Shown here in pieces: positions 1 to 64,000 of a stretch of 64,000 bases of DNA; position 1 is the first letter of the stretch; each line of letters opens with the position of its first letter. The translations under genes and the position numbers were made by a program. The notes under the pieces were generated by a model, which was not told the DNA's origin, did not search any database, and saw only the letters and a program-made list of their open reading frames with translations. This DNA is from a virus, in IMG/VR virus record IMGVR_UViG_3300027741_000053, positions 7,669 to 71,668 of that record; one strand, written 5' to 3'.

Positions 1-189
1 TGCCAACTCACTATCATCCATGTCTTCGGCTAAGTTAGCTCCAAAGTCTTCTTCGTCTTCTGTGAGTTCAATTTCCAGCCCGCCAGCTCGGATTGTTACC
101 GATTCAGGATCTACGATCTCAATCTCAATTGGTTCTTCATCTAATCCTTCAAGTCCAACCGGAGCTTGATACAAAGCTTTGTCAAACAT
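1..189 (-). CDS. Portal protein, 5' fragment (duplicate of the start of 59484..61871)
   Basis: Matches 61683-61871. Confidence 0.85.
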   Translation of the reverse strand, partial: MFDKALYQAPVGLEGLDEEPIEIEIVDPESVTIRAGGLEIELTEDEEDFGANLAEDMDDSELA

Positions 190-197
190 AAAAATCC

Positions 198-1730
198 TTA
201 ATAGTATTCAACTCGACGGCGAAACTGAGGAATATCTTCCTCTTCATCTAATTGAGTGCGAATATACCCGCCTTTCCTAAATCGCATCAAGGCCAAAGAC
301 ACAGTATCCACATAGTCGTCATGATCGCCCGAAGGAAATGAAGCAACCTCGTCTATAACTTCTTCGGCCCAATTCTTATCCGGAGCCCAAACCCTACCCG
401 AGGCAAACAGATCTGAAACCGCGTTTACCCTCGTAATCTTGTCATTCCCCCTCACAGGGGTGAACTCTTGAACAGGAATCCCCATGGCTCTTAATTCATA
501 TATCAAAGGCGCCCCTGAAGCCTTCTTCTCAATAATCACAGAGTCCGGCTCCCACTCTTTGTATTCCTCAATAGCCCACTTTTTTAACTGCGGGAATTCT
601 ACCCTATCTCTCTTGGCATTTAACAAAATTACATTGGTTTGATCTATACCAGCATCATCTGGATAAGTAAATACCCCCCACGTTGTACAAGCCGAGTAGT
701 CAGCTCTTGTGCTTTTTTCATAAGCCGTATCCCAAGCCATCAAAATAAAATCTATCGTGGGAGGCTTTTCTCTTTCCCAAATCTTCCACCACTCTCTTTT
801 TATGATTGCGGAAGATTCAGATGTTGGATTTTGTTGGTATTGAGCTTGCCATTTAGAGTTTGGAAGCTCAGTCCTTAGAGCTTCTAACTCTTCTAAAGAC
901 CAGAATTCAGGCCAGAGAGGAAGGCCAGATGGCATGATTGCCGGGAATTCAATCACCTCCCAGCCTTCTCCGCCCCTCTGAGCTTCGGCCTTAACAACTT
1001 GCCCCGTCAGATCCCGCTTGCCCCAGCGAGTCATAACAATAACTATAGCCCCACCCGGCTGAAGACGCTGTCTTGGGCCAGATGTAAACCACTCATAAAC
1101 CTTATCGTAAATCGAAGGATCGTTCGCGGCCAGAGCAGCCTCTTGTTCCGAATGAGGATCGTCAATAATCAAAAGATCCGCACCCTTACCCGTAACCGTA
1201 CCCCCAATACCAATAGCAAAATACTCGCCATCCTTATTAGTTGACCACCTTCCTGCCGCTTTTGAGTCGTGCCTCAAGCTCACATTAGGAAAGATTTTTG
1301 CGTACGCCTCCCCGCCAACTAAGTTTCTTACCTTTCTACCAAAACCCACAGCCAGATCAGCCGTGTTCGACGACTGAATAATCTTTTTATCTGGATACTT
1401 CCCCAAAAACCAAGCCGGTAGAAGGTAACTCGCAAACTCACTCTTCGTATGACGCGGCGGCATGTTGATAATCAACCTCTTCAACCTTCCAGAGGCGATC
1501 TCTTCAAATTTTTTTGCCATAACAATGTGATGCCGCCCAGAGATAAACCCCGGCCACATTGCTTTTACAAACTCTAAAAACTCATCCGCACCACGTTCGC
1601 GGGTAACAGCCGTCTGATACTCCCCCGCAATCTGTAAAAGATGCTCCCTATCAGACTCCCCTAAACTTTCTAACACCACAGAAAGAATAGAAGGATCCTT
1701 CAACAAACTCAAAAGCTCCTCATCCTTCAT
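198..1730 (-). CDS. terL: Terminase large subunit
   Basis: Walker A-like MPPRHTKS, Walker B LLIIDDP, VMTRW motif, RNase H-like WDTA and HDDYVD; adjacent to portal. Confidence 0.95.
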   Translation of the reverse strand: MKDEELLSLLKDPSILSVVLESLGESDREHLLQIAGEYQTAVTRERGADEFLEFVKAMWPGFISGRHHIVMAKKFEEIASGRLKRLIINMPPRHTKSEFASYLLPAWFLGKYPDKKIIQSSNTADLAVGFGRKVRNLVGGEAYAKIFPNVSLRHDSKAAGRWSTNKDGEYFAIGIGGTVTGKGADLLIIDDPHSEQEAALAANDPSIYDKVYEWFTSGPRQRLQPGGAIVIVMTRWGKRDLTGQVVKAEAQRGGEGWEVIEFPAIMPSGLPLWPEFWSLEELEALRTELPNSKWQAQYQQNPTSESSAIIKREWWKIWEREKPPTIDFILMAWDTAYEKSTRADYSACTTWGVFTYPDDAGIDQTNVILLNAKRDRVEFPQLKKWAIEEYKEWEPDSVIIEKKASGAPLIYELRAMGIPVQEFTPVRGNDKITRVNAVSDLFASGRVWAPDKNWAEEVIDEVASFPSGDHDDYVDTVSLALMRFRKGGYIRTQLDEEEDIPQFRRRVEYY

Positions 1731-1951
1731 TCAAGGTTCCTCAACTTTATACTCTTAGGGCGTATAGACCGATGACTCTTTGGAGTATGCACACAAACCC
1801 CCAACTTAACCAAAGCCTTCATCGTTCTATAAACCCCACCCCTACTCTTCCTGCCCGTTACATACATAACGTCATCTATGGTTGGACCGAAGCCATAACG
1901 CCTCCACCATTCGTCCAATAACATGTACATTTCTTTCTGAGCCGGGGTCAT
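1727..1951 (-). CDS. Stand-alone LexA-type winged-helix DNA-binding protein
   Basis: MTPAQKE...YGFGPTIDDV...KSRGGVYRTMKALVKLG...RSIR follows the LexA N-terminal pattern; ATG at 1951; stop overlaps the terL start; no peptidase domain. Confidence 0.7.
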   Translation of the reverse strand: MTPAQKEMYMLLDEWWRRYGFGPTIDDVMYVTGRKSRGGVYRTMKALVKLGVCVHTPKSHRSIRPKSIKLRNLE

Positions 1952-2095
1952 ATTTACCTGTTTTGGGGTTCTTCCCCCACTTTGCTCGATACTGACCGGC
2001 GAGCGAGCGAGACTTTTTCCCACTTTACCGCCCAAACCGCCCTATTGTAGGGGACCACGCCCCACTTTTTAAAAAGTTAATACAAAGATTTAGCA

Positions 2096-2146
2096 TAACA
2101 TTTGTTACTGTGATTGCAAAAAACATAACGAATGTAACATTTGTTA
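2096..2146. promoter_or_regulatory. Two copies of the imperfect palindrome TAACATTTGTTA (2096-2107, 2135-2146); candidate operator or packaging site
   Basis: Seen directly in the AT-rich terS-lexA-like intergenic region. Confidence 0.45.
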
Positions 2147-2315
2147 GGTTCGTTAAAAATTTTGGTGTAAATTTTTTTGATGGGGTGGGTATTTTGGATG
2201 GGGGGTGGTTTTTAGACGGGATCAAACGTCGGGATTACTAAGCATAGGCGGGGGCAGGCACGACGCCGATCCGCCCTCCCCCCCCTCCGGTGCGTCGCCG
2301 TCCTGCGCGTTTGCG

Positions 2316-2951
2316 TCAAGCCGCACCCCCTGCATCCGTCTCTGCGTCCACTGCCTGCGCTGCGCGGATGCGTTGCATGACGCGCTCGTCCGTCGTGATC
2401 GCGGTGCGTAGCGTCTCTAGCAGCCGCTCTCGTAGCGATCCGCTATCCGTTACCGTGACCACTTCGCGCCGCTCCGTAAATGCTGCCACCTCGGTGACCT
2501 TCCCCAGTAGCTCCAGCGCCCTGAGTCTCTGAGCTGGTGCAATGTCGTCATCGATTGCAGTAGCCGTCAGTCTTTCGATCACTAAGTTACGCAGCGCTGC
2601 TGGTGTTGCATAACGTTTCGCTTCAGCGGCCAGCTTGAACGCTTCGATCTGGAGGGCAACTTTCGGGTTGTTTACTAGTCGCTGCGCCTCGACTGCCTGA
2701 ACGGCTCCGCTTGCCTGAGTGTCGTAGCTCTGTCTGTACGCTCCGGTCTTTGTCTCTCCTAGTGCTACTGCTTCAGCGAATGCTCTCTGTTTCCGAGTCA
2801 ATGTCCCAGCTGATGGCGCTCCTAGCACTACTCGGTCAATCGGTACTGCCTCGAGTGTTTCCCTGATTGCGCGTTTGCTCATCCGTGCTGGCCGCCGCGC
2901 CTGGACGGCTCCAGGCTGCTCCGATCCCTTTGGTTTCTGTGGTCTATCCAT
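2316..2951 (-). CDS. terS: Terminase small subunit
   Basis: HTH-like LTRKQRAFAEAV...AYRQSY...AQRLVNNPKV and RLRALELLGK; upstream of terL. Confidence 0.7.
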   Translation of the reverse strand: MDRPQKPKGSEQPGAVQARRPARMSKRAIRETLEAVPIDRVVLGAPSAGTLTRKQRAFAEAVALGETKTGAYRQSYDTQASGAVQAVEAQRLVNNPKVALQIEAFKLAAEAKRYATPAALRNLVIERLTATAIDDDIAPAQRLRALELLGKVTEVAAFTERREVVTVTDSGSLRERLLETLRTAITTDERVMQRIRAAQAVDAETDAGGAA

Positions 2952-2992
2952 AGTCCGAGAGTCTACCGCTGCCGCCGCCTTGCATCCAGTAG

Positions 2993-3021
2993 TTGACAGT
3001 CAATACCTAACGTGTTGCAAT
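2993..3021 (+). promoter_or_regulatory. Sigma70-like early promoter TTGACA-17-TGCAAT with extended -10 TG
   Basis: Consensus -35 and 17-nt spacer, just upstream of the + strand early cluster. Confidence 0.6.
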
Positions 3022-3066
3022 GGAGTCTCTCTCAACGCAACGCCCTCAGGGCAAAGGACGGAACCC

Positions 3067-3348
3067 ATGAACATCATTTCTTTCAACACCGGACGCGGAT
3101 ATACCGCCCACGGTCAACGCATCGCCGCCACGCAACTCCCTGACGGATCCGTCGCATTCGTCGACGTAGACCGTGGCATTGACTACATCACCACTGGCCC
3201 TTGCGACCTGACCAAGTCTGATGTGATGGCAGCCTACGATCACAACTGGACTGATGGCCGCTGGTACGCGCTGCCCGACGATCTTCGCGACGAGATCAAG
3301 GCCAAGCTTCACGCAGCCGCCCGCACCGTCAAAAGCGCGGGGAATTGA
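3067..3348 (+). CDS. Small early hypothetical protein
   Basis: MNIISFNTGRGYTAHGQRIAA; RBS AAGGA; first gene after the promoter. Confidence 0.7.
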   Translation: MNIISFNTGRGYTAHGQRIAATQLPDGSVAFVDVDRGIDYITTGPCDLTKSDVMAAYDHNWTDGRWYALPDDLRDEIKAKLHAAARTVKSAGN

Positions 3349-3349
3349 G

Positions 3350-3529
3350 ATGTACCAGATCACCGCACTCTACGGCTACGCAGAGATCGCCTACGCCGAA
3401 GGCCACGACCTGAACTCAACGTGGGAAGAATGTGAGCGCCAGATCCCTGACGTTTACCGCCCGCTGCTCGAGGACATCGTGTTGCACATCGTCCGCCCGC
3501 ACGGATCCACCCACCGCGTTTACCTCTAA
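3350..3529 (+). CDS. Small early hypothetical protein
   Basis: MYQITALYGYAEIAY; tightly packed after the previous gene. Confidence 0.6.
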   Translation: MYQITALYGYAEIAYAEGHDLNSTWEECERQIPDVYRPLLEDIVLHIVRPHGSTHRVYL

Positions 3530-3565
3530 ACCCACCGGGGCCTCCGGGCCCCATCGGAGAACATC

Positions 3566-3727
3566 ATGCGAACCTACATTGCTTTCTACCGGGGCAAACA
3601 AATCGAAGTTATCGCGGCAACGTCCTACGCTGCCCAAACCGAAGCCGCCCGGGTTTTTAAGGCCCGCAAATCCTACGATGTTGTCGTAGTGCTGGCCGAC
3701 ATCCCCGTCGATCCTGCCTCGCTTTGA
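3566..3727 (+). CDS. Small early hypothetical protein (53 aa, not in ORF track)
   Basis: MRTYIAFYRGKQIEVIAATSYAAQTEAARVFKARKSYDVVVVLAD; RBS GGAG. Confidence 0.7.
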   Translation: MRTYIAFYRGKQIEVIAATSYAAQTEAARVFKARKSYDVVVVLADIPVDPASL

Positions 3728-3832
3728 TCCGGAGACCACCATGCACCACATCCTGAACTTCGTGAACTTCGGCTACGAATGCACCGCCATCTGCGCGCTC
3801 ACCCTCTTAATTTTGTCTTTCGGAGTCTGACG

Positions 3833-4066
3833 ATGCAACTGAACCTTGAGCATACCGATACGTTCGCTGGCCAATCCAACTACACTTGGGTGCGCCGTGC
3901 CACCCTAGACGCGCCTGACACGCTCTCGGATCGTGCCATCGTCCGACGCGCTAAAGCGTGGGCGGGCCTCTCCGGGATCCGCTGCCGCGTGGAACACATT
4001 GGCGACATGATCGCGATCTGGCCCACTGGCATCTGCCATGTCGTTTTCGTCACCTTCGGAGCCTGA
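3833..4066 (+). CDS. Small early hypothetical protein
   Basis: TDTFAGQSNYTWVRR motif seen in phage early proteins; RBS GGAG. Confidence 0.7.
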   Translation: MQLNLEHTDTFAGQSNYTWVRRATLDAPDTLSDRAIVRRAKAWAGLSGIRCRVEHIGDMIAIWPTGICHVVFVTFGA

Positions 4067-4068
4067 CC

Positions 4069-4248
4069 ATGAAGATCACCGTCCGCATCCGGCACATCTA
4101 CGGCAACCGCACGATCTACCCAGTCTGCGAATTCGCTCACGCGTTCGCCCAGATCGCCGGTACTCAAACCCTGCCGTTCTGGATTATCGACAAGATCAAA
4201 AAGCTAGGCTACGAGATCGTAGTCGAACAAGAGGCCGTGACGCTATGA
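4069..4248 (+). CDS. Small early hypothetical protein
   Basis: MKITVRIRHIYGNRTIYPVCE; RBS GGAG. Confidence 0.7.
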   Translation: MKITVRIRHIYGNRTIYPVCEFAHAFAQIAGTQTLPFWIIDKIKKLGYEIVVEQEAVTL

Positions 4249-4442
4249 GCCGCATCCAAGTCTACTTCGACAAGCCGAGCCGCAATTGGTTCGCCTACTA
4301 CCGCGATTCCATCGGGCAGCTAGGCGACGCCCAGCACGGGGCAACCCGCGACGAAGCCGTGTTCGCCCTCGGCCTCGAGATGGGGCGCCACCCTGAACGG
4401 TTCACAAGACCGTTCTCCGAGTACCGCATGACCACGACCTGA
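4245..4442 (+). CDS. Small early hypothetical protein
   Basis: ATGA overlap with the previous gene; MSRIQVYFDK. Confidence 0.6.
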   Translation: MSRIQVYFDKPSRNWFAYYRDSIGQLGDAQHGATRDEAVFALGLEMGRHPERFTRPFSEYRMTTT

Positions 4443-4505
4443 TTCCATCCGACTGCCTCGCGTGCGGGGCAGCAGGATGCAATCCGCATCGAACCGGAGA
4501 TCACA

Positions 4506-4703
4506 ATGATCAAAACCCTGAAACGCACCATCAAAAATCTACTCAAGCCCTACCGGGCCGTCATCGTCGACGAGGATGGCGATCGGTGGGAGCATCGAGC
4601 CATGACCACGCAGGAGGCCCGCGGCTGGTTGCGCTGCTACGGGCGCGGAGTCGGGATCATTTACACCCGGACGGGGCGCATGGTCGCCGTCCGGATTGCC
4701 TAA
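4506..4703 (+). CDS. Small early hypothetical protein
   Basis: RBS GGAG; ORF in the early cluster. Confidence 0.6.
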   Translation: MIKTLKRTIKNLLKPYRAVIVDEDGDRWEHRAMTTQEARGWLRCYGRGVGIIYTRTGRMVAVRIA

Positions 4704-4738
4704 AACCAACCGCCCCCTTCGGGGGCTCGGAGACACAC

Positions 4739-5002
4739 ATGGAACTGAACTGGATTCTCGATCCCGCCCACGGGTGGTTGGTGGTCCCGCTGGCGGAGCT
4801 GCAGAGCCTCGGCATCGTTGACCGGATCTCACGGTATTCGTACCTGAAGGATGGCGTCGCGTACCTCGAGGAAGATTGCGACGCCGAAGTCTATCTTCAG
4901 GCGCTCTACGCTAAGGGGTTCGATCCCGAGGATTTTTCCTCAAACTGCCGCAGCCTGCCGCACGACGCACCGTGCCGCAACTACTCTACCTTTAGGGGTT
5001 GA
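4739..5002 (+). CDS. Conserved phage early protein (DPxHGWL...YLEEDCD type)
   Basis: DPAHGWLVV and YLEEDCDA motifs; RBS GGAG. Confidence 0.75.
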   Translation: MELNWILDPAHGWLVVPLAELQSLGIVDRISRYSYLKDGVAYLEEDCDAEVYLQALYAKGFDPEDFSSNCRSLPHDAPCRNYSTFRG

Positions 5003-5027
5003 CAGTCAAGCCGGGATCCCTCAGACT
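4999..5027 (+). promoter_or_regulatory. Second candidate early promoter TTGACA-17-CAGACT, with the same TTGACAGTCAA palindrome as 2993
   Basis: Direct sequence match. Confidence 0.45.
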
Positions 5028-5064
5028 ACGGATACGGGGATTTCCCGGTAACGAGGAGAACACG

Positions 5065-5400
5065 ATGTGGCAAAGACTTAGATATGACGTACCAAACTTC
5101 AAGTGGGATCGCCGCCGCAAGTACGGCTGGCGATCGTTCGAGACGTTCACGAAGGGTATGTTGTTTGAAATATGGCACGGCGAGGACAAACCAACGGTTT
5201 GGTTTGGGACTAGCCAAGTAGAAGATAAGACCGTCGAGCAAATGCTGATCGAGGCTGGCGATCCAGCGATAGGCACGACGTTTGACGAAATCAAACAAAT
5301 CCACGGGTTCGCATACACCCCAGCAACGGTGGCGGTTGACTACGCACTGTCAAAGGGGTGGCTTACCGAAGATCAAATTCTGGAAGCATTGCATAACTAA
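5065..5400 (+). CDS. Hypothetical protein
   Basis: RBS GAGGAG upstream of ATG 5065. Confidence 0.65.
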   Translation: MWQRLRYDVPNFKWDRRRKYGWRSFETFTKGMLFEIWHGEDKPTVWFGTSQVEDKTVEQMLIEAGDPAIGTTFDEIKQIHGFAYTPATVAVDYALSKGWLTEDQILEALHN

Positions 5401-5408
5401 GGCCAATC

Positions 5409-5591
5409 ATGACAACGATTTTCACGCACCGGGTAACAAAGGTTGCCCTGAAACAAAAAACCATTCAGGGGACTAGCGGCCCCGTCCATACCCTCGACGT
5501 TATCGTTGAAGGGGAAACGCCGATCACCGTTACCCTTTTTTCTACTCAACCATTGGATTTATCAAATGTTATCGAATCCGACGCACATTGA
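5409..5591 (+). CDS. Hypothetical protein
   Basis: ORF in operon; TAAGG RBS. Confidence 0.55.
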   Translation: MTTIFTHRVTKVALKQKTIQGTSGPVHTLDVIVEGETPITVTLFSTQPLDLSNVIESDAH

Positions 5592-5772
5592 CCTATTTCG
5601 TCTCTGCGCCCTTCGCACGGGTTTAGTACTCGAGATCAAGGGAATGAAGAAAACCGGACGTAGCTGTTACGCCATTCTGAAAGAAATGGGTTATCGGGGA
5701 AACCGGGAGCGCGTTCTCGAGACCGTCAAAGCCGATATCGCGGCACAATTTAAGGAGTTTGGAATTGTTTGA
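5566..5772 (+). CDS. Hypothetical phage protein
   Basis: LRTGLVLEIKGMK...GRSCYAILKEMGY motif typical of phage early genes. Confidence 0.6.
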   Translation: MLSNPTHIDLFRLCALRTGLVLEIKGMKKTGRSCYAILKEMGYRGNRERVLETVKADIAAQFKEFGIV

Positions 5773-6034
5773 TTACTACACCATTTCGCAATCCCGTTAC
5801 GGTGACGGGTTCGACGTATTCGGCTGGGGCACTTATGAACGAGGATCCGTCCTCGAAGGCCAACCTAAGAAAGTGTTCCTCGATGCGTTCATGACGCTCG
5901 AAGCAGCTAAGGTTGAATTCCCCACTGCAGAACTTAGCTCGCCATGGATGGAGCCGCAAGTATCGCTCGTTCACCTTCCGGGCGAGGAGGATTTTGCACC
6001 CGGCGGGGCCTATCCCGACGATTGGGAGAACTAA
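5759..6034 (+). CDS. Hypothetical phage protein
   Basis: YERGSVLEGQPKKVFLDAF; TAAGGAG RBS. Confidence 0.65.
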   Translation: MELFDYYTISQSRYGDGFDVFGWGTYERGSVLEGQPKKVFLDAFMTLEAAKVEFPTAELSSPWMEPQVSLVHLPGEEDFAPGGAYPDDWEN

Positions 6035-6205
6035 ATGCTAAACAGGGCGCAACGCAACGCCCTGTACCGAGTATGGTGCAGGGACAATCAAGGCATGAGC
6101 TACATCCAATTCCGCCGTTCTGTAATTCCTGCTCGGGATTGCGTCATGGTGCGCTGGTGCGGTATGTGGCTCGGCATCGAAGTTGACGGTTACACACACT
6201 CATAG
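6035..6205 (+). CDS. Small conserved phage protein (56 aa, not in ORF track)
   Basis: MLNRAQRNALYRVW...WCGMWLGIEVDGYTHS. Confidence 0.7.
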   Translation: MLNRAQRNALYRVWCRDNQGMSYIQFRRSVIPARDCVMVRWCGMWLGIEVDGYTHS

Positions 6206-6213
6206 GGGCAATC

Positions 6214-6534
6214 ATGATTCTCATCAGTAGGGTACGAGAGGCAGTTGAATTCGACGAAAACGATGAACCGCTCGATCTTGAAGGGGAATTCATCGTCGAA
6301 GACGATCCGGTTTCGTTTCGCGACCTAGTCTGGTTTATGACGCAAGAAGGGTATAGCGATCCATCAAACTATCCGCCCTCGGGCTCGCAGTTTGAATGGT
6401 TATCAACGCACCCAGAAACAAACTACCGCACCGGCGCGGAAGAATGGGAAACGCTTCACTATTCTCACAAAAACCCAGAACGCAAAGCAAAATATTGGAA
6501 GAAAGCAATGATCTACGCAGGGATTATCAAATGA
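6214..6534 (+). CDS. Hypothetical protein
   Basis: ORF in operon with acidic N-terminus. Confidence 0.65.
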   Translation: MILISRVREAVEFDENDEPLDLEGEFIVEDDPVSFRDLVWFMTQEGYSDPSNYPPSGSQFEWLSTHPETNYRTGAEEWETLHYSHKNPERKAKYWKKAMIYAGIIK

Positions 6535-6797
6535 ATTTAACTTATCAAAACCTAAAAGACATTTTAGAAAAATTTACCGCCGAGCAATTGGCTTGTAACG
6601 TTTCTGTATATATCGAAGATATTGACGAAATTTACCCTGTTTTTGCCGCTCAATTTAATACTAAAGAATCGATAGGCAAAGAATTAAACACGTTAGATTC
6701 ACGGCACCCTATTCTATTTGCGGGAGCCGACGAGGAATTTGAAGACCCATCCGACTATGTCGGAATGGGGTGGGTTGATCAGAATGGGAGGCCATGA
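6531..6797 (+). CDS. Hypothetical acidic protein
   Basis: ATGA overlaps on both sides; MNLTYQNLKD. Confidence 0.6.
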   Translation: MNLTYQNLKDILEKFTAEQLACNVSVYIEDIDEIYPVFAAQFNTKESIGKELNTLDSRHPILFAGADEEFEDPSDYVGMGWVDQNGRP

Positions 6798-7465
6798 TGC
6801 TGAAGACCGTAGCAGTTTCCCGTAACTCTAAAACGGGGCCGATTGCGGTGACTTATCGTTCTGGGGACAAGTCTATCTTCGGCACTTGTCCCAAAACGTG
6901 CGGGCTCCATCCAGAAGCCTGCTCGACGGAAATAGATAAGCAATACCTTAGGGCAGTTTACAACGCCGTTCCGAAGGATGGCGTGGCATGGTCTTACTCT
7001 CATTTTCCCGCCCGCTCGTTGCCCAAACCCAAGAAGGGTAAGACGCTAATCAATGCGTCTTGCGACACCACGGAAGAAGCCGCTAAGGCCACGAAAAAGG
7101 GCAAACCGGCAGTCTATGCTGCTCCACTAGGAACACAGTGGCCTGCGGTTCACCACGGGGTCAAATTTGTCCGTTGTCCCGCTGAATTGTCCGATTCGTT
7201 CTCATGCAACGACTGCGGCAACGGCTCTCCGTTGTGCGCTAGAGAACGGGACTATGTGATCGTGTTCGTCGCCCACGGCTCCCAAAAAGCTAAAGTAGGG
7301 GAGGGTGGCGGCTGCTACGGGGCCAACGGTAACGTAGCAATTCAATGGCGGAACACACAGAAAACCGGATACAAAAACGATGCAGAAGAAATTGTCAAAT
7401 TTGCCAAACAACTACCTGCAGGATCAAAACTTCGTCATCATATTGTAGGGGATATGGGAAAATGA
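6794..7465 (+). CDS. Cys-rich conserved phage protein (NxKTG...TCPxxC; possibly Fe-S or Zn binding)
   Basis: SRNSKTGPI, TCPKTC, CPAE...CNDCG...LCA, VFVAHG and RHHIVGD motifs. Confidence 0.7.
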   Translation: MMLKTVAVSRNSKTGPIAVTYRSGDKSIFGTCPKTCGLHPEACSTEIDKQYLRAVYNAVPKDGVAWSYSHFPARSLPKPKKGKTLINASCDTTEEAAKATKKGKPAVYAAPLGTQWPAVHHGVKFVRCPAELSDSFSCNDCGNGSPLCARERDYVIVFVAHGSQKAKVGEGGGCYGANGNVAIQWRNTQKTGYKNDAEEIVKFAKQLPAGSKLRHHIVGDMGK

Positions 7466-7725
7466 GGAATATAAACGAAATGGAATGGCAGCGCCTTAAA
7501 AACGATGTAAACGGTAATTCTCGCTGGGTTTGCCACTGGCTTACCTTTGAGAAAAAACCCGATTACACTTTGACTTTATCTGAACGGTATGCCAAAGCCA
7601 TAGAATTGGCGAATAAAATAGGGGGACGAAAGTACCACACGAAAAAGTATGGTGGTGGCATAGTATTTCAATGTTATGGCCCAGAAGAAATGATGCCGCA
7701 CATTGAAAAGTTAATGAATGAATGA
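7462..7725 (+). CDS. Conserved phage hypothetical protein
   Basis: NDVNGNSRWVCH and GRKYHTKKYGGGIVFQ motifs. Confidence 0.7.
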   Translation: MRNINEMEWQRLKNDVNGNSRWVCHWLTFEKKPDYTLTLSERYAKAIELANKIGGRKYHTKKYGGGIVFQCYGPEEMMPHIEKLMNE

Positions 7726-7788
7726 TCGTTTAATTGTTTGGGCGGCCCTCATATTCTGGGCCGCTCTTATTTTTCTTGGTAAATTAAT

Positions 7789-8088
7789 ATGATGACGCTT
7801 AAAGATGGAAAGGGGAAAGTCCCCATTCCCGCATCGGGGTCTACCCCTTATAAACTCGTTGACTTCCCAACTCGAGAAGTTTTCGATGCAATGTATAACC
7901 GTCAAGTTACTGACGATAGCAAAGACAAATACTGGGATATTCTTACCGCTAGGGCTCGAGGCGCTACCTTGATTGAAGCTGGTAAGCCGCACTCCATTTC
8001 AAGGGAAAGGGTGCGGCAGATCGAAGCCAAGTTTATGCGGCTAGTTTCAACCCTGTCGAAAAAAGATACTTCCGAAAGGACGAACTAG
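7789..8088 (+). CDS. Sigma70 region-4-like HTH protein
   Basis: GATLIEAG...ISRERVRQIEAK matches the sigma r4 signature. Confidence 0.7.
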   Translation: MMTLKDGKGKVPIPASGSTPYKLVDFPTREVFDAMYNRQVTDDSKDKYWDILTARARGATLIEAGKPHSISRERVRQIEAKFMRLVSTLSKKDTSERTN

Positions 8089-8863
8089 CATGGAAGATTC
8101 CGACTCTGATATGAAAGTCGTTGAAGTCCTCATCGGGTGTATCAGACAACCAGTATGGTTTGCCTGTTTGCGTCGCGGCCCTTTCGCCCGTTTTGGACAA
8201 ATCGTTGTCAGCGACGATACACCCCCCGAGTACCGCCCGAGCTACTTCCTGAAGGTTGCCTGCGCTGAAGCATACGAAAATCCGGTACGGGAGCTTGAGG
8301 GCACTCATGACTGCTCGGATCGAAAGGGCAGTTGCGTACCCCTCACAGAAGATGGGGATCCCGTTTGCGTCCATAGTGAACGATGCCCCCTTGGTTCGTT
8401 GACCATAGAGAAACTTTTTGTTCCCCTCCTCGTCGATGAACTGAACTCCAACGAGGCGGCTCGCGACGTACATCGGTATAACTAAAAGCTTCTTTCCATC
8501 CTTAACCCAGACGTTTCCACATTCGTCTGGGAAACCTTTCTTCACTAGGTAAGGGTGCGTTGTCCGGATCGTCTCGCTCATGATCCACTTAGCCTTAGAC
8601 GCAGCATTCGCCTGCGTCTTTTCTCTTTCCTGATTCGCTTTGGCAATCTCTTCCCTAACAATGTTAAGGGGACGATGGCCATCCTTCCATGTAACGGGCT
8701 TGGTCATCGTTGCCCAATTCTGCACCCAGCCAATCGTTCCTAAGTATTTGTATCTCCCATTTTGGGATCTGGGGTGATCCACTGTTGCGGTTGCGACCCA
8801 TTTGTTAGGGGTCAAGTCTTTAAGAATCAATCCATGCGATTGTGCAAATTCTTCAAATCTCAT
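8033..8863 (-). CDS. TOPRIM-domain primase
   Basis: CEGYATALS, VADND and DFND motifs; coupled to the helicase. Confidence 0.85.
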   Translation of the reverse strand: MRFEEFAQSHGLILKDLTPNKWVATATVDHPRSQNGRYKYLGTIGWVQNWATMTKPVTWKDGHRPLNIVREEIAKANQEREKTQANAASKAKWIMSETIRTTHPYLVKKGFPDECGNVWVKDGKKLLVIPMYVASRLVGVQFIDEEGNKKFLYGQRTKGASFTMDANGIPIFCEGYATALSIRAVMSALKLPYRIFVCFSAGNLQEVARAVLGGCIVADNDLSKTGERAATQTGKPYWLSDTPDEDFNDFHIRVGIFHASSSFRKYLFSTGLKLAA

Positions 8864-10335
8864 CTACTTCGTGCCTTTGCGTAAGCAATGTTGCGACTAC
8901 GAACCCAATTGAGTGTTTTTTGACTTGCTGGCCTTCTGTCCTCCCCATATCCTTGTGGCCACGTTCCATACTTATCTCTGAATTTATGCTTTGCCCAGTT
9001 GGGGTTGTACCCCTTTGAATCAGCAACCCATAACAATTCAGAGTAGAAATTCTGTCTGTCGTCCTTTTGTGATCTGAGTCCCCCTCCTAGTTCTTCTAAC
9101 TTTCCCGCAACGGCTGCTACTTGATTTTGCCGCTGCCTCACAAACCCGCAAGCCGGACAAGTGTCCGTTCCCTTCGGCCAAAGAAACCCACATGAAGGGC
9201 ACTTTGCCTCTGATTTTTCTCTTTCTGTGGGCTCTTTTTTAGCCTTCTCACCCTCTGGTGATAGGTCTCTTACCCCTTCCTCGTACAACTCGTCCCATTC
9301 GTCTCTAAACCTAAGGTAGTTGCCCGAATGGCAAAGCCATAGAGCAGATTCCTTCCCCTCGAACGGGCGCATGACTCGGCCCATTTGTTGTACATGAGAA
9401 GACAACGACTTACTGAAGGGTCTGGCGGAAACTCCGATCATCACATCGGGTACATCAAAACCCCTCGTCAAAATGTCCGTGGCGATCAAGCCATGAATCT
9501 CGGTGTCTGGCTTGGCAAAATCCTCAATCGCCTTTCTCTTGTATTCATCATTGTCCAAGTAGGACACGCTCACAAAATTATAGCCTTTGTTCGCGAACTG
9601 CTTGACCAGATCCGCCCCGTGCGCGACGCCAGCACAGAACACAATCGTCTTTCTAGGGCGACCATAAATCTCGTGAGTCTTTCTGATCCACTCCTCGACA
9701 ATGTCACCTGTGATCTGCTTCCCGCGCCGCGTAGCCTCGGCCTGAGACCATTCCCCGGCGACCTTTTTTGCGCCGGTCATGTCGATTTCTTTGGCTATGT
9801 ACACCTTCAAAGGCGTCAACCATCTGTTGTCAACCAGCCATTCGTTTGTAGCGCCACACACTACATTCGTGTAGATGTTGCCCAGTCCCTTAGTGAAGGG
9901 CGTGGCGGTAAGACCCACGACCTTGATGTCGGGATTGTTTTTTATAAATTCTGATGTCTGCTTTCTGGCTATGTGGCATTCGTCCACAATCAGCAGATCC
10001 ATCTTCGGGAAGCTTTCCCGTCTCTCAAGGGTCTGTGCAGAACAAACCTGAAGAGGGGTCGATGGGGAGAATTTCCAATGGCCAGACTGGTACACCCCAT
10101 GCTCGAGACCATACTTTGTTAGCCTCATGCTGGTCTGGTCTACCAGAACTATCCGATCAAGAACCATCGCGGCTCTCTTTTGCTTCTCTGCCGTCGCCTT
10201 CATCAAGGCTATGGCCACTTCTGTCTTCCCAAATCCCGTTGGAGCATACAAAAGCTGAGATCGGTGTCCGTTCCTGAACCCTTCTCTAAGAGCATCAATG
10301 ACTTTCGTCTGATGCTCTCGCAAACTAAGTTCCAT
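8860..10335 (-). CDS. SF2 DNA helicase (RadD/YejH-like) with C-terminal Zn ribbon
   Basis: APTGFGKT, DECH, GLTATP, LTRGFDVP, QQMGRVMR, CPSC/CPAC. Confidence 0.9.
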   Translation of the reverse strand: MELSLREHQTKVIDALREGFRNGHRSQLLYAPTGFGKTEVAIALMKATAEKQKRAAMVLDRIVLVDQTSMRLTKYGLEHGVYQSGHWKFSPSTPLQVCSAQTLERRESFPKMDLLIVDECHIARKQTSEFIKNNPDIKVVGLTATPFTKGLGNIYTNVVCGATNEWLVDNRWLTPLKVYIAKEIDMTGAKKVAGEWSQAEATRRGKQITGDIVEEWIRKTHEIYGRPRKTIVFCAGVAHGADLVKQFANKGYNFVSVSYLDNDEYKRKAIEDFAKPDTEIHGLIATDILTRGFDVPDVMIGVSARPFSKSLSSHVQQMGRVMRPFEGKESALWLCHSGNYLRFRDEWDELYEEGVRDLSPEGEKAKKEPTEREKSEAKCPSCGFLWPKGTDTCPACGFVRQRQNQVAAVAGKLEELGGGLRSQKDDRQNFYSELLWVADSKGYNPNWAKHKFRDKYGTWPQGYGEDRRPASQKTLNWVRSRNIAYAKARSR

Positions 10336-10387
10336 GTGTGTCCACTTGTTCTAATCGGCCTGACCAAAACCGGTAAAACCGGTAAAA

Positions 10388-10520
10388 GCGGTGGGAATGT
10401 AGATTCCGCGCCCACCACGCGGCAAGGACGGAGCAAAGGGATGTCAAAACCTCATGGGGGCCCCCTTGCTCCAGCAGGTAACACTCAGATCTACAAGCCT
10501 AGTTACCCGCTCAAACTAGT
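10388..10520 (-). ncRNA. Candidate structured RNA leader upstream of the helicase
   Basis: Three stems (GCGGGTAAC/GTTACCTGC, GGAGCAAGGG/CCCTTTGCTCC, GTGGG/CCCAC) with complementary loops TGTAGAT/ATCTACA. Confidence 0.4.
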
Positions 10521-10526
10521 CTCCCC

Positions 10527-11270
10527 CTATTTCTTCACAGCCTTCATCAACTCCGCATTCCGAGCCTGATACATGTCCCGGCTCTCCCGAAGAGCCTTGT
10601 TATCAATCTCAAGAATCCGAATCTGCTCCCGAAGATCCGCGATCAACTCTTCAACATCAATCTTCTCAATCTCAGTCGCATCCCACTGCCCCAAGGCAAT
10701 CTTGTCTTTCAGCCGAGCGTTCTCGTCAGCCAACTGACCCACCGTCTCGGACAACTCTTTGACCATCGAATCATCGTTCTCGACGGCCTGTGGGCGATAA
10801 ATTTCTTCCTTGGGTACCTTGACCTTCTTTTCCTTCTCGGGCTTGTTTAAGTCCTTTCTAACCCGGCCCACGGTCATTCCAGTGACCCCTACATGGCGGG
10901 CAATCGCTGCGTCCGCCCAGTGGCCCCACGTTTTGCTCATCAGCATACGCATAACAATGTTACGTTTGTCTGCCGACGACATCCGCAACCCTCGGTTGCT
11001 GTTCGCGCTGAACGAGAACAAGATCGCTTCTTCCTGAGTGCCCACTTGCACCTCGGCTTGAATCGTCTTGCCCTTGTTTTTCTTGGTGGCAAAAAAACGG
11101 TGGAAACCGTCCGCCAGCCAATAGTTAGCGCCATCCTGAAACACGATGACCGGAGGGAACGCCCCGCCTTCCTTCATGTGTTCCGCGTACTCGTTGACCA
11201 CTTCTTGGTTCAGTTCCAACCGAGACTGTGTGCCTCCATCAACGCGGATGGCTGTTAGTTCTAATTCCAT
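10527..11270 (-). CDS. ParB-like N-terminal domain protein with HTH and coiled coil
   Basis: FPPVIVF...LADGFHRF; IARHVGVTGMTVGRVR. Confidence 0.8.
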   Translation of the reverse strand: MELELTAIRVDGGTQSRLELNQEVVNEYAEHMKEGGAFPPVIVFQDGANYWLADGFHRFFATKKNKGKTIQAEVQVGTQEEAILFSFSANSNRGLRMSSADKRNIVMRMLMSKTWGHWADAAIARHVGVTGMTVGRVRKDLNKPEKEKKVKVPKEEIYRPQAVENDDSMVKELSETVGQLADENARLKDKIALGQWDATEIEKIDVEELIADLREQIRILEIDNKALRESRDMYQARNAELMKAVKK

Positions 11271-11593
11271 ATGACCTCACAAAGTTAACTGGAGCCATCA
11301 GCATATCATCTCATGACCCGCCGCGCAACCATCTCATATATCAAACACGCATAGGATCTCCAAGGGGTGGAAGGACGCCAACCCGACCCAGACCAACGAT
11401 AAAGATGTTGGCCCCAGTCAACCCTTGAGGCAGCGATTCATTCATCAACGACCTTGGTCCCACCACTTTGTCGCTGACTACCTCAGTCCCTCGCTGACAG
11501 GCTGAGACCACAACTGGGGGTGTAACAGTGTGGTGTCTTCTCTCCCCGGCCACCGATTCAAGTGCACTACTAACGCGGGGGGTACGGTGAAAC

Positions 11594-11673
11594 AAAAAAG
11601 CCGTTAAGAAAGACCCCGGTGGAACGCCCCTTTCGGGGCCGGGATCTTACCTAACGGCTCTTTGGAGTTCCAC
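11594..11673 (-). ncRNA. Structured leader or terminator element upstream of the replication genes
   Basis: Nested stems AGCCGTTAGG/CTTAACGGCT, AAGATCCCGG/CCGGGGTCTT and GCCCC-GAAA-GGGGC, then a U-tract; extra pairing GTGGAAC/GTTCCAC. Confidence 0.5.
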
Positions 11674-11747
11674 ATCCAAATGCATCTTATCAGGAAAAAA
11701 GCGCCCCTGCAAGAGGGGCTAACGGTTTTCACCGAGGAGACACAAAG

Positions 11748-12041
11748 CTACTTTACCACGGCTATCAGATTGTTCGCAAACAACAATCCGATAGTGGCTC
11801 TGTGGGCTTCTTCCCATGCTTCCCGGCGCTCCGTTTTGCTCATTGAAGATCCACTGTCAACCATAGTGTGACACTTATAACAAAGTGCAGCTATTCGATA
11901 GTCGTGGGCTTTGATACCCATACCCTTCCCATCCCGTTGTTGGTTTGAGTGGGCGGCGCACACAGTCCCGTCCTGAGCGCCACAATGCTGGCAAGGAAAA
12001 TTCCTTACCACCTCTAACAATGTTACGTTCCTATAATTCAT
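11748..12041 (-). CDS. Zn-binding putative nuclease (DUF1364/YbcO-like)
   Basis: CQHC...AAHSN...GKGMGIKAHD...LCYKCH. Confidence 0.7.
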   Translation of the reverse strand: MNYRNVTLLEVVRNFPCQHCGAQDGTVCAAHSNQQRDGKGMGIKAHDYRIAALCYKCHTMVDSGSSMSKTERREAWEEAHRATIGLLFANNLIAVVK

Positions 12042-12289
12042 TAGAACGGTGCTGGCTCGCACTTGGAGAAGTCCAGCTTTGGTTTACGTTTGCGCTTAGG
12101 CTTACTGACAATGTGCGGGTATGGCGGCGGCGACCACACCCACCGGACAACCTTGCCTTCATCGTCAAGGATGCCGTATCTGATCACTGCCCGTCACCAA
12201 GTAGAAAATAAACTATGTCAGCAGAGCTGCGCGCCATGCAATCCAGCAGCACAGCAAAAAATTCATCGCTGGGGAATCCGGCGTATTCA

Positions 12290-12484
12290 TTAAACATCTT
12301 TTTCCCTCGCTTCTAGCATTGCGTCTGCCAGTTCGTAGGACGCACCCGCATACACTAGTGGGTTTGGATACATTTTGGTTTCTCGGGTTATCAACGCTTG
12401 CATTGCCTGTCCTGCAAAGTAATCGCGCAGGGTCATACACTCAGGCAGGCGCTCGTATGGCACCGTGAATTTAGGTTTGTCCAT
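12290..12484 (-). CDS. Conserved phage protein (MTLRDYFA motif)
   Basis: MTLRDYFAGQAMQAL...YELADAMLEAR. Confidence 0.75.
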   Translation of the reverse strand: MDKPKFTVPYERLPECMTLRDYFAGQAMQALITRETKMYPNPLVYAGASYELADAMLEAREKDV

Positions 12485-12644
12485 TGTTTTTCTCCATTGG
12501 TTCTTTAAACATAGCCGCACTAAACGCATCCAGTAGCGTTGCTTTGGCAGCCTCTCGCTCTTCTTCCGGGTGGTCTTTGACCGCGTTATTCAAAGCGTTC
12601 ACCATGTACTCAATCATCTGTTGCGGGGTAATAGGCGTGCTCAT
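12471..12644 (-). CDS. Small hypothetical protein (57 aa, not in ORF track)
   Basis: MSTPITPQQMIEYMVNALNN; fills the gap with an ATGA overlap. Confidence 0.5.
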   Translation of the reverse strand: MSTPITPQQMIEYMVNALNNAVKDHPEEEREAAKATLLDAFSAAMFKEPMEKNNGQT

Positions 12645-12844
12645 GTGTTCTTATCCCGCAGCTTGGTTTCAACTAAACGAACAAACGCTTCTTCGTATTC
12701 GCTATCAGCAATGTATTGCACCTCCTCATCCGTCAGCCCGACCCATGGGCGCTGCCGACCCGGAAGATGTTCAAGATGGTTCTGGGTTTTCCAATTCATT
12801 GCATCTGCGTAGCCTTGGTGATACCCGCGTTCGTAGTCAGTCAT
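12641..12844 (-). CDS. Hypothetical protein (WVGLTDEE motif)
   Basis: RPWVGLTDEE...ETKLRDKNT. Confidence 0.7.
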   Translation of the reverse strand: MTDYERGYHQGYADAMNWKTQNHLEHLPGRQRPWVGLTDEEVQYIADSEYEEAFVRLVETKLRDKNT

Positions 12845-13143
12845 GTGTTCTTCTCCAAGCTATTGCGTAACATTGCGTCATTCCAGCCTTTCTCATACGC
12901 ATCAGCCAAATCCACTTCGCTATATGCCTTGGCTTCAATCCCGAAATGTTTTTCAATACCTTTTGTTAAATCTTCAAGCCATAGTGTATTAAAATCTCTT
13001 TCATAATCTTCGTTGAGATATCTTACACATTCCCGCACAATCAACTCGGCGAAGCGTTCGAGGTATGGGTCAAACCAATTTAAGTCCCACGATCCGGGAA
13101 TTTCCGCCTCCCGCGCCATGTGGATGATGTCTTCTCTATCCAC
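12841..13143 (-). CDS. Hypothetical protein
   Basis: EDIIHMAREA...LERFAELIVREC motif. Confidence 0.7.
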   Translation of the reverse strand: MDREDIIHMAREAEIPGSWDLNWFDPYLERFAELIVRECVRYLNEDYERDFNTLWLEDLTKGIEKHFGIEAKAYSEVDLADAYEKGWNDAMLRNSLEKNT

Positions 13144-13312
13144 CGTTTTTCTCCTTTAATCTGGCCTCAAGCGCGGCTATCATGTCTATTACATATGGGC
13201 GATTTGCCATCGAAATTTCTTTTGCTTCTTCCTTAGTCAGCCCAACCCACGGGCGCTGTGGACAACAATGACCGCACCGGGGGCAGTCAATCATTAATTT
13301 GCGGTCAGTCAT
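13136..13312 (-). CDS. Small protein with CxxC and WVGLT motif (58 aa, not in ORF track)
   Basis: DCPRCGHCCPQRPWVGLTKEE...EARLKEKN. Confidence 0.6.
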   Translation of the reverse strand: MTDRKLMIDCPRCGHCCPQRPWVGLTKEEAKEISMANRPYVIDMIAALEARLKEKNGG

Positions 13313-13614
13313 ACAGCCTCCCTAAAAAAGTTGCGTAAGTAATAGGCGTAGTCTGGTTCGCCGCCGATATATTCCTGCCCTACCTTTACAGGAGAAGGCT
13401 CTGGAATCACTTCTCTGGGAACGGAGTACACCCATATGGTTTTCTTCCACCCCTCCTTTACCAACACTTTGCGACGAGCAAGCAGCCCACGCTTTGCCAA
13501 TTCTCTAAGGGTTTGTTCAATGGTTGCAGGGGTATATCCGGGAATTTTAACTTCGACCCCGGCTATCTCTCCGTGCGACCATACATGTTTAACTATCGGA
13601 TGATCTCTATCCAT
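13309..13614 (-). CDS. Hypothetical protein, possible winged HTH
   Basis: TPATIEQTLRELAKRGLLARR. Confidence 0.55.
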   Translation of the reverse strand: MDRDHPIVKHVWSHGEIAGVEVKIPGYTPATIEQTLRELAKRGLLARRKVLVKEGWKKTIWVYSVPREVIPEPSPVKVGQEYIGGEPDYAYYLRNFFREAV

Positions 13615-13646
13615 TTAAATTTACAGGCGGCTTTCGCCGCCCGTTT

Positions 13647-13898
13647 TTAGTCCTGTTGTTTGTAAAGTTTGCCTTCCAAATAGCCAATAACTATCATGGC
13701 GGCTTCTTGATTTTTTTTCATTGCTTGAATATAAAGATCTGCACTTTCAAGCTTTTTTTGCAATTCATCAATCTTTTTTTGCAATGAAATGCTTTCTGAT
13801 TGAAAATGCTGAAGCTCTTGGCGCAAAGCTTCCTCTAAACTAATTTCAACAACTTTCTTCTTTACTGGTGGGCGTCCGCGACGTTTATTAGCAACCAT
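13647..13898 (-). CDS. Coiled-coil protein with AT-hook-like KRRGRPP
   Basis: Sequence composition. Confidence 0.55.
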   Translation of the reverse strand: MVANKRRGRPPVKKKVVEISLEEALRQELQHFQSESISLQKKIDELQKKLESADLYIQAMKKNQEAAMIVIGYLEGKLYKQQD

Positions 13899-13937
13899 GA
13901 TTTGTCTCTAAAAAGTTAAAAAATGTGATTGGTTTGG

Positions 13938-14135
13938 TTAAGATTTAACTGGACATTCTTTCCCCTCTAGGCAATCTCCCATACAACATTTGGGAGTTAT
14001 TTTTAAAACAGCGTTGTCCCATCCTGCTGACCACGCATCGTAAATTGCACCTTCCATTGGGTGATATCCTCCCATGGGAATATGTTTGCCATGCATTTCG
14101 TGCCACCATTTTTTCCAGCATTCGCCTTTTTTCAT
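13938..14135 (-). CDS. Hypothetical protein
   Basis: ATGA overlap with the upstream ORF. Confidence 0.55.
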   Translation of the reverse strand: MKKGECWKKWWHEMHGKHIPMGGYHPMEGAIYDAWSAGWDNAVLKITPKCCMGDCLEGKECPVKS

Positions 14136-14407
14136 GCCCGCGCCTTAATTAGTGTTGCAAGTTCGTTTTTTTCCAAAGTTCTTTGAGTGCCTTGGAAAAT
14201 ATGGCTTTCTGTCCATGTCCGAGACCACAAACACTTAATCTCTGGAACTGCGTTTGATGCAATAAGTTCCTTTGTGGTCCACATTACATTACCAAGAGCA
14301 ACCCACTGATGTGGATTGATGTAATGAGGAACAATAATTTGATTAGTGTTTGGAATCCTAAACACCGGCTCAAGTTGAAAATCAGAAAAACGTTGGTTTT
14401 GGTTCAT
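14132..14407 (-). CDS. Hypothetical protein
   Basis: ATGA overlaps on both sides. Confidence 0.55.
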   Translation of the reverse strand: MNQNQRFSDFQLEPVFRIPNTNQIIVPHYINPHQWVALGNVMWTTKELIASNAVPEIKCLWSRTWTESHIFQGTQRTLEKNELATLIKARA

Positions 14408-14586
14408 TGCAGCTCCTCGAGTCCTTTACATGCAATTAGCATGATTTCAATTAATTTACGTTGTATTTGTGTTTCTCTTCCACTGGCCGCGCTAATTTCT
14501 TGAAGTTTTCTTGATTCAATATTAAGCAGCACTATGGTTTCTGCAAGTTTTTCAGTCATTTGTTTTTTCCTTTGGTTTCCATCCAA
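14404..14586 (-). CDS. Hypothetical protein (start uncertain)
   Basis: ORF in operon. Confidence 0.4.
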   Translation of the reverse strand: MDGNQRKKQMTEKLAETIVLLNIESRKLQEISAASGRETQIQRKLIEIMLIACKGLEELQ

Positions 14587-14827
14587 AATTTTCCCAAGTC
14601 TTAGTTACATCTGTTTTGTCAGATGGAACATAAACAAACTTTGGATCCAAAACGGGAACCGTTGGGATTGCTTTAGAAACGTGCTTGATAAATTCTTCGT
14701 CAGTCATATTCCATGTGCCTCTTCAATGATTCGTACAAATTTAACTAAATTATCAACATCACTGTCATTAATTTCTTCGTCAGATATCTCCCGCAAAATT
14801 TCTAAAATTTCATCTTTGGTTAAAGGG

Positions 14828-15112
14828 TCAGACATTTTTTCTCCATAAACTTTCAATTCTTTCAGTCAATATTGATCCAACATCACGCTTGTTGACCGCG
14901 ACCATCTGAGCTTCTTTACAGTCGTACACAACCCTCGCGGCGTCTTCGATTCCTTTGTTGTAACCACTTGTGAAGTGGTCGTTCCCGCTAAGTAACATTG
15001 TTATGGCGTCCCTCACTAGGCCAGACGCCTTCCTGTTCTTCGCGGCCAACTTTAGCTTGGCGTGTATCTCGGCTGGTAGATAGACCGAATACGGAACTAG
15101 GTTCTTTTCCAA
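14828..15112 (-). CDS. Ribbon-helix-helix-like DNA-binding protein
   Basis: YSVYLPAEIHAKLKLAA...SGLVRDAI. Confidence 0.55.
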   Translation of the reverse strand: MEKNLVPYSVYLPAEIHAKLKLAAKNRKASGLVRDAITMLLSGNDHFTSGYNKGIEDAARVVYDCKEAQMVAVNKRDVGSILTERIESLWRKNV

Positions 15113-15498
15113 CTTTGATACTCCCTCTCAAGTTTCTGAAATAACTTCTGTGCTTCTTGGTTTGTTTTGAGTTCAGATCTTGAGTTGATGCCCAAGTAAT
15201 CTCTAAGCCATGAGGTTGCTTCCTCTTCGTTCGCTTCAATGATCTGACCATCGTTCCATAGATACGCCCAAAACTTCGGCTCCTTGCATAACAAAGCAGA
15301 CCTTTGTACGGGTTTATCCTCCGGCATCGCGGTTTCGTCATGGCCAATTCTGACCATGACAACCTGATACCGAGCCCCAACGAAATGCCTGAGCAAGTCC
15401 TCAGGAATCTCGTCAGGGTGAAGACGAAGAGTTAGAAGATACCCAGTTTGGTCTTGCTTGAGCGCGACCTTGAGCCCTTCAAACTGGATCGTGTTCAA
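15097..15498 (-). CDS. Conserved phage hypothetical protein
   Basis: LCKEPKFWAYL...LGINSRSELKTN. Confidence 0.7.
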   Translation of the reverse strand: MNTIQFEGLKVALKQDQTGYLLTLRLHPDEIPEDLLRHFVGARYQVVMVRIGHDETAMPEDKPVQRSALLCKEPKFWAYLWNDGQIIEANEEEATSWLRDYLGINSRSELKTNQEAQKLFQKLEREYQSWKRT

Positions 15499-15785
15499 AA
15501 TGGCACTTCCTCATCATCATCAAAAACCGGCTTCTTCGGGGCAGGTTTTTCTGGCTTAACCCACGGCTCAGAGACGTTTACAGAGATCGCCTCGTAGCCT
15601 CCTAACATTTTGTTCCAGCCAGCGATTGCCAGCTTGACCAACTCTCCATCAGGCGTCTTGGAGATCGCAGACTTCAACAAAGATCGATCAACAAAGATGT
15701 CGCCACGAATATCAGGCTGGCTCTCGGATGTCTTCTTCGTGTTGGTCCACAAAGTACCTGTGTTTGGTTTTGGAACGTAACTCAC
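15495..15785 (-). CDS. Putative single-stranded DNA-binding protein
   Basis: NTGTLWTN...QPDIRG and acidic tail DDDEEVPF; follows ERF. Confidence 0.65.
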   Translation of the reverse strand: MSYVPKPNTGTLWTNTKKTSESQPDIRGDIFVDRSLLKSAISKTPDGELVKLAIAGWNKMLGGYEAISVNVSEPWVKPEKPAPKKPVFDDDEEVPF

Positions 15786-16429
15786 TTAGCCTCCATTTTT
15801 AGACGCACTTCACGGAACTGATTCATCAAAGACTTGAAGTACTCCTCGTCAACATTCTTGAGGGTCTCAAACAACTCTTTGTTTCGACGGTAGATCGCCA
15901 TCACATCTTCACTGGACTCAGCAAAGCCAAGAGCTAGATCTGCTGCTACTTGGACGCTTTCTAGCCAAGCGTGTGTATCCGATCCCGGCTCCATGTCAAC
16001 CTCAATCTGCCAGTTCTTGAGATCCTGCTTGGGCTTTTCAACCTTCATTTCCGCTTTGGGCGCACCGGCATCCACTTGATCTGACTCGGTCAACTCAAGA
16101 GCCATGATCCACAGATACCTTCTCAGGTAAGTGTGCGTCGAGCCAAGATCCTGAATAGCCTGCCCCTTCGGGTTGCTGGCCATAACCGTGGGCGACTCAA
16201 ACGAAACTTTGGTATCACCATCCGTATCAAAAATCGTTAACCCAGCTTTTTCTGCGTCAATGTTAAACACCGCGCAAAGTCCAGCTTCGTTAAACATCTG
16301 ATGAACCGTAGGCAAAAAGTCGCCAAGCTCAAAGTAGTTGTACTTTGAAAACGAGTTCTTGCCAGACTTCTTCAGTGTCTTCTGTGTCAGTTCAAACCGA
16401 ATCTTCTGTAGTTTTTTAAGTGCGTTCAT
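15782..16429 (-). CDS. ERF-family single-strand annealing protein
   Basis: KSGKNSFSKYNYFELGD and QDLGSTHTYLRRY. Confidence 0.85.
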   Translation of the reverse strand: MNALKKLQKIRFELTQKTLKKSGKNSFSKYNYFELGDFLPTVHQMFNEAGLCAVFNIDAEKAGLTIFDTDGDTKVSFESPTVMASNPKGQAIQDLGSTHTYLRRYLWIMALELTESDQVDAGAPKAEMKVEKPKQDLKNWQIEVDMEPGSDTHAWLESVQVAADLALGFAESSEDVMAIYRRNKELFETLKNVDEEYFKSLMNQFREVRLKMEAK

Positions 16430-16628
16430 CAACGACCTCAATAAGTTTTTCTAAATAATGCTTGGCTTTGAGTAAGTCCTCGAGACCATTCTTGTCCTTG
16501 TACCGGCTAACGTACTTGATGACGCAACCTTCCAAGTACCCCATGTTGTTACGGGTTATGTAATCCCATGGTTGTATAACGTGCTTAACATAATGATCGC
16601 CTCCTTCCTGTCTATTGTTGGCTGTCAC
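16416..16628 (-). CDS. DUF3310 (SaV-like) protein
   Basis: QEGGDHY...IQPWDYI...EGCVIKYVSR...KNGLEDLLKAKHYL; GTG start with GGAGG RBS. Confidence 0.85.
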   Translation of the reverse strand: MTANNRQEGGDHYVKHVIQPWDYITRNNMGYLEGCVIKYVSRYKDKNGLEDLLKAKHYLEKLIEVVDERT

Positions 16629-17487
16629 AGTAATCCCTCCATTGAGCGCAATATTTATTAACTGAGCAAAAGTTTGAGCATCTAATCCGTTCTCCGTTTC
16701 TGACTTCAATTTCGTAATCCTTTGATGCGCTATTCAAAGCTTCGACCGCTTCTTCTTCAGTCGCATGAACCGACTTGGCTCGAGTCGCGCCCGCCTTCTT
16801 TACTGCCCATGTTGTTGGTCTCTCCCACATTTCAGCCGACGTACAAGGCGGCAACGCAGTCCCGGTCTCCAACGCAAATTCACACTCAGAGTGAGCAGAA
16901 ATCCGGTTCGATACATACGCCTCCCGCTCCTCCATCGTCCAAAGCCGAATAGGGATCTCACAGATCGGAGCCTTGGGATACCCTTCCTTCGTAAGAGAGT
17001 CCCGGCGGTTCCAATCCCGAATGATCGCCACGATCCCTAAATCGATCACTGGATCTTCCGTTACCCGCTCGACGAGCCATGCGTACACATTCAGTTGCTG
17101 CTCCCACTCGATCTTGTCCTGCATCGCCGACCAAACCGACGTAACTTTGTAGTCCCGGATCGAACGGCCCGCGTCGCTCAAGATCTGAAGATCAATCGCT
17201 CCAGACAGCGTCCAGCCCTCAAAGTTAGTAAACAGGCGTTGCTCAACAATGTGATGGTCGTCCTTGCCTCGCTCGAGGATGTTGTGGACAGCAGAACCAA
17301 ACAGCGACCACACCATGTCTGATGCGTCCTGCTCAAGATCTTCCTCAAACTTCGCAGACAGAGCCACAATTTTCGGTGAGTTGATCAACTGAGTTACCGA
17401 AAGATGCGCCTTTCCCTTAGAATAGGACGGACGCTGCAGGACGTTCACAAACGTCTTTGGGATGTCAAATTTGTTAGTTATCTTCAT
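16612..17487 (-). CDS. PD-(D/E)XK Cas4-like exonuclease
   Basis: GSAVHNILE, SGAID...DYK, QLNVY and a C-terminal Cys cluster; next to ERF. Confidence 0.85.
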   Translation of the reverse strand: MKITNKFDIPKTFVNVLQRPSYSKGKAHLSVTQLINSPKIVALSAKFEEDLEQDASDMVWSLFGSAVHNILERGKDDHHIVEQRLFTNFEGWTLSGAIDLQILSDAGRSIRDYKVTSVWSAMQDKIEWEQQLNVYAWLVERVTEDPVIDLGIVAIIRDWNRRDSLTKEGYPKAPICEIPIRLWTMEEREAYVSNRISAHSECEFALETGTALPPCTSAEMWERPTTWAVKKAGATRAKSVHATEEEAVEALNSASKDYEIEVRNGERIRCSNFCSVNKYCAQWRDYCDSQQ

Positions 17488-17509
17488 CTGATCTCCAAGG
17501 TGAGGACAC

Positions 17510-17538
17510 AGAGTAGACCATTTTTTCACCCATGTCAA
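17510..17538 (-). promoter_or_regulatory. Sigma70 promoter TTGACA-17-TACTCT for the recombination/replication arm
   Basis: Consensus -35 and 17-nt spacer; GGAG RBS downstream. Confidence 0.65.
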
Positions 17539-17552
17539 CAGGTTGTACCACC

Positions 17553-17915
17553 ATGATTTCACCTGCTAGGTTCATACAGCTAAGAGTACCATATCCCCCG
17601 AGTGTCAACCACTACTGGGGGCAGGGGAAGCACGGCAGATTCATCGGAAAGCGTGGCGTAGCCTTCCGTCAAGCGGTCGCTGAAGCCGCAGCAGAGGCCG
17701 GGGTTCAACCCTTACTTGGCAGGCTGTCCGTCCACATTGCCCTCTTTCCACCGGACAAGAGGCAGAGGGACGTAGACAACGTCTTGAAGAGTCTGCTGGA
17801 CGCCTGCGAACACGCGGGGTGTTACGAGTCAGACTCTCAGATCGACGAGCTTCACATTGTTAGGCAGGAGGTCCAGAAGGGCGGCTCCTGCACTATTGTC
17901 GTATTGCCCCTATAA
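17553..17915 (+). CDS. rusA: RusA Holliday junction resolvase
   Basis: PYPPSVNHYW, PPDKRQRDVDNVLKSLLD, DSQID. Confidence 0.9.
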   Translation: MISPARFIQLRVPYPPSVNHYWGQGKHGRFIGKRGVAFRQAVAEAAAEAGVQPLLGRLSVHIALFPPDKRQRDVDNVLKSLLDACEHAGCYESDSQIDELHIVRQEVQKGGSCTIVVLPL

Positions 17916-20900
17916 GAGACATTATTGAGTCGTCTTCCGAAAATCCAGCTTCCCTGCGAAGCGTTTCAACCCCGTCCAGAAGATCATTTTTAGCTTTCAT
18001 CATTTCTACCATGTCTTCCCGTTTTTCCTTGGCGGATACGTCTTTGTCAGTAGACTCACCCTTCAAACGAATTGCTTGGTTAATGTTCTGAAGTTTTTCG
18101 TCAACCTTGTTGATTTTTTTGTAAAGAGCAATCAACCCTGCGTTTTTTTCTCTAAACTCTTCCGCTGACTGATCCTTCTGTCGGATAAATTTCAGTCTTA
18201 ACGTGTTGTATGCAGTATCAACTTCGTCCTTCAGATCATAAAACAACTCCTCCCGACCGCGAGGAACCTCTGGCCGAACGAACGGACCAACTAAAGGAGT
18301 CTGCTTAAGAGGAGTCTCTGGACGTTCTCCTGACGCTTCACCGATTAGGTTAGTAAAGTACTGAGCCAACGCCCCCGCTGAACCAAACGTGCTCTTAACA
18401 ATGTGATCCATTTGCATCGGGTTCAAAGCACCATTGGACAACTTGCTCAACGTTTTCCCTAGCTCAGAAGTCGCAGCCGTGTACTGCTCTTCAGCTAAAA
18501 CTTTTTCAAGTCTCTTGGGAACAATGTCTTTCCCAGACCAAAAATCTTTGTTGAGCCCAATCTCAATAACCGTTTTGACACCAGAAGGAAGAGGGTTTGG
18601 ACCGAGCAAAAGATCCATAGCCGCTTGGGACAATGCCTCCCTAAGTCGCCGACCGTCAACTTCATTATCAGTTCCGTACTTAACTACAGCGTTATAAAAC
18701 ATCTCCGGGATGGCTTTGAAAAAGTAAGCCGCCGCAGTGTTCATAGGGATAACAAAGTTAGTCCCAGGAATAATAAAGTTTCGGAGCCGGGTCTGATCGT
18801 CCAGCTTTAAGTACTCCTCATCGTCCCCAACAGCGAAACAATAAAGAAGAGTAATGCCCATCAACAAGGTTCCTGTTTTAGCCAGCCTTGCTAACGCCGT
18901 TAAACGGTCCATCCCTTTGAGTCCGCCAGTCAACAATGTTTGGGCGAGAACATCAATCTGGTTGGCATATGCCGCCATGAACGGAACGGTCTTGGTTACC
19001 GCTTGGGCTAATCGTCCTGAACCCCTGCGAAGGAAGTTAATAACGTTAGCTGCCTGATACAACGCAAGGTTCGCATCCCCAGTCTCTTTGAGAACCCGAA
19101 TGTAAATGGCTCGCCGTTGGGCCATGTCGGAGGCATCACCCCAGTGATCTAGCCCCCTCAGCACATAGTCAAAAACATTGTTATTGAGAACCCCGATCCG
19201 ACGCTTGACCTCCGCTTCAGGAGTACGGGCAGGGGAATAGAACCCACCAATCCCGGAAGATCTTAGAATTTCAACAATCGGATCGTTTGGCCTTAGAGAC
19301 TGTACAAAACCGTTGAACACTCCACCCATAAGAGCGGCAGGATTCTTCACTCCTGAAACCAGCGCGGCAGTCGGAGCGTCTTGAAAGATCTGCTTCAACT
19401 GGAAGGTTGGAGATATGGTGATTAATCGACGGGTCAGGTTGGCCACTGCGACCAATGGCTTAAACAGCTCTATATCAAGCGTTTTCATCCCAAAGATGGC
19501 TTCAGCTACAAGTGGATCTTGAATCTGAACAATGATTCTTCGACCCTTGTTCACAAAGTAGAACTTCCCTGCCTTAGGATCCACGCTCTCAAATTGCCTG
19601 ATCTGACCCTTAGCGTTCCGGGTTCCGTACTCACTAACAATCCTGCTCGCGGCGTACTGACGTACCGCGTTCATAGTCATACGCATGACGTTCTGCGTCA
19701 TGTTGTCGATGATGTTCTCGATCTCACGATTAGCGGTGATAACAACTTGATCCCCTGCACGAAGAGCCATGTTGAGCGTTACTTGCCCATCAGGAGTCGA
19801 GCTAACCTTAGACGCGGGGACGTTCTTCCCGTTGACCTTGACCGAAACTTGAGAAGACGGTTGAATCTCAAACGCCTTTTGATTAGCCTCAGCCGTGAAC
19901 ACAGTTACGATTCTTGACTTGCCTTCCTTGAAGATTTTTTCCCGGCCAATATTTTGAAGGGTCTTGGTTGTACTTTGGATTGGAGAATGTACATCCTCAT
20001 CTTCGGACATGATCCGATACCAAGGAACGTAGTCCGGGATCTGCGATAGAACGTCATATCGTTTGTCACTCAAAAGGCCAACTTGCTTCCAAACCTTTAG
20101 AAGGTTCTGGTTAACTGCTGTCCAGTTACTCATGATCCTTTGGAGTTCAGGATGTTCTTGATCTCGAGCAATGAACTCTTGAATTTCCTCATCCGACATG
20201 TTCACTTTATCAAGCGCAACCTTGATTGATTTAAGGTCTGCTTCCGCCTCATCCATGGCTTCTTTTGCTCGAAGCTGAATGGCAGGATCAGGATTGTTCA
20301 AAGATTGGTTGTACGCAACCACCGCGTCTTTGTACTCTTGTTCCCGAACTGCGTACTCATCCTTAATACTCTTAGACCGTTTGGCCTCTAAGTAACCTTG
20401 GATAATGTTTTCCCCAAGCTGATCCCCAAGTTTCTTCTTGAGTTCTGCTTGGGCCTTGTAGACGCCAACCATCCCCAACGGGGTCTCAGTTGCTACGAAA
20501 CGCTTATGGGTGTTGTCAAACTTCAGGCCACCCTGCATGACGACCTGAACCCCGATATTCCCGCTACTAATAGCATTATCGAGGGCAACAGAAGCAATCA
20601 CAAGCCCATGACTGTCCTGCAACGCTCCTTTGTATCGTTCAAAGTCTCGAGCGTTTAGACCAGCACCAAACCAAATAAACTTGTTCCGAAGGTACAAAAC
20701 TGCATTTTCAGCACTATTAAATATCTTACCCAGAGCCCATTGGGGATCATTAACGGCATCTCTAAAGAGCTCTGTAGATGCTTTTTTAGCATCAATCACC
20801 CAATCTTTGACTGGGTTAGTCTGAAGCATCGGGACGTTGGGGCGGTTGTACTTGTCAATCAGATCTTCGTCATCCTGACGGTACATGATGTTCTTTTCAT

Positions 20901-23900
20901 TCGGGCTAAATGTCCCGCGATTAAACACCGACTTGATCTGAGTAGGATCAAACACAATCCATTCGTTTGTGTTCTTTCCCCATCCCAAATTTTCACCGTC
21001 AAAGATGATGCCGTCGTATCCAGCTTCTTTAAGTTCTTTGATCGTTTTGGCTGAGATCAACTGAGGGAACTCTGAAGACCCGTTGGCAAATACTTCTCGG
21101 GCGTAGTCCAGCATTCCTGCGTCATCAATCATCAAAGGACTTTGAATGGACAAATACACCGGCATCACGCGGGTTCCTTCAACCTTGGTGCCCAAATTGT
21201 GAGCAGCAGGCTGAACATCTTTGTATGGGCTAAACCAAATAGCCGGTCCACTCAACGTAGGATCAAATCCTCCGGGTTTGAATTCAGTGAAGTCTTGTTT
21301 GGTTGCATGGTAGAAGGTCATCGGCTCGCCATCGTCGTCGATGGCTTTGCTGTTCTTAAACCACTTTTTAAATGCGTCTTCAGATGCCCGCACCGCACCT
21401 CGAGCAAAACCCTTCTCCCGGCCCTTAGCAGCTTCCCGAACCGTCCAGCTTGCACGAACAGCATCACCATAGGTGTACTTGTTGGCATCTCGAATAAGAC
21501 GAATGACCTCAGAATCCCCAACAGGAATCGTGAACCCGATCTTCCTGAGGAAGGTTTTGATCGCGTTAACAAGTCTGTTAACCCACTTTAGCTTGGGATC
21601 CTTCTCCGCCTTCTCAGCAACATACTCTTCGACCGCTTCCTCCTTGGTCATCCACAGATTCGGGTTCTTAACCTGATCCCGGTTTCTCTGGAGACGGGCG
21701 TCAACGTTCTTGCGAACCTCCTCGCTACCATCATAGATGGCGTTCATCATTGGGGCGTAGTCTTCCCCTAGAACTGCTCTCAATCCATAGTGGCCTGCCA
21801 GTTCATGTGCCACAGTCATCCACAGGGCTTGGGGATGAGCAATGTTGTCCGCAATCAGGAAGATTCTGTTTGAGTCCTGATGGAACAACCCCGGCGCCAG
21901 CTCCATCCCGCTGGCCCGCATCTCATTCAAAATGTTCTCAGGTAGGCTGTCAATCTTCTGAACCACCACTATTTCAGGGACTTGACCGCGCTCTCTAACC
22001 GGCTGAATCATTTTGTCGATGTCAGCTTTGCTCATCTTTTTGGATGACCGACGACCAGACATATACATGTTCTGGGCGTTTTGAGACAAAGAGCCAGATG
22101 GAGCGGAGCCTTTTAGCTTCTGCTCCCGAGCTTCGCGGGCACCTTTTTGGTTGCTCGTTGCAATTAGCTGAACACCCTTTTGAACGAGATAGTTAATACC
22201 GTTTATAAATTGCTCATCTTGGTAAACGGTAGATGTTAGATACGCTCCGCTGCCGTAAAAACCATTACCTAAAAGATCGGTTAGGTTTCTATCTTGATGG
22301 TACTGGCCGCCGCTTCTCTTTGGTTTAGAAGCGCTAAAAATATATCTATTGCCTCGTTTTTTGATTAGCAAATGCTTGTCAGGGGTTCCAACCTCAGATA
22401 GGGCTGAGGAATTTAAAAACTCCATGATCTCCCGTGGGTTTGCAAACTCAACAGGAGTGTTTTCTTTAACCTTTGCCCAGTCAAACTGACGAGACATTAG
22501 GATGCCTTGACCAGTCGTCCCGTCTTCTTTTGTATAAGAAATAATTTGGCCGGGGAACTTGGCAAACCCGGCCAACAAATTTCCAGAAACAAGCCAACGC
22601 TTTTCTCGGCGTACCGTTGCACCTTTGTCAAAGGTCTGTATTACCGGGATATCTTCTGCTTGCTGAGTCTCCGGGTTGTACCACATAACCGTGGACTCGG
22701 CAGCCAGTTCATATTTAGTGCCAATTTGGGAAAAGTTTAACGGTAAAGTTTTGTCTTCTCCGTTTGAAACAGCAATATTAATTTTCCAATCAGAACCCGC
22801 TGCTGGATTCTCGGTCCTCTTTGAGTTGGTTACGTTTGTAATAACACCAAACAACTTTTGACCAAGCTTATCCGTAATAGTAACTTGCGTTCCAATTCTG
22901 TAATTCTGTAATACAGCCACGGTCTTGTTTACAGATGCTGAAATTACATCTTGAGCTGCTTGAATTTTGACAGGATCTGGATTTTCTTGAGACTGAAGTT
23001 TTTCAGTAACTTTTCTATAGTACTCACGCGCACGTTCGCGCATGTCCTGTTCTTGCGCTCGAGCGATTGCAACAGGCTGTTCTCCGTTCAAACGGTCTTT
23101 AACAAGTTGTCGGACTTCATCACTAGAGTACGGCTTAACCGTACGCTTAACATCAATCCGCTCCATGATTGCCGGAGCAGCAAACAAAGATAAATCTTCT
23201 TTTTGTTCTGTTATTGGCTCAAAAGATAAGGTTTTAGCGTCAAGGTCTAGTGACTTAGCTTCTAGCTTGTTAGTGCCAAGACTGTCTTCTGAAGCAATAA
23301 GTTCGTTGTATCGACTGATTAGATCTGTGTAAATCTTTTCCTGTTCTTCAATTGGAAGAATAGGAATGTAGCCGGTCAGCTTACGGATATCCCCTTCATC
23401 TGCCTCAGTTGGATCTTCATCCAATGGAAGAATTTTTTGTCCCCCAAGTTTGTTGTGAATCTCTGGGTTATCCCTCAGAAACTCTTGGGCGACCTGACCA
23501 CCATAGTCGTTCATGAAGTCAACAACACCCTCTGCCGTCACCGCCGACTTACGCGAAGCCGTGGTGTTAGCGTTCAGGGACGCCATCTTCTTCATCAAGA
23601 CAGAAGCTGGACGCATCTCGGCTGGGATGTCAGCCATCATTTGGGAATATGCAGGAGCAATAACCTGCCCAGTCCGGTGAACACGCCCCAACATCTGCAT
23701 GTGGGTATCAATGTTCTTCTCAGCTTGCACAATGATCATGTGCCGCTTCTTCTTGTCTTTGACCTTAGAAGAAGCATGAAGCGACAGACCAGTAGATCCT
23801 GCTTGGTTCAGGATCAAAGCATCAATAGTGCCGTTGTTAAACCCTCGTACAGCATTGACTCGATTGCGAATACTGGATGACCGCGACCCAAGGACTGGAG

Positions 23901-26900
23901 TGTCTCCACCATAATTTACCGTGACTTCACGACCAGTAATTTCATCAACTTTGACGTTTCTTTCTTTACCGTCTATGTCTGTAATTTTAACTTTTTCCAG
24001 TTCGTTTTTAATGTAATCAATAGGCGAAATTGGAGCCGATCCAAATCCTGCTTTTTCAATTTGATCAGCAACTCGATTGTAAGCTTCGGTCAGAGTCGGC
24101 CCCAGTTCTTGATCTGACAAATAATGCTCAGTTACTTGTCCGTTTGGAGATTTAATTTTAATTATTCTTTGTTTTTTAAGATACCTCATATACATGTCTT
24201 TAAAAGACATGGATACAGGATCGCCCACTCTAAGGCCCATTTCCTCTGCATAATCCGCAAGAAAAGATCCCATTGTGTTGGAAACGGTAAGAACGGGCTT
24301 TTCTCCAGCCTTTATCAAATCAATAGCTTGTTTGACTGCTTGTTGAACTTTAAGAGCCAGCAACATTTGATCAATCAAGTTGTGCATGATTGATCCAAAG
24401 TTTGCGCTTTGGACTGTGGTTCTTTCTCCTGCCTGACCAGCAACTTCTCCTTTCTTATCCAAATCTTTTTGGATTTCTCGAATCAAACCTTCTTTGGCTC
24501 GAGAGAATGCAAGAATAGATCTCATGGCAGATGCCATGTTTTCTGCGGTAACTTTGTCTACTTCGGCGGGGACCGTGTCATAAGACACACCAGCAAACGT
24601 CCGCTCTCTACGGATGTACTGGCCATCCTTAGTTAACATTGTTGCGACGGCTTGCTGCATAGGAACGCCGCCGTTCTTGATTGCTTCACCAAGTTGTGAA
24701 GGATTGTCTACAGCCAAACTCATGTTTGTGCTGGAGTAAAGACTCATCACATCCGGACGCTTGGCATACGTCGCAGATGAAAAGAACGATCCAAACGACC
24801 TTTGAACAAGACCTCGAACAAATCCGGCTCGTCCAGTAATCTCTTCCTTCTCTTCTCCTTTTTTGCCTTTGGCCTCTCCTGCTCCACCGGCATTATGGCT
24901 TTCATCAAGAATAATATAATTGCCAGCGGCAAAATGGTTAATAAATCTTTGTCTTTCTGTTGTGGCCTTTCGCACAGCCTGCAACTGGCTATAGGTTGTA
25001 AAAATTACTTTGTAAAACGGAGGGTTTCCAAGACTATTATCTATTTGCATTTGCGCCATTAGATCGTTTAAGTCTTTGCCTTTTGCAGGAGCCTTTAAAG
25101 TAAAATTAGTTTCAGTAACTTCTCCGTTTATTTCTCTAACAATAGTATAAGGAACAGAGTCTTTGCTGTTGGTCATGAAGATCTTGGTTGTCTTTTGATC
25201 CAACCCAAGCTCATTGGTCATGCCAATATCGTCAAGATCGCGGATCATGTCCGCGTACAGGTTTGGTTTCTCAGTAACAAAGATAGGAATCTTGTCGTTG
25301 ACCAAAGCGTACTTAATCATCGCGGCAACGACTCGACCTTTACCGATACCCGTCTGGTCGCCAATGATGAACCCTTTCCCAGCTTGGGCATTACTAATAG
25401 CCAACGCAAGAGCGTCAACCTGCTCTGCCGAAAAGTTAAGACGCAAGTCTTCTGGTTCCATCTCAAGAGCTTCTGCAACATAGTTATCAATGTCACCTTG
25501 CTGCTCAACGATTCGATCTAACGCCTCTTGCGTTGCTTGTTGCATTGCAACAGGAGATAGCGTACCAACCGAAGATGCGTTAGATCGAGGAACGTATTCA
25601 ACTTGAGTGGCGGTCTCGGTCTCTGCCCCGCGTCGATCTGTTAGCTTAGATCCGACCCGCTCACCTGTGCTGCCGCTAGGTCCACCCACTCCAGCAGGTC
25701 CGTTTCCTGCAGCGCCTTCAGTGCCTCCGGATTGTACTCCGCCTTCGCCGGGAACACCTTCTTGTCGATTACCGACGCCCTTAGGAACTCCTGTAGGTTC
25801 CAGTTCCCCAGTACTAGGTTTTGCCCCGCGTCCTCCGGGTCTCCCCCCGGCAGGTCCAGCGCCTTGCTCGCTAGGCGTGACGCCTTTGGTCCCGCCTTCT
25901 CCGCCAGTTCCTGTACCCTGTCCGCCAGTGCCTCCAGCCACTCCCTCTCCGTTACCGGCCCCGGCTTGATTCTCACCGCTAGGAGTTCCAGCGGGGCGCT
26001 CATTCCTTGTGGAGACCACGCGACCATTTAACTTCTCCTTTAGTTCATCCCACGAGTTGTAAATCTTGGGTAGCTCCGCCGCAGGCAATGCCCGCTCCGA
26101 CTCCCCCCTTCCCTCAATCACAATCACATCAACAGGATACGAAGCGCCCTGCTTTGTATATAGATCGCCAGCCACTGTGAAGTGGTCAACAATGTTATAT
26201 TGGTTGTACAAATTGTAATAAAATGCCCGCTTTGCCGCGCCACGGTAGGCTTCTGTCCGGCCTTCATCTGAAGTCGGCAGCACTCCACCAACAATCAAAA
26301 CCGCACGGCCTTTGTCTTTCATGGTTTCTAAAGCCTTGAAAGCAATCGCGTGATCTATCTCGTTTGTGCTGTAGCCTTCCTTTACCGTGAACGAGATCGT
26401 CTTGCCGTTCTCGTCCTTAACCGCGCCAAATGGAGGGTTGGCAATCACAACGTCTTGTGACTTGGAAGCGGCAAGCTCATTCGTTGCCGCGTTCTGTGTG
26501 GTCACGGTAAATCCGAGCGCTCGCATCATCGCGGCACGAGTCGGGTTGAGTTCGTTAGCTATCGCGTTGTTAACCGACGCTCCGATCAAAAGCATCCCGT
26601 TGCCTGCGGTAGGCTCAAGCACCTTACTTTCAGGAGTCACCCCGGCAAGTTCAGACGCAAGGTAGGCCAATGGGACAGGAGTTGAGTACGCCTGATCCCG
26701 GATGCTTTCAGATGAACGAGTAGCCAAGTTGGGCTGTCGATTCAACAGACCAACCAGCCTATCATATACAACTTGATTGCCCCGCTTGCGTCCGGCTTTA
26801 ATGATCTCTCGAGCAGCCAGCACAATAGCCGTTTCAACGGTCTCGTCTGCTTGTTTGGCTAGTTCCGTTCCGGGCTCAATCTTTTGACCAGTGATCTCGC

Positions 26901-29900
26901 CAATCTTTTGACGAGCCTCAACGATGGTCTTAAACGAACCATCACCAATTAAATAGTCAGCTAGTTCTTGGGCAACTTGGAACTTACCCTCAGGAGTCAG
27001 AAGATCTGGCTTGGCTTCTTTTTCTTCAACCTTTTCTTCTTGTTTCTCTGTTTTGACTGCCCCGCTTTGAACGTCTTGGATAAACCGGATGACATATTTT
27101 TTCATCCGTTCAAGAACAGGCTGGCCAAACTTTGCTTTGACCATATCAATGATCATCTTCATGGCTTGCCGGATGTCTGAGGCAGCCTGTTTTAGATGAG
27201 ATATAGCCTCTAAAAATATAGGCTTTGCTTTGGCATAGGTTTCTTCATCAAACCCAATGCCAGATCGAAGCGTTGTTGTGTCGCCCGCTCCAAATAGTTC
27301 ACCAAGTGCATCAATAGACTTTGCCAAACCTGTGCCAGTTTCTTTGGCGGCACTACCCAAAAGCCCCGGAACTGTTGGCGTCTTAGCTTCTTTTGGAGCG
27401 GCTGGCTCTACCTTAGGAGGAGGATTGCCTGCTGCAATCTCCTCAAACATTGCGTCAAGTTGTTCTTCACTAAAGTGCTGCGGAGTTAACTGTTCAGGAG
27501 CTTCTTCAGGAGCTTCTTCAGAAAGCTCATCAAACATTTTGCTCAGTTCATCTTCAGTCAGCGGCTCAGTTGCAGGAGCCTTAGGCTCTTCAGGAGTTTC
27601 TGTTTTTAGCTCCTCAGTGGGCTTTTCTTCCGGCTTGGCTTCTAGTTCATCTAACCTAGCCTCAAGCTCATCACGTTGTTTGATACCAATATTTGGATTC
27701 TTCAACGTTTCACGGATGCGAGAAATCTCTTGCTCTGGCGTTTCAGTTTTAGGAACCTCTTCAACCTTAACATTGTTAGGTTCGTTCTTTTTTTCTTCAG
27801 GGGTTTGAAAAGGTTTGGCCTTTTCAATCTGTTCTTGAGCAAACTCCCGAGCCTTGACTTCTGCCTCATCCCCAAAGTTTTTTGTGGGAAAAATACGAGC
27901 CGATCCCGGAACATAGTTGCCAGAGTCAACATCAAACATGTTGGCTACATAACCCGTTGGCGTCTTAACAATGTGATACTCAACATTGTTGCCAACTGGC
28001 AATTGGTCAACGACCCCTAACATTTTTAGAACATCAACGTTAGGCAACTTTTGTTGGATCTGACCAACCGTCTGGCCGTTCTGCACCATCCGTCGAACTT
28101 GCTGCTCTACGTTGATTTCTTTGAGACGAACTTGAACTTGAGGATCGTTGGCAAACGCCCGAACCTCTTCAGGAGTATTGAAGGTAATCCCTGCTTCTTT
28201 GGCCGCGATCAGAACGGGCTCTTCAATACCACTTACTTTGGTCTCACCTTTTTGTTGAGCATCAAAGATTCCTTGGTAAAGGTTATCCGTCATCCCCTTG
28301 GCTGCGCCTTGGAATGCTTCCTTAATACTAGGAAGAGGGGCAACCTCTTCTTCCTCTACAATCCCAAGCTTGGGCTCCGCAGTTGGTGCTTCAACTTTTG
28401 GAGGTTCTTCCTGTGGAAGGCTTGGCTCAACTTTGTTAGCAGGTTGAGTTTGCCCGATTGTTGGCTCTCGCTTGGTTGACGGAGTAAGCTCGCCTAGCTT
28501 TGGCTCTCTGCTCTTTAGTGGAGCAAACGCATCTTCCCACGCACGGATTGCACGATCTTTAGCTCCTTCTGCTTCCGCATATTGAAGCTTTTCCGATGGC
28601 CCGCGTTCTTGCAGTTTGGCCAATCCAGCACTTGCGCCGGACATGATCCCACCCTGCATGATGGTTTGGGCAACCGTATCCCCCACCGCTCCAAGGTAAT
28701 CCTTAAACGTAGCGTTAGGATTGAGACCGATTCCGGGAGCAAGATCAGTAACAAACTGACCAGTTGTAGTAAACAGTTCACCCGGAAGTTCTTTCTTTAG
28801 AGTGTTAGATAAGAACTCTTTGGCCGCATCCAAAGGCATCCCATCAGCAATCTTTTTCAGTGCTGAAAGATTTCCTTTAATACCAAACCGTTCCCCAATA
28901 CCTTCAAGCGCCGCGTACAATGCAGCCCTAGCTGACGCTTCTACGCCGTCCAAACCTTTGGCTCGACCGTCTGAATACTCCTGACCAAAGGAGTTAACGA
29001 TCATGCTGCCAAGGGATATAGCTGCTCTTCCCGTAATTGCTCCGCCAAACATAGATGGAGCTTGTTGAGCAATCGAGCTAATCGCGCCTTCTAAGTTCCG
29101 CTCAAGGAATGTGCCCTTTTCTCCAAGACCCTCTTCAGTACCCCTAACTTTGTTAGCGTACCGAACCATGTCTTTGCCGGTGTCCTCAAGCCCAAGCCCA
29201 TCTGCAATGGCTTGGTTAACACCCAGCGATGCTTTGCCAAGAGCTAACGCACCTTTGGTCACGCCCCGAGCAATCGGGTTATTTAGGCCGGGTTTTGCAA
29301 ATGTTCTAGCAATATCAAAGTTAACATCAGTCTTTTCAACTTTGCCGGGGAACAACGCAGCTTCTTCTTCACCCGGTTTGACGCCACTGGCAATGCCTAC
29401 GTTAGTTAGATAATTAGCTACATCTTTTGAATAGCCCTTACGGCGTAATATTTCTTCACGCGCTTCCCGCCGAGGATCCACCATAGCCAAGGCGCCTTTG
29501 GGAACCTCTTTTGGATATGCTTGTGCCAGTTCTTTTGTGATAACTCCTACATATCCTGGCGCGGACTCGAGAAGCTTCCGCTGCTCTGGCGTGGCATTTT
29601 CCCATGCCGTTGTTACGCGGCGGCGCTCAGTTTCTGATACCGGCAACGTCGCACTAGGCAACGGAGCGCGTTTGGGAACATTCTCCATAAGCGCCCCAAG
29701 ACCTTTGACCTCTTGAGGAGGGGCTGGAGGAGGAGGCGCAGGAGCCTTCCGTGGCAGACCAATGACTGGCTGTTCACGAAGCTGCTGTTGAGCTTTCTTA
29801 ATATCTTCTTCGCCAAAGCCTAGCGAAGGCATTTCAGCTTTTGGAGCTTTTTCTTTAAGCGCGGGAACAATCTCCCACTGGCCGTTTACTTCATAAGCCA

Positions 29901-30003
29901 TTTCCCCTGTATCGGGGTTTTTTGCTATTTGTGATGGTGGGACCCACTCTCCGTTAACCTGAAATAGAACTTCGCCCGTTGTCGGGTTGTAAGCACGTTC
30001 CAT
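17893..30003 (-). CDS. 4036-aa polyvalent DarB-like virion protein: N6-adenine MTase, Strawberry-notch-type SF2 helicase, zincin-like peptidase, ART-like domain, LPD38-like C-terminus
   Basis: EPTAGNG/NPPF (~26430); GDQTGIGKGR (~25350); DESH (~24900); QMLGRVHRTGQ; HELAGHYGLR (~21800); FYHAT...FSP...PVYL...GYDGIIF...E (~20900-21350). Confidence 0.8.
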   Translation of the reverse strand: MERAYNPTTGEVLFQVNGEWVPPSQIAKNPDTGEMAYEVNGQWEIVPALKEKAPKAEMPSLGFGEEDIKKAQQQLREQPVIGLPRKAPAPPPPAPPQEVKGLGALMENVPKRAPLPSATLPVSETERRRVTTAWENATPEQRKLLESAPGYVGVITKELAQAYPKEVPKGALAMVDPRREAREEILRRKGYSKDVANYLTNVGIASGVKPGEEEAALFPGKVEKTDVNFDIARTFAKPGLNNPIARGVTKGALALGKASLGVNQAIADGLGLEDTGKDMVRYANKVRGTEEGLGEKGTFLERNLEGAISSIAQQAPSMFGGAITGRAAISLGSMIVNSFGQEYSDGRAKGLDGVEASARAALYAALEGIGERFGIKGNLSALKKIADGMPLDAAKEFLSNTLKKELPGELFTTTGQFVTDLAPGIGLNPNATFKDYLGAVGDTVAQTIMQGGIMSGASAGLAKLQERGPSEKLQYAEAEGAKDRAIRAWEDAFAPLKSREPKLGELTPSTKREPTIGQTQPANKVEPSLPQEEPPKVEAPTAEPKLGIVEEEEVAPLPSIKEAFQGAAKGMTDNLYQGIFDAQQKGETKVSGIEEPVLIAAKEAGITFNTPEEVRAFANDPQVQVRLKEINVEQQVRRMVQNGQTVGQIQQKLPNVDVLKMLGVVDQLPVGNNVEYHIVKTPTGYVANMFDVDSGNYVPGSARIFPTKNFGDEAEVKAREFAQEQIEKAKPFQTPEEKKNEPNNVKVEEVPKTETPEQEISRIRETLKNPNIGIKQRDELEARLDELEAKPEEKPTEELKTETPEEPKAPATEPLTEDELSKMFDELSEEAPEEAPEQLTPQHFSEEQLDAMFEEIAAGNPPPKVEPAAPKEAKTPTVPGLLGSAAKETGTGLAKSIDALGELFGAGDTTTLRSGIGFDEETYAKAKPIFLEAISHLKQAASDIRQAMKMIIDMVKAKFGQPVLERMKKYVIRFIQDVQSGAVKTEKQEEKVEEKEAKPDLLTPEGKFQVAQELADYLIGDGSFKTIVEARQKIGEITGQKIEPGTELAKQADETVETAIVLAAREIIKAGRKRGNQVVYDRLVGLLNRQPNLATRSSESIRDQAYSTPVPLAYLASELAGVTPESKVLEPTAGNGMLLIGASVNNAIANELNPTRAAMMRALGFTVTTQNAATNELAASKSQDVVIANPPFGAVKDENGKTISFTVKEGYSTNEIDHAIAFKALETMKDKGRAVLIVGGVLPTSDEGRTEAYRGAAKRAFYYNLYNQYNIVDHFTVAGDLYTKQGASYPVDVIVIEGRGESERALPAAELPKIYNSWDELKEKLNGRVVSTRNERPAGTPSGENQAGAGNGEGVAGGTGGQGTGTGGEGGTKGVTPSEQGAGPAGGRPGGRGAKPSTGELEPTGVPKGVGNRQEGVPGEGGVQSGGTEGAAGNGPAGVGGPSGSTGERVGSKLTDRRGAETETATQVEYVPRSNASSVGTLSPVAMQQATQEALDRIVEQQGDIDNYVAEALEMEPEDLRLNFSAEQVDALALAISNAQAGKGFIIGDQTGIGKGRVVAAMIKYALVNDKIPIFVTEKPNLYADMIRDLDDIGMTNELGLDQKTTKIFMTNSKDSVPYTIVREINGEVTETNFTLKAPAKGKDLNDLMAQMQIDNSLGNPPFYKVIFTTYSQLQAVRKATTERQRFINHFAAGNYIILDESHNAGGAGEAKGKKGEEKEEITGRAGFVRGLVQRSFGSFFSSATYAKRPDVMSLYSSTNMSLAVDNPSQLGEAIKNGGVPMQQAVATMLTKDGQYIRRERTFAGVSYDTVPAEVDKVTAENMASAMRSILAFSRAKEGLIREIQKDLDKKGEVAGQAGERTTVQSANFGSIMHNLIDQMLLALKVQQAVKQAIDLIKAGEKPVLTVSNTMGSFLADYAEEMGLRVGDPVSMSFKDMYMRYLKKQRIIKIKSPNGQVTEHYLSDQELGPTLTEAYNRVADQIEKAGFGSAPISPIDYIKNELEKVKITDIDGKERNVKVDEITGREVTVNYGGDTPVLGSRSSSIRNRVNAVRGFNNGTIDALILNQAGSTGLSLHASSKVKDKKKRHMIIVQAEKNIDTHMQMLGRVHRTGQVIAPAYSQMMADIPAEMRPASVLMKKMASLNANTTASRKSAVTAEGVVDFMNDYGGQVAQEFLRDNPEIHNKLGGQKILPLDEDPTEADEGDIRKLTGYIPILPIEEQEKIYTDLISRYNELIASEDSLGTNKLEAKSLDLDAKTLSFEPITEQKEDLSLFAAPAIMERIDVKRTVKPYSSDEVRQLVKDRLNGEQPVAIARAQEQDMRERAREYYRKVTEKLQSQENPDPVKIQAAQDVISASVNKTVAVLQNYRIGTQVTITDKLGQKLFGVITNVTNSKRTENPAAGSDWKINIAVSNGEDKTLPLNFSQIGTKYELAAESTVMWYNPETQQAEDIPVIQTFDKGATVRREKRWLVSGNLLAGFAKFPGQIISYTKEDGTTGQGILMSRQFDWAKVKENTPVEFANPREIMEFLNSSALSEVGTPDKHLLIKKRGNRYIFSASKPKRSGGQYHQDRNLTDLLGNGFYGSGAYLTSTVYQDEQFINGINYLVQKGVQLIATSNQKGAREAREQKLKGSAPSGSLSQNAQNMYMSGRRSSKKMSKADIDKMIQPVRERGQVPEIVVVQKIDSLPENILNEMRASGMELAPGLFHQDSNRIFLIADNIAHPQALWMTVAHELAGHYGLRAVLGEDYAPMMNAIYDGSEEVRKNVDARLQRNRDQVKNPNLWMTKEEAVEEYVAEKAEKDPKLKWVNRLVNAIKTFLRKIGFTIPVGDSEVIRLIRDANKYTYGDAVRASWTVREAAKGREKGFARGAVRASEDAFKKWFKNSKAIDDDGEPMTFYHATKQDFTEFKPGGFDPTLSGPAIWFSPYKDVQPAAHNLGTKVEGTRVMPVYLSIQSPLMIDDAGMLDYAREVFANGSSEFPQLISAKTIKELKEAGYDGIIFDGENLGWGKNTNEWIVFDPTQIKSVFNRGTFSPNEKNIMYRQDDEDLIDKYNRPNVPMLQTNPVKDWVIDAKKASTELFRDAVNDPQWALGKIFNSAENAVLYLRNKFIWFGAGLNARDFERYKGALQDSHGLVIASVALDNAISSGNIGVQVVMQGGLKFDNTHKRFVATETPLGMVGVYKAQAELKKKLGDQLGENIIQGYLEAKRSKSIKDEYAVREQEYKDAVVAYNQSLNNPDPAIQLRAKEAMDEAEADLKSIKVALDKVNMSDEEIQEFIARDQEHPELQRIMSNWTAVNQNLLKVWKQVGLLSDKRYDVLSQIPDYVPWYRIMSEDEDVHSPIQSTTKTLQNIGREKIFKEGKSRIVTVFTAEANQKAFEIQPSSQVSVKVNGKNVPASKVSSTPDGQVTLNMALRAGDQVVITANREIENIIDNMTQNVMRMTMNAVRQYAASRIVSEYGTRNAKGQIRQFESVDPKAGKFYFVNKGRRIIVQIQDPLVAEAIFGMKTLDIELFKPLVAVANLTRRLITISPTFQLKQIFQDAPTAALVSGVKNPAALMGGVFNGFVQSLRPNDPIVEILRSSGIGGFYSPARTPEAEVKRRIGVLNNNVFDYVLRGLDHWGDASDMAQRRAIYIRVLKETGDANLALYQAANVINFLRRGSGRLAQAVTKTVPFMAAYANQIDVLAQTLLTGGLKGMDRLTALARLAKTGTLLMGITLLYCFAVGDDEEYLKLDDQTRLRNFIIPGTNFVIPMNTAAAYFFKAIPEMFYNAVVKYGTDNEVDGRRLREALSQAAMDLLLGPNPLPSGVKTVIEIGLNKDFWSGKDIVPKRLEKVLAEEQYTAATSELGKTLSKLSNGALNPMQMDHIVKSTFGSAGALAQYFTNLIGEASGERPETPLKQTPLVGPFVRPEVPRGREELFYDLKDEVDTAYNTLRLKFIRQKDQSAEEFREKNAGLIALYKKINKVDEKLQNINQAIRLKGESTDKDVSAKEKREDMVEMMKAKNDLLDGVETLRREAGFSEDDSIMSLIGAIRQ
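25641..26027 (-). CDS. Probable overprinted 128-aa gene nested out of frame in the giant ORF
   Basis: AAGGAG RBS 7 nt before ATG; helical, protein-like sequence; the main frame here is a low-complexity Gly-rich linker. Confidence 0.6.
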   Translation of the reverse strand: MVAWSPQGMSAPLELLAVRIKPGPVTEREWLEALADRVQELAEKAGPKASRLASKALDLPGGDPEDAGQNLVLGNWNLQEFLRASVIDKKVFPAKAEYNPEALKALQETDLLEWVDLAAAQVSGSDLS

Positions 30004-30012
30004 TACAAACCT

Positions 30013-31356
30013 TTATCTAACTAATTGAAAGCCGGGGGGGAGTTGTCCACTGCTTTGCGGTTTAAATCCAGATGGCGGAGGTGCTGACTGTCCGGGTTTT
30101 AAAATACTTGCATAGTCTTTGAGACCTTCTTTCATTAACTGTTCTTTTGCTTTTGCTCGCCCAACTTGCTTGATTAATTTCTTAGCCTCAGTATCAGTAA
30201 AGTCATTTAGCCGTTCTTCAGCTTTTGTTGCAACATCTTTGATGATTAGTCGTTGTTGTTCGGCTTCTCTTGTTAATTGAGCTTCACGGCGAGATGCTGC
30301 TTCAGTCGCTGCTCTTTCTGCGTCAGTCTTTGCTCTTTCGGATGCAGTTCCTGCTTGACTAGCACTGGCCATAGCTCCTGTTTGTGCAGCAGCAGCCGAC
30401 ATTGCTCGAGGCCCAAGAGCCGCTGACATTTCTACATACGTTTTTGCAGCTTCTGCGGCTATTACCTTCGTACTTCTAGGATCTCCGGCTTCTTGTGCGG
30501 CTGCAACTTGTAGTCTAACAAATGCATTTAAGTTTCCTGATGCAACCGCCTTCTCCATTGCGGCTTGAAGAGTAGCTTCATTTGAATACAATTTTTCTGC
30601 AAGTGTAACCGCTGCAACACCTTCTTGTCTTTTGCTCTTAGCCAAGTCAGCTCTTTCTTTTGCATAAGCCAACTGGTTCTTTTTCATTTCCTTCAAGCCT
30701 TCATCATAAGACTTGGCGGCTTCGCTCAATCCTTCTCCAATAGCAACCCCTGCGTGTTGCGATCCACTTGCAAGGCCCTTCAACCCGCCTCTCAAAAGAC
30801 TCATCCACAACATCTGCTGTTTGTCCATATCTGGCTTACTTAGCATTGCTGCTAAGTCTTTTTCTGCTTGTGTCTCGGTTTGATATTCTCTTAAAGCCTC
30901 TTTTGATTGCCTTAATGATCGTTCAAAGCTTGGAGTTTGTGAGTTTGACGAAGTAGTTGGCTCGATTGCACCAACTTCTGGAGGCAAAACTGGATCTGTT
31001 CTTACAAGCTGGCCCTCTTCCCCTTCACCTGCATATCCAACAATCCCGCCGCCTCGATAGTTCTGCGGCTGAAACATCCCTTGAGTTGGTATGGCTGGCA
31101 ATCCTTGTTGCTCTTGTTGAGCATTAACTTGCATCGCCTGATCCATGACCGTGGGCGGTCTTTGTTGTTGCATAGCCTGAACTTGCGCGGCCTGTTGAGC
31201 CATCCGCGCTTTCTCACTAATAATCACAGGCACAACATCAGCAGGAATCTGACCCATCTGGGCCATCTTCATGATCTCTTGTTGAGGCAACTGAGAAAGC
31301 TCTTGAACAGATTTTTGCCCAGCTTTCTGTACACGGATTGCGTCTAATATACCCAT
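30013..31356 (-). CDS. Putative internal virion/ejection protein
   Basis: Gln/Ala-rich helical sequence; YRGGGIV motif; immediately upstream of the giant protein. Confidence 0.6.
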   Translation of the reverse strand: MGILDAIRVQKAGQKSVQELSQLPQQEIMKMAQMGQIPADVVPVIISEKARMAQQAAQVQAMQQQRPPTVMDQAMQVNAQQEQQGLPAIPTQGMFQPQNYRGGGIVGYAGEGEEGQLVRTDPVLPPEVGAIEPTTSSNSQTPSFERSLRQSKEALREYQTETQAEKDLAAMLSKPDMDKQQMLWMSLLRGGLKGLASGSQHAGVAIGEGLSEAAKSYDEGLKEMKKNQLAYAKERADLAKSKRQEGVAAVTLAEKLYSNEATLQAAMEKAVASGNLNAFVRLQVAAAQEAGDPRSTKVIAAEAAKTYVEMSAALGPRAMSAAAAQTGAMASASQAGTASERAKTDAERAATEAASRREAQLTREAEQQRLIIKDVATKAEERLNDFTDTEAKKLIKQVGRAKAKEQLMKEGLKDYASILKPGQSAPPPSGFKPQSSGQLPPGFQLVR

Positions 31357-31369
31357 GACTTACTCAAGG

Positions 31370-32482
31370 TTATTTTGGTTGCATCAAATTATATAGCGAC
31401 AAACCAGATATTCCCGCGTTTGCCAACTGCCCCATCAAACTTGGGGGCGACGTTAACTGCGTTGAATTGTAAACAGTGCTGTTTACTGGAGTTCCTCTAA
31501 GAATAGAAGACATTCCTGAAATTTGTTCTTCTGGGAATTTTATTTGTCTTAAAACGTCTTCATATCGAGCATCAAGTCTTTGCTGATTTAGAGACCGTTC
31601 AAGATCCCCTTGGGCTCCAGCCATCTTCATTCGGTCAATGTCAGTCGCCTGTTGCGCCGTTCCTAATTGGCCAGCTTGAGCAGCCATGTTCCCAAGTCCT
31701 CTAGCTGCCTCTGCTCTTTGAGCAGCAGCTTGAAGTCCGGCTTTTTGATTTAACTCTTGAGCCGTCATGTTTTGAGTAGAGCCTAACTGCTGAACACCAA
31801 GAGCTGCGTTTAGGTTTTGTTTATTAACATCTGCTTGCGCCGCACGGTCGCGCTCAAACTGTTGTTGGGCTTGAGCAAATGCATTTTGGTAACCAGTACC
31901 AATTGCCTGATTCATTTGTCGGGCAGTTTCTGCATTTGCCTGAGCGGCACCAATTGCCTGCCTTCCTCCGCCAAACGCACCAGAACCGGCAAATTTTGCT
32001 CCTATTGCTTGCTGGTCAATTGCATTTTGTCTTTGTAATGCCTGTAACTGTGGATTTAAAGCAGCTTGAACAAACGGACTCATGTACTGATTTGCTTGAT
32101 CAGATCCAAAAGTCTGAGCATTTCCAAGCTGGAACGTTTGTAAATCAGGAGCATTAACAGTTGCTGCTTGTTGGTTTGTTAGATTTGTTAATGTTTGTCC
32201 GCCAGTATTAATAAATCCATTAGCAGTATTAAACTGATCCGGCCTTTGCATGTTCCGTATTTGCTGGCCAAGATTAACTTGATCTGGAGTTAAACCGGCA
32301 ACCCTTCCGGCACCCATAAGGCCAGAATCTTCTAATGGCTTAAAAGTATCAGCATAAGATCTACTAAATACTGATTGTGCTGTTGGCAACAATCCCGGAG
32401 ATGTAGTCGTACCAATAAAATACGGTTGTAGCTCTTCCGGTATTGTTGCGCTACTGGTGCCGGTTGTGGTGGTAGTTGCCAT
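31370..32482 (-). CDS. Putative DNA ejection/pilot protein
   Basis: Gln/Ala/Gly-rich; YMSPFVQ and GAFGGGRQ motifs; position. Confidence 0.65.
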   Translation of the reverse strand: MATTTTTGTSSATIPEELQPYFIGTTTSPGLLPTAQSVFSRSYADTFKPLEDSGLMGAGRVAGLTPDQVNLGQQIRNMQRPDQFNTANGFINTGGQTLTNLTNQQAATVNAPDLQTFQLGNAQTFGSDQANQYMSPFVQAALNPQLQALQRQNAIDQQAIGAKFAGSGAFGGGRQAIGAAQANAETARQMNQAIGTGYQNAFAQAQQQFERDRAAQADVNKQNLNAALGVQQLGSTQNMTAQELNQKAGLQAAAQRAEAARGLGNMAAQAGQLGTAQQATDIDRMKMAGAQGDLERSLNQQRLDARYEDVLRQIKFPEEQISGMSSILRGTPVNSTVYNSTQLTSPPSLMGQLANAGISGLSLYNLMQPK

Positions 32483-32491
32483 TTTTAATCC

Positions 32492-33403
32492 TTAAACAGG
32501 CATCATACGATGTGCATTAATTTGCCTGCCTTGCTTGGCAGATCCAGTGCGAGCCCTTCTTACGCGATCCATCATGGCGTAAAGTTGTTGGGCTCCGGCT
32601 TTGCTAGACCCGTTTCCAAGATGACTGACTACATCCGCAGGGATCACAAACTCCCCGTCAGTCAGTCTTGCTGGGCGATTCCCATCTATATTAGCAGGAA
32701 TTGAATCGCTCATGCCGTCTCCCGGCCCACTAACAAATCGAGGGATTGACCCGCCATGAGCAAGCTTATACGGATTTGCATTCATTGCTCTGGTTGCACT
32801 TTCTTTCGCTGCTGCGATTTGAGCTTTCTTTTTTGCATACAAATCGTCGCTAATTTTGTTTTCTGCTTTTAGTTGTTCAAGATACTTTTCTTGTTCGTCT
32901 AATGCAGCCAAGCCAGTAACACCCATGTACCCTGCAGTCAGCGCACCCCTTCCGGCTTCTTCACCTAGAGCAGCTTTTGCACCTTCAGACAAAACTGGAT
33001 TGCCAGACATCAAATTGGATGCACCAGATATTGCCCTGCCAGCTTCTTCCGAAAGACCCGCAGGTGCAGCCGATCCTCCAGCAGCCTGAAGCCCCTGATA
33101 ACCAGCGCTTAATCCATAAGTAGTTAACCCGCTCATCAAACCCTGTTTGAGATTTGGACGACCGTTGGCAAATGTTCCAGCCACCCCAGACAAAGCAGCT
33201 CGACCCATTGGACTAGCTAATGCGGAGCCCAAATCTCCAAGCCCAGCAAAAGCCGCACCCGGAATAAACGGAATAACATATGGAGCTACTTTACCTGCTT
33301 CTTTTGCCGCACCAGATAATGTATCATATACACCACTTAAACCAACCTGCTCCGCAGCTTTTTTAATTGGCTTTGTATATGTGTTTATATTAAGCAGGTT
33401 CAT
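32492..33403 (-). CDS. Putative internal virion protein
   Basis: Hydrophobic Gly/Ala segments; GPGDGMSDSIPA...RLTDGEFVIPADVVS C-terminal motif. Confidence 0.65.
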   Translation of the reverse strand: MNLLNINTYTKPIKKAAEQVGLSGVYDTLSGAAKEAGKVAPYVIPFIPGAAFAGLGDLGSALASPMGRAALSGVAGTFANGRPNLKQGLMSGLTTYGLSAGYQGLQAAGGSAAPAGLSEEAGRAISGASNLMSGNPVLSEGAKAALGEEAGRGALTAGYMGVTGLAALDEQEKYLEQLKAENKISDDLYAKKKAQIAAAKESATRAMNANPYKLAHGGSIPRFVSGPGDGMSDSIPANIDGNRPARLTDGEFVIPADVVSHLGNGSSKAGAQQLYAMMDRVRRARTGSAKQGRQINAHRMMPV

Positions 33404-33406
33404 AGC

Positions 33407-34861
33407 TTATCCTTTCATTAATTTTTGAATATCTTCTAAAGTTACATAATTTGTATTAAGTTGTTTTCTTTCAGAAGGAGCAAGAAGATCTCTAAATTGC
33501 ATGTTGGCGTAAGCTGGAGATTGCTGTTTAATTGCTTCAGATGCTTTTGCATCTCTAGACAATGCCGCGTAATCGTATAAATCTTTTAGCCCGATATTTT
33601 GTACTGGTCCACCTTTTACTGGTTCACTAATTCCAGTTGTATTGCTGACGTCACTACTAGAATTATTTGCTGCACCTTGATTTCCACTCCCGGATAACAC
33701 TTGATCAAGCAAGTTTACGCCGCTGTAAACGCCATAAGCAGTCCCAAGCAAAGCCAATGGATTTTCCATATAGGCGGAGGCAAGATTTGATAATCCGCTT
33801 CTAAGCGTATCATTAATAGGTCTACCCATAAGGTCGTAACCTTCTGGAGCTGGGCCTATAACAGATGGGCCAGAAGCTGCGCCAGCCGAGCTAGCTGCGC
33901 CAGTTGCACCAGCCATTGCTGCAGAAACATCTGCTGGACTGGCCACGGAGGCCGCGGCATCAGCCATTGCCGCATCGTACCCTTCTAATCCAATCCTTTG
34001 ATTGACAGATGACGCAGCGTTATTCATCGCAGCGTCATATCCCTGCAATTCTTTTGAAATTGTTGGGGATTCTTCGGTTAAAGCATTTAAATCTTCTGGA
34101 GTAAGGGATGCTTCACTGCTATTAACAATTTCTGCTAATGGATCTGCTTGACCCGGAGCGCCAAACACTTGATATGGATCTGCAACTTGTAAAGAAGTCC
34201 CGGTAGATTCAAGTGCTTGTTGTCCAACTTGAACTGCTTCTTGAGCTGACGGAACCTCAAGCGCAGTATCTAATGCAGTATTTAACGATGGACCAGAAAA
34301 AGCATTAGTTAAACTATCTGTAAAAAAATCTTTTAAATTGCTATAACCCTGAAGAAATTCATTAGACGCTGCTTCGGGAATCAACCCCGCCGCTGCATCA
34401 GCCGCTGCCAGTGACTCGGCAGTAGCAGGAAAAGAACCTGCAGCATCAGCCATTGCTGCATCATAACCAGTTAATCCGGTTGTACCAGCAGCAGCAGCAT
34501 CACCAGCGGCAAGAGAACCTGCAGCATCAGCCATTGCTGCATCATAACCAGTTAATCCGGCGGCTCCAGCAGCAGCGGCGGCTGTACTACCGGACAAAGA
34601 GGCTGCAGCATCAGCCATTGCTAAATCATAACCACCTAATGCGGTTGTACCAACAGCGGCATCAAAAGCTAATGCTTCTAAAGCAAACGGAGCTGCAACT
34701 GCAGCAACAAGCAACAAAGGGTTTTCTGCAACATAGTCAACAGCATCAGATGCTGCATCTATAATTCCTTGACCTACATCACCAACCGCGTCAACTACTC
34801 CAGATACAGCATCTCCAACTGCATCAATAGCATCACTAACAAAATCTACAACGGCGCTCAT
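33407..34861 (-). CDS. Acidic Ala-rich putative virion/ejection protein with GYDAAMADAA repeats
   Basis: Amphipathic N-terminus, hydrophobic segments and about 5 repeats. Confidence 0.65.
   Translation of the reverse strand: MSAVVDFVSDAIDAVGDAVSGVVDAVGDVGQGIIDAASDAVDYVAENPLLLVAAVAAPFALEALAFDAAVGTTALGGYDLAMADAAASLSGSTAAAAAGAAGLTGYDAAMADAAGSLAAGDAAAAGTTGLTGYDAAMADAAGSFPATAESLAAADAAAGLIPEAASNEFLQGYSNLKDFFTDSLTNAFSGPSLNTALDTALEVPSAQEAVQVGQQALESTGTSLQVADPYQVFGAPGQADPLAEIVNSSEASLTPEDLNALTEESPTISKELQGYDAAMNNAASSVNQRIGLEGYDAAMADAAASVASPADVSAAMAGATGAASSAGAASGPSVIGPAPEGYDLMGRPINDTLRSGLSNLASAYMENPLALLGTAYGVYSGVNLLDQVLSGSGNQGAANNSSSDVSNTTGISEPVKGGPVQNIGLKDLYDYAALSRDAKASEAIKQQSPAYANMQFRDLLAPSERKQLNTNYVTLEDIQKLMKG
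34433..34560. repeat. 47-bp exact direct repeat (34433-34479, 34514-34560) encoding LTGYDAAMADAAGS
   Basis: Direct comparison; degenerate copies near 34603 and 33955. Confidence 0.85.
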
Positions 34862-34862
34862 G

Positions 34863-35297
34863 TTATTTCCTTTTTGGCCCTAAAACCAAAGTAACTCTAT
34901 AGCCATTTTTTGTTTTTTGTGCAACATAACCCATTCCGTCTCTGACAGGGTTTTTAGAAATTACTTTAAAAATATTTAAAATAGTTGGGTCTTTAAAGTT
35001 TGTAACAACAACATCAAAGCCAACTTTATAAGCTGAATCTGCAAATACCCTGCTGTTTTCTAAAAAGTTTTTTGCCGTATCTGCATTTAATGCTCTAAAC
35101 CAACCATATCCCGGTTGATCGCTTTTGTGAACAACAAAAATTGTATTTCCATTTCTCATCTTCCAAGTGTTAGCCATATTAAGTTCAATGGTTAACATTT
35201 GTTTAATTTCGTTTATTGGGCGCTGCACGCCAGTGTTCATGGCTGCAATCTCAATAATTTGCGCGCTTGTTAACTTTTTTTGTTTGCTGTCAATCAT
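34863..35297 (-). CDS. Hypothetical 144-aa protein, candidate acyltransferase (GNAT-like position)
   Basis: ATGA-coupled to the ketosynthase; alpha/beta pattern; function inferred from context only. Confidence 0.5.
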   Translation of the reverse strand: MIDSKQKKLTSAQIIEIAAMNTGVQRPINEIKQMLTIELNMANTWKMRNGNTIFVVHKSDQPGYGWFRALNADTAKNFLENSRVFADSAYKVGFDVVVTNFKDPTILNIFKVISKNPVRDGMGYVAQKTKNGYRVTLVLGPKRK

Positions 35298-36415
35298 GAC
35301 AAATTCTCGAAAATTGTTGCAACATAAATGTTCCCCATCCCTGCGGCAAGACTAAGAATCAATCCGTCAGGCTTTGGCTCTGGCTTTGAAAGAAACACGC
35401 TGTCTTCTTCAGTGCGGTTTAAAATTTCTGGGACAAACCCAGACTTCAAATCCTCTAACAACAAGCAAGTTTCAAGCAACCCGCTTGGCCCAAGTGTGTG
35501 GCCGATCCTTTGTTTGTACGATGTTGCAACAAAGTTAGGAATGCCAGAGTTTAGCAACGCGGCTTTCTCTGCCTTGTTGTTCGACAGCGTTCCAGTGCCA
35601 TGAGCCTTAACAATGTTAATGTCGTTCTTGTTTGTTTTACTATACCAACACGCACCGTTTATTACATTGACAAAACCTTCTCCGTCTTCGCACTGCCCTA
35701 TTGCGTTTGTCGACTGTTCCCCAGCGGCATAAGACCCAACAATCCTAGCCTTTGGAGTAAGCTGTAACTTTGTTACGGCTTTTTCTGAGTGAAAAACAGC
35801 AAACACCGCGCCCTGCCCAACATAAAACCCTTTGTTTAAACCGTCAAAAGCCGAAGGCTTTACGTTGTTTTGCGTTTCGTCTTTGATTGTTAAAGAGGCC
35901 CCGCATTCTCCAAAAAACTCTAGAACAACATCAGAGATTGCGTCTTCAACAGAAACAACAATTACCCTGTCAAAATCATAATTTTTAATTAAGTTTTCAA
36001 CATCCATCATAACTTTTAAGCTGCTTGCACATGCGCTCGCATCGGTCTGAGTCATGTTTATTGAGCCGCAGCTTTGAGACATTCTTCCACAATAAATGTG
36101 AGACAATGAAAACGGAAGAAACCTGTATTTGAACGTTAGTTGACTATTATATGGTCTATTGCTAGATCCAGACAAACTTGAATTGCCCGCAGCAAAAATA
36201 AACGCGGTCTTGCCGTCTACTGGATTCTCCCTGAGCCACTTTGTTATGGCCTCATCCATAACTTTTTCTGCCATGCGATGTACCGGCGAAAACATCCCGG
36301 TCTTTACGCGCTTATAAGTTTCTGGAAACCAGTGAACTTTTTGCGGATAAATAATATCTGTAAGCTCTTCTACATATGAAGTAGAAGCCGTATTAAAGTG
36401 AGTCAAATAGATCAC
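35294..36415 (-). CDS. Beta-ketoacyl-ACP synthase (FabB/FabF-like ketosynthase)
   Basis: SAC129ASS, AFD...GFYVGQGA, AH272GTGTLSN, K301QRIGH306TLG, terminal AAGMGN loop. Confidence 0.9.
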   Translation of the reverse strand: MIYLTHFNTASTSYVEELTDIIYPQKVHWFPETYKRVKTGMFSPVHRMAEKVMDEAITKWLRENPVDGKTAFIFAAGNSSLSGSSNRPYNSQLTFKYRFLPFSLSHIYCGRMSQSCGSINMTQTDASACASSLKVMMDVENLIKNYDFDRVIVVSVEDAISDVVLEFFGECGASLTIKDETQNNVKPSAFDGLNKGFYVGQGAVFAVFHSEKAVTKLQLTPKARIVGSYAAGEQSTNAIGQCEDGEGFVNVINGACWYSKTNKNDINIVKAHGTGTLSNNKAEKAALLNSGIPNFVATSYKQRIGHTLGPSGLLETCLLLEDLKSGFVPEILNRTEEDSVFLSKPEPKPDGLILSLAAGMGNIYVATIFENLS

Positions 36416-44674: not shown

Positions 44675-46921
44675 TTATGTGTTGTTTGTATTAACTTGAT
44701 TCCAAGTTATAGATTGCGTGTTAATAATAGGCGTCCATAAAGAGCTTTTGGTTATATTTGTTGACGCCCCTGCTGCAGCATTAATTGTTCCGTTTGCCGT
44801 TCTGGATTTGCTTGTGGCGCCTTGGGCTTGTGCAGATTCTGATACTTGAGATTCAAAGCTGCGGGATCCCAAGGCGCTACCGTCTGCTATTGAATTTTCT
44901 GCAATTTGATTTTGTGTTATATGCTTTGATGAGAGACTTTCAGAACCAGTCGCATTTTCATTGATAACCGGGAAAAAAGATATATACTTTGTTCCGCTTT
45001 CAAGTCCAGATGCACTTTCATTTGAGTTTGTAAATAAAGATGCAATTACCGTTATTGGAGCTGCTCCTGATGCAGATTCAGAAGAATTTGCACTTAACAA
45101 TATTGCTCCAGAATTTACATCACTCCCTGCCGCAGATTCTGAAATTGAACTTGCATATGTAAGTCCTTTAGTTATTGTATATTGAAGAACTATTAGCGGC
45201 ATTCCTCCAACTGCGCTACTTCCGCCACCGTAGTTAGCGCCACCACCGGGTGATCCAATATTATTTATATCAATTGCCGCGTTACCTCCGCCCCCGCCAC
45301 CCGGTCCAGTCTGCGTACCTGTTCCGGTATCGGTCCAAATGGCCTGCATACCTCCACTACCGCCATTTAGGAAGGTTCCGGCTGTGTTTTTACCTCCGCC
45401 CCCGCCCCCGCCGTTAGTTCCAGCGCCCGCATTAGTTGTTGCAGTTGCTGCAGCGCCACCACCAGTTCCGCCGTTTCCAGCGCCCCCAGCACCAGCTACC
45501 GTCGCACTGCTTGCAGCCACACCGGCAGTTGAAGAGCCACCGTTTGCTCCGCCGCCGCCGCCTCCAGATGCAGACCCAGCAGTGTTATATGAAGCTCCGC
45601 CAGCTTTACCTACACCGCTAGGGCCTGCTGCACCACCTCCAGAGCCATATTTTATAATTGTTGTCCCCGCTCCTGCACCGCCAGTACCTCCGGCAAAAGT
45701 AGTAGTCCCTATTGAAGTTGGGCTTGCTGCTCCACCAGCGGTGCTATTTGCAGGAGCTGCTTTTGCTAAAACACCATTTGTTGAGATTGTTGGGGCGGAA
45801 TTAGTTAGCTTGTTAAACCACGCGTCATTGCCGCCAGATTGAGCAATATTTGTGTAAAGTAAGTAATACGCCGTAGTGTTATTTAATGTGCTTACGTCAA
45901 TTGTAGATGTTGAATACGCGCCGCCTCCACCGCCGCTAAAAGGGGTGGCAATTAGTCCGTTGCTTCCACTACCAATTGCATGAATTGTTATTGAATCTAT
46001 ACCGTAAGGAATGCGCCATTTATTTGGTGTAGACACGGCAGTTCCGCCAGTGTCATTTAATACTTCTACATACGAGGACGCAATAGTTACTGTTGCGTTG
46101 TAAGTAATAATAATTAAACCCTGACCCCCATAATAGCTTCCACCCCCGCCGTAATTAGTACCTGTCGTTCCAATTCCAGAACCTGCACCACCGCCTGCAC
46201 CTCCAGCCGGTCCATATGTTACGCCGGAATAGTCCGTCCAAACTGGATCTACACTACCTACGGCGCCGGAGTTTGCGCTTGTATTACCCCCACCGCCACC
46301 ACCACTTGTTCCCGCTGTTGGGCTAGCGCCGCCCGTGCCCCCACCAGAGCCTAGTCTGTTATTGCCTCCATTAACTCCGGTAGAAGAAGAGCCACCATTA
46401 GCCCCGCCACCGCCGCCGGGAGAATTGGCTTGGTATCCATCTCCACCAGCACCATTTGGGCCTGCTGCACCGCCAAAGCTTCTAATATTGGCGTTATAAA
46501 AAGTGCTCCCATCACAACAATACGATATATACGCCCCGTAGCCCGCGCCACCCGAATATTTTAGGGTTCCAACTCCAGCCGAAGCCTGCCCTCCTAAAGC
46601 CGTTCCATAGGCTCCAACTGGAAGTGCGCCTCCGCCCTTAGCTAATGCGCCGGTTGTGCTTGAGGACGGAGCGCCAGACGAGGTATTAAACCAAGTGTCC
46701 CCACCGGGATTGTTATTAAGCGGGCCACTATTAGCATAAGCCCCGCCTGCGCCAATATTTATATACGCAAGAGAGAGTGGAGTTAGGGTTAGAGTTGTTT
46801 TAGAATACCCACCGCCGCCTATCCCGCCGGCTCCAATACACTCAATAGTTGCAGAGTTGCAATCTGCCGGAACCCTCCAACGAGTTCCGGATGTAATTGC
46901 AATCGTTACTACGGTTGGCAT
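44675..46921 (-). CDS. Glycine-rich tail fibre-associated protein
   Basis: Two WRVP/WRIP...GGGG glycine-rich domains plus Ser/Glu repeats. Confidence 0.7.
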   Translation of the reverse strand: MPTVVTIAITSGTRWRVPADCNSATIECIGAGGIGGGGYSKTTLTLTPLSLAYINIGAGGAYANSGPLNNNPGGDTWFNTSSGAPSSSTTGALAKGGGALPVGAYGTALGGQASAGVGTLKYSGGAGYGAYISYCCDGSTFYNANIRSFGGAAGPNGAGGDGYQANSPGGGGGANGGSSSTGVNGGNNRLGSGGGTGGASPTAGTSGGGGGGNTSANSGAVGSVDPVWTDYSGVTYGPAGGAGGGAGSGIGTTGTNYGGGGSYYGGQGLIIITYNATVTIASSYVEVLNDTGGTAVSTPNKWRIPYGIDSITIHAIGSGSNGLIATPFSGGGGGAYSTSTIDVSTLNNTTAYYLLYTNIAQSGGNDAWFNKLTNSAPTISTNGVLAKAAPANSTAGGAASPTSIGTTTFAGGTGGAGAGTTIIKYGSGGGAAGPSGVGKAGGASYNTAGSASGGGGGGANGGSSTAGVAASSATVAGAGGAGNGGTGGGAAATATTNAGAGTNGGGGGGGKNTAGTFLNGGSGGMQAIWTDTGTGTQTGPGGGGGGNAAIDINNIGSPGGGANYGGGSSAVGGMPLIVLQYTITKGLTYASSISESAAGSDVNSGAILLSANSSESASGAAPITVIASLFTNSNESASGLESGTKYISFFPVINENATGSESLSSKHITQNQIAENSIADGSALGSRSFESQVSESAQAQGATSKSRTANGTINAAAGASTNITKSSLWTPIINTQSITWNQVNTNNT

Positions 46922-47115
46922 TAGATTATTTCCGGAGTAACTTGTTTATTTGCTGCTGCAGCCGCAGCTTCAACAGTCATAATTGCAGTGCCAGTCCAGA
47001 CATATCCGGGTTTTAGCTCTTCAAGCCGCCAGCCCTCTTCAACCCAATCTCCGGGTTCAGCAACAATTATATTAACAAACTCGCCTTTGTCGTTGAACAA
47101 AACACAAGTAGTCAT
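46921..47115 (-). CDS. Small tail-fibre accessory protein
   Basis: VNIIVAE motif; position. Confidence 0.55.
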   Translation of the reverse strand: MTTCVLFNDKGEFVNIIVAEPGDWVEEGWRLEELKPGYVWTGTAIMTVEAAAAAANKQVTPEII

Positions 47116-47393
47116 TCTTCTTCCGTAGCAGGAAAAACATTAATAAAAATGCTGTTGTCTACTAAGGCTTCCACTTCGTGCCATTCGTTTTCTTTTAAAA
47201 TGACTGGAATAGTGGCCTTGTCCATTTCCTTATAAACGTTTTCTTTGCGAATAGCGCAAAGACCCGCCACGCACATAGTTAAATGTGCAAAAGTATGTTC
47301 GTGGCGTAGCAACCCTTCTCCCGCGTTTGCGTGATAAACCGCAAACCTTACTTTGTCGTATAGAAAAGTGTAGGTTGGCGGAATGGTTTTCAT
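47112..47393 (-). CDS. Cupin-domain protein
   Basis: HEHTFAH...WHEVEAL metal-binding cupin motifs. Confidence 0.75.
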   Translation of the reverse strand: MKTIPPTYTFLYDKVRFAVYHANAGEGLLRHEHTFAHLTMCVAGLCAIRKENVYKEMDKATIPVILKENEWHEVEALVDNSIFINVFPATEEE

Positions 47394-47405
47394 ATACCCA
47401 CTCTA

Positions 47406-48122
47406 TTAAGATCCAGTCAAACTAAACGTATAAGTTACGTTAAGCACATCAGTAGCAATAACCGTACGCTCTCCTGCTGAAAAATCAGATGCAGAAAACA
47501 AAGTTCCAGTCGTGCCTGCTTTTGTGTTGTTGCTTGTCAAAAATGCACCAGCCACTACAGATGTAGCTGAACTAATTGCAGTTGATGCAACTGTTTGCGA
47601 CGGCGATACCGTCCAAGTAGAACCGGAACCAGAAATAATATACGTTCCAGCAGTTACGCCAGTTCCAGTAATAATTTGCCCCGGAGAAATAGTTCCAGAT
47701 GTTAACGATCCAATTGTTAACGTAGTTCCAGAAATAGAAGACCCGGTGGAAGCAAACGCAGAGTTAATAGTAAATGCAGCAACAGATGCTGAGTTTGTAA
47801 CAACCGAAGGATTTGCTAAAGTTGCCGTAACAAAAGTAGCAGCCGGTCTTGTAGCATTGCTGTATCCAATAAATTCTGACCATCCAGCGTGGCTAGACAT
47901 TGTGTCTGCATTGGCAAACGTTGTCGTTGATTGGGCATTCCCAATCAAACCAATATACCAACTTGTAATTCTGGTTGTTACACCATCAAGCCCTGTGCCC
48001 GCCATATACTGAACGCCGCTGCTTACAACAAGATTGTGGTTTCTCTCTTCCCACTTTATGTTGCCGTCTTTGTCGTAGCAAATAATATAAAATTCACCGG
48101 CTGCAAATGACTTTTCCATCAC
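47406..48122 (-). CDS. Tail structural protein
   Basis: NLVV...G and GTLFSASDF; Ser/Thr-rich insert. Confidence 0.65.
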   Translation of the reverse strand: MMEKSFAAGEFYIICYDKDGNIKWEERNHNLVVSSGVQYMAGTGLDGVTTRITSWYIGLIGNAQSTTTFANADTMSSHAGWSEFIGYSNATRPAATFVTATLANPSVVTNSASVAAFTINSAFASTGSSISGTTLTIGSLTSGTISPGQIITGTGVTAGTYIISGSGSTWTVSPSQTVASTAISSATSVVAGAFLTSNNTKAGTTGTLFSASDFSAGERTVIATDVLNVTYTFSLTGS

Positions 48123-48556
48123 GATATCCTAATAATTGCAGATGTATTGGTAATTGCTGGAAATTGAACTGTAAAAGTACTGTTTGATTTTTTGTCTGAA
48201 CCAAAATCTAACACACAAATAGCTGGATTTGTAGTTCCGTTAAATAAATAGATTAATGCGCCTCTGGCTGTCAATGCAGAACTCCAGACAGCGTTGTTAA
48301 AAGAAAAATAACAAATCGTTCCAGATGAACCTGTTGTAGGAACTTGGTTAATTGAAAGAACTTGTCCGCCTGCAGTGTAACCAGAAGCAACAACTTCTCC
48401 AACTGATGTATATGCGGTTGTATTTGCATTTAATGTAGCAGCGTTTGTATACAACGCAATTTTAAAAACTTGAGTCGTGCCTGTATTAAAGTTGAACGTT
48501 CCGCTAGGAAGCCCAGTTTTAAACGTATTTGTAGCCCAATTTCCAGTGAAAGCCAT
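48119..48556 (-). CDS. Tail structural protein
   Basis: FKIALYT...GYTAGG...TARGALIY...VLDFGSDK. Confidence 0.65.
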   Translation of the reverse strand: MAFTGNWATNTFKTGLPSGTFNFNTGTTQVFKIALYTNAATLNANTTAYTSVGEVVASGYTAGGQVLSINQVPTTGSSGTICYFSFNNAVWSSALTARGALIYLFNGTTNPAICVLDFGSDKKSNSTFTVQFPAITNTSAIIRIS

Positions 48557-49212
48557 TATCCCACCGGCTGTCTAAATTGTCCAGAACGATAGGCATCTTG
48601 GCGCTCCATGCCATCGCCCAAGCGTTTTGCTAATGCAATTGCTTCTTTGTACTTTCCATCGTAGAGGCCCATCATGTCTTGCTCACCCTTCATATAAGTG
48701 TATGCTTCGACCAAAGAACCGTACAACAACACCGTATCAAAGTTTTCGCCCAACCAAGTTGTACTCGCTGTGACGATTGACTCTGGATAGAAAAAGTAAT
48801 GCAGCTCTACGTTGTATTGAATATCTGGCGTTGGACCTAACAAAAATGTTAACTCCGTAGGGAACAAACTTTGCGGACCAAAAAGTGCGTAATATTTAGG
48901 CAAACCTATATCTGTTGGCTGCGGGTACGCCTCCCTAACAAAGTTAACGTCCTTATTTAAAAGATAAGTATATTCCCCTCCAGTGGGGTAGACTGCAATT
49001 GAATAAACAGCCAAAAAATCATTCGGGCATGACAAATATTTATTATTTGCCGTTGTTAGTCCTGTTACGTTTTTGCGAAGCGCTGGAAACTGGATTGTGT
49101 TGTAGATTCGCTGTTCTGCTTGTTTTACAAAAACAGGAATATTATTTACGAAAGAGCCTTCGTAATTTTCTGTGTAATCCTGAATTGCCGCAGATAATTC
49201 AGCGTAGTTCAC
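48556..49212 (-). CDS. Head-tail adaptor/tail tubular protein
   Basis: FVKQAEQRI, GLPKYYA, GPTPD, LLYGSLVEA. Confidence 0.65.
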   Translation of the reverse strand: MNYAELSAAIQDYTENYEGSFVNNIPVFVKQAEQRIYNTIQFPALRKNVTGLTTANNKYLSCPNDFLAVYSIAVYPTGGEYTYLLNKDVNFVREAYPQPTDIGLPKYYALFGPQSLFPTELTFLLGPTPDIQYNVELHYFFYPESIVTASTTWLGENFDTVLLYGSLVEAYTYMKGEQDMMGLYDGKYKEAIALAKRLGDGMERQDAYRSGQFRQPVG

Positions 49213-49490
49213 GCCATCGGCCCCCGCGCCATTGTGCCTTTAGTAGCACATCCAGTTCCACGAATTTTAATACCATCAGTCTTAATTGGTTCTTTGCCAG
49301 CAGACTTGCTGATGTGCCCAACAGACATATCAACCGTATCGGCTTTGCTAAGATTTGGAGGAAAACCGGGGTTTGTTCCAAATTCAACTGGAGCCTTAGT
49401 CATGGCTTTACCACTCATTGTGTGAGGCTCGGCATATGTGCTGGCAGGGCCAACTTCTTTGCCACCTTTTTTCATGCTGAACTTGGCCAT
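49209..49490 (-). CDS. Small basic virion-operon protein
   Basis: MKKGG; RGTGCATKG motif. Confidence 0.65.
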   Translation of the reverse strand: MAKFSMKKGGKEVGPASTYAEPHTMSGKAMTKAPVEFGTNPGFPPNLSKADTVDMSVGHISKSAGKEPIKTDGIKIRGTGCATKGTMARGPMA

Positions 49491-49492
49491 GA

Positions 49493-49702
49493 TTACCTCT
49501 GGTTCATTGCACGAGACATGTTCCGACCGTACTTTTTACGATCCATGCTGGTAGGGCCACCTTTTTTTAACTTCAAAGATGTTCCTTTCCCGCCCTTGTG
49601 TTCTTGAGCATCATGCTGTTTAAATGCTTTTTTGATCATGGCTTTGTCCTGAGCCATGTCCATTTTCATATCTTCTTTGCTATCGCTCTTGGCCATGGCC
49701 AA
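49493..49702 (-). CDS. Small basic virion-operon protein
   Basis: LKKGGPT; AAGGAG RBS. Confidence 0.65.
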   Translation of the reverse strand: MAMAKSDSKEDMKMDMAQDKAMIKKAFKQHDAQEHKGGKGTSLKLKKGGPTSMDRKKYGRNMSRAMNQR

Positions 49703-49706
49703 CTCC

Positions 49707-50096
49707 TTATGTCGTTACAACCGTAACTTTACCCAATTCTACCTGCAAAACCAAGTTGTTTGGCGTTAACCCAGAATCAAAACTTCTTGCCCCGCCAACA
49801 GGATTCCATCCCCATTGAAATACCCTGCTTCCCCCGCCCGGATATCCATCAATCAAAGCACCAGACAGCGTATAACTAACATCTGGCCTTGGGTTTCTAA
49901 TTGCTTGAGGATCATTAACAGGGTACATCCCTAGCTGTAACTGCGGCTGATCCGGCTCCCAACACGTTGGACAAACCAAAATGTTAACATTTTTGGTTTT
50001 AATGACTAAACGCTTTAATTCTTTGAGTTTATACCTAAACGAACATCTGTCACATTGAGCAATTGCCCATTTACCAGAGGCAAACTTACTTGGCAT
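49707..50096 (-). CDS. Zn-finger (CDRC...CPTC) conserved phage protein
   Basis: CDRC, CPTCWEPDQPQL, DPQAIRNPRP. Confidence 0.7.
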   Translation of the reverse strand: MPSKFASGKWAIAQCDRCSFRYKLKELKRLVIKTKNVNILVCPTCWEPDQPQLQLGMYPVNDPQAIRNPRPDVSYTLSGALIDGYPGGGSRVFQWGWNPVGGARSFDSGLTPNNLVLQVELGKVTVVTT

Positions 50097-50098
50097 GA

Positions 50099-51022
50099 TT
50101 AATAGAACATTTGTCTTGGCGCAAGACGAACAGCGGCTTTTTCACGGTCTTCTTCTGAAGCCATCATCCATTGCTGCTCATAATCGTTTTTTAACATTGA
50201 TATTCTATCTGGAGAGACTTCCGGCTTTTTCATAGAAATGTAAAAAGCAAGACCAGCAACCAAACAAGGAATTAATCTAAAAGGAATGTCTTCTACGTTT
50301 ACGCCTCCACCTGCGTCTTTTAACCTTCTAAGACGCCAGTACACAAACGTATAATTTCCTCCTGCATCAGGAGATGGCCATACATTGATACATGGAAGAT
50401 TTTGAACATAAATTGCAGCGCCGGATGAATGTGCTGCTGCTGTCGTTCCTGCTTGCCCTCGAGTGCAATTTAATAATTGGTTTCCAGAAACATTTGTATA
50501 ACCAATTGTCTCTGAATCAACTTTTATAAAACCAGTTGTTGTTAAACCAGACGCATCGCTAACTGTAATTGTTGTGCTTGCACTTGTAATTGCACCGCTC
50601 AACGTTACAGAAGTTGGATTTGACTGACCGGATTGCCTGTTAATCCAAACTTGAATTGGCCTGCCTTGGGTTAGCTTATTTGGTATTGTAGAATAAGTTG
50701 ATTCAGATATGCGAGTAATATTAATATCAATTTGATTTGATGCAACAGAATTGTTTTGCCTAATCACATGGTCAAGCAAATCAATTGTGTCTACTGGAAG
50801 AGGGTAAACTGGCTGTCCCGTCTGAAGAACAATTTGCCCCTCTTCAATGGTCCACAGATTTATTCCTCTATTTGCCCATTCAATAGTCATCAAGTTTAAT
50901 GACCGTCTTGCAGTACGCAGATCATAACCAGTACGCAACTCCAAACCAGCTCGTTCAAAAGCTTCTTCAACAATCTCGTTGAGATCTAAATTAAACGAAG
51001 CTGATCCGGAGGTATAAGCCAT
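50099..51022 (-). CDS. Head-tail connector protein with an inserted beta domain
   Basis: ARRSLNL...WANRGINLWT and IPFRLIPCLVAGLA. Confidence 0.65.
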   Translation of the reverse strand: MAYTSGSASFNLDLNEIVEEAFERAGLELRTGYDLRTARRSLNLMTIEWANRGINLWTIEEGQIVLQTGQPVYPLPVDTIDLLDHVIRQNNSVASNQIDINITRISESTYSTIPNKLTQGRPIQVWINRQSGQSNPTSVTLSGAITSASTTITVSDASGLTTTGFIKVDSETIGYTNVSGNQLLNCTRGQAGTTAAAHSSGAAIYVQNLPCINVWPSPDAGGNYTFVYWRLRRLKDAGGGVNVEDIPFRLIPCLVAGLAFYISMKKPEVSPDRISMLKNDYEQQWMMASEEDREKAAVRLAPRQMFY

Positions 51023-51261
51023 TACTTTTTAGCCGTTTTTGCAGATCTAGTAAATGCCTCTTCAGTTGGAGCGCCTTTGGACCCCGGTTTTCTCATGCGC
51101 TCTTTGGATCCATTGGCAATCCGTTTACGTTTGGCATTAATATTGTCATACAAACCGCCACCTGAAAAAGCCTCAAAATCGGTATCGTCCCGACGTTTTT
51201 TGACTTTCTTTTTGGGCATTTTAGATGGGCTAATGTCGCCCATTCCACGGCTTGCCATCAT
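51022..51261 (-). CDS. Small basic virion-operon protein
   Basis: SRGMG; GLYDNINAKRKRI...PGSKGAPT. Confidence 0.65.
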   Translation of the reverse strand: MMASRGMGDISPSKMPKKKVKKRRDDTDFEAFSGGGLYDNINAKRKRIANGSKERMRKPGSKGAPTEEAFTRSAKTAKK

Positions 51262-51262
51262 T

Positions 51263-51508
51263 TTAGCACTTGCCCCCACCAGCCATTTTTACAAGCGTTC
51301 CTTTGGTCTTGCCTTTAGAAGCAATGCCATCAGCACGTTTTGATGCAGAGCCAGATGATTTCTTAACAGCGCCACCTTTTTTCATGCCCATTGGAGGCTG
51401 AACCGAAGCCGGGGCAGGCATAGCAGGGGCAGTACGAGCCGAAGCCGGGGCAGCTTGCTGCATCATTTTGCGGCGTTTAATTTCAGCCAGCATTTTAGGA
51501 TCCATCAT
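51263..51508 (-). CDS. Small basic virion-operon protein
   Basis: MKKGGAV; ASKRADGIASKGKTKG. Confidence 0.7.
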   Translation of the reverse strand: MMDPKMLAEIKRRKMMQQAAPASARTAPAMPAPASVQPPMGMKKGGAVKKSSGSASKRADGIASKGKTKGTLVKMAGGGKC

Positions 51509-51509
51509 T

Positions 51510-51719
51510 TCATTTGCCTTTCATTTTAGAGGATTTAAGGTTGCCTTTTACGGCAATGTCAGAACGAGAAAGTGATCCGCCTTTTTTAAATTTTTTTCCT
51601 TTGTCTGCTTCTACAAAATCTTTACCAACAGACTGAGGAACTTTAACTTTTTTAGCAAAAGATGGGCTATGCGCCACAGCTTCCATAAAATTGTGCTGTT
51701 TCTTTGAAGTGCTAGGCAT
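51510..51719 (-). CDS. Small basic virion-operon protein
   Basis: MPSTSKKQHNFMEAVAH...VPQSVGKDF...FKKGG. Confidence 0.7.
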   Translation of the reverse strand: MPSTSKKQHNFMEAVAHSPSFAKKVKVPQSVGKDFVEADKGKKFKKGGSLSRSDIAVKGNLKSSKMKGK

Positions 51720-51948
51720 GTTTTTCCATCAACCTGTCAATTTTGCCTTCAAGCCTATCCAACCTATCCATGACACGGTTGATGTCGGCGTGGACTTCGG
51801 CTTTGGTAACGTACTCTCGGGCGACTTCTTCGCGGGTTTTGTTAACCAACACTTGAAGGCGCTGTATCTCATCATAAACGCTCTTGAGAAAAAACCCAAT
51901 TACGCTAACGCCAACCGAAAGGACCGCGTTCCAAATAGTATGTTCCAT
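51712..51948 (-). CDS. TM plus coiled-coil small protein (holin-like)
   Basis: N-terminal TM; TREEVAREYVTK...RLEGKIDRL. Confidence 0.6.
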   Translation of the reverse strand: MEHTIWNAVLSVGVSVIGFFLKSVYDEIQRLQVLVNKTREEVAREYVTKAEVHADINRVMDRLDRLEGKIDRLMEKHA

Positions 51949-51949
51949 C

Positions 51950-52210
51950 TCAGCACTTCCATGCCCGCAGGCTTTTGTTAATCCGGCTGTTTGGGTCGTT
52001 GGCTGTTTTGGATGAGGTAAGCTTCGACTTCATGCCGCTCATTCTGGCACAGAAGCTCTTCCTTCTCCCGGCGTCTTCTTTCGTTTTTGGACTCGGGGCG
52101 GGGGGCTTTAGGTTCATTCCTTGAGCTTTCGCTGACGCGCGTCCCTTCGCATTCAGACCCCCCTTGGGGTCTTTTCCTTCCGCTCTTTGCCATGCAGGTG
52201 ATTTAGCCAT
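51950..52210 (-). CDS. Conserved basic phage protein (DUF6321-like)
   Basis: EGKDPKGGLNAKGRAS...RRKSFCARM...SLRAWKC. Confidence 0.7.
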   Translation of the reverse strand: MAKSPAWQRAEGKDPKGGLNAKGRASAKAQGMNLKPPAPSPKTKEDAGRRKSFCARMSGMKSKLTSSKTANDPNSRINKSLRAWKC

Positions 52211-52212
52211 GA

Positions 52213-55086
52213 TTAAGCCTGAGCTTCTTTCCAAGACAAACGAGCCAGAATGTTTGTCGCTGTTCCTGCTGTGTTGGTAGCTACTACATACAGAATATCA
52301 GGACCGTCCGGGTATTGACCTGCCTGTCCAGTAGGTACTGCAAACGTGTTGCCGCCACCAAGAATGGAATTGCCCAAATCCCGAACACCACTCAAATCTA
52401 GAGTGGTCTGACCACTGGAGTTGGTAAATGCCGCAGCAACCGACTCGCCACCTGTAATTGTGGCAGTCGTCGTAGTATTAGCCGCGACTTGAGCCAACGA
52501 GGAAGTATAGGCGTTACCAAATGCTGGACCAGACCATGATCCGCTAAAGCTAGTGCAATATCCATTAAGGATTAGCTGGATCAAAAATGTACCAGCCGAC
52601 ACAATTCCAAGTTCAACCAACTGCAACTGCATACGGTTGATAATTTCCTTGTTGCCAAGCAAACCAATCTGTCCGTTATCTACTGACGGAGCAACCCGAA
52701 TCGCAATAACAGGAACCGTTGCACCAGCAGGAACCGCCAATTGAGCCGTGGTTCCGTAGTTAAAGATGAGCGACTTGTCATCGTTGAACTGACCATCCAT
52801 GATGGCAGAGGAACCCCAGTGCGCCAGCGAAGGCACCGTGTCTGGAGATACAAGCTCTACTGCAACAGGAGCGGTTGTAGAGTATGCAAAAGATGTTGCG
52901 CCACCACCGCCTGTTTGTGCGCGTGACAGTCCGTACAAAATACTACCATCATTGCCTGTGTAAGCAATATATTCACACGCTCCACTTGCACCGGCTTGAG
53001 ATAATTTTACCGTACCCGCTGGTGGGAATTTGCTGGAATCTGCAACGTCGATTGAGGAAACATAAACATATGTACTTGTACTATGACTAGCAGGTTTTGT
53101 ACCGCCAAAACCGCGAATACAATTAAGAAATGAAGTAGAACTAATCGCACTATAATAAATTAATTCGGAATCAATTTGAATCACTCCGGAATTATTGTAA
53201 TAAGAGAACAAAGTGCTAGCATTCGTAGGAATTGTAGTTTGAATTGGGGTAATAGAAGTGCTAATATAATAAGGAAAAACTGAGTAATCCAAAAAATTCG
53301 ACAACGTAGTAACCGGCCCAATACCGTTTGATTCATAGTGAGCAGCCATGTTTCCTGACCGCATGTATGCTTCAAACTGTCGGTTGTTGTTTTGAATCTG
53401 GGTGACGTAGTTAATGTTGCCGTTTGTAGTACGAACACCAAAACGAATAACACCAGCACCGTACCAAGAGTAGTCGATAAACCACATCTGCATCCGGGTC
53501 AGGTCAATGTTATAACCTGACGGACCTGTGCCATTACATGGGTCAGTCCATTGCGACTGTGGGATGCGGGTTTCAATGGTCTTAGAAACCAAACAATTTG
53601 TAAGGTCAGACGTTCCGCGATACTCAGGAGAAACCTGCATATTTTGGTTATCGGTAATAGTAATCACTCGATACGTCATTCCTCGAATGACAATAAAATC
53701 ACCCGGAGCAAGCTGGCTTGAAAATTGAGTATTTGAATCGCCAACAACAGCAGCACTGCCTACCGTAACAGATACGGTTCCGTTTAGCTGGTTGATACTG
53801 TTACGAAGTACAGCGTAAAGAGTTTGCCCGTCGTACTCAAAGAACATCCCGTTCTGTTGGTCAAAAAACCCAACACGGTTGGATGAACCATACCAAGTCA
53901 ACGGAGAAACACGAATGCCAAACCCGGTAGCAGGAGAAACCCCAGCCGACGACAACATTGTGTAAGTAAACGTCGTTGGAGAAGGCACGGTTACAATCGT
54001 AAAAGTGCCGTTGTATGGACCTTGGTCTGCGCCAACAACCTGAATCTTTGAACCAACAGCAAGGTTATGCTGGAACCGGCAAGTAACCGTTGCGGTAGTA
54101 CCTGCTGACGTAATAGACGTTAAAAACACCGCCGGCTTTAAACAGGTACCAGTTGAAAACTGAATGCCTTTACCAGACTGATACCGGAAGTATCGACGAG
54201 TTTGACGAATCAACTGTTGGTTTGGAACTGCGCCACCAGCAGAGAAAGCCACCCCACCGTCAAACGTACGAGGCTCAACATAACCCGAAGGACGGGCATA
54301 AATGTTGATGTTGCTGTATGTCGTAGCCGGGTTTGATGTAGTAACCGTTCCAGAGGCAGCGGCGGCAGTAACCGTAAACGTGTTTTGCGCTGTAACCGTA
54401 GCTACAATATACGCGCCGTTGACGTTTGTGCCGCCAGTCGTGCCAGTAATGTAAACGTAGCTGCCTTTGTTTAAACCGTGAGCAAACTGAGTAGTAACCG
54501 TGATTACGGTTGAGCTAGTAACAACAACAGCAGAAGTATTATTTTTAGCTACTGCAATACCGCAGTTAGAATAAAAATAACCTAGATAAACATAGGTTGC
54601 TGTGGGATTAAAGTATTCCGTACCATTAACTGCGGTCGAAGACCCCGGCGCAAGTTTTACGGTAAACGTGGTAGAGGTACCACCAGTCTCAACATACCCC
54701 CAACCATTGATTGTTGAGTTGGTCGTATTTTGGATGTAGACGGGCGTATTACTGGGAAAAGAAACCGACGAAGCAAAACCAATTGTGATTTGGTCAGCGG
54801 TAGCTGTACCCTTAACAGAGTTAACAGCAAGTGGCTGCTGGGGAATGTAGTAAACCGATTGCCGGTTTTGTTGCAGTCCAATCGTTTCCCACTTGGTGGG
54901 CTGCGTACCATATTCAAAGTCCGTATCAATCAGCGCCTGTGGCTGAGATACACGAAGTTTGTTTACGGGGTCCATTACTCCGGGAGCTGGAGTAACAAAT
55001 GGTGAAGCCGCACCAGAGTTATTGGTGCCTTGGATCGGAATCGATTTATTAGTAATGCTGTCTACAGCAGTCCATCCACCAGACAT
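52213..55086 (-). CDS. Large beta-rich structural protein (head fibre/decoration-like)
   Basis: Thr/Ser/Gly-rich with repeated HGL/HNL beta modules; paralogous core with 36706..38094. Confidence 0.6.
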   Translation of the reverse strand: MSGGWTAVDSITNKSIPIQGTNNSGAASPFVTPAPGVMDPVNKLRVSQPQALIDTDFEYGTQPTKWETIGLQQNRQSVYYIPQQPLAVNSVKGTATADQITIGFASSVSFPSNTPVYIQNTTNSTINGWGYVETGGTSTTFTVKLAPGSSTAVNGTEYFNPTATYVYLGYFYSNCGIAVAKNNTSAVVVTSSTVITVTTQFAHGLNKGSYVYITGTTGGTNVNGAYIVATVTAQNTFTVTAAAASGTVTTSNPATTYSNINIYARPSGYVEPRTFDGGVAFSAGGAVPNQQLIRQTRRYFRYQSGKGIQFSTGTCLKPAVFLTSITSAGTTATVTCRFQHNLAVGSKIQVVGADQGPYNGTFTIVTVPSPTTFTYTMLSSAGVSPATGFGIRVSPLTWYGSSNRVGFFDQQNGMFFEYDGQTLYAVLRNSINQLNGTVSVTVGSAAVVGDSNTQFSSQLAPGDFIVIRGMTYRVITITDNQNMQVSPEYRGTSDLTNCLVSKTIETRIPQSQWTDPCNGTGPSGYNIDLTRMQMWFIDYSWYGAGVIRFGVRTTNGNINYVTQIQNNNRQFEAYMRSGNMAAHYESNGIGPVTTLSNFLDYSVFPYYISTSITPIQTTIPTNASTLFSYYNNSGVIQIDSELIYYSAISSTSFLNCIRGFGGTKPASHSTSTYVYVSSIDVADSSKFPPAGTVKLSQAGASGACEYIAYTGNDGSILYGLSRAQTGGGGATSFAYSTTAPVAVELVSPDTVPSLAHWGSSAIMDGQFNDDKSLIFNYGTTAQLAVPAGATVPVIAIRVAPSVDNGQIGLLGNKEIINRMQLQLVELGIVSAGTFLIQLILNGYCTSFSGSWSGPAFGNAYTSSLAQVAANTTTTATITGGESVAAAFTNSSGQTTLDLSGVRDLGNSILGGGNTFAVPTGQAGQYPDGPDILYVVATNTAGTATNILARLSWKEAQA

Positions 55087-55100
55087 GGTGACTCCTTACT

Positions 55101-55116
55101 GGGGGCCGAAGCCCCC
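55101..55116 (-). other. cUUCGg tetraloop hairpin without U-tract, just upstream of an RBS
   Basis: GGGGGC-TTCG-GCCCCC on the - strand followed by AGTAAGGAG. Confidence 0.55.
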
Positions 55117-55122
55117 GTCAAA

Positions 55123-55635
55123 TTACGCAGATGCTGGGAACATTACGCCATCAGAACCACGAACGAGGTACTGGCAGGTAATGACTACAGAACCAGCCGT
55201 TGGGTTACCCGTCGTCGCCGTAAATGTAGCAAACATTGGGATATCAACCGTACCAATGTTATTGGTGGCTGACGAAACCAAAGCCGCTGCAATCGTCGTT
55301 GGAGCGGTCTGCGCGGTCGTCAAACCAATAGAACAAGTGGTTAAATATGCGTTTGCCGTCCCCGAATTTCCAATTGTTACTTCAACAACAGAAACTGAGT
55401 TACCGGAAATGGTTGCCAGCTTTTCAATTTGAAAGCTAAGGATTTTAGCTCCAGCCGGAATGGTAAACAACGACTGAGCAACTGGAGAAGAAGTCAACGC
55501 AACGCCAGACATTGCGATAGTGGCAGTCTGGGCAACAATAGTTGCGCCAAGATTGCGAATTGTCCCTGCTGTAGTTCCGGTCGTATCTTTAACCGTGCCC
55601 AACAACCAAGGACCAAGGTGCGTAGCAAAACCCAT
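55123..55635 (-). CDS. Putative capsid decoration/minor structural protein
   Basis: MGFATHLGPWLLGT; first gene after the MCP. Confidence 0.6.
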   Translation of the reverse strand: MGFATHLGPWLLGTVKDTTGTTAGTIRNLGATIVAQTATIAMSGVALTSSPVAQSLFTIPAGAKILSFQIEKLATISGNSVSVVEVTIGNSGTANAYLTTCSIGLTTAQTAPTTIAAALVSSATNNIGTVDIPMFATFTATTGNPTAGSVVITCQYLVRGSDGVMFPASA

Positions 55636-55640
55636 GATAA

Positions 55641-55715
55641 TTTCCTCAAATCAAAACTTGCTATCTCTTGAGGGAAGTCTGCCTAGTCAGTTAGCAAGTC
55701 GAGTAGTCTAGGTAT
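55641..55715 (-). ncRNA. Pseudoknotted RNA element downstream of the Mu-gpT-like MCP (candidate Mu-gpT-DE motif)
   Basis: Interleaved pairings CCTAG/CTAGG, ACTTGCTA/TAGCAAGT and CCTCAA/TTGAGG (the last covers the RBS). Confidence 0.55.
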
Positions 55716-55736
55716 TTAACTTTATATCACAACAGA

Positions 55737-55770
55737 ATAAAAAAGAAAAGGGGGCTTTTGACCCCCTTCC
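55737..55770 (-). terminator. Rho-independent terminator after the MCP
   Basis: AAGGGGGTC-AAAA-GCCCCCTT then TTCTTTTTT. Confidence 0.75.
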
Positions 55771-55777
55771 CTTTACA

Positions 55778-56689
55778 TCAGGTCGATCCGGGCGATCCCC
55801 AGATCCCCAATGGATCAGACCAGCCAAACGAATAACGCTCGCGGGCTTTGTACCGCACGTTACCCGTATCAAAGTCACCGTCCATACCTGTGCTCATTGG
55901 CGTACGAACAAAGTGCTTCATGCCGTTTGGAACATCCGTCGTCAGGAACCATGCGTTCGTATCCGTTAGGAAGTGGTTAACAGTGTAACCACCAGGAATC
56001 GAACCATTGTTCTTGATTGCGTTGATATCGTTATCGGTAGTACCGACACGCAATTCCGTCTCAAGGAGGCGGGTTGCAACGAACATCAATGACGGAGGAA
56101 CAATCAGCTTTTTAGGCTTGGCAGCGATCAACAGACCACGTTCGTCCGTCCACGCTGCAATCTGAATCACTGCCGCCTCAAGTGCGGTTTCATTCAGATC
56201 AACACCCGTCGAAGGACGATTGCTGTTAGTACCACCGGAAACCAACGGGTGAGCCGTGCTAAACAAAGCCACACCGTCGCCACCCGTATACGCAGCGTTA
56301 AAACCGTTGTTCAAAACACCGGAACCTTTAACCTGTTTCGTATACGCCATTCCGCGAGCCAACGCTTTGGTGTAACGCGACGAAAGCGAGTCATAGAGGT
56401 TGTCCTCAATAGCCTCTTCCGTCAACGAAAAACCAAGAGCAATGGTTTCGTGGTTGTAGCGAGCCGTCCATGCTTCCTGTGCGTTGTCATAAGCGATGGC
56501 AGAGCCTTCGTTTTTGACCGGCGCAGCAGAGAAACCAGATAGTTTGGTTTCTTCTTCAAAAGAACGCTCGGAAGTCTCAGTTTCGTAGATTTCCTTGTGT
56601 TCCTCACCATAACGTGAATACTCAAGACCGAACAAGGCGTTAAGGCCCGGAAGCAGTTCTTTGAGTAGCTGGGCGCGTGAAATAGCCAT
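55778..56689 (-). CDS. Major capsid protein (Mu gpT-like HK97 fold)
   Basis: MAISRAQLLKELLPGLNALFG, DGVALFSTAHP, PKKLIVP, KARERYSFG; AGGAG RBS; terminator after it. Confidence 0.9.
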   Translation of the reverse strand: MAISRAQLLKELLPGLNALFGLEYSRYGEEHKEIYETETSERSFEEETKLSGFSAAPVKNEGSAIAYDNAQEAWTARYNHETIALGFSLTEEAIEDNLYDSLSSRYTKALARGMAYTKQVKGSGVLNNGFNAAYTGGDGVALFSTAHPLVSGGTNSNRPSTGVDLNETALEAAVIQIAAWTDERGLLIAAKPKKLIVPPSLMFVATRLLETELRVGTTDNDINAIKNNGSIPGGYTVNHFLTDTNAWFLTTDVPNGMKHFVRTPMSTGMDGDFDTGNVRYKARERYSFGWSDPLGIWGSPGST

Positions 56690-56699
56690 GATTTACTCC

Positions 56700-57578
56700 T
56701 TAGAACGGGGTGGCGTAGTAATACTCATGGTTGCTGAAATTCAGCTTCACAAGCATTTCTGGGTACTGGGTGAACACGATGGTGCTGTTAGCCGGAACAG
56801 CAGTTCCAGTTGCAGCCGTACCACCCGCGCCAACCACGCCATACTGGGCATTCAAAACAACCGAAGTCGTGCTGTTTGCCGCGATAGCGGTAGTAACAAA
56901 CGAACCAGATTGAATAATCTGACCGTTTGCAGCAATGAAGGAAATGTCAGTTCCTTGAGGAACCGCAAAACCAACGTTTGCTGTGGTCGTCAAAGTCGTA
57001 GTACCCGAAGACCAAACCGCCGTTCCAAGAACAACAGCCGTATCAGGAACAACACCAACAACACGGAACGGGAACGCCGCAGTGTTGATAGTTGACGAAT
57101 ACTGCAACGCAATTGCGGAGTTACCCGTATTTGCGCTACCCGCATTGTCAATACTTTGATAGTTTTGCCCAACCATCGCAAAGCTGCCAGAAGCAACCGT
57201 GGTTCCGGAGCTGCAAACAACCGCTTTAAAAACGGTGTCAGGATCGTCACAAACAATTGCAACCGCATCACCAGCCAGCGTTGAAGCAGGCCAATATTGC
57301 GAGAAGCGCTTTTGTTTAGTGGTTGGATCAGTAAACGAACAGCCAAGAAATACCCCGACCATGCCCGAACCCGGCGCACCTTTAGGGTTCGTCGAGCCGT
57401 CAGTCACAGCCAAGCGAGTTGCAAAACCACGCACCAAACCAACTACGTCGCCGTAGTAAATGCCAGTTGCGTAACCATATTGAATCGGGAGGTTACGGGT
57501 AGAACCCGCAAACACCTGACCACCGATCAGATTGATCGGCTTTAGCCCATAGGGCGCGTCAATCGTAGGATAAGCCAT
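56700..57578 (-). CDS. Capsid-associated/decoration protein
   Basis: APYGLKPI, GVFLGCSFTDP, DDPDTVFK; directly upstream of the MCP. Confidence 0.65.
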   Translation of the reverse strand: MAYPTIDAPYGLKPINLIGGQVFAGSTRNLPIQYGYATGIYYGDVVGLVRGFATRLAVTDGSTNPKGAPGSGMVGVFLGCSFTDPTTKQKRFSQYWPASTLAGDAVAIVCDDPDTVFKAVVCSSGTTVASGSFAMVGQNYQSIDNAGSANTGNSAIALQYSSTINTAAFPFRVVGVVPDTAVVLGTAVWSSGTTTLTTTANVGFAVPQGTDISFIAANGQIIQSGSFVTTAIAANSTTSVVLNAQYGVVGAGGTAATGTAVPANSTIVFTQYPEMLVKLNFSNHEYYYATPF

Positions 57579-57596
57579 TTAAAGCTCCATAAAAAT

Positions 57597-58040
57597 TTAG
57601 GTACCTTTGCCAAAGCTGGTCGCAGATTTGCGCTCTTTAAAAAGCGGCATCCTTGGGTCGCTTTGACGCATCAAAGTGCTGTCAACTGCATCCGCATCAT
57701 CTTTTGCTTTCTTAGCGTAATAAGCATCACGCTGGTCAACAAACTCCTGAGGCGTTTTACACAACAACAATCCACCAATCTCAATATTGTCTTTGAATCG
57801 ACTATTTGGATCTGACAAAAGTCGAAACTTTGGTTGCTCTTCAATCATAACCGGCTCCCATCCTTCCCGTAGCTTTGCAGACACGTTACGCGGATCTGAT
57901 TGGCCCAAGGTAGATACCCGAATCCAACGATATGCATAACCCGGCTGTTTGTCCGGCTCCGGCAAAACCTCCGGAGGAGCCCACGATGTCGGGCGGATAG
58001 AGAATTCACGATCTTCAAGTTCACGCGGTGTACGGCTCAT
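57597..58040 (-). CDS. Conserved head-module protein
   Basis: YRWIRVS...KLREGWEPV...GGLLLCK. Confidence 0.7.
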   Translation of the reverse strand: MSRTPRELEDREFSIRPTSWAPPEVLPEPDKQPGYAYRWIRVSTLGQSDPRNVSAKLREGWEPVMIEEQPKFRLLSDPNSRFKDNIEIGGLLLCKTPQEFVDQRDAYYAKKAKDDADAVDSTLMRQSDPRMPLFKERKSATSFGKGT

Positions 58041-58041
58041 T

Positions 58042-58896
58042 TCAGGACTCCAATTTAATGAATTCGCGGGCATACTGTTCTGGTGTAATCCCAAGCCTCT
58101 TAACCATGTTAAGTTGGGATTTCGTTAGCACAACTTTTTTGGGAGCCATGCTACGAGTTGCGGGAGCAACTACCGTTGTTTGCCGCCTCTCCTGTTTGAA
58201 CCGTTCTGGGAATCGGTCGCGCATTGTTTTGTCAACGTCGCGCCAATAGTCATCAGTATTGTTGTAAGACTGACCGTGTTTTTCAATCAGTTCTTCATGC
58301 AATCCCAATGCCAAAGCAGTCATTAGCTTATCAGATCCAAACCAAGGATTGCGCTCTTGCCACGCAGCCGTTTTGGATTCCAATTTGCTTGGAACACTAT
58401 TTACTACAATTTCCTCTTGTTGTAAAGGGGCTGGCTTAAATTTTTCTGTTTTATCCAAAAGATCTTTGGCAGAAGACATTTTTTGTTGCGCTTCTACCAA
58501 TCTTTCAGAATCGCCAGATTCAAACGCCTCTTTATATTCTTGCTTGGCATCAGCAAACTGCCGTTGGGCACTTTCCTTATATTTTGATACCAACGCAACT
58601 TCAGTGCCGGTTACTTTGGCCTTTAGTTGTTTGTTTTCAGCAAGAACCCTTTGGGCCATTTCGATAGCTTCTTGTCGCTCTCGTTCGGCCTGCTCCTTAA
58701 TACGCCTCTCGTCATGCCAGACTTTTTTCATCTGTTTTAGACGAATCTTAACTTTGTCCGAGTACTCCTCGAGTTCGTCAGCATCTAGCTCTTTGACGAT
58801 CTCTTCAGGCAACGGCTCGCGACCACGATCCTCTGCAGGAGTGTCATCTTCAATCTCAATCTCGATCTCGTCCGAGATATCCAATTTCTCTTCCAT
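58042..58896 (-). CDS. Scaffolding protein
   Basis: Acidic coiled coil, WQERNPWFG, C-terminal RLGITPEQYA. Confidence 0.7.
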   Translation of the reverse strand: MEEKLDISDEIEIEIEDDTPAEDRGREPLPEEIVKELDADELEEYSDKVKIRLKQMKKVWHDERRIKEQAERERQEAIEMAQRVLAENKQLKAKVTGTEVALVSKYKESAQRQFADAKQEYKEAFESGDSERLVEAQQKMSSAKDLLDKTEKFKPAPLQQEEIVVNSVPSKLESKTAAWQERNPWFGSDKLMTALALGLHEELIEKHGQSYNNTDDYWRDVDKTMRDRFPERFKQERRQTTVVAPATRSMAPKKVVLTKSQLNMVKRLGITPEQYAREFIKLES

Positions 58897-58905
58897 AACA
58901 ACTCC

Positions 58906-59307
58906 TTATTTGCGTGAAATGCCGCGAGGATCTTCTACAACCCCCTCAACACTGTCATCGTTAATGATCCTGAATTCGCGATTGTGAATCTTGAGCCGAG
59001 TGCCCGCGTGAGGGCGAACCAACACAAAATCCCCTACCTTGCACCAAGGCCCACTTGGAAAACGCTCTTTGTCTGCGTAACAATCTGGACCAAGCTTGAT
59101 AACAAACAATACCGTGGTTAACAGCTCTTCGTGCTGTCTAGTAATGTCTGCCTTAACAATCCCGTTTTCAAATGTTTCGTCCATTTCAGGGATTGCACAC
59201 AAAATGCGGTAACCCGAAGGATCAGGCAACTGTGATGCCTTGTCCTCAGCTTGAACCGTAAACTCATCCGGACAATCGGGGTTTGAGCCGATTAGGATTT
59301 CAGCCAT
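58906..59307 (-). CDS. groES: GroES/Cpn10-like co-chaperonin
   Basis: PSGYRIL...KLGPDCY...KVGDFV...AGTR...RIINDDSVEGVV. Confidence 0.8.
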   Translation of the reverse strand: MAEILIGSNPDCPDEFTVQAEDKASQLPDPSGYRILCAIPEMDETFENGIVKADITRQHEELLTTVLFVIKLGPDCYADKERFPSGPWCKVGDFVLVRPHAGTRLKIHNREFRIINDDSVEGVVEDPRGISRK

Positions 59308-59500
59308 TCATTTCCTCCAACCTATCTTTGATTTCGCCAACAAAATTATTAGCAATTAAAAGCCCACGGATGATTCCGCAGTAATACCGATAGTCATCAT
59401 ATGACTTGGACGAGCCCATTCCAAGGTTTTCTGATGTTATCTGTATCTCTTGTTGTATCTTGTTTTGAAGATACGTTAAAACTTCATGGTCCATTTCCAC
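59300..59500 (-). CDS. Small conserved head-module protein
   Basis: YDDYRYYCGIIRGL; between portal and GroES. Confidence 0.65.
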   Translation of the reverse strand: MEMDHEVLTYLQNKIQQEIQITSENLGMGSSKSYDDYRYYCGIIRGLLIANNFVGEIKDRLEEMNG

Positions 59501-61871
59501 CTCTTAATTTTGCGGCGTCAATACCCATTTTGACACCGGCTTGCTCTTCTTTAGAATGGATTTGCTCCATGGCAACCCGTTCTTGAGAAGCAATCCTTTG
59601 TTGCTCAATTTGCTGTTGTTGCATCTTGAGTTGAGCATCCGTTTGGTCTTTCTGAGCTTTTCTTTGAAGCTCCTGACCCTTCAATTGCAACTCTTGTTGT
59701 TGCATTTGAATAATCGGATCTTGCTGTTGCTGTTGGGCTTGTTGTTGTGCAGCATCCGCTTGATGCTGCTGGGTCAACTGTTGAGCCGCTTGAGCAACCA
59801 TCCTAGACAAAGCCATTTCAAAATCTTCTGGCAATGGCTCGTCCGAATCCGGCGGAGGCAGATTCCCGCCAACTTGTTGTTCAATCATGTTCCTATAGTC
59901 AAACGCATAATGTTCTGCAATATGCGCCATTAACCCAGTCATCATGATTTGAGCTTGCGGGTTCTGCCCAATGGTCTTAGCGGTCATCGGGTCTTGCATA
60001 AATGCTTGGTGCGCTGCAATGTGCGCTTTGTGATCCTGATAGGCAAAAGCCTTCAATGGCTTCATGCGAAGCACATCCATGTTTTCAGTAATAGGATCTT
60101 TTGGCTTCTGATCGTCTTCAATCTTCACTAACTTGCTTGCGTTCTTAATACCTAAGACTTCAAGCATCTGTCTGTGTAATTGAGCCAGATCATAAAGTTG
60201 TGGTGCTTGTTGAGCCAGTTGAAGCACCGCCTGATACTGCACAACTTTTTGAGACATTGTGGCAGCGTTAGGATCGGAAACCGGAATAACTTCAACCATG
60301 TCATAGTCGGATTTTTTGGCCATAGGAGGCCCGTCTTCCGGCTCATAGTCGTAGTCTTCTGGGGTAAAGTCCCTAATAATCTCCTTTAGAAGCTTGAACT
60401 CTTGCTTCATGGAGTAGTGAACCCTAGCCTGAACCGCCGTCATAATTTTTAACGTGCGCTCCAAAATAGCCAGAGTAGTCCCAACAGGACTTTGAGCAGA
60501 CATGTCGGCAATCTTCAAGTCCGCCGCACTAGCAAACCTTCTTCCTTCTTCAATGATCTTGTCCATCAAAGCAGCCAACACCTGACTCGGCTCCTTATAT
60601 GGGAGCGTCATAATGTTATCTTTGATAGAGCCAGACGAAACGTCTACGTCCCTAAACTCAGCCGGAGCAATGGGAGTATCGTCCCCTTTAATCCTTAATC
60701 CCTTAGTCTTAAACCCACCGGGCAGATTAGCCAACGTCCCAGCATCAACTAACTGTCTCAACAACGATGTACCTGATTTGGCAAATGCCCCAATCAGATG
60801 AATCATTCCAAAGCAATAAAAACCAAATCCCGGAATGTACCCATAATGAACAAAGTGATTTCGTTTTTGTTTTAACGGATCATCTTCATTCCAGTTCCTT
60901 CGGATTGAAAGAACTGTTTGAGTATTCTTTTCAATTGTAATTACATAAGGAAGCCCGATTCCTGTTTCTTCGCCGTCTTCTTTGTCTTCGTATCCGGGAA
61001 GATCATAATTAACATGCATCTCAAGAAGCTTATACCGATCATCCGAGTCGGCCCTAAACCCCATTTTTTCTGCAATTTTTTTCTCTACATCGTCAAAAGT
61101 CTCCGAAGGCTCTCCCAAATCCTCGTCTAGATAAAACCCTCCGACTTGTAGTTTCTTTAATTCATTCTTAGTCTTTCTCATTACATGAGTGACTCGCTCC
61201 GAAGTCAAAAGACTAGATGCCCCATAAGGAACAACAATGTCTTCTGCAGGAACAAACAACGAAACCTGTCTTTGTAGATTTGGATCAAAATAAACTTTTT
61301 TAAAAGCATTGCCTGCCATGCCCAAGCCCCACAGCATTCTTTCATGCTCGGGCCGGAATTCAGGCATGTTCTCCATCAACTGAAAGTTCATGTCCGCCTG
61401 AACCCTTTGGGCGGCTTCTTTCTTTTCTGGAGTTTCTTTTCCAATGATCTGAGTCTTTACCGGACCCTGAGCCGGGAAAGTCTCCATAATTGTTTCTGAT
61501 TGAAACTTAACCAAAGCCTCCGCAAGAATAGGGTGATACACCCCACATGCCCCCGGCCATGGTTCGGTTCTTTCCTCAATCTTCAAACCTAACAATTGAA
61601 TCCCGTCAACATAGGTTTGCATCCAGTCTTTTCTTGAATCTATATCAGACTGAAAATCCCCAAGAAGATCGTCGGCAATCTTTGCCAACTCACTATCATC
61701 CATGTCTTCGGCTAAGTTAGCTCCAAAGTCTTCTTCGTCTTCTGTGAGTTCAATTTCCAGCCCGCCAGCTCGGATTGTTACCGATTCAGGATCTACGATC
61801 TCAATCTCAATTGGTTCTTCATCTAATCCTTCAAGTCCAACCGGAGCTTGATACAAAGCTTTGTCAAACAT
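59484..61871 (-). CDS. Portal protein (P22-like with Gln-rich C-terminal barrel)
   Basis: 795 aa after terL; PWPGACGVYHP, RQLVDAGTLANLPGG; Gln-rich tail. Confidence 0.9.
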   Translation of the reverse strand: MFDKALYQAPVGLEGLDEEPIEIEIVDPESVTIRAGGLEIELTEDEEDFGANLAEDMDDSELAKIADDLLGDFQSDIDSRKDWMQTYVDGIQLLGLKIEERTEPWPGACGVYHPILAEALVKFQSETIMETFPAQGPVKTQIIGKETPEKKEAAQRVQADMNFQLMENMPEFRPEHERMLWGLGMAGNAFKKVYFDPNLQRQVSLFVPAEDIVVPYGASSLLTSERVTHVMRKTKNELKKLQVGGFYLDEDLGEPSETFDDVEKKIAEKMGFRADSDDRYKLLEMHVNYDLPGYEDKEDGEETGIGLPYVITIEKNTQTVLSIRRNWNEDDPLKQKRNHFVHYGYIPGFGFYCFGMIHLIGAFAKSGTSLLRQLVDAGTLANLPGGFKTKGLRIKGDDTPIAPAEFRDVDVSSGSIKDNIMTLPYKEPSQVLAALMDKIIEEGRRFASAADLKIADMSAQSPVGTTLAILERTLKIMTAVQARVHYSMKQEFKLLKEIIRDFTPEDYDYEPEDGPPMAKKSDYDMVEVIPVSDPNAATMSQKVVQYQAVLQLAQQAPQLYDLAQLHRQMLEVLGIKNASKLVKIEDDQKPKDPITENMDVLRMKPLKAFAYQDHKAHIAAHQAFMQDPMTAKTIGQNPQAQIMMTGLMAHIAEHYAFDYRNMIEQQVGGNLPPPDSDEPLPEDFEMALSRMVAQAAQQLTQQHQADAAQQQAQQQQQDPIIQMQQQELQLKGQELQRKAQKDQTDAQLKMQQQQIEQQRIASQERVAMEQIHSKEEQAGVKMGIDAAKLRGGNGP

Positions 61872-61879
61872 AAAAATCC

Positions 61880-64000: not shown

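What the first reader, a model, noticed from the sequence alone, without database searches (positions are those of the whole stretch)
25641..26040. Probable overprinted gene nested inside the 4036-aa protein
Seen: a 128-codon same-strand, out-of-frame ORF with AAGGAG 7 nt before its ATG. It encodes an amphipathic helical sequence (EREWLEALADRVQELAEKA...LQETDLLEWVDLAAAQV). The main frame over this interval degenerates into a Gly/Glu/Pro linker between the MTase and helicase domains, as expected when a second frame is under selection. Inference: a co-expressed chaperone, inhibitor or partner of the polyvalent protein that standard gene callers would miss.
Basis: partly seen in the sequence, partly recalled or inferred. 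Interest (0 to 1): 0.72.

Follow-up and report, generated by a model that had tools for sequence, protein, structure and literature searches.

The report
Hidden gene inside giant phage gene
A complete 128-codon gene for a small, well-folded acidic protein of an undescribed family is written one base out of frame inside the floppy linker of a 4036-codon phage anti-defence gene, and related phages have kept both readings of this DNA intact, so it is a genuine gene within a gene that annotation pipelines miss.

Summary
In detail: window 25641..26027 (- strand) is a 128-codon ORF in the +1 frame of the 4036-aa polyvalent gene, with AAGGAG 7 nt before its ATG. ORF length alone is not significant, because a Gly-rich linker rarely makes stops (P 0.06-0.26). 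Comparative evidence settles it. All 31 distinct related phage loci keep the ORF (128-132 codons, same frame and ends). Codon-position variability flips to the nested frame. pN/pS is 0.59 in the nested frame and 1.29 in the main frame. AAG-GAG and xAT-G are invariant at synonymous sites. AlphaFold2 folds the nested product confidently (pLDDT 89, pTM 0.84). The same DNA read in the main frame is disordered (pLDDT 47). A free-standing copy (L035) keeps the ORF while the other frame has five stops. A profile search finds 146 clusters, including bacterial fusions to membrane anchors, ankyrin repeats and a GIY-YIG nuclease. A GC-rich Burkholderiales polyvalent gene has the same nested arrangement. 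No Pfam, PHROG, NCBIfam, PADLOC, PDB or BFVD relative was found. Function is inferred only: probably a co-expressed binding partner of the methylase-helicase dyad or an independent counter-defence protein. First readers of this scan noted the same ORF in two other genomes, and follow-ups described analogous tnpV-in-polyvalent cases.

The parts
25641..26027 (-). Nested gene: 128 codons plus a TAA stop, in frame +1 of the polyvalent gene. The product P0001 is acidic (pI 4.6) with an alpha/beta fold.
   Evidence: It is conserved in 31 of 31 distinct nested relatives. Its pN/pS is 0.59. AF2 gives pLDDT 89.4 and pTM 0.84.
26035..26040 (-). Shine-Dalgarno sequence AAGGAG, 7 nt before the nested ATG. 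In the main frame it is read as Lys-Glu.
   Evidence: AAG is used in 31 of 31 loci (background use 0.60) and GAG in 31 of 31 (background 0.47), while neighbouring Lys and Leu codons vary. AAGGAG-N7-ATG is present in 48 of 55 distinct ORFs of the helicase-anchored set. Five more keep an SD core although the main-frame residues differ. GGAG-N7-ATG is present in the GC-rich locus L055.
26025..26030 (-). TAA (nested frame) directly followed by the nested ATG. The ATG is built from the last two bases of main-frame Asn (AAT) and the first G of the next codon.
   Evidence: The N/D codon ends in T in 31 of 31 loci (AAT background 0.33, GAT background 0.49). In 30 of 31 distinct nested loci the nested frame opens exactly at the ATG.
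25642..26028 (-). Main-frame reading of the same DNA: the Gly/Glu/Pro/Thr-rich disordered tether (residues 1326-1454) between the methylase and the helicase.
   Evidence: Its pN/pS is 1.29. AF2 with a matched 28-row alignment gives pLDDT 46.9, pTM 0.12 and no secondary structure. The probability that this frame stays open given the nested protein is 2.5e-6 to 1.9e-4.
17893..30003 (-). Host gene: a 4036-aa polyvalent (DarB-like) protein.
   Evidence: Pfam matches: N6_Mtase, AAA_34, Helicase_C_4, ART-PolyVal and LPD38.
26029..26898 (-). Methyltransferase region directly upstream of the nested gene (main residues 1036-1325).
   Evidence: Pfam N6_Mtase at 1168-1242. Alignment A6 has a mean column identity of 64%. 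The flank control shows normal main-frame codon periodicity.
24553..25383 (-). First lobe of the Strawberry-notch-type helicase (AAA_34, main residues 1541-1817), downstream of the nested gene.
   Evidence: Alignments A5 and A7. Flank control.

Best explanation
Window 25641..26027 (- strand) is a genuine protein-coding gene embedded in the +1 frame of the polyvalent gene.

Shown: the ORF, its exact start and stop, and its amino-acid sequence are under purifying selection across a large group of uncultured short-tailed phages and a distant GC-rich Burkholderiales polyvalent gene. The product is predicted to be a compact alpha/beta domain of about 130 aa and belongs to a family that also exists as free-standing and fused genes. 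The same bases read in the main frame form a disordered tether. That tether is kept open and T-poor at main codon position 1, but its residues drift.

Inferred: the nested protein is made by independent initiation on the polyvalent mRNA at a strong, conserved Shine-Dalgarno sequence (AAGGAG-N7-ATG). No promoter-like site lies upstream. It is therefore co-expressed with the polyvalent protein, probably in molar excess, because the polyvalent gene's own ribosome-binding site is weak.

Inferred function (about 0.35): a binding module that works with the methylase-helicase dyad, in assembly, packaging or control in the producing cell. An independent counter-defence effector is nearly as likely (about 0.3). 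Bacterial relatives fused to membrane anchors, ankyrin repeats or a GIY-YIG nuclease suggest a protein- or ligand-binding (sensor or adaptor) role in phage-host conflict.
For: Conservation.
- In 45 of 46 loci fetched with the nested protein, and in the window, the ORF is 128-132 codons, starts at ATG after AAGGAGAAnnTnn, and sits at the same offset in a main frame that is open over the whole locus.
- These loci comprise 31 distinct nested DNAs.
- In a set anchored on the helicase alone, 70 of 80 loci have a +1-frame hit to the family HMM, all at offset +1.
- In 28 loci with full flanks, the only +1 run present at a fixed position in 28 of 28 is this one.

Selection.
- Entropy by nested codon position 1/2/3 is 0.75/0.63/0.99, against main-frame 0.52/0.36/1.37 and 0.51/0.33/1.38 in the two flanks.
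- pN/pS is 0.59 in the nested frame, 1.29 in the main frame and 0.97 in the third frame.
- Among isolated differences in 38 close pairs, 335 are nested-synonymous and main-changing (2.71 times the opportunity). 109 are the converse (0.70 times).

Start signals.
- AAG, GAG and xAT are invariant in 31 of 31 loci at synonymous sites.
- An SD core is kept where main-frame residues changed, in L126, L130, L129, L105 and L120 and in L055.

Protein.
- P0001 against P0003 gives 41% identity, E 3e-25. The main-frame readings of the same DNA give 32 bits with 15% gaps.
- AF2 gives pLDDT 89.4 and pTM 0.84 for the nested frame, against 46.9 and 0.12 for the main-frame control.

Independent life of the family.
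- Free-standing L035 is 65% identical, has its own upstream region and has 5 stops in the other frame.
- No methylase or helicase remnants are found in L035.
- A profile search finds 146 clusters at E<=1e-3.
- These include WP_128000194.1 of Piscinibacter defluvii and TM, ankyrin, GIY-YIG and tandem architectures.

Dual constraint.
- P(main frame open | nested protein) is at most 1.9e-4 in all 31 loci.
- T at nested codon position 3 is 0.06 (0.02 in the window), against 0.17 in free-standing L035 and 0.32 at third positions of the main gene.
Against: There is no direct evidence of translation, neither peptides nor ribosome footprints. ORF length alone is unremarkable. AAGGAG is also Lys-Glu in a conserved main-frame motif (LKEKLN), so part of its conservation could serve the main protein. 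The pairwise counts use related sequences and are not independent events, and standard dN/dS is biased in overlaps. Only 16 of 36 crude gene starts in the window have an SD core, so SD use is not universal in this phage. Function has no experimental or homology support. No Pfam, PHROG, NCBIfam, PADLOC, PDB or BFVD match was found. Ten of 80 helicase-anchored loci gave no direct HMM hit. One of these is cut by a contig end, three are recovered by iteration, and the others are borderline or not significant.
Confidence: 0.88

Rival explanations
1. Chance open frame. A Gly/Glu/Pro-rich linker has few codons that can make a +1-frame stop, so a long ORF with an accidental AAGGAG (Lys-Glu) and ATG appears without being a gene.
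For: Synonymous resampling gives a run of at least 128 codons in 5.8-26% of trials. P(nested frame open | main protein) is 0.037-0.36 over 31 loci. Other +1 runs of 70-256 codons occur elsewhere in these genes.
Against: Those other runs are not positionally conserved, whereas this one is present in 28 of 28 loci. The nested product is more conserved than the main reading. Codon periodicity flips to the nested frame. The product folds confidently while the main-frame control does not. Free-standing and fused homologs exist.
Confidence: 0.02
2. Programmed +1 frameshift product. Ribosomes translating the polyvalent frame shift into the nested frame and make a truncated protein (N-terminal part plus methylase plus this domain) rather than a separate 128-aa protein.
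For: Both frames are on one mRNA, and no promoter-like site lies upstream. In some relatives the nested frame is open further upstream (135-226 codons: L064-L066, L106, L107, L109, L110, L115-L117).
Against: In 30 of 31 distinct nested loci a nested-frame stop lies directly before the ATG, so a shift would have to occur inside the ORF. The ATG and an SD at fixed spacing are conserved at synonymous sites. Free-standing and fused homologs begin at the same domain boundary. No slippery-site search was done.
Confidence: 0.05
3. Untranslated relic or RNA-level constraint. The sequence is conserved for mRNA structure, or as the fossil of a once separate gene, and no protein is made from it in the phage today.
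For: There is no expression data for the protein. The single RNA-library contig (26038-26184) does not cover the ORF.
Against: The pattern of change is that of a protein: nested position 3 is the most variable, and nested-synonymous changes are favoured 2.71 against 0.70 per opportunity. This holds across relatives down to 38% identity and a more distant GC-rich relative. A fossil would accumulate stops at the rate implied.
Confidence: 0.04

Closest known systems
Rz/Rz1 spanin genes of phage lambda (recalled from my own knowledge; no paper was read here)
   Same: A complete gene lies in the +1 frame, on the same strand, wholly inside another phage gene. It has its own ribosome-binding site and start, and both products are functional.
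   Different: Rz1 is about 60 codons, encodes a lipoprotein, and is the known partner of Rz. Here the nested gene has 128 codons and lies in a disordered inter-domain linker of a 4036-aa protein. Its family and partner are unknown.
comS nested out of frame in srfAB of Bacillus subtilis (recalled from my own knowledge)
   Same: A small gene is embedded out of frame inside a giant multi-domain gene and is translated from the same mRNA.
   Different: comS is 46 codons, lies inside a catalytic module, and is restricted to one lineage. Here the nested product is a folded 130-aa domain with 146 sequence clusters and free-living copies.
tnpV nested in linkers of polyvalent genes of Firmicutes conjugative elements
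   Same: A gene of about 120 codons with its own SD is nested out of frame in a flexible linker of a giant polyvalent gene, and both frames are kept in many relatives.
   Different: This protein does not match TnpV. PF14198 gave 0 of 53 members at E<=5 and no six-frame hit in the phage record at E<=10. The host here is a phage, not a conjugative element. I did not verify those notes.
P1 DarB and the methylase-helicase dyad of polyvalent proteins (Iyer et al. 2017, PMC5512222; section 14 was read, and word finds were run over the whole text)
   Same: The host gene has the adenine-methylase plus SWI2/SNF2 (Strawberry-notch-type) helicase dyad, together with ART-PolyVal and LPD38 domains.
   Different: The paper's text has no occurrence of 'overlapping' or 'frameshift'. 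A second gene inside the dyad's linker is not described there. Its supplementary files were not seen.

Membership tests
Same-strand nested overlapping gene pair (Rz/Rz1 type) | A complete ORF lies inside another ORF, on the same strand and in a different frame. | tested here: met
   frame +1, main residues 1326-1454.
Same-strand nested overlapping gene pair (Rz/Rz1 type) | The nested gene has its own translation start signals. | tested here: met
   AAGGAG-N7-ATG. It is invariant at synonymous sites in 31 of 31 loci and present in 48 of 55 distinct ORFs plus 5 with another SD core. This is sequence-level evidence only.
Same-strand nested overlapping gene pair (Rz/Rz1 type) | Both frames are maintained by selection. 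| tested here: met
   The nested frame has pN/pS 0.59 and the codon periodicity flips to it. The main frame is kept open although P is at most 1.9e-4.
Same-strand nested overlapping gene pair (Rz/Rz1 type) | Both proteins are detected experimentally. | not testable with these tools
   No proteomics or ribosome profiling is available. The RNA contig does not cover the ORF.
TnpV (Pfam PF14198) | A match to the family HMM. | tested here: not met
   0 of 53 family members match at E<=5. There is no six-frame match in the phage record at E<=10. A profile-profile or fold comparison was not possible because no TnpV sequences were in hand.
Polyvalent protein with DarB-like methylase-helicase dyad (the host gene) | An adenine methylase fused to an SF2/SNF2-type helicase, plus domains specific to polyvalent proteins. 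| tested here: met
   N6_Mtase, AAA_34, Helicase_C_4, ResIII, ART-PolyVal and LPD38. The same set, with InPase and RadC, is found in L055.
Programmed ribosomal frameshift product | The alternative frame is open upstream of the shift site, and no independent start is needed. | tested here: not met
   A stop lies directly before the ATG in 30 of 31 distinct loci. The ATG and SD are conserved. A slippery motif was not searched for.
Acidic DNA-mimic anti-restriction proteins (Ocr, ArdA; recalled) | A strongly acidic small protein. | tested here: met
   The pI is 4.58. The median is 4.39 for 32 close members, and 47 of 53 diverse members are below 5.5.
Acidic DNA-mimic anti-restriction proteins (Ocr, ArdA; recalled) | Fold or sequence similarity to a known mimic. 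| tested here: not met
   Foldseek best E is 1.5 against PDB and 1.9 against BFVD. A PDB profile search gave 0 hits at E<=1.
Known anti-phage defence proteins (PADLOC) | A match of the domain to a defence-system model. | tested here: not met
   0 of 53 members match. The fusion proteins match only through their ankyrin or T5orf172 parts.

The most novel reading that the evidence does not exclude
The family was born inside the disordered methylase-helicase tether of a phage polyvalent gene, where the main frame only has to stay open. It was refined there into a stable fold, and it was then exported repeatedly to bacteria. In bacteria it became free-standing or was fused to membrane, ankyrin and GIY-YIG nuclease modules, possibly as a captured 'key' that senses incoming polyvalent proteins. 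On the tree, the bacterial fused and free-standing copies sit within the radiation of nested phage copies, with distant nested copies (L055, L131) on the other side of the midpoint root. Wider relatives of the dyad are fused without a recognisable nested gene (Acinetobacter phage MD-2021a).
Probability: 0.25. Interest if true: 0.92.

Novelty: new variant of a known kind. Interest (0 to 1): 0.78.

Why it matters
Long same-strand overlapping genes with solid evolutionary support are rare in bacteria and tailed phages, and gene callers exclude them by design. In this case the evidence is clean and the overlap is old.

- **Hidden protein in an anti-defence gene.** The large 'polyvalent' anti-defence proteins that phages inject carry a second, hidden protein whose family has no name, no solved structure and no detectable structural neighbour.
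- **Selection split between two frames.** The nested frame is selected for its amino-acid sequence. The main frame is selected only for openness and composition.
- **A natural experiment.** Escaped copies keep the protein and lose the other frame.
- **A clean genetic handle.** Main-frame-synonymous changes can knock out the nested gene alone.
- **Bacterial fusions point to function.** Fusions to membrane and nuclease modules suggest the domain is a recognition module in phage-host conflict, which makes its function experimentally approachable.
- **A possibly general pattern.** Together with the tnpV cases noted by this scan, it suggests that linkers of polyvalent genes are a recurrent home for hidden genes.

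Tried and rejected
- **ORF length as evidence.** Rejected: the nulls give P of 0.06-0.26.
- **GenBank phages.** A blastn 'distant' search with 4 kb and tblastn searches with P0001 and with the L055 nested protein gave no match. The helicase segment found only three distant records at 28-29% identity. Of these, BS-TP4 has a 121-codon +1 ORF in the equivalent linker that does not match the family HMM (E 3.3), and MD-2021a has none.
- **Genome contigs.** Alignment A2 gave no relative.
- **Viral contigs.** P0044, P0110 and P0038 gave none, so the contexts of most distant family members remain unknown.
- **Cellular genomes.** 3 of 301 Burkholderiales-order genomes and 1 of 401 genomes of the phylum (the centre genome itself) had a match. 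The family was not found in the others searched.
- **Family libraries.** Pfam, PHROGs, NCBIfam and PADLOC gave nothing consistent. The Atlas gave no usable hit. The PDB sequence profile gave none. Foldseek against PDB and BFVD gave none.
- **TnpV lead from earlier notes.** Not met.
- **Complex prediction.** The job (methylase region A6, helicase region A7, nested protein A2 as partner) returned 'no answer', with scores of 0.00 and 0.00. This counts neither for nor against binding.
- **Sequencing runs.** One metatranscriptome run holds a single 151-nt contig at 26038-26184, just upstream of the ORF. The other runs laid were DNA contigs of related strains. This is no evidence of expression.
- **Promoter and terminator scan of 25400-26600.** None found.
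- **Literature.** Searches (listings and abstract openings only), and word finds plus section 14 of PMC5512222, gave no report of a gene nested in a polyvalent gene. Supplementary files were not seen.
Full report
**1. The observation**

The window carries a 4036-codon ORF on the - strand (17893..30003). A 128-codon ATG-started ORF lies at 25641..26027 on the same strand. It is in frame +1 of the large ORF and covers main-frame residues 1326-1454.

Read on the - strand, AAGGAG lies at 26040-26035. It is followed by the 7-nt spacer AAGTTAA and then ATG at 26027-26025. The last three spacer bases are a TAA in the nested frame.

The large protein (P0002) matches the following Pfam families:
- N6_Mtase (1168-1242)
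- AAA_34 (1541-1817)
- Helicase_C_4 (2018-2178)
- ART-PolyVal (2889-3028)
- LPD38 (3728-3905)

The ORF therefore spans the Gly/Glu/Pro/Thr-rich stretch between the methylase and the helicase.

**2. The ORF alone is not surprising**

The stretch has 63% G+C against 48% for the gene, and the excess is concentrated at main-frame positions 1 and 2. Only 12 residue pairs in the region can make a +1 stop at all.

Resampling synonymous codons while keeping the main protein gave a stop-free +1 run of at least 128 codons in 26% of 20000 trials with gene-wide usage, and in 5.8% with local permutation. An exact dynamic-programming version gave 0.18 for the window and 0.037-0.36 (median 0.17) over 31 related loci. 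Taken alone, the ORF could be a by-product of linker composition.

**3. Relatives keep it**

A first relative, L002, is 55% identical in the flanking protein. It has a 131-codon ORF in the same frame, with the same start context and the same stop position.
- The two nested products align at 41% identity over their whole length (E 3e-25).
- The two main-frame readings of the same DNA give 32 bits with 15% gaps.

The protein collection held seven clusters, 53-91% identical and 119-131 aa long. All were called on short contigs of 442-1423 bases, which fits gene callers choosing this frame only when the giant ORF is truncated.

Pattern searches with their alignment fetched 31 viral and 15 metagenome loci. 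In 45 of these 46 loci, and in the window, the following hold:
- The ORF is 128-132 codons long.
- It starts at ATG after AAGGAGAAnnTnn.
- It lies at the same offset in a main frame that is open across the whole locus.
- The third frame is closed.

These loci comprise 31 distinct nested DNAs plus one exception, L035.

As a set not chosen through the nested protein, I anchored a search on the helicase N-terminus. It found 129 relatives, of which the best 80 were kept. The results were:
- 70 of 80 have a +1-frame hit to the family HMM at E<=1e-3, all at offset +1.
- One of the 10 without a hit is cut by its contig end.
- The other nine carry 93-132-codon +1 ORFs in the linker.
- Iterated HMMs recover L125, L127 and L123 (E<1e-3 at Z=1000).
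- L132 (0.005) and L128 (0.014) are borderline, and L134 and L124 are not significant.
- Reversed and main-frame decoys score E>=1.

In the 28 loci with full 3-kb flanks, other +1 runs of 70 codons or more occur at scattered, non-conserved positions. The run at this position is present in 28 of 28.

**4. Selection acts on the nested frame**

Mean column entropy by codon position, over 126 gap-free codon columns of the 31 nested sequences and in 150-codon flanks aligned the same way:

| Region | Position 1 | Position 2 | Position 3 |
|---|---|---|---|
| Overlap, nested-frame positions | 0.75 | 0.63 | 0.99 |
| Upstream flank, main-frame positions | 0.52 | 0.36 | 1.37 |
| Downstream flank, main-frame positions | 0.51 | 0.33 | 1.38 |

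Within the overlap, the most variable position is main-frame position 1 and the least variable is main-frame position 3. The flanks show the normal pattern. The phase of coding periodicity therefore flips inside the overlap.

Nei-Gojobori proportions over 465 pairs and mean pairwise identity:

| Frame | pN/pS | Mean pairwise identity |
|---|---|---|
| Nested | 0.59 | 56% |
| Main | 1.29 | 43% |
| Third | 0.97 | 45% |

Among isolated single-base differences in the 38 pairs that differ by at most 20%:
- 335 are silent in the nested frame and change the main frame (2.71 times their share of opportunities).
- 109 are the converse (0.70 times).
- 93 change both frames (0.34 times).

These counts use related sequences and are not independent events. 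Standard estimators are also biased in overlaps. But the direction is consistent in every measure, and the flanks serve as a control.

**5. The main frame is constrained too, in a different way**

Given the nested protein and the loci's own codon usage, the probability that the main frame stays open across the overlap is 2.5e-6 to 1.9e-4 in the 31 loci. Yet it is open in all of them.

The price is visible at nested codon position 3. T is 0.06 (0.02 in the window) and G is 0.56, against T of 0.32 at third positions elsewhere in the gene.

The main reading varies in residues but keeps a Gly/Glu/Arg/Pro/Ser/Thr-rich make-up (alignment A8).

**6. The start signals are conserved at synonymous sites**

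In the 31 distinct nested loci:
- The Lys codon of the SD is AAG in 31 of 31 (use elsewhere in these loci 0.60).
- The Glu codon is GAG in 31 of 31 (0.47).
- The Asn/Asp codon that supplies 'AT' of the ATG ends in T in 31 of 31 (AAT 0.33, GAT 0.49).
- The adjacent Lys is AAA 18 times and AAG 13 times, and the two flanking Leu codons use five to six different codons.

In the helicase-anchored set, 48 of 55 distinct ORFs have AAGGAG-N7-ATG. Five more have another SD core at the same place although the main-frame residues differ (ELKGKLNE, QLKGKLNE, EVGAKLDA, EVGAKLDG, IGRKLNDA). Two were scored 'none'. One of these, L106, shows AAGGAG before a slightly earlier ATG.

In a GC-rich (68%) Burkholderiales genome, a 4541-aa polyvalent gene carries InPase, N6_Mtase, AAA_34, Helicase_C_4, RadC and LPD38 domains. 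It holds a 140-codon +1 ORF between the methylase and the helicase that matches the family (E 6e-15). That ORF starts at GGAG-N7-ATG, where the main frame reads LLESGDG instead of LKEKLNG. The signal is thus kept where the main protein has changed.

In the window itself, full AAGGAG occurs before only 3 of 36 crude gene starts, all in the capsid region. The polyvalent gene's own start has a weak AAAGG. No sigma-70-like promoter or terminator was found in 25400-26600. I infer translation from the polyvalent mRNA by independent initiation. This inference has not been tested.

**7. The product is a real protein family**

AlphaFold2 with a 34-row alignment gives mean pLDDT 89.4 and pTM 0.84. The model has short strands at 2-4, 18-20, 23-25 and 94-96, and helices at 13-16, 27-45, 47-56, 64-73, 76-84, 100-108 and 111-123. 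The matched control is the main-frame reading of the same DNA with a 28-row alignment from the same loci. It gives pLDDT 46.9, pTM 0.12 and no secondary structure.

A profile search of 1.84 billion cluster representatives found 146 clusters at E<=1e-3, 79 at E<=1e-10 and 27 at E<=1e-30. The architectures are:
- proteins of about 125-150 aa
- proteins of 330-350 aa with the domain at the N-terminus
- a tandem duplicate (P0014)
- the domain at the C-terminus behind several predicted membrane helices (P0031, P0032, P0052, P0102, P0128)
- the domain behind membrane helices plus ankyrin repeats (P0024)
- the domain behind a T5orf172/GIY-YIG module (P0035, identical to RefSeq WP_128000194.1 of Piscinibacter defluvii)
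- the domain behind a shared 'MRIEKGI...LSGDSG' N-domain (P0019, P0030, P0040)

Invariant residues in the close set are L15, W30, L34, R37, G68, L71, V72, N75, L78, P93, W114, A118 and L127. Across 53 diverse members, P6 and R37 are invariant, and W4, L34 and W114 are nearly so.

The family is acidic. The median pI is 4.39 for 32 close members, and 47 of 53 diverse members are below 5.5.

No known family or fold matches:
- Pfam, PHROGs, NCBIfam and PADLOC
- PDB by sequence profile
- Foldseek against PDB (best E 1.5) and BFVD (best E 1.9)
- the protein Atlas

**8. A natural experiment**

L035 is a 2796-base metagenome contig that carries a free-standing 131-codon copy, 65% identical to the window's protein.
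- It has its own A+T-rich upstream region.
- It sits between the end of another gene and a divergently oriented HExxH protein.
- The frame that would be the polyvalent frame has five stops within the ORF.
- T at codon position 3 rises to 0.17.
- tblastn with the whole polyvalent protein finds only the frame-shifted shadow of the linker and no methylase or helicase remnant.

The unit that moved is exactly the nested ORF. It stayed intact while the other reading decayed.

**9. Distribution and context**

The family is rare in cellular genomes. 3 of 301 genomes sampled from the order of the Piscinibacter genome had a match. Of 401 sampled from its phylum, only the centre genome did.

One hit is the nested copy in L055. 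Another, L054, is a 313-aa protein ending in the domain. It sits beside an XRE-type HTH gene, a PLD+SNF2 helicase and a LEM-3-like GIY-YIG gene, on a stretch that also has an integrase-like gene. I identified the integrase by eye, not by a search.

A maximum-likelihood tree of 46 rows puts the C-terminal domains of the bacterial fusions and several short forms within the radiation of nested phage copies. The distant nested copies L055 and L131 lie across the midpoint root. Many forks are open and several branches are long.

This fits export from phages to bacteria but does not prove it. The direction of origin is unresolved between birth in the linker and a read-through fusion across an older gene. 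The methylase-helicase dyad is 'nearly always' fused in polyvalent proteins generally (PMC5512222, section 14). A distant fused dyad in Acinetobacter phage MD-2021a has an acidic linker without a long +1 ORF. Both facts lean towards birth or insertion within an existing linker.

**10. How it most likely works**

Shown:
- A second, conserved, foldable protein is encoded in the linker.
- Its start signals are conserved.
- Both frames are maintained.

Inferred:
- Ribosomes initiate at the nested ATG on the polyvalent mRNA.
- The protein is therefore made whenever the polyvalent gene is expressed, probably in excess over it.

For function I commit, with low confidence (about 0.35), to a binding partner of the methylase-helicase dyad. 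It would act as an assembly or packaging aid, or as a brake on the dyad in the producing cell. The grounds are the deep positional linkage and the pattern of bacterial fusions, in which the domain sits behind effector-like modules as a recognition domain would. An independent acidic counter-defence effector is nearly as likely (about 0.3).

The single complex prediction gave no verdict and counts for nothing.

**11. Known or new**

Nested same-strand genes are known in phages and bacteria (Rz/Rz1, comS in srfAB; recalled). The kind is therefore known.

I found no report of a gene nested in a polyvalent gene in six literature searches (listings only). The 2017 survey of polyvalent proteins does not contain the words 'overlapping' or 'frameshift'. 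Supplementary files were not seen.

Within this scan:
- First readers noted what appears to be the same 132-aa nested ORF in two other genomes (e1-6284009, e1-6270520).
- Follow-up agents described tnpV nested in polyvalent genes of Firmicutes conjugative elements.

The present protein does not match TnpV. I rate it a new variant of a known kind with an undescribed protein family. Interest is high because the evidence is unusually clean and the case is experimentally tractable.

Noticed in passing
window 1-2318 and 61683-64000: The first 2318 bases of the window are identical to the last 2318, at an offset of 61682. The genome unit is therefore about 61.7 kb, and the 71668-base record is terminally redundant or concatemeric.
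   Followed up: partly
L035 363-758 (+): A free-standing 131-codon homolog of the nested gene, with its own upstream region. The other frame has five stops, and there are no polyvalent-gene remnants. Its neighbours are the end of an upstream gene (1-270) and a 195-aa HExxH protein (1592-2179, -).
   Followed up: yes
L054 1269-7575 (G051:C57): A bacterial island carrying a PLD+SNF2 helicase (1125 aa), an XRE HTH, a 313-aa protein that ends in this domain, and a LEM-3-like GIY-YIG protein. An integrase-like gene lies at 13142-14380. It may be a defence or mobile-element cassette.
   Followed up: partly
L055 33-13658 (-) (G091:C78): A 4541-aa polyvalent gene (InPase, N6_Mtase, AAA_34, Helicase_C_4, RadC, LPD38) in a 68% G+C Burkholderiales genome. 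It has the same nested +1 gene between the methylase and the helicase, and GGAG-N7-ATG before it.
   Followed up: yes
L137 2109-2474 (+) (Bacteroides phage BS-TP4, PQ571277.1, inside gp3): The equivalent methylase-helicase linker of this distant, cultured phage is also Gly/Glu/Arg/Thr-rich. It carries a 121-codon +1 ORF that reads like a protein but does not match the family HMM (E 3.3).
   Followed up: partly
L123 1031-1336, L128 1136-1414, L132 692-982 (+): More distant relatives carry shorter +1-frame ORFs (93-102 codons) in the linker. They share an LLSGNP...SWLL-like motif and are borderline to the family HMM. They may be a truncated or diverged form of the nested gene.
   Followed up: partly
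window 49696 and 40520 (- strand ATGs): There are two further AAGGAG-N5-9-ATG sites. One opens a 67-codon Lys-rich ORF. The other lies in frame inside the ORF 40170..40607 and may be its true start, giving 116 codons.
   Followed up: no
P0031, P0032, P0052, P0102, P0128, P0024, P0035 (protein ids): Members of the family with N-terminal membrane helices, ankyrin repeats or a T5orf172/GIY-YIG module in front of the domain. This layout is reminiscent of single-protein sensor-effector defence proteins. There is no PADLOC match for the domain itself.
   Followed up: partly
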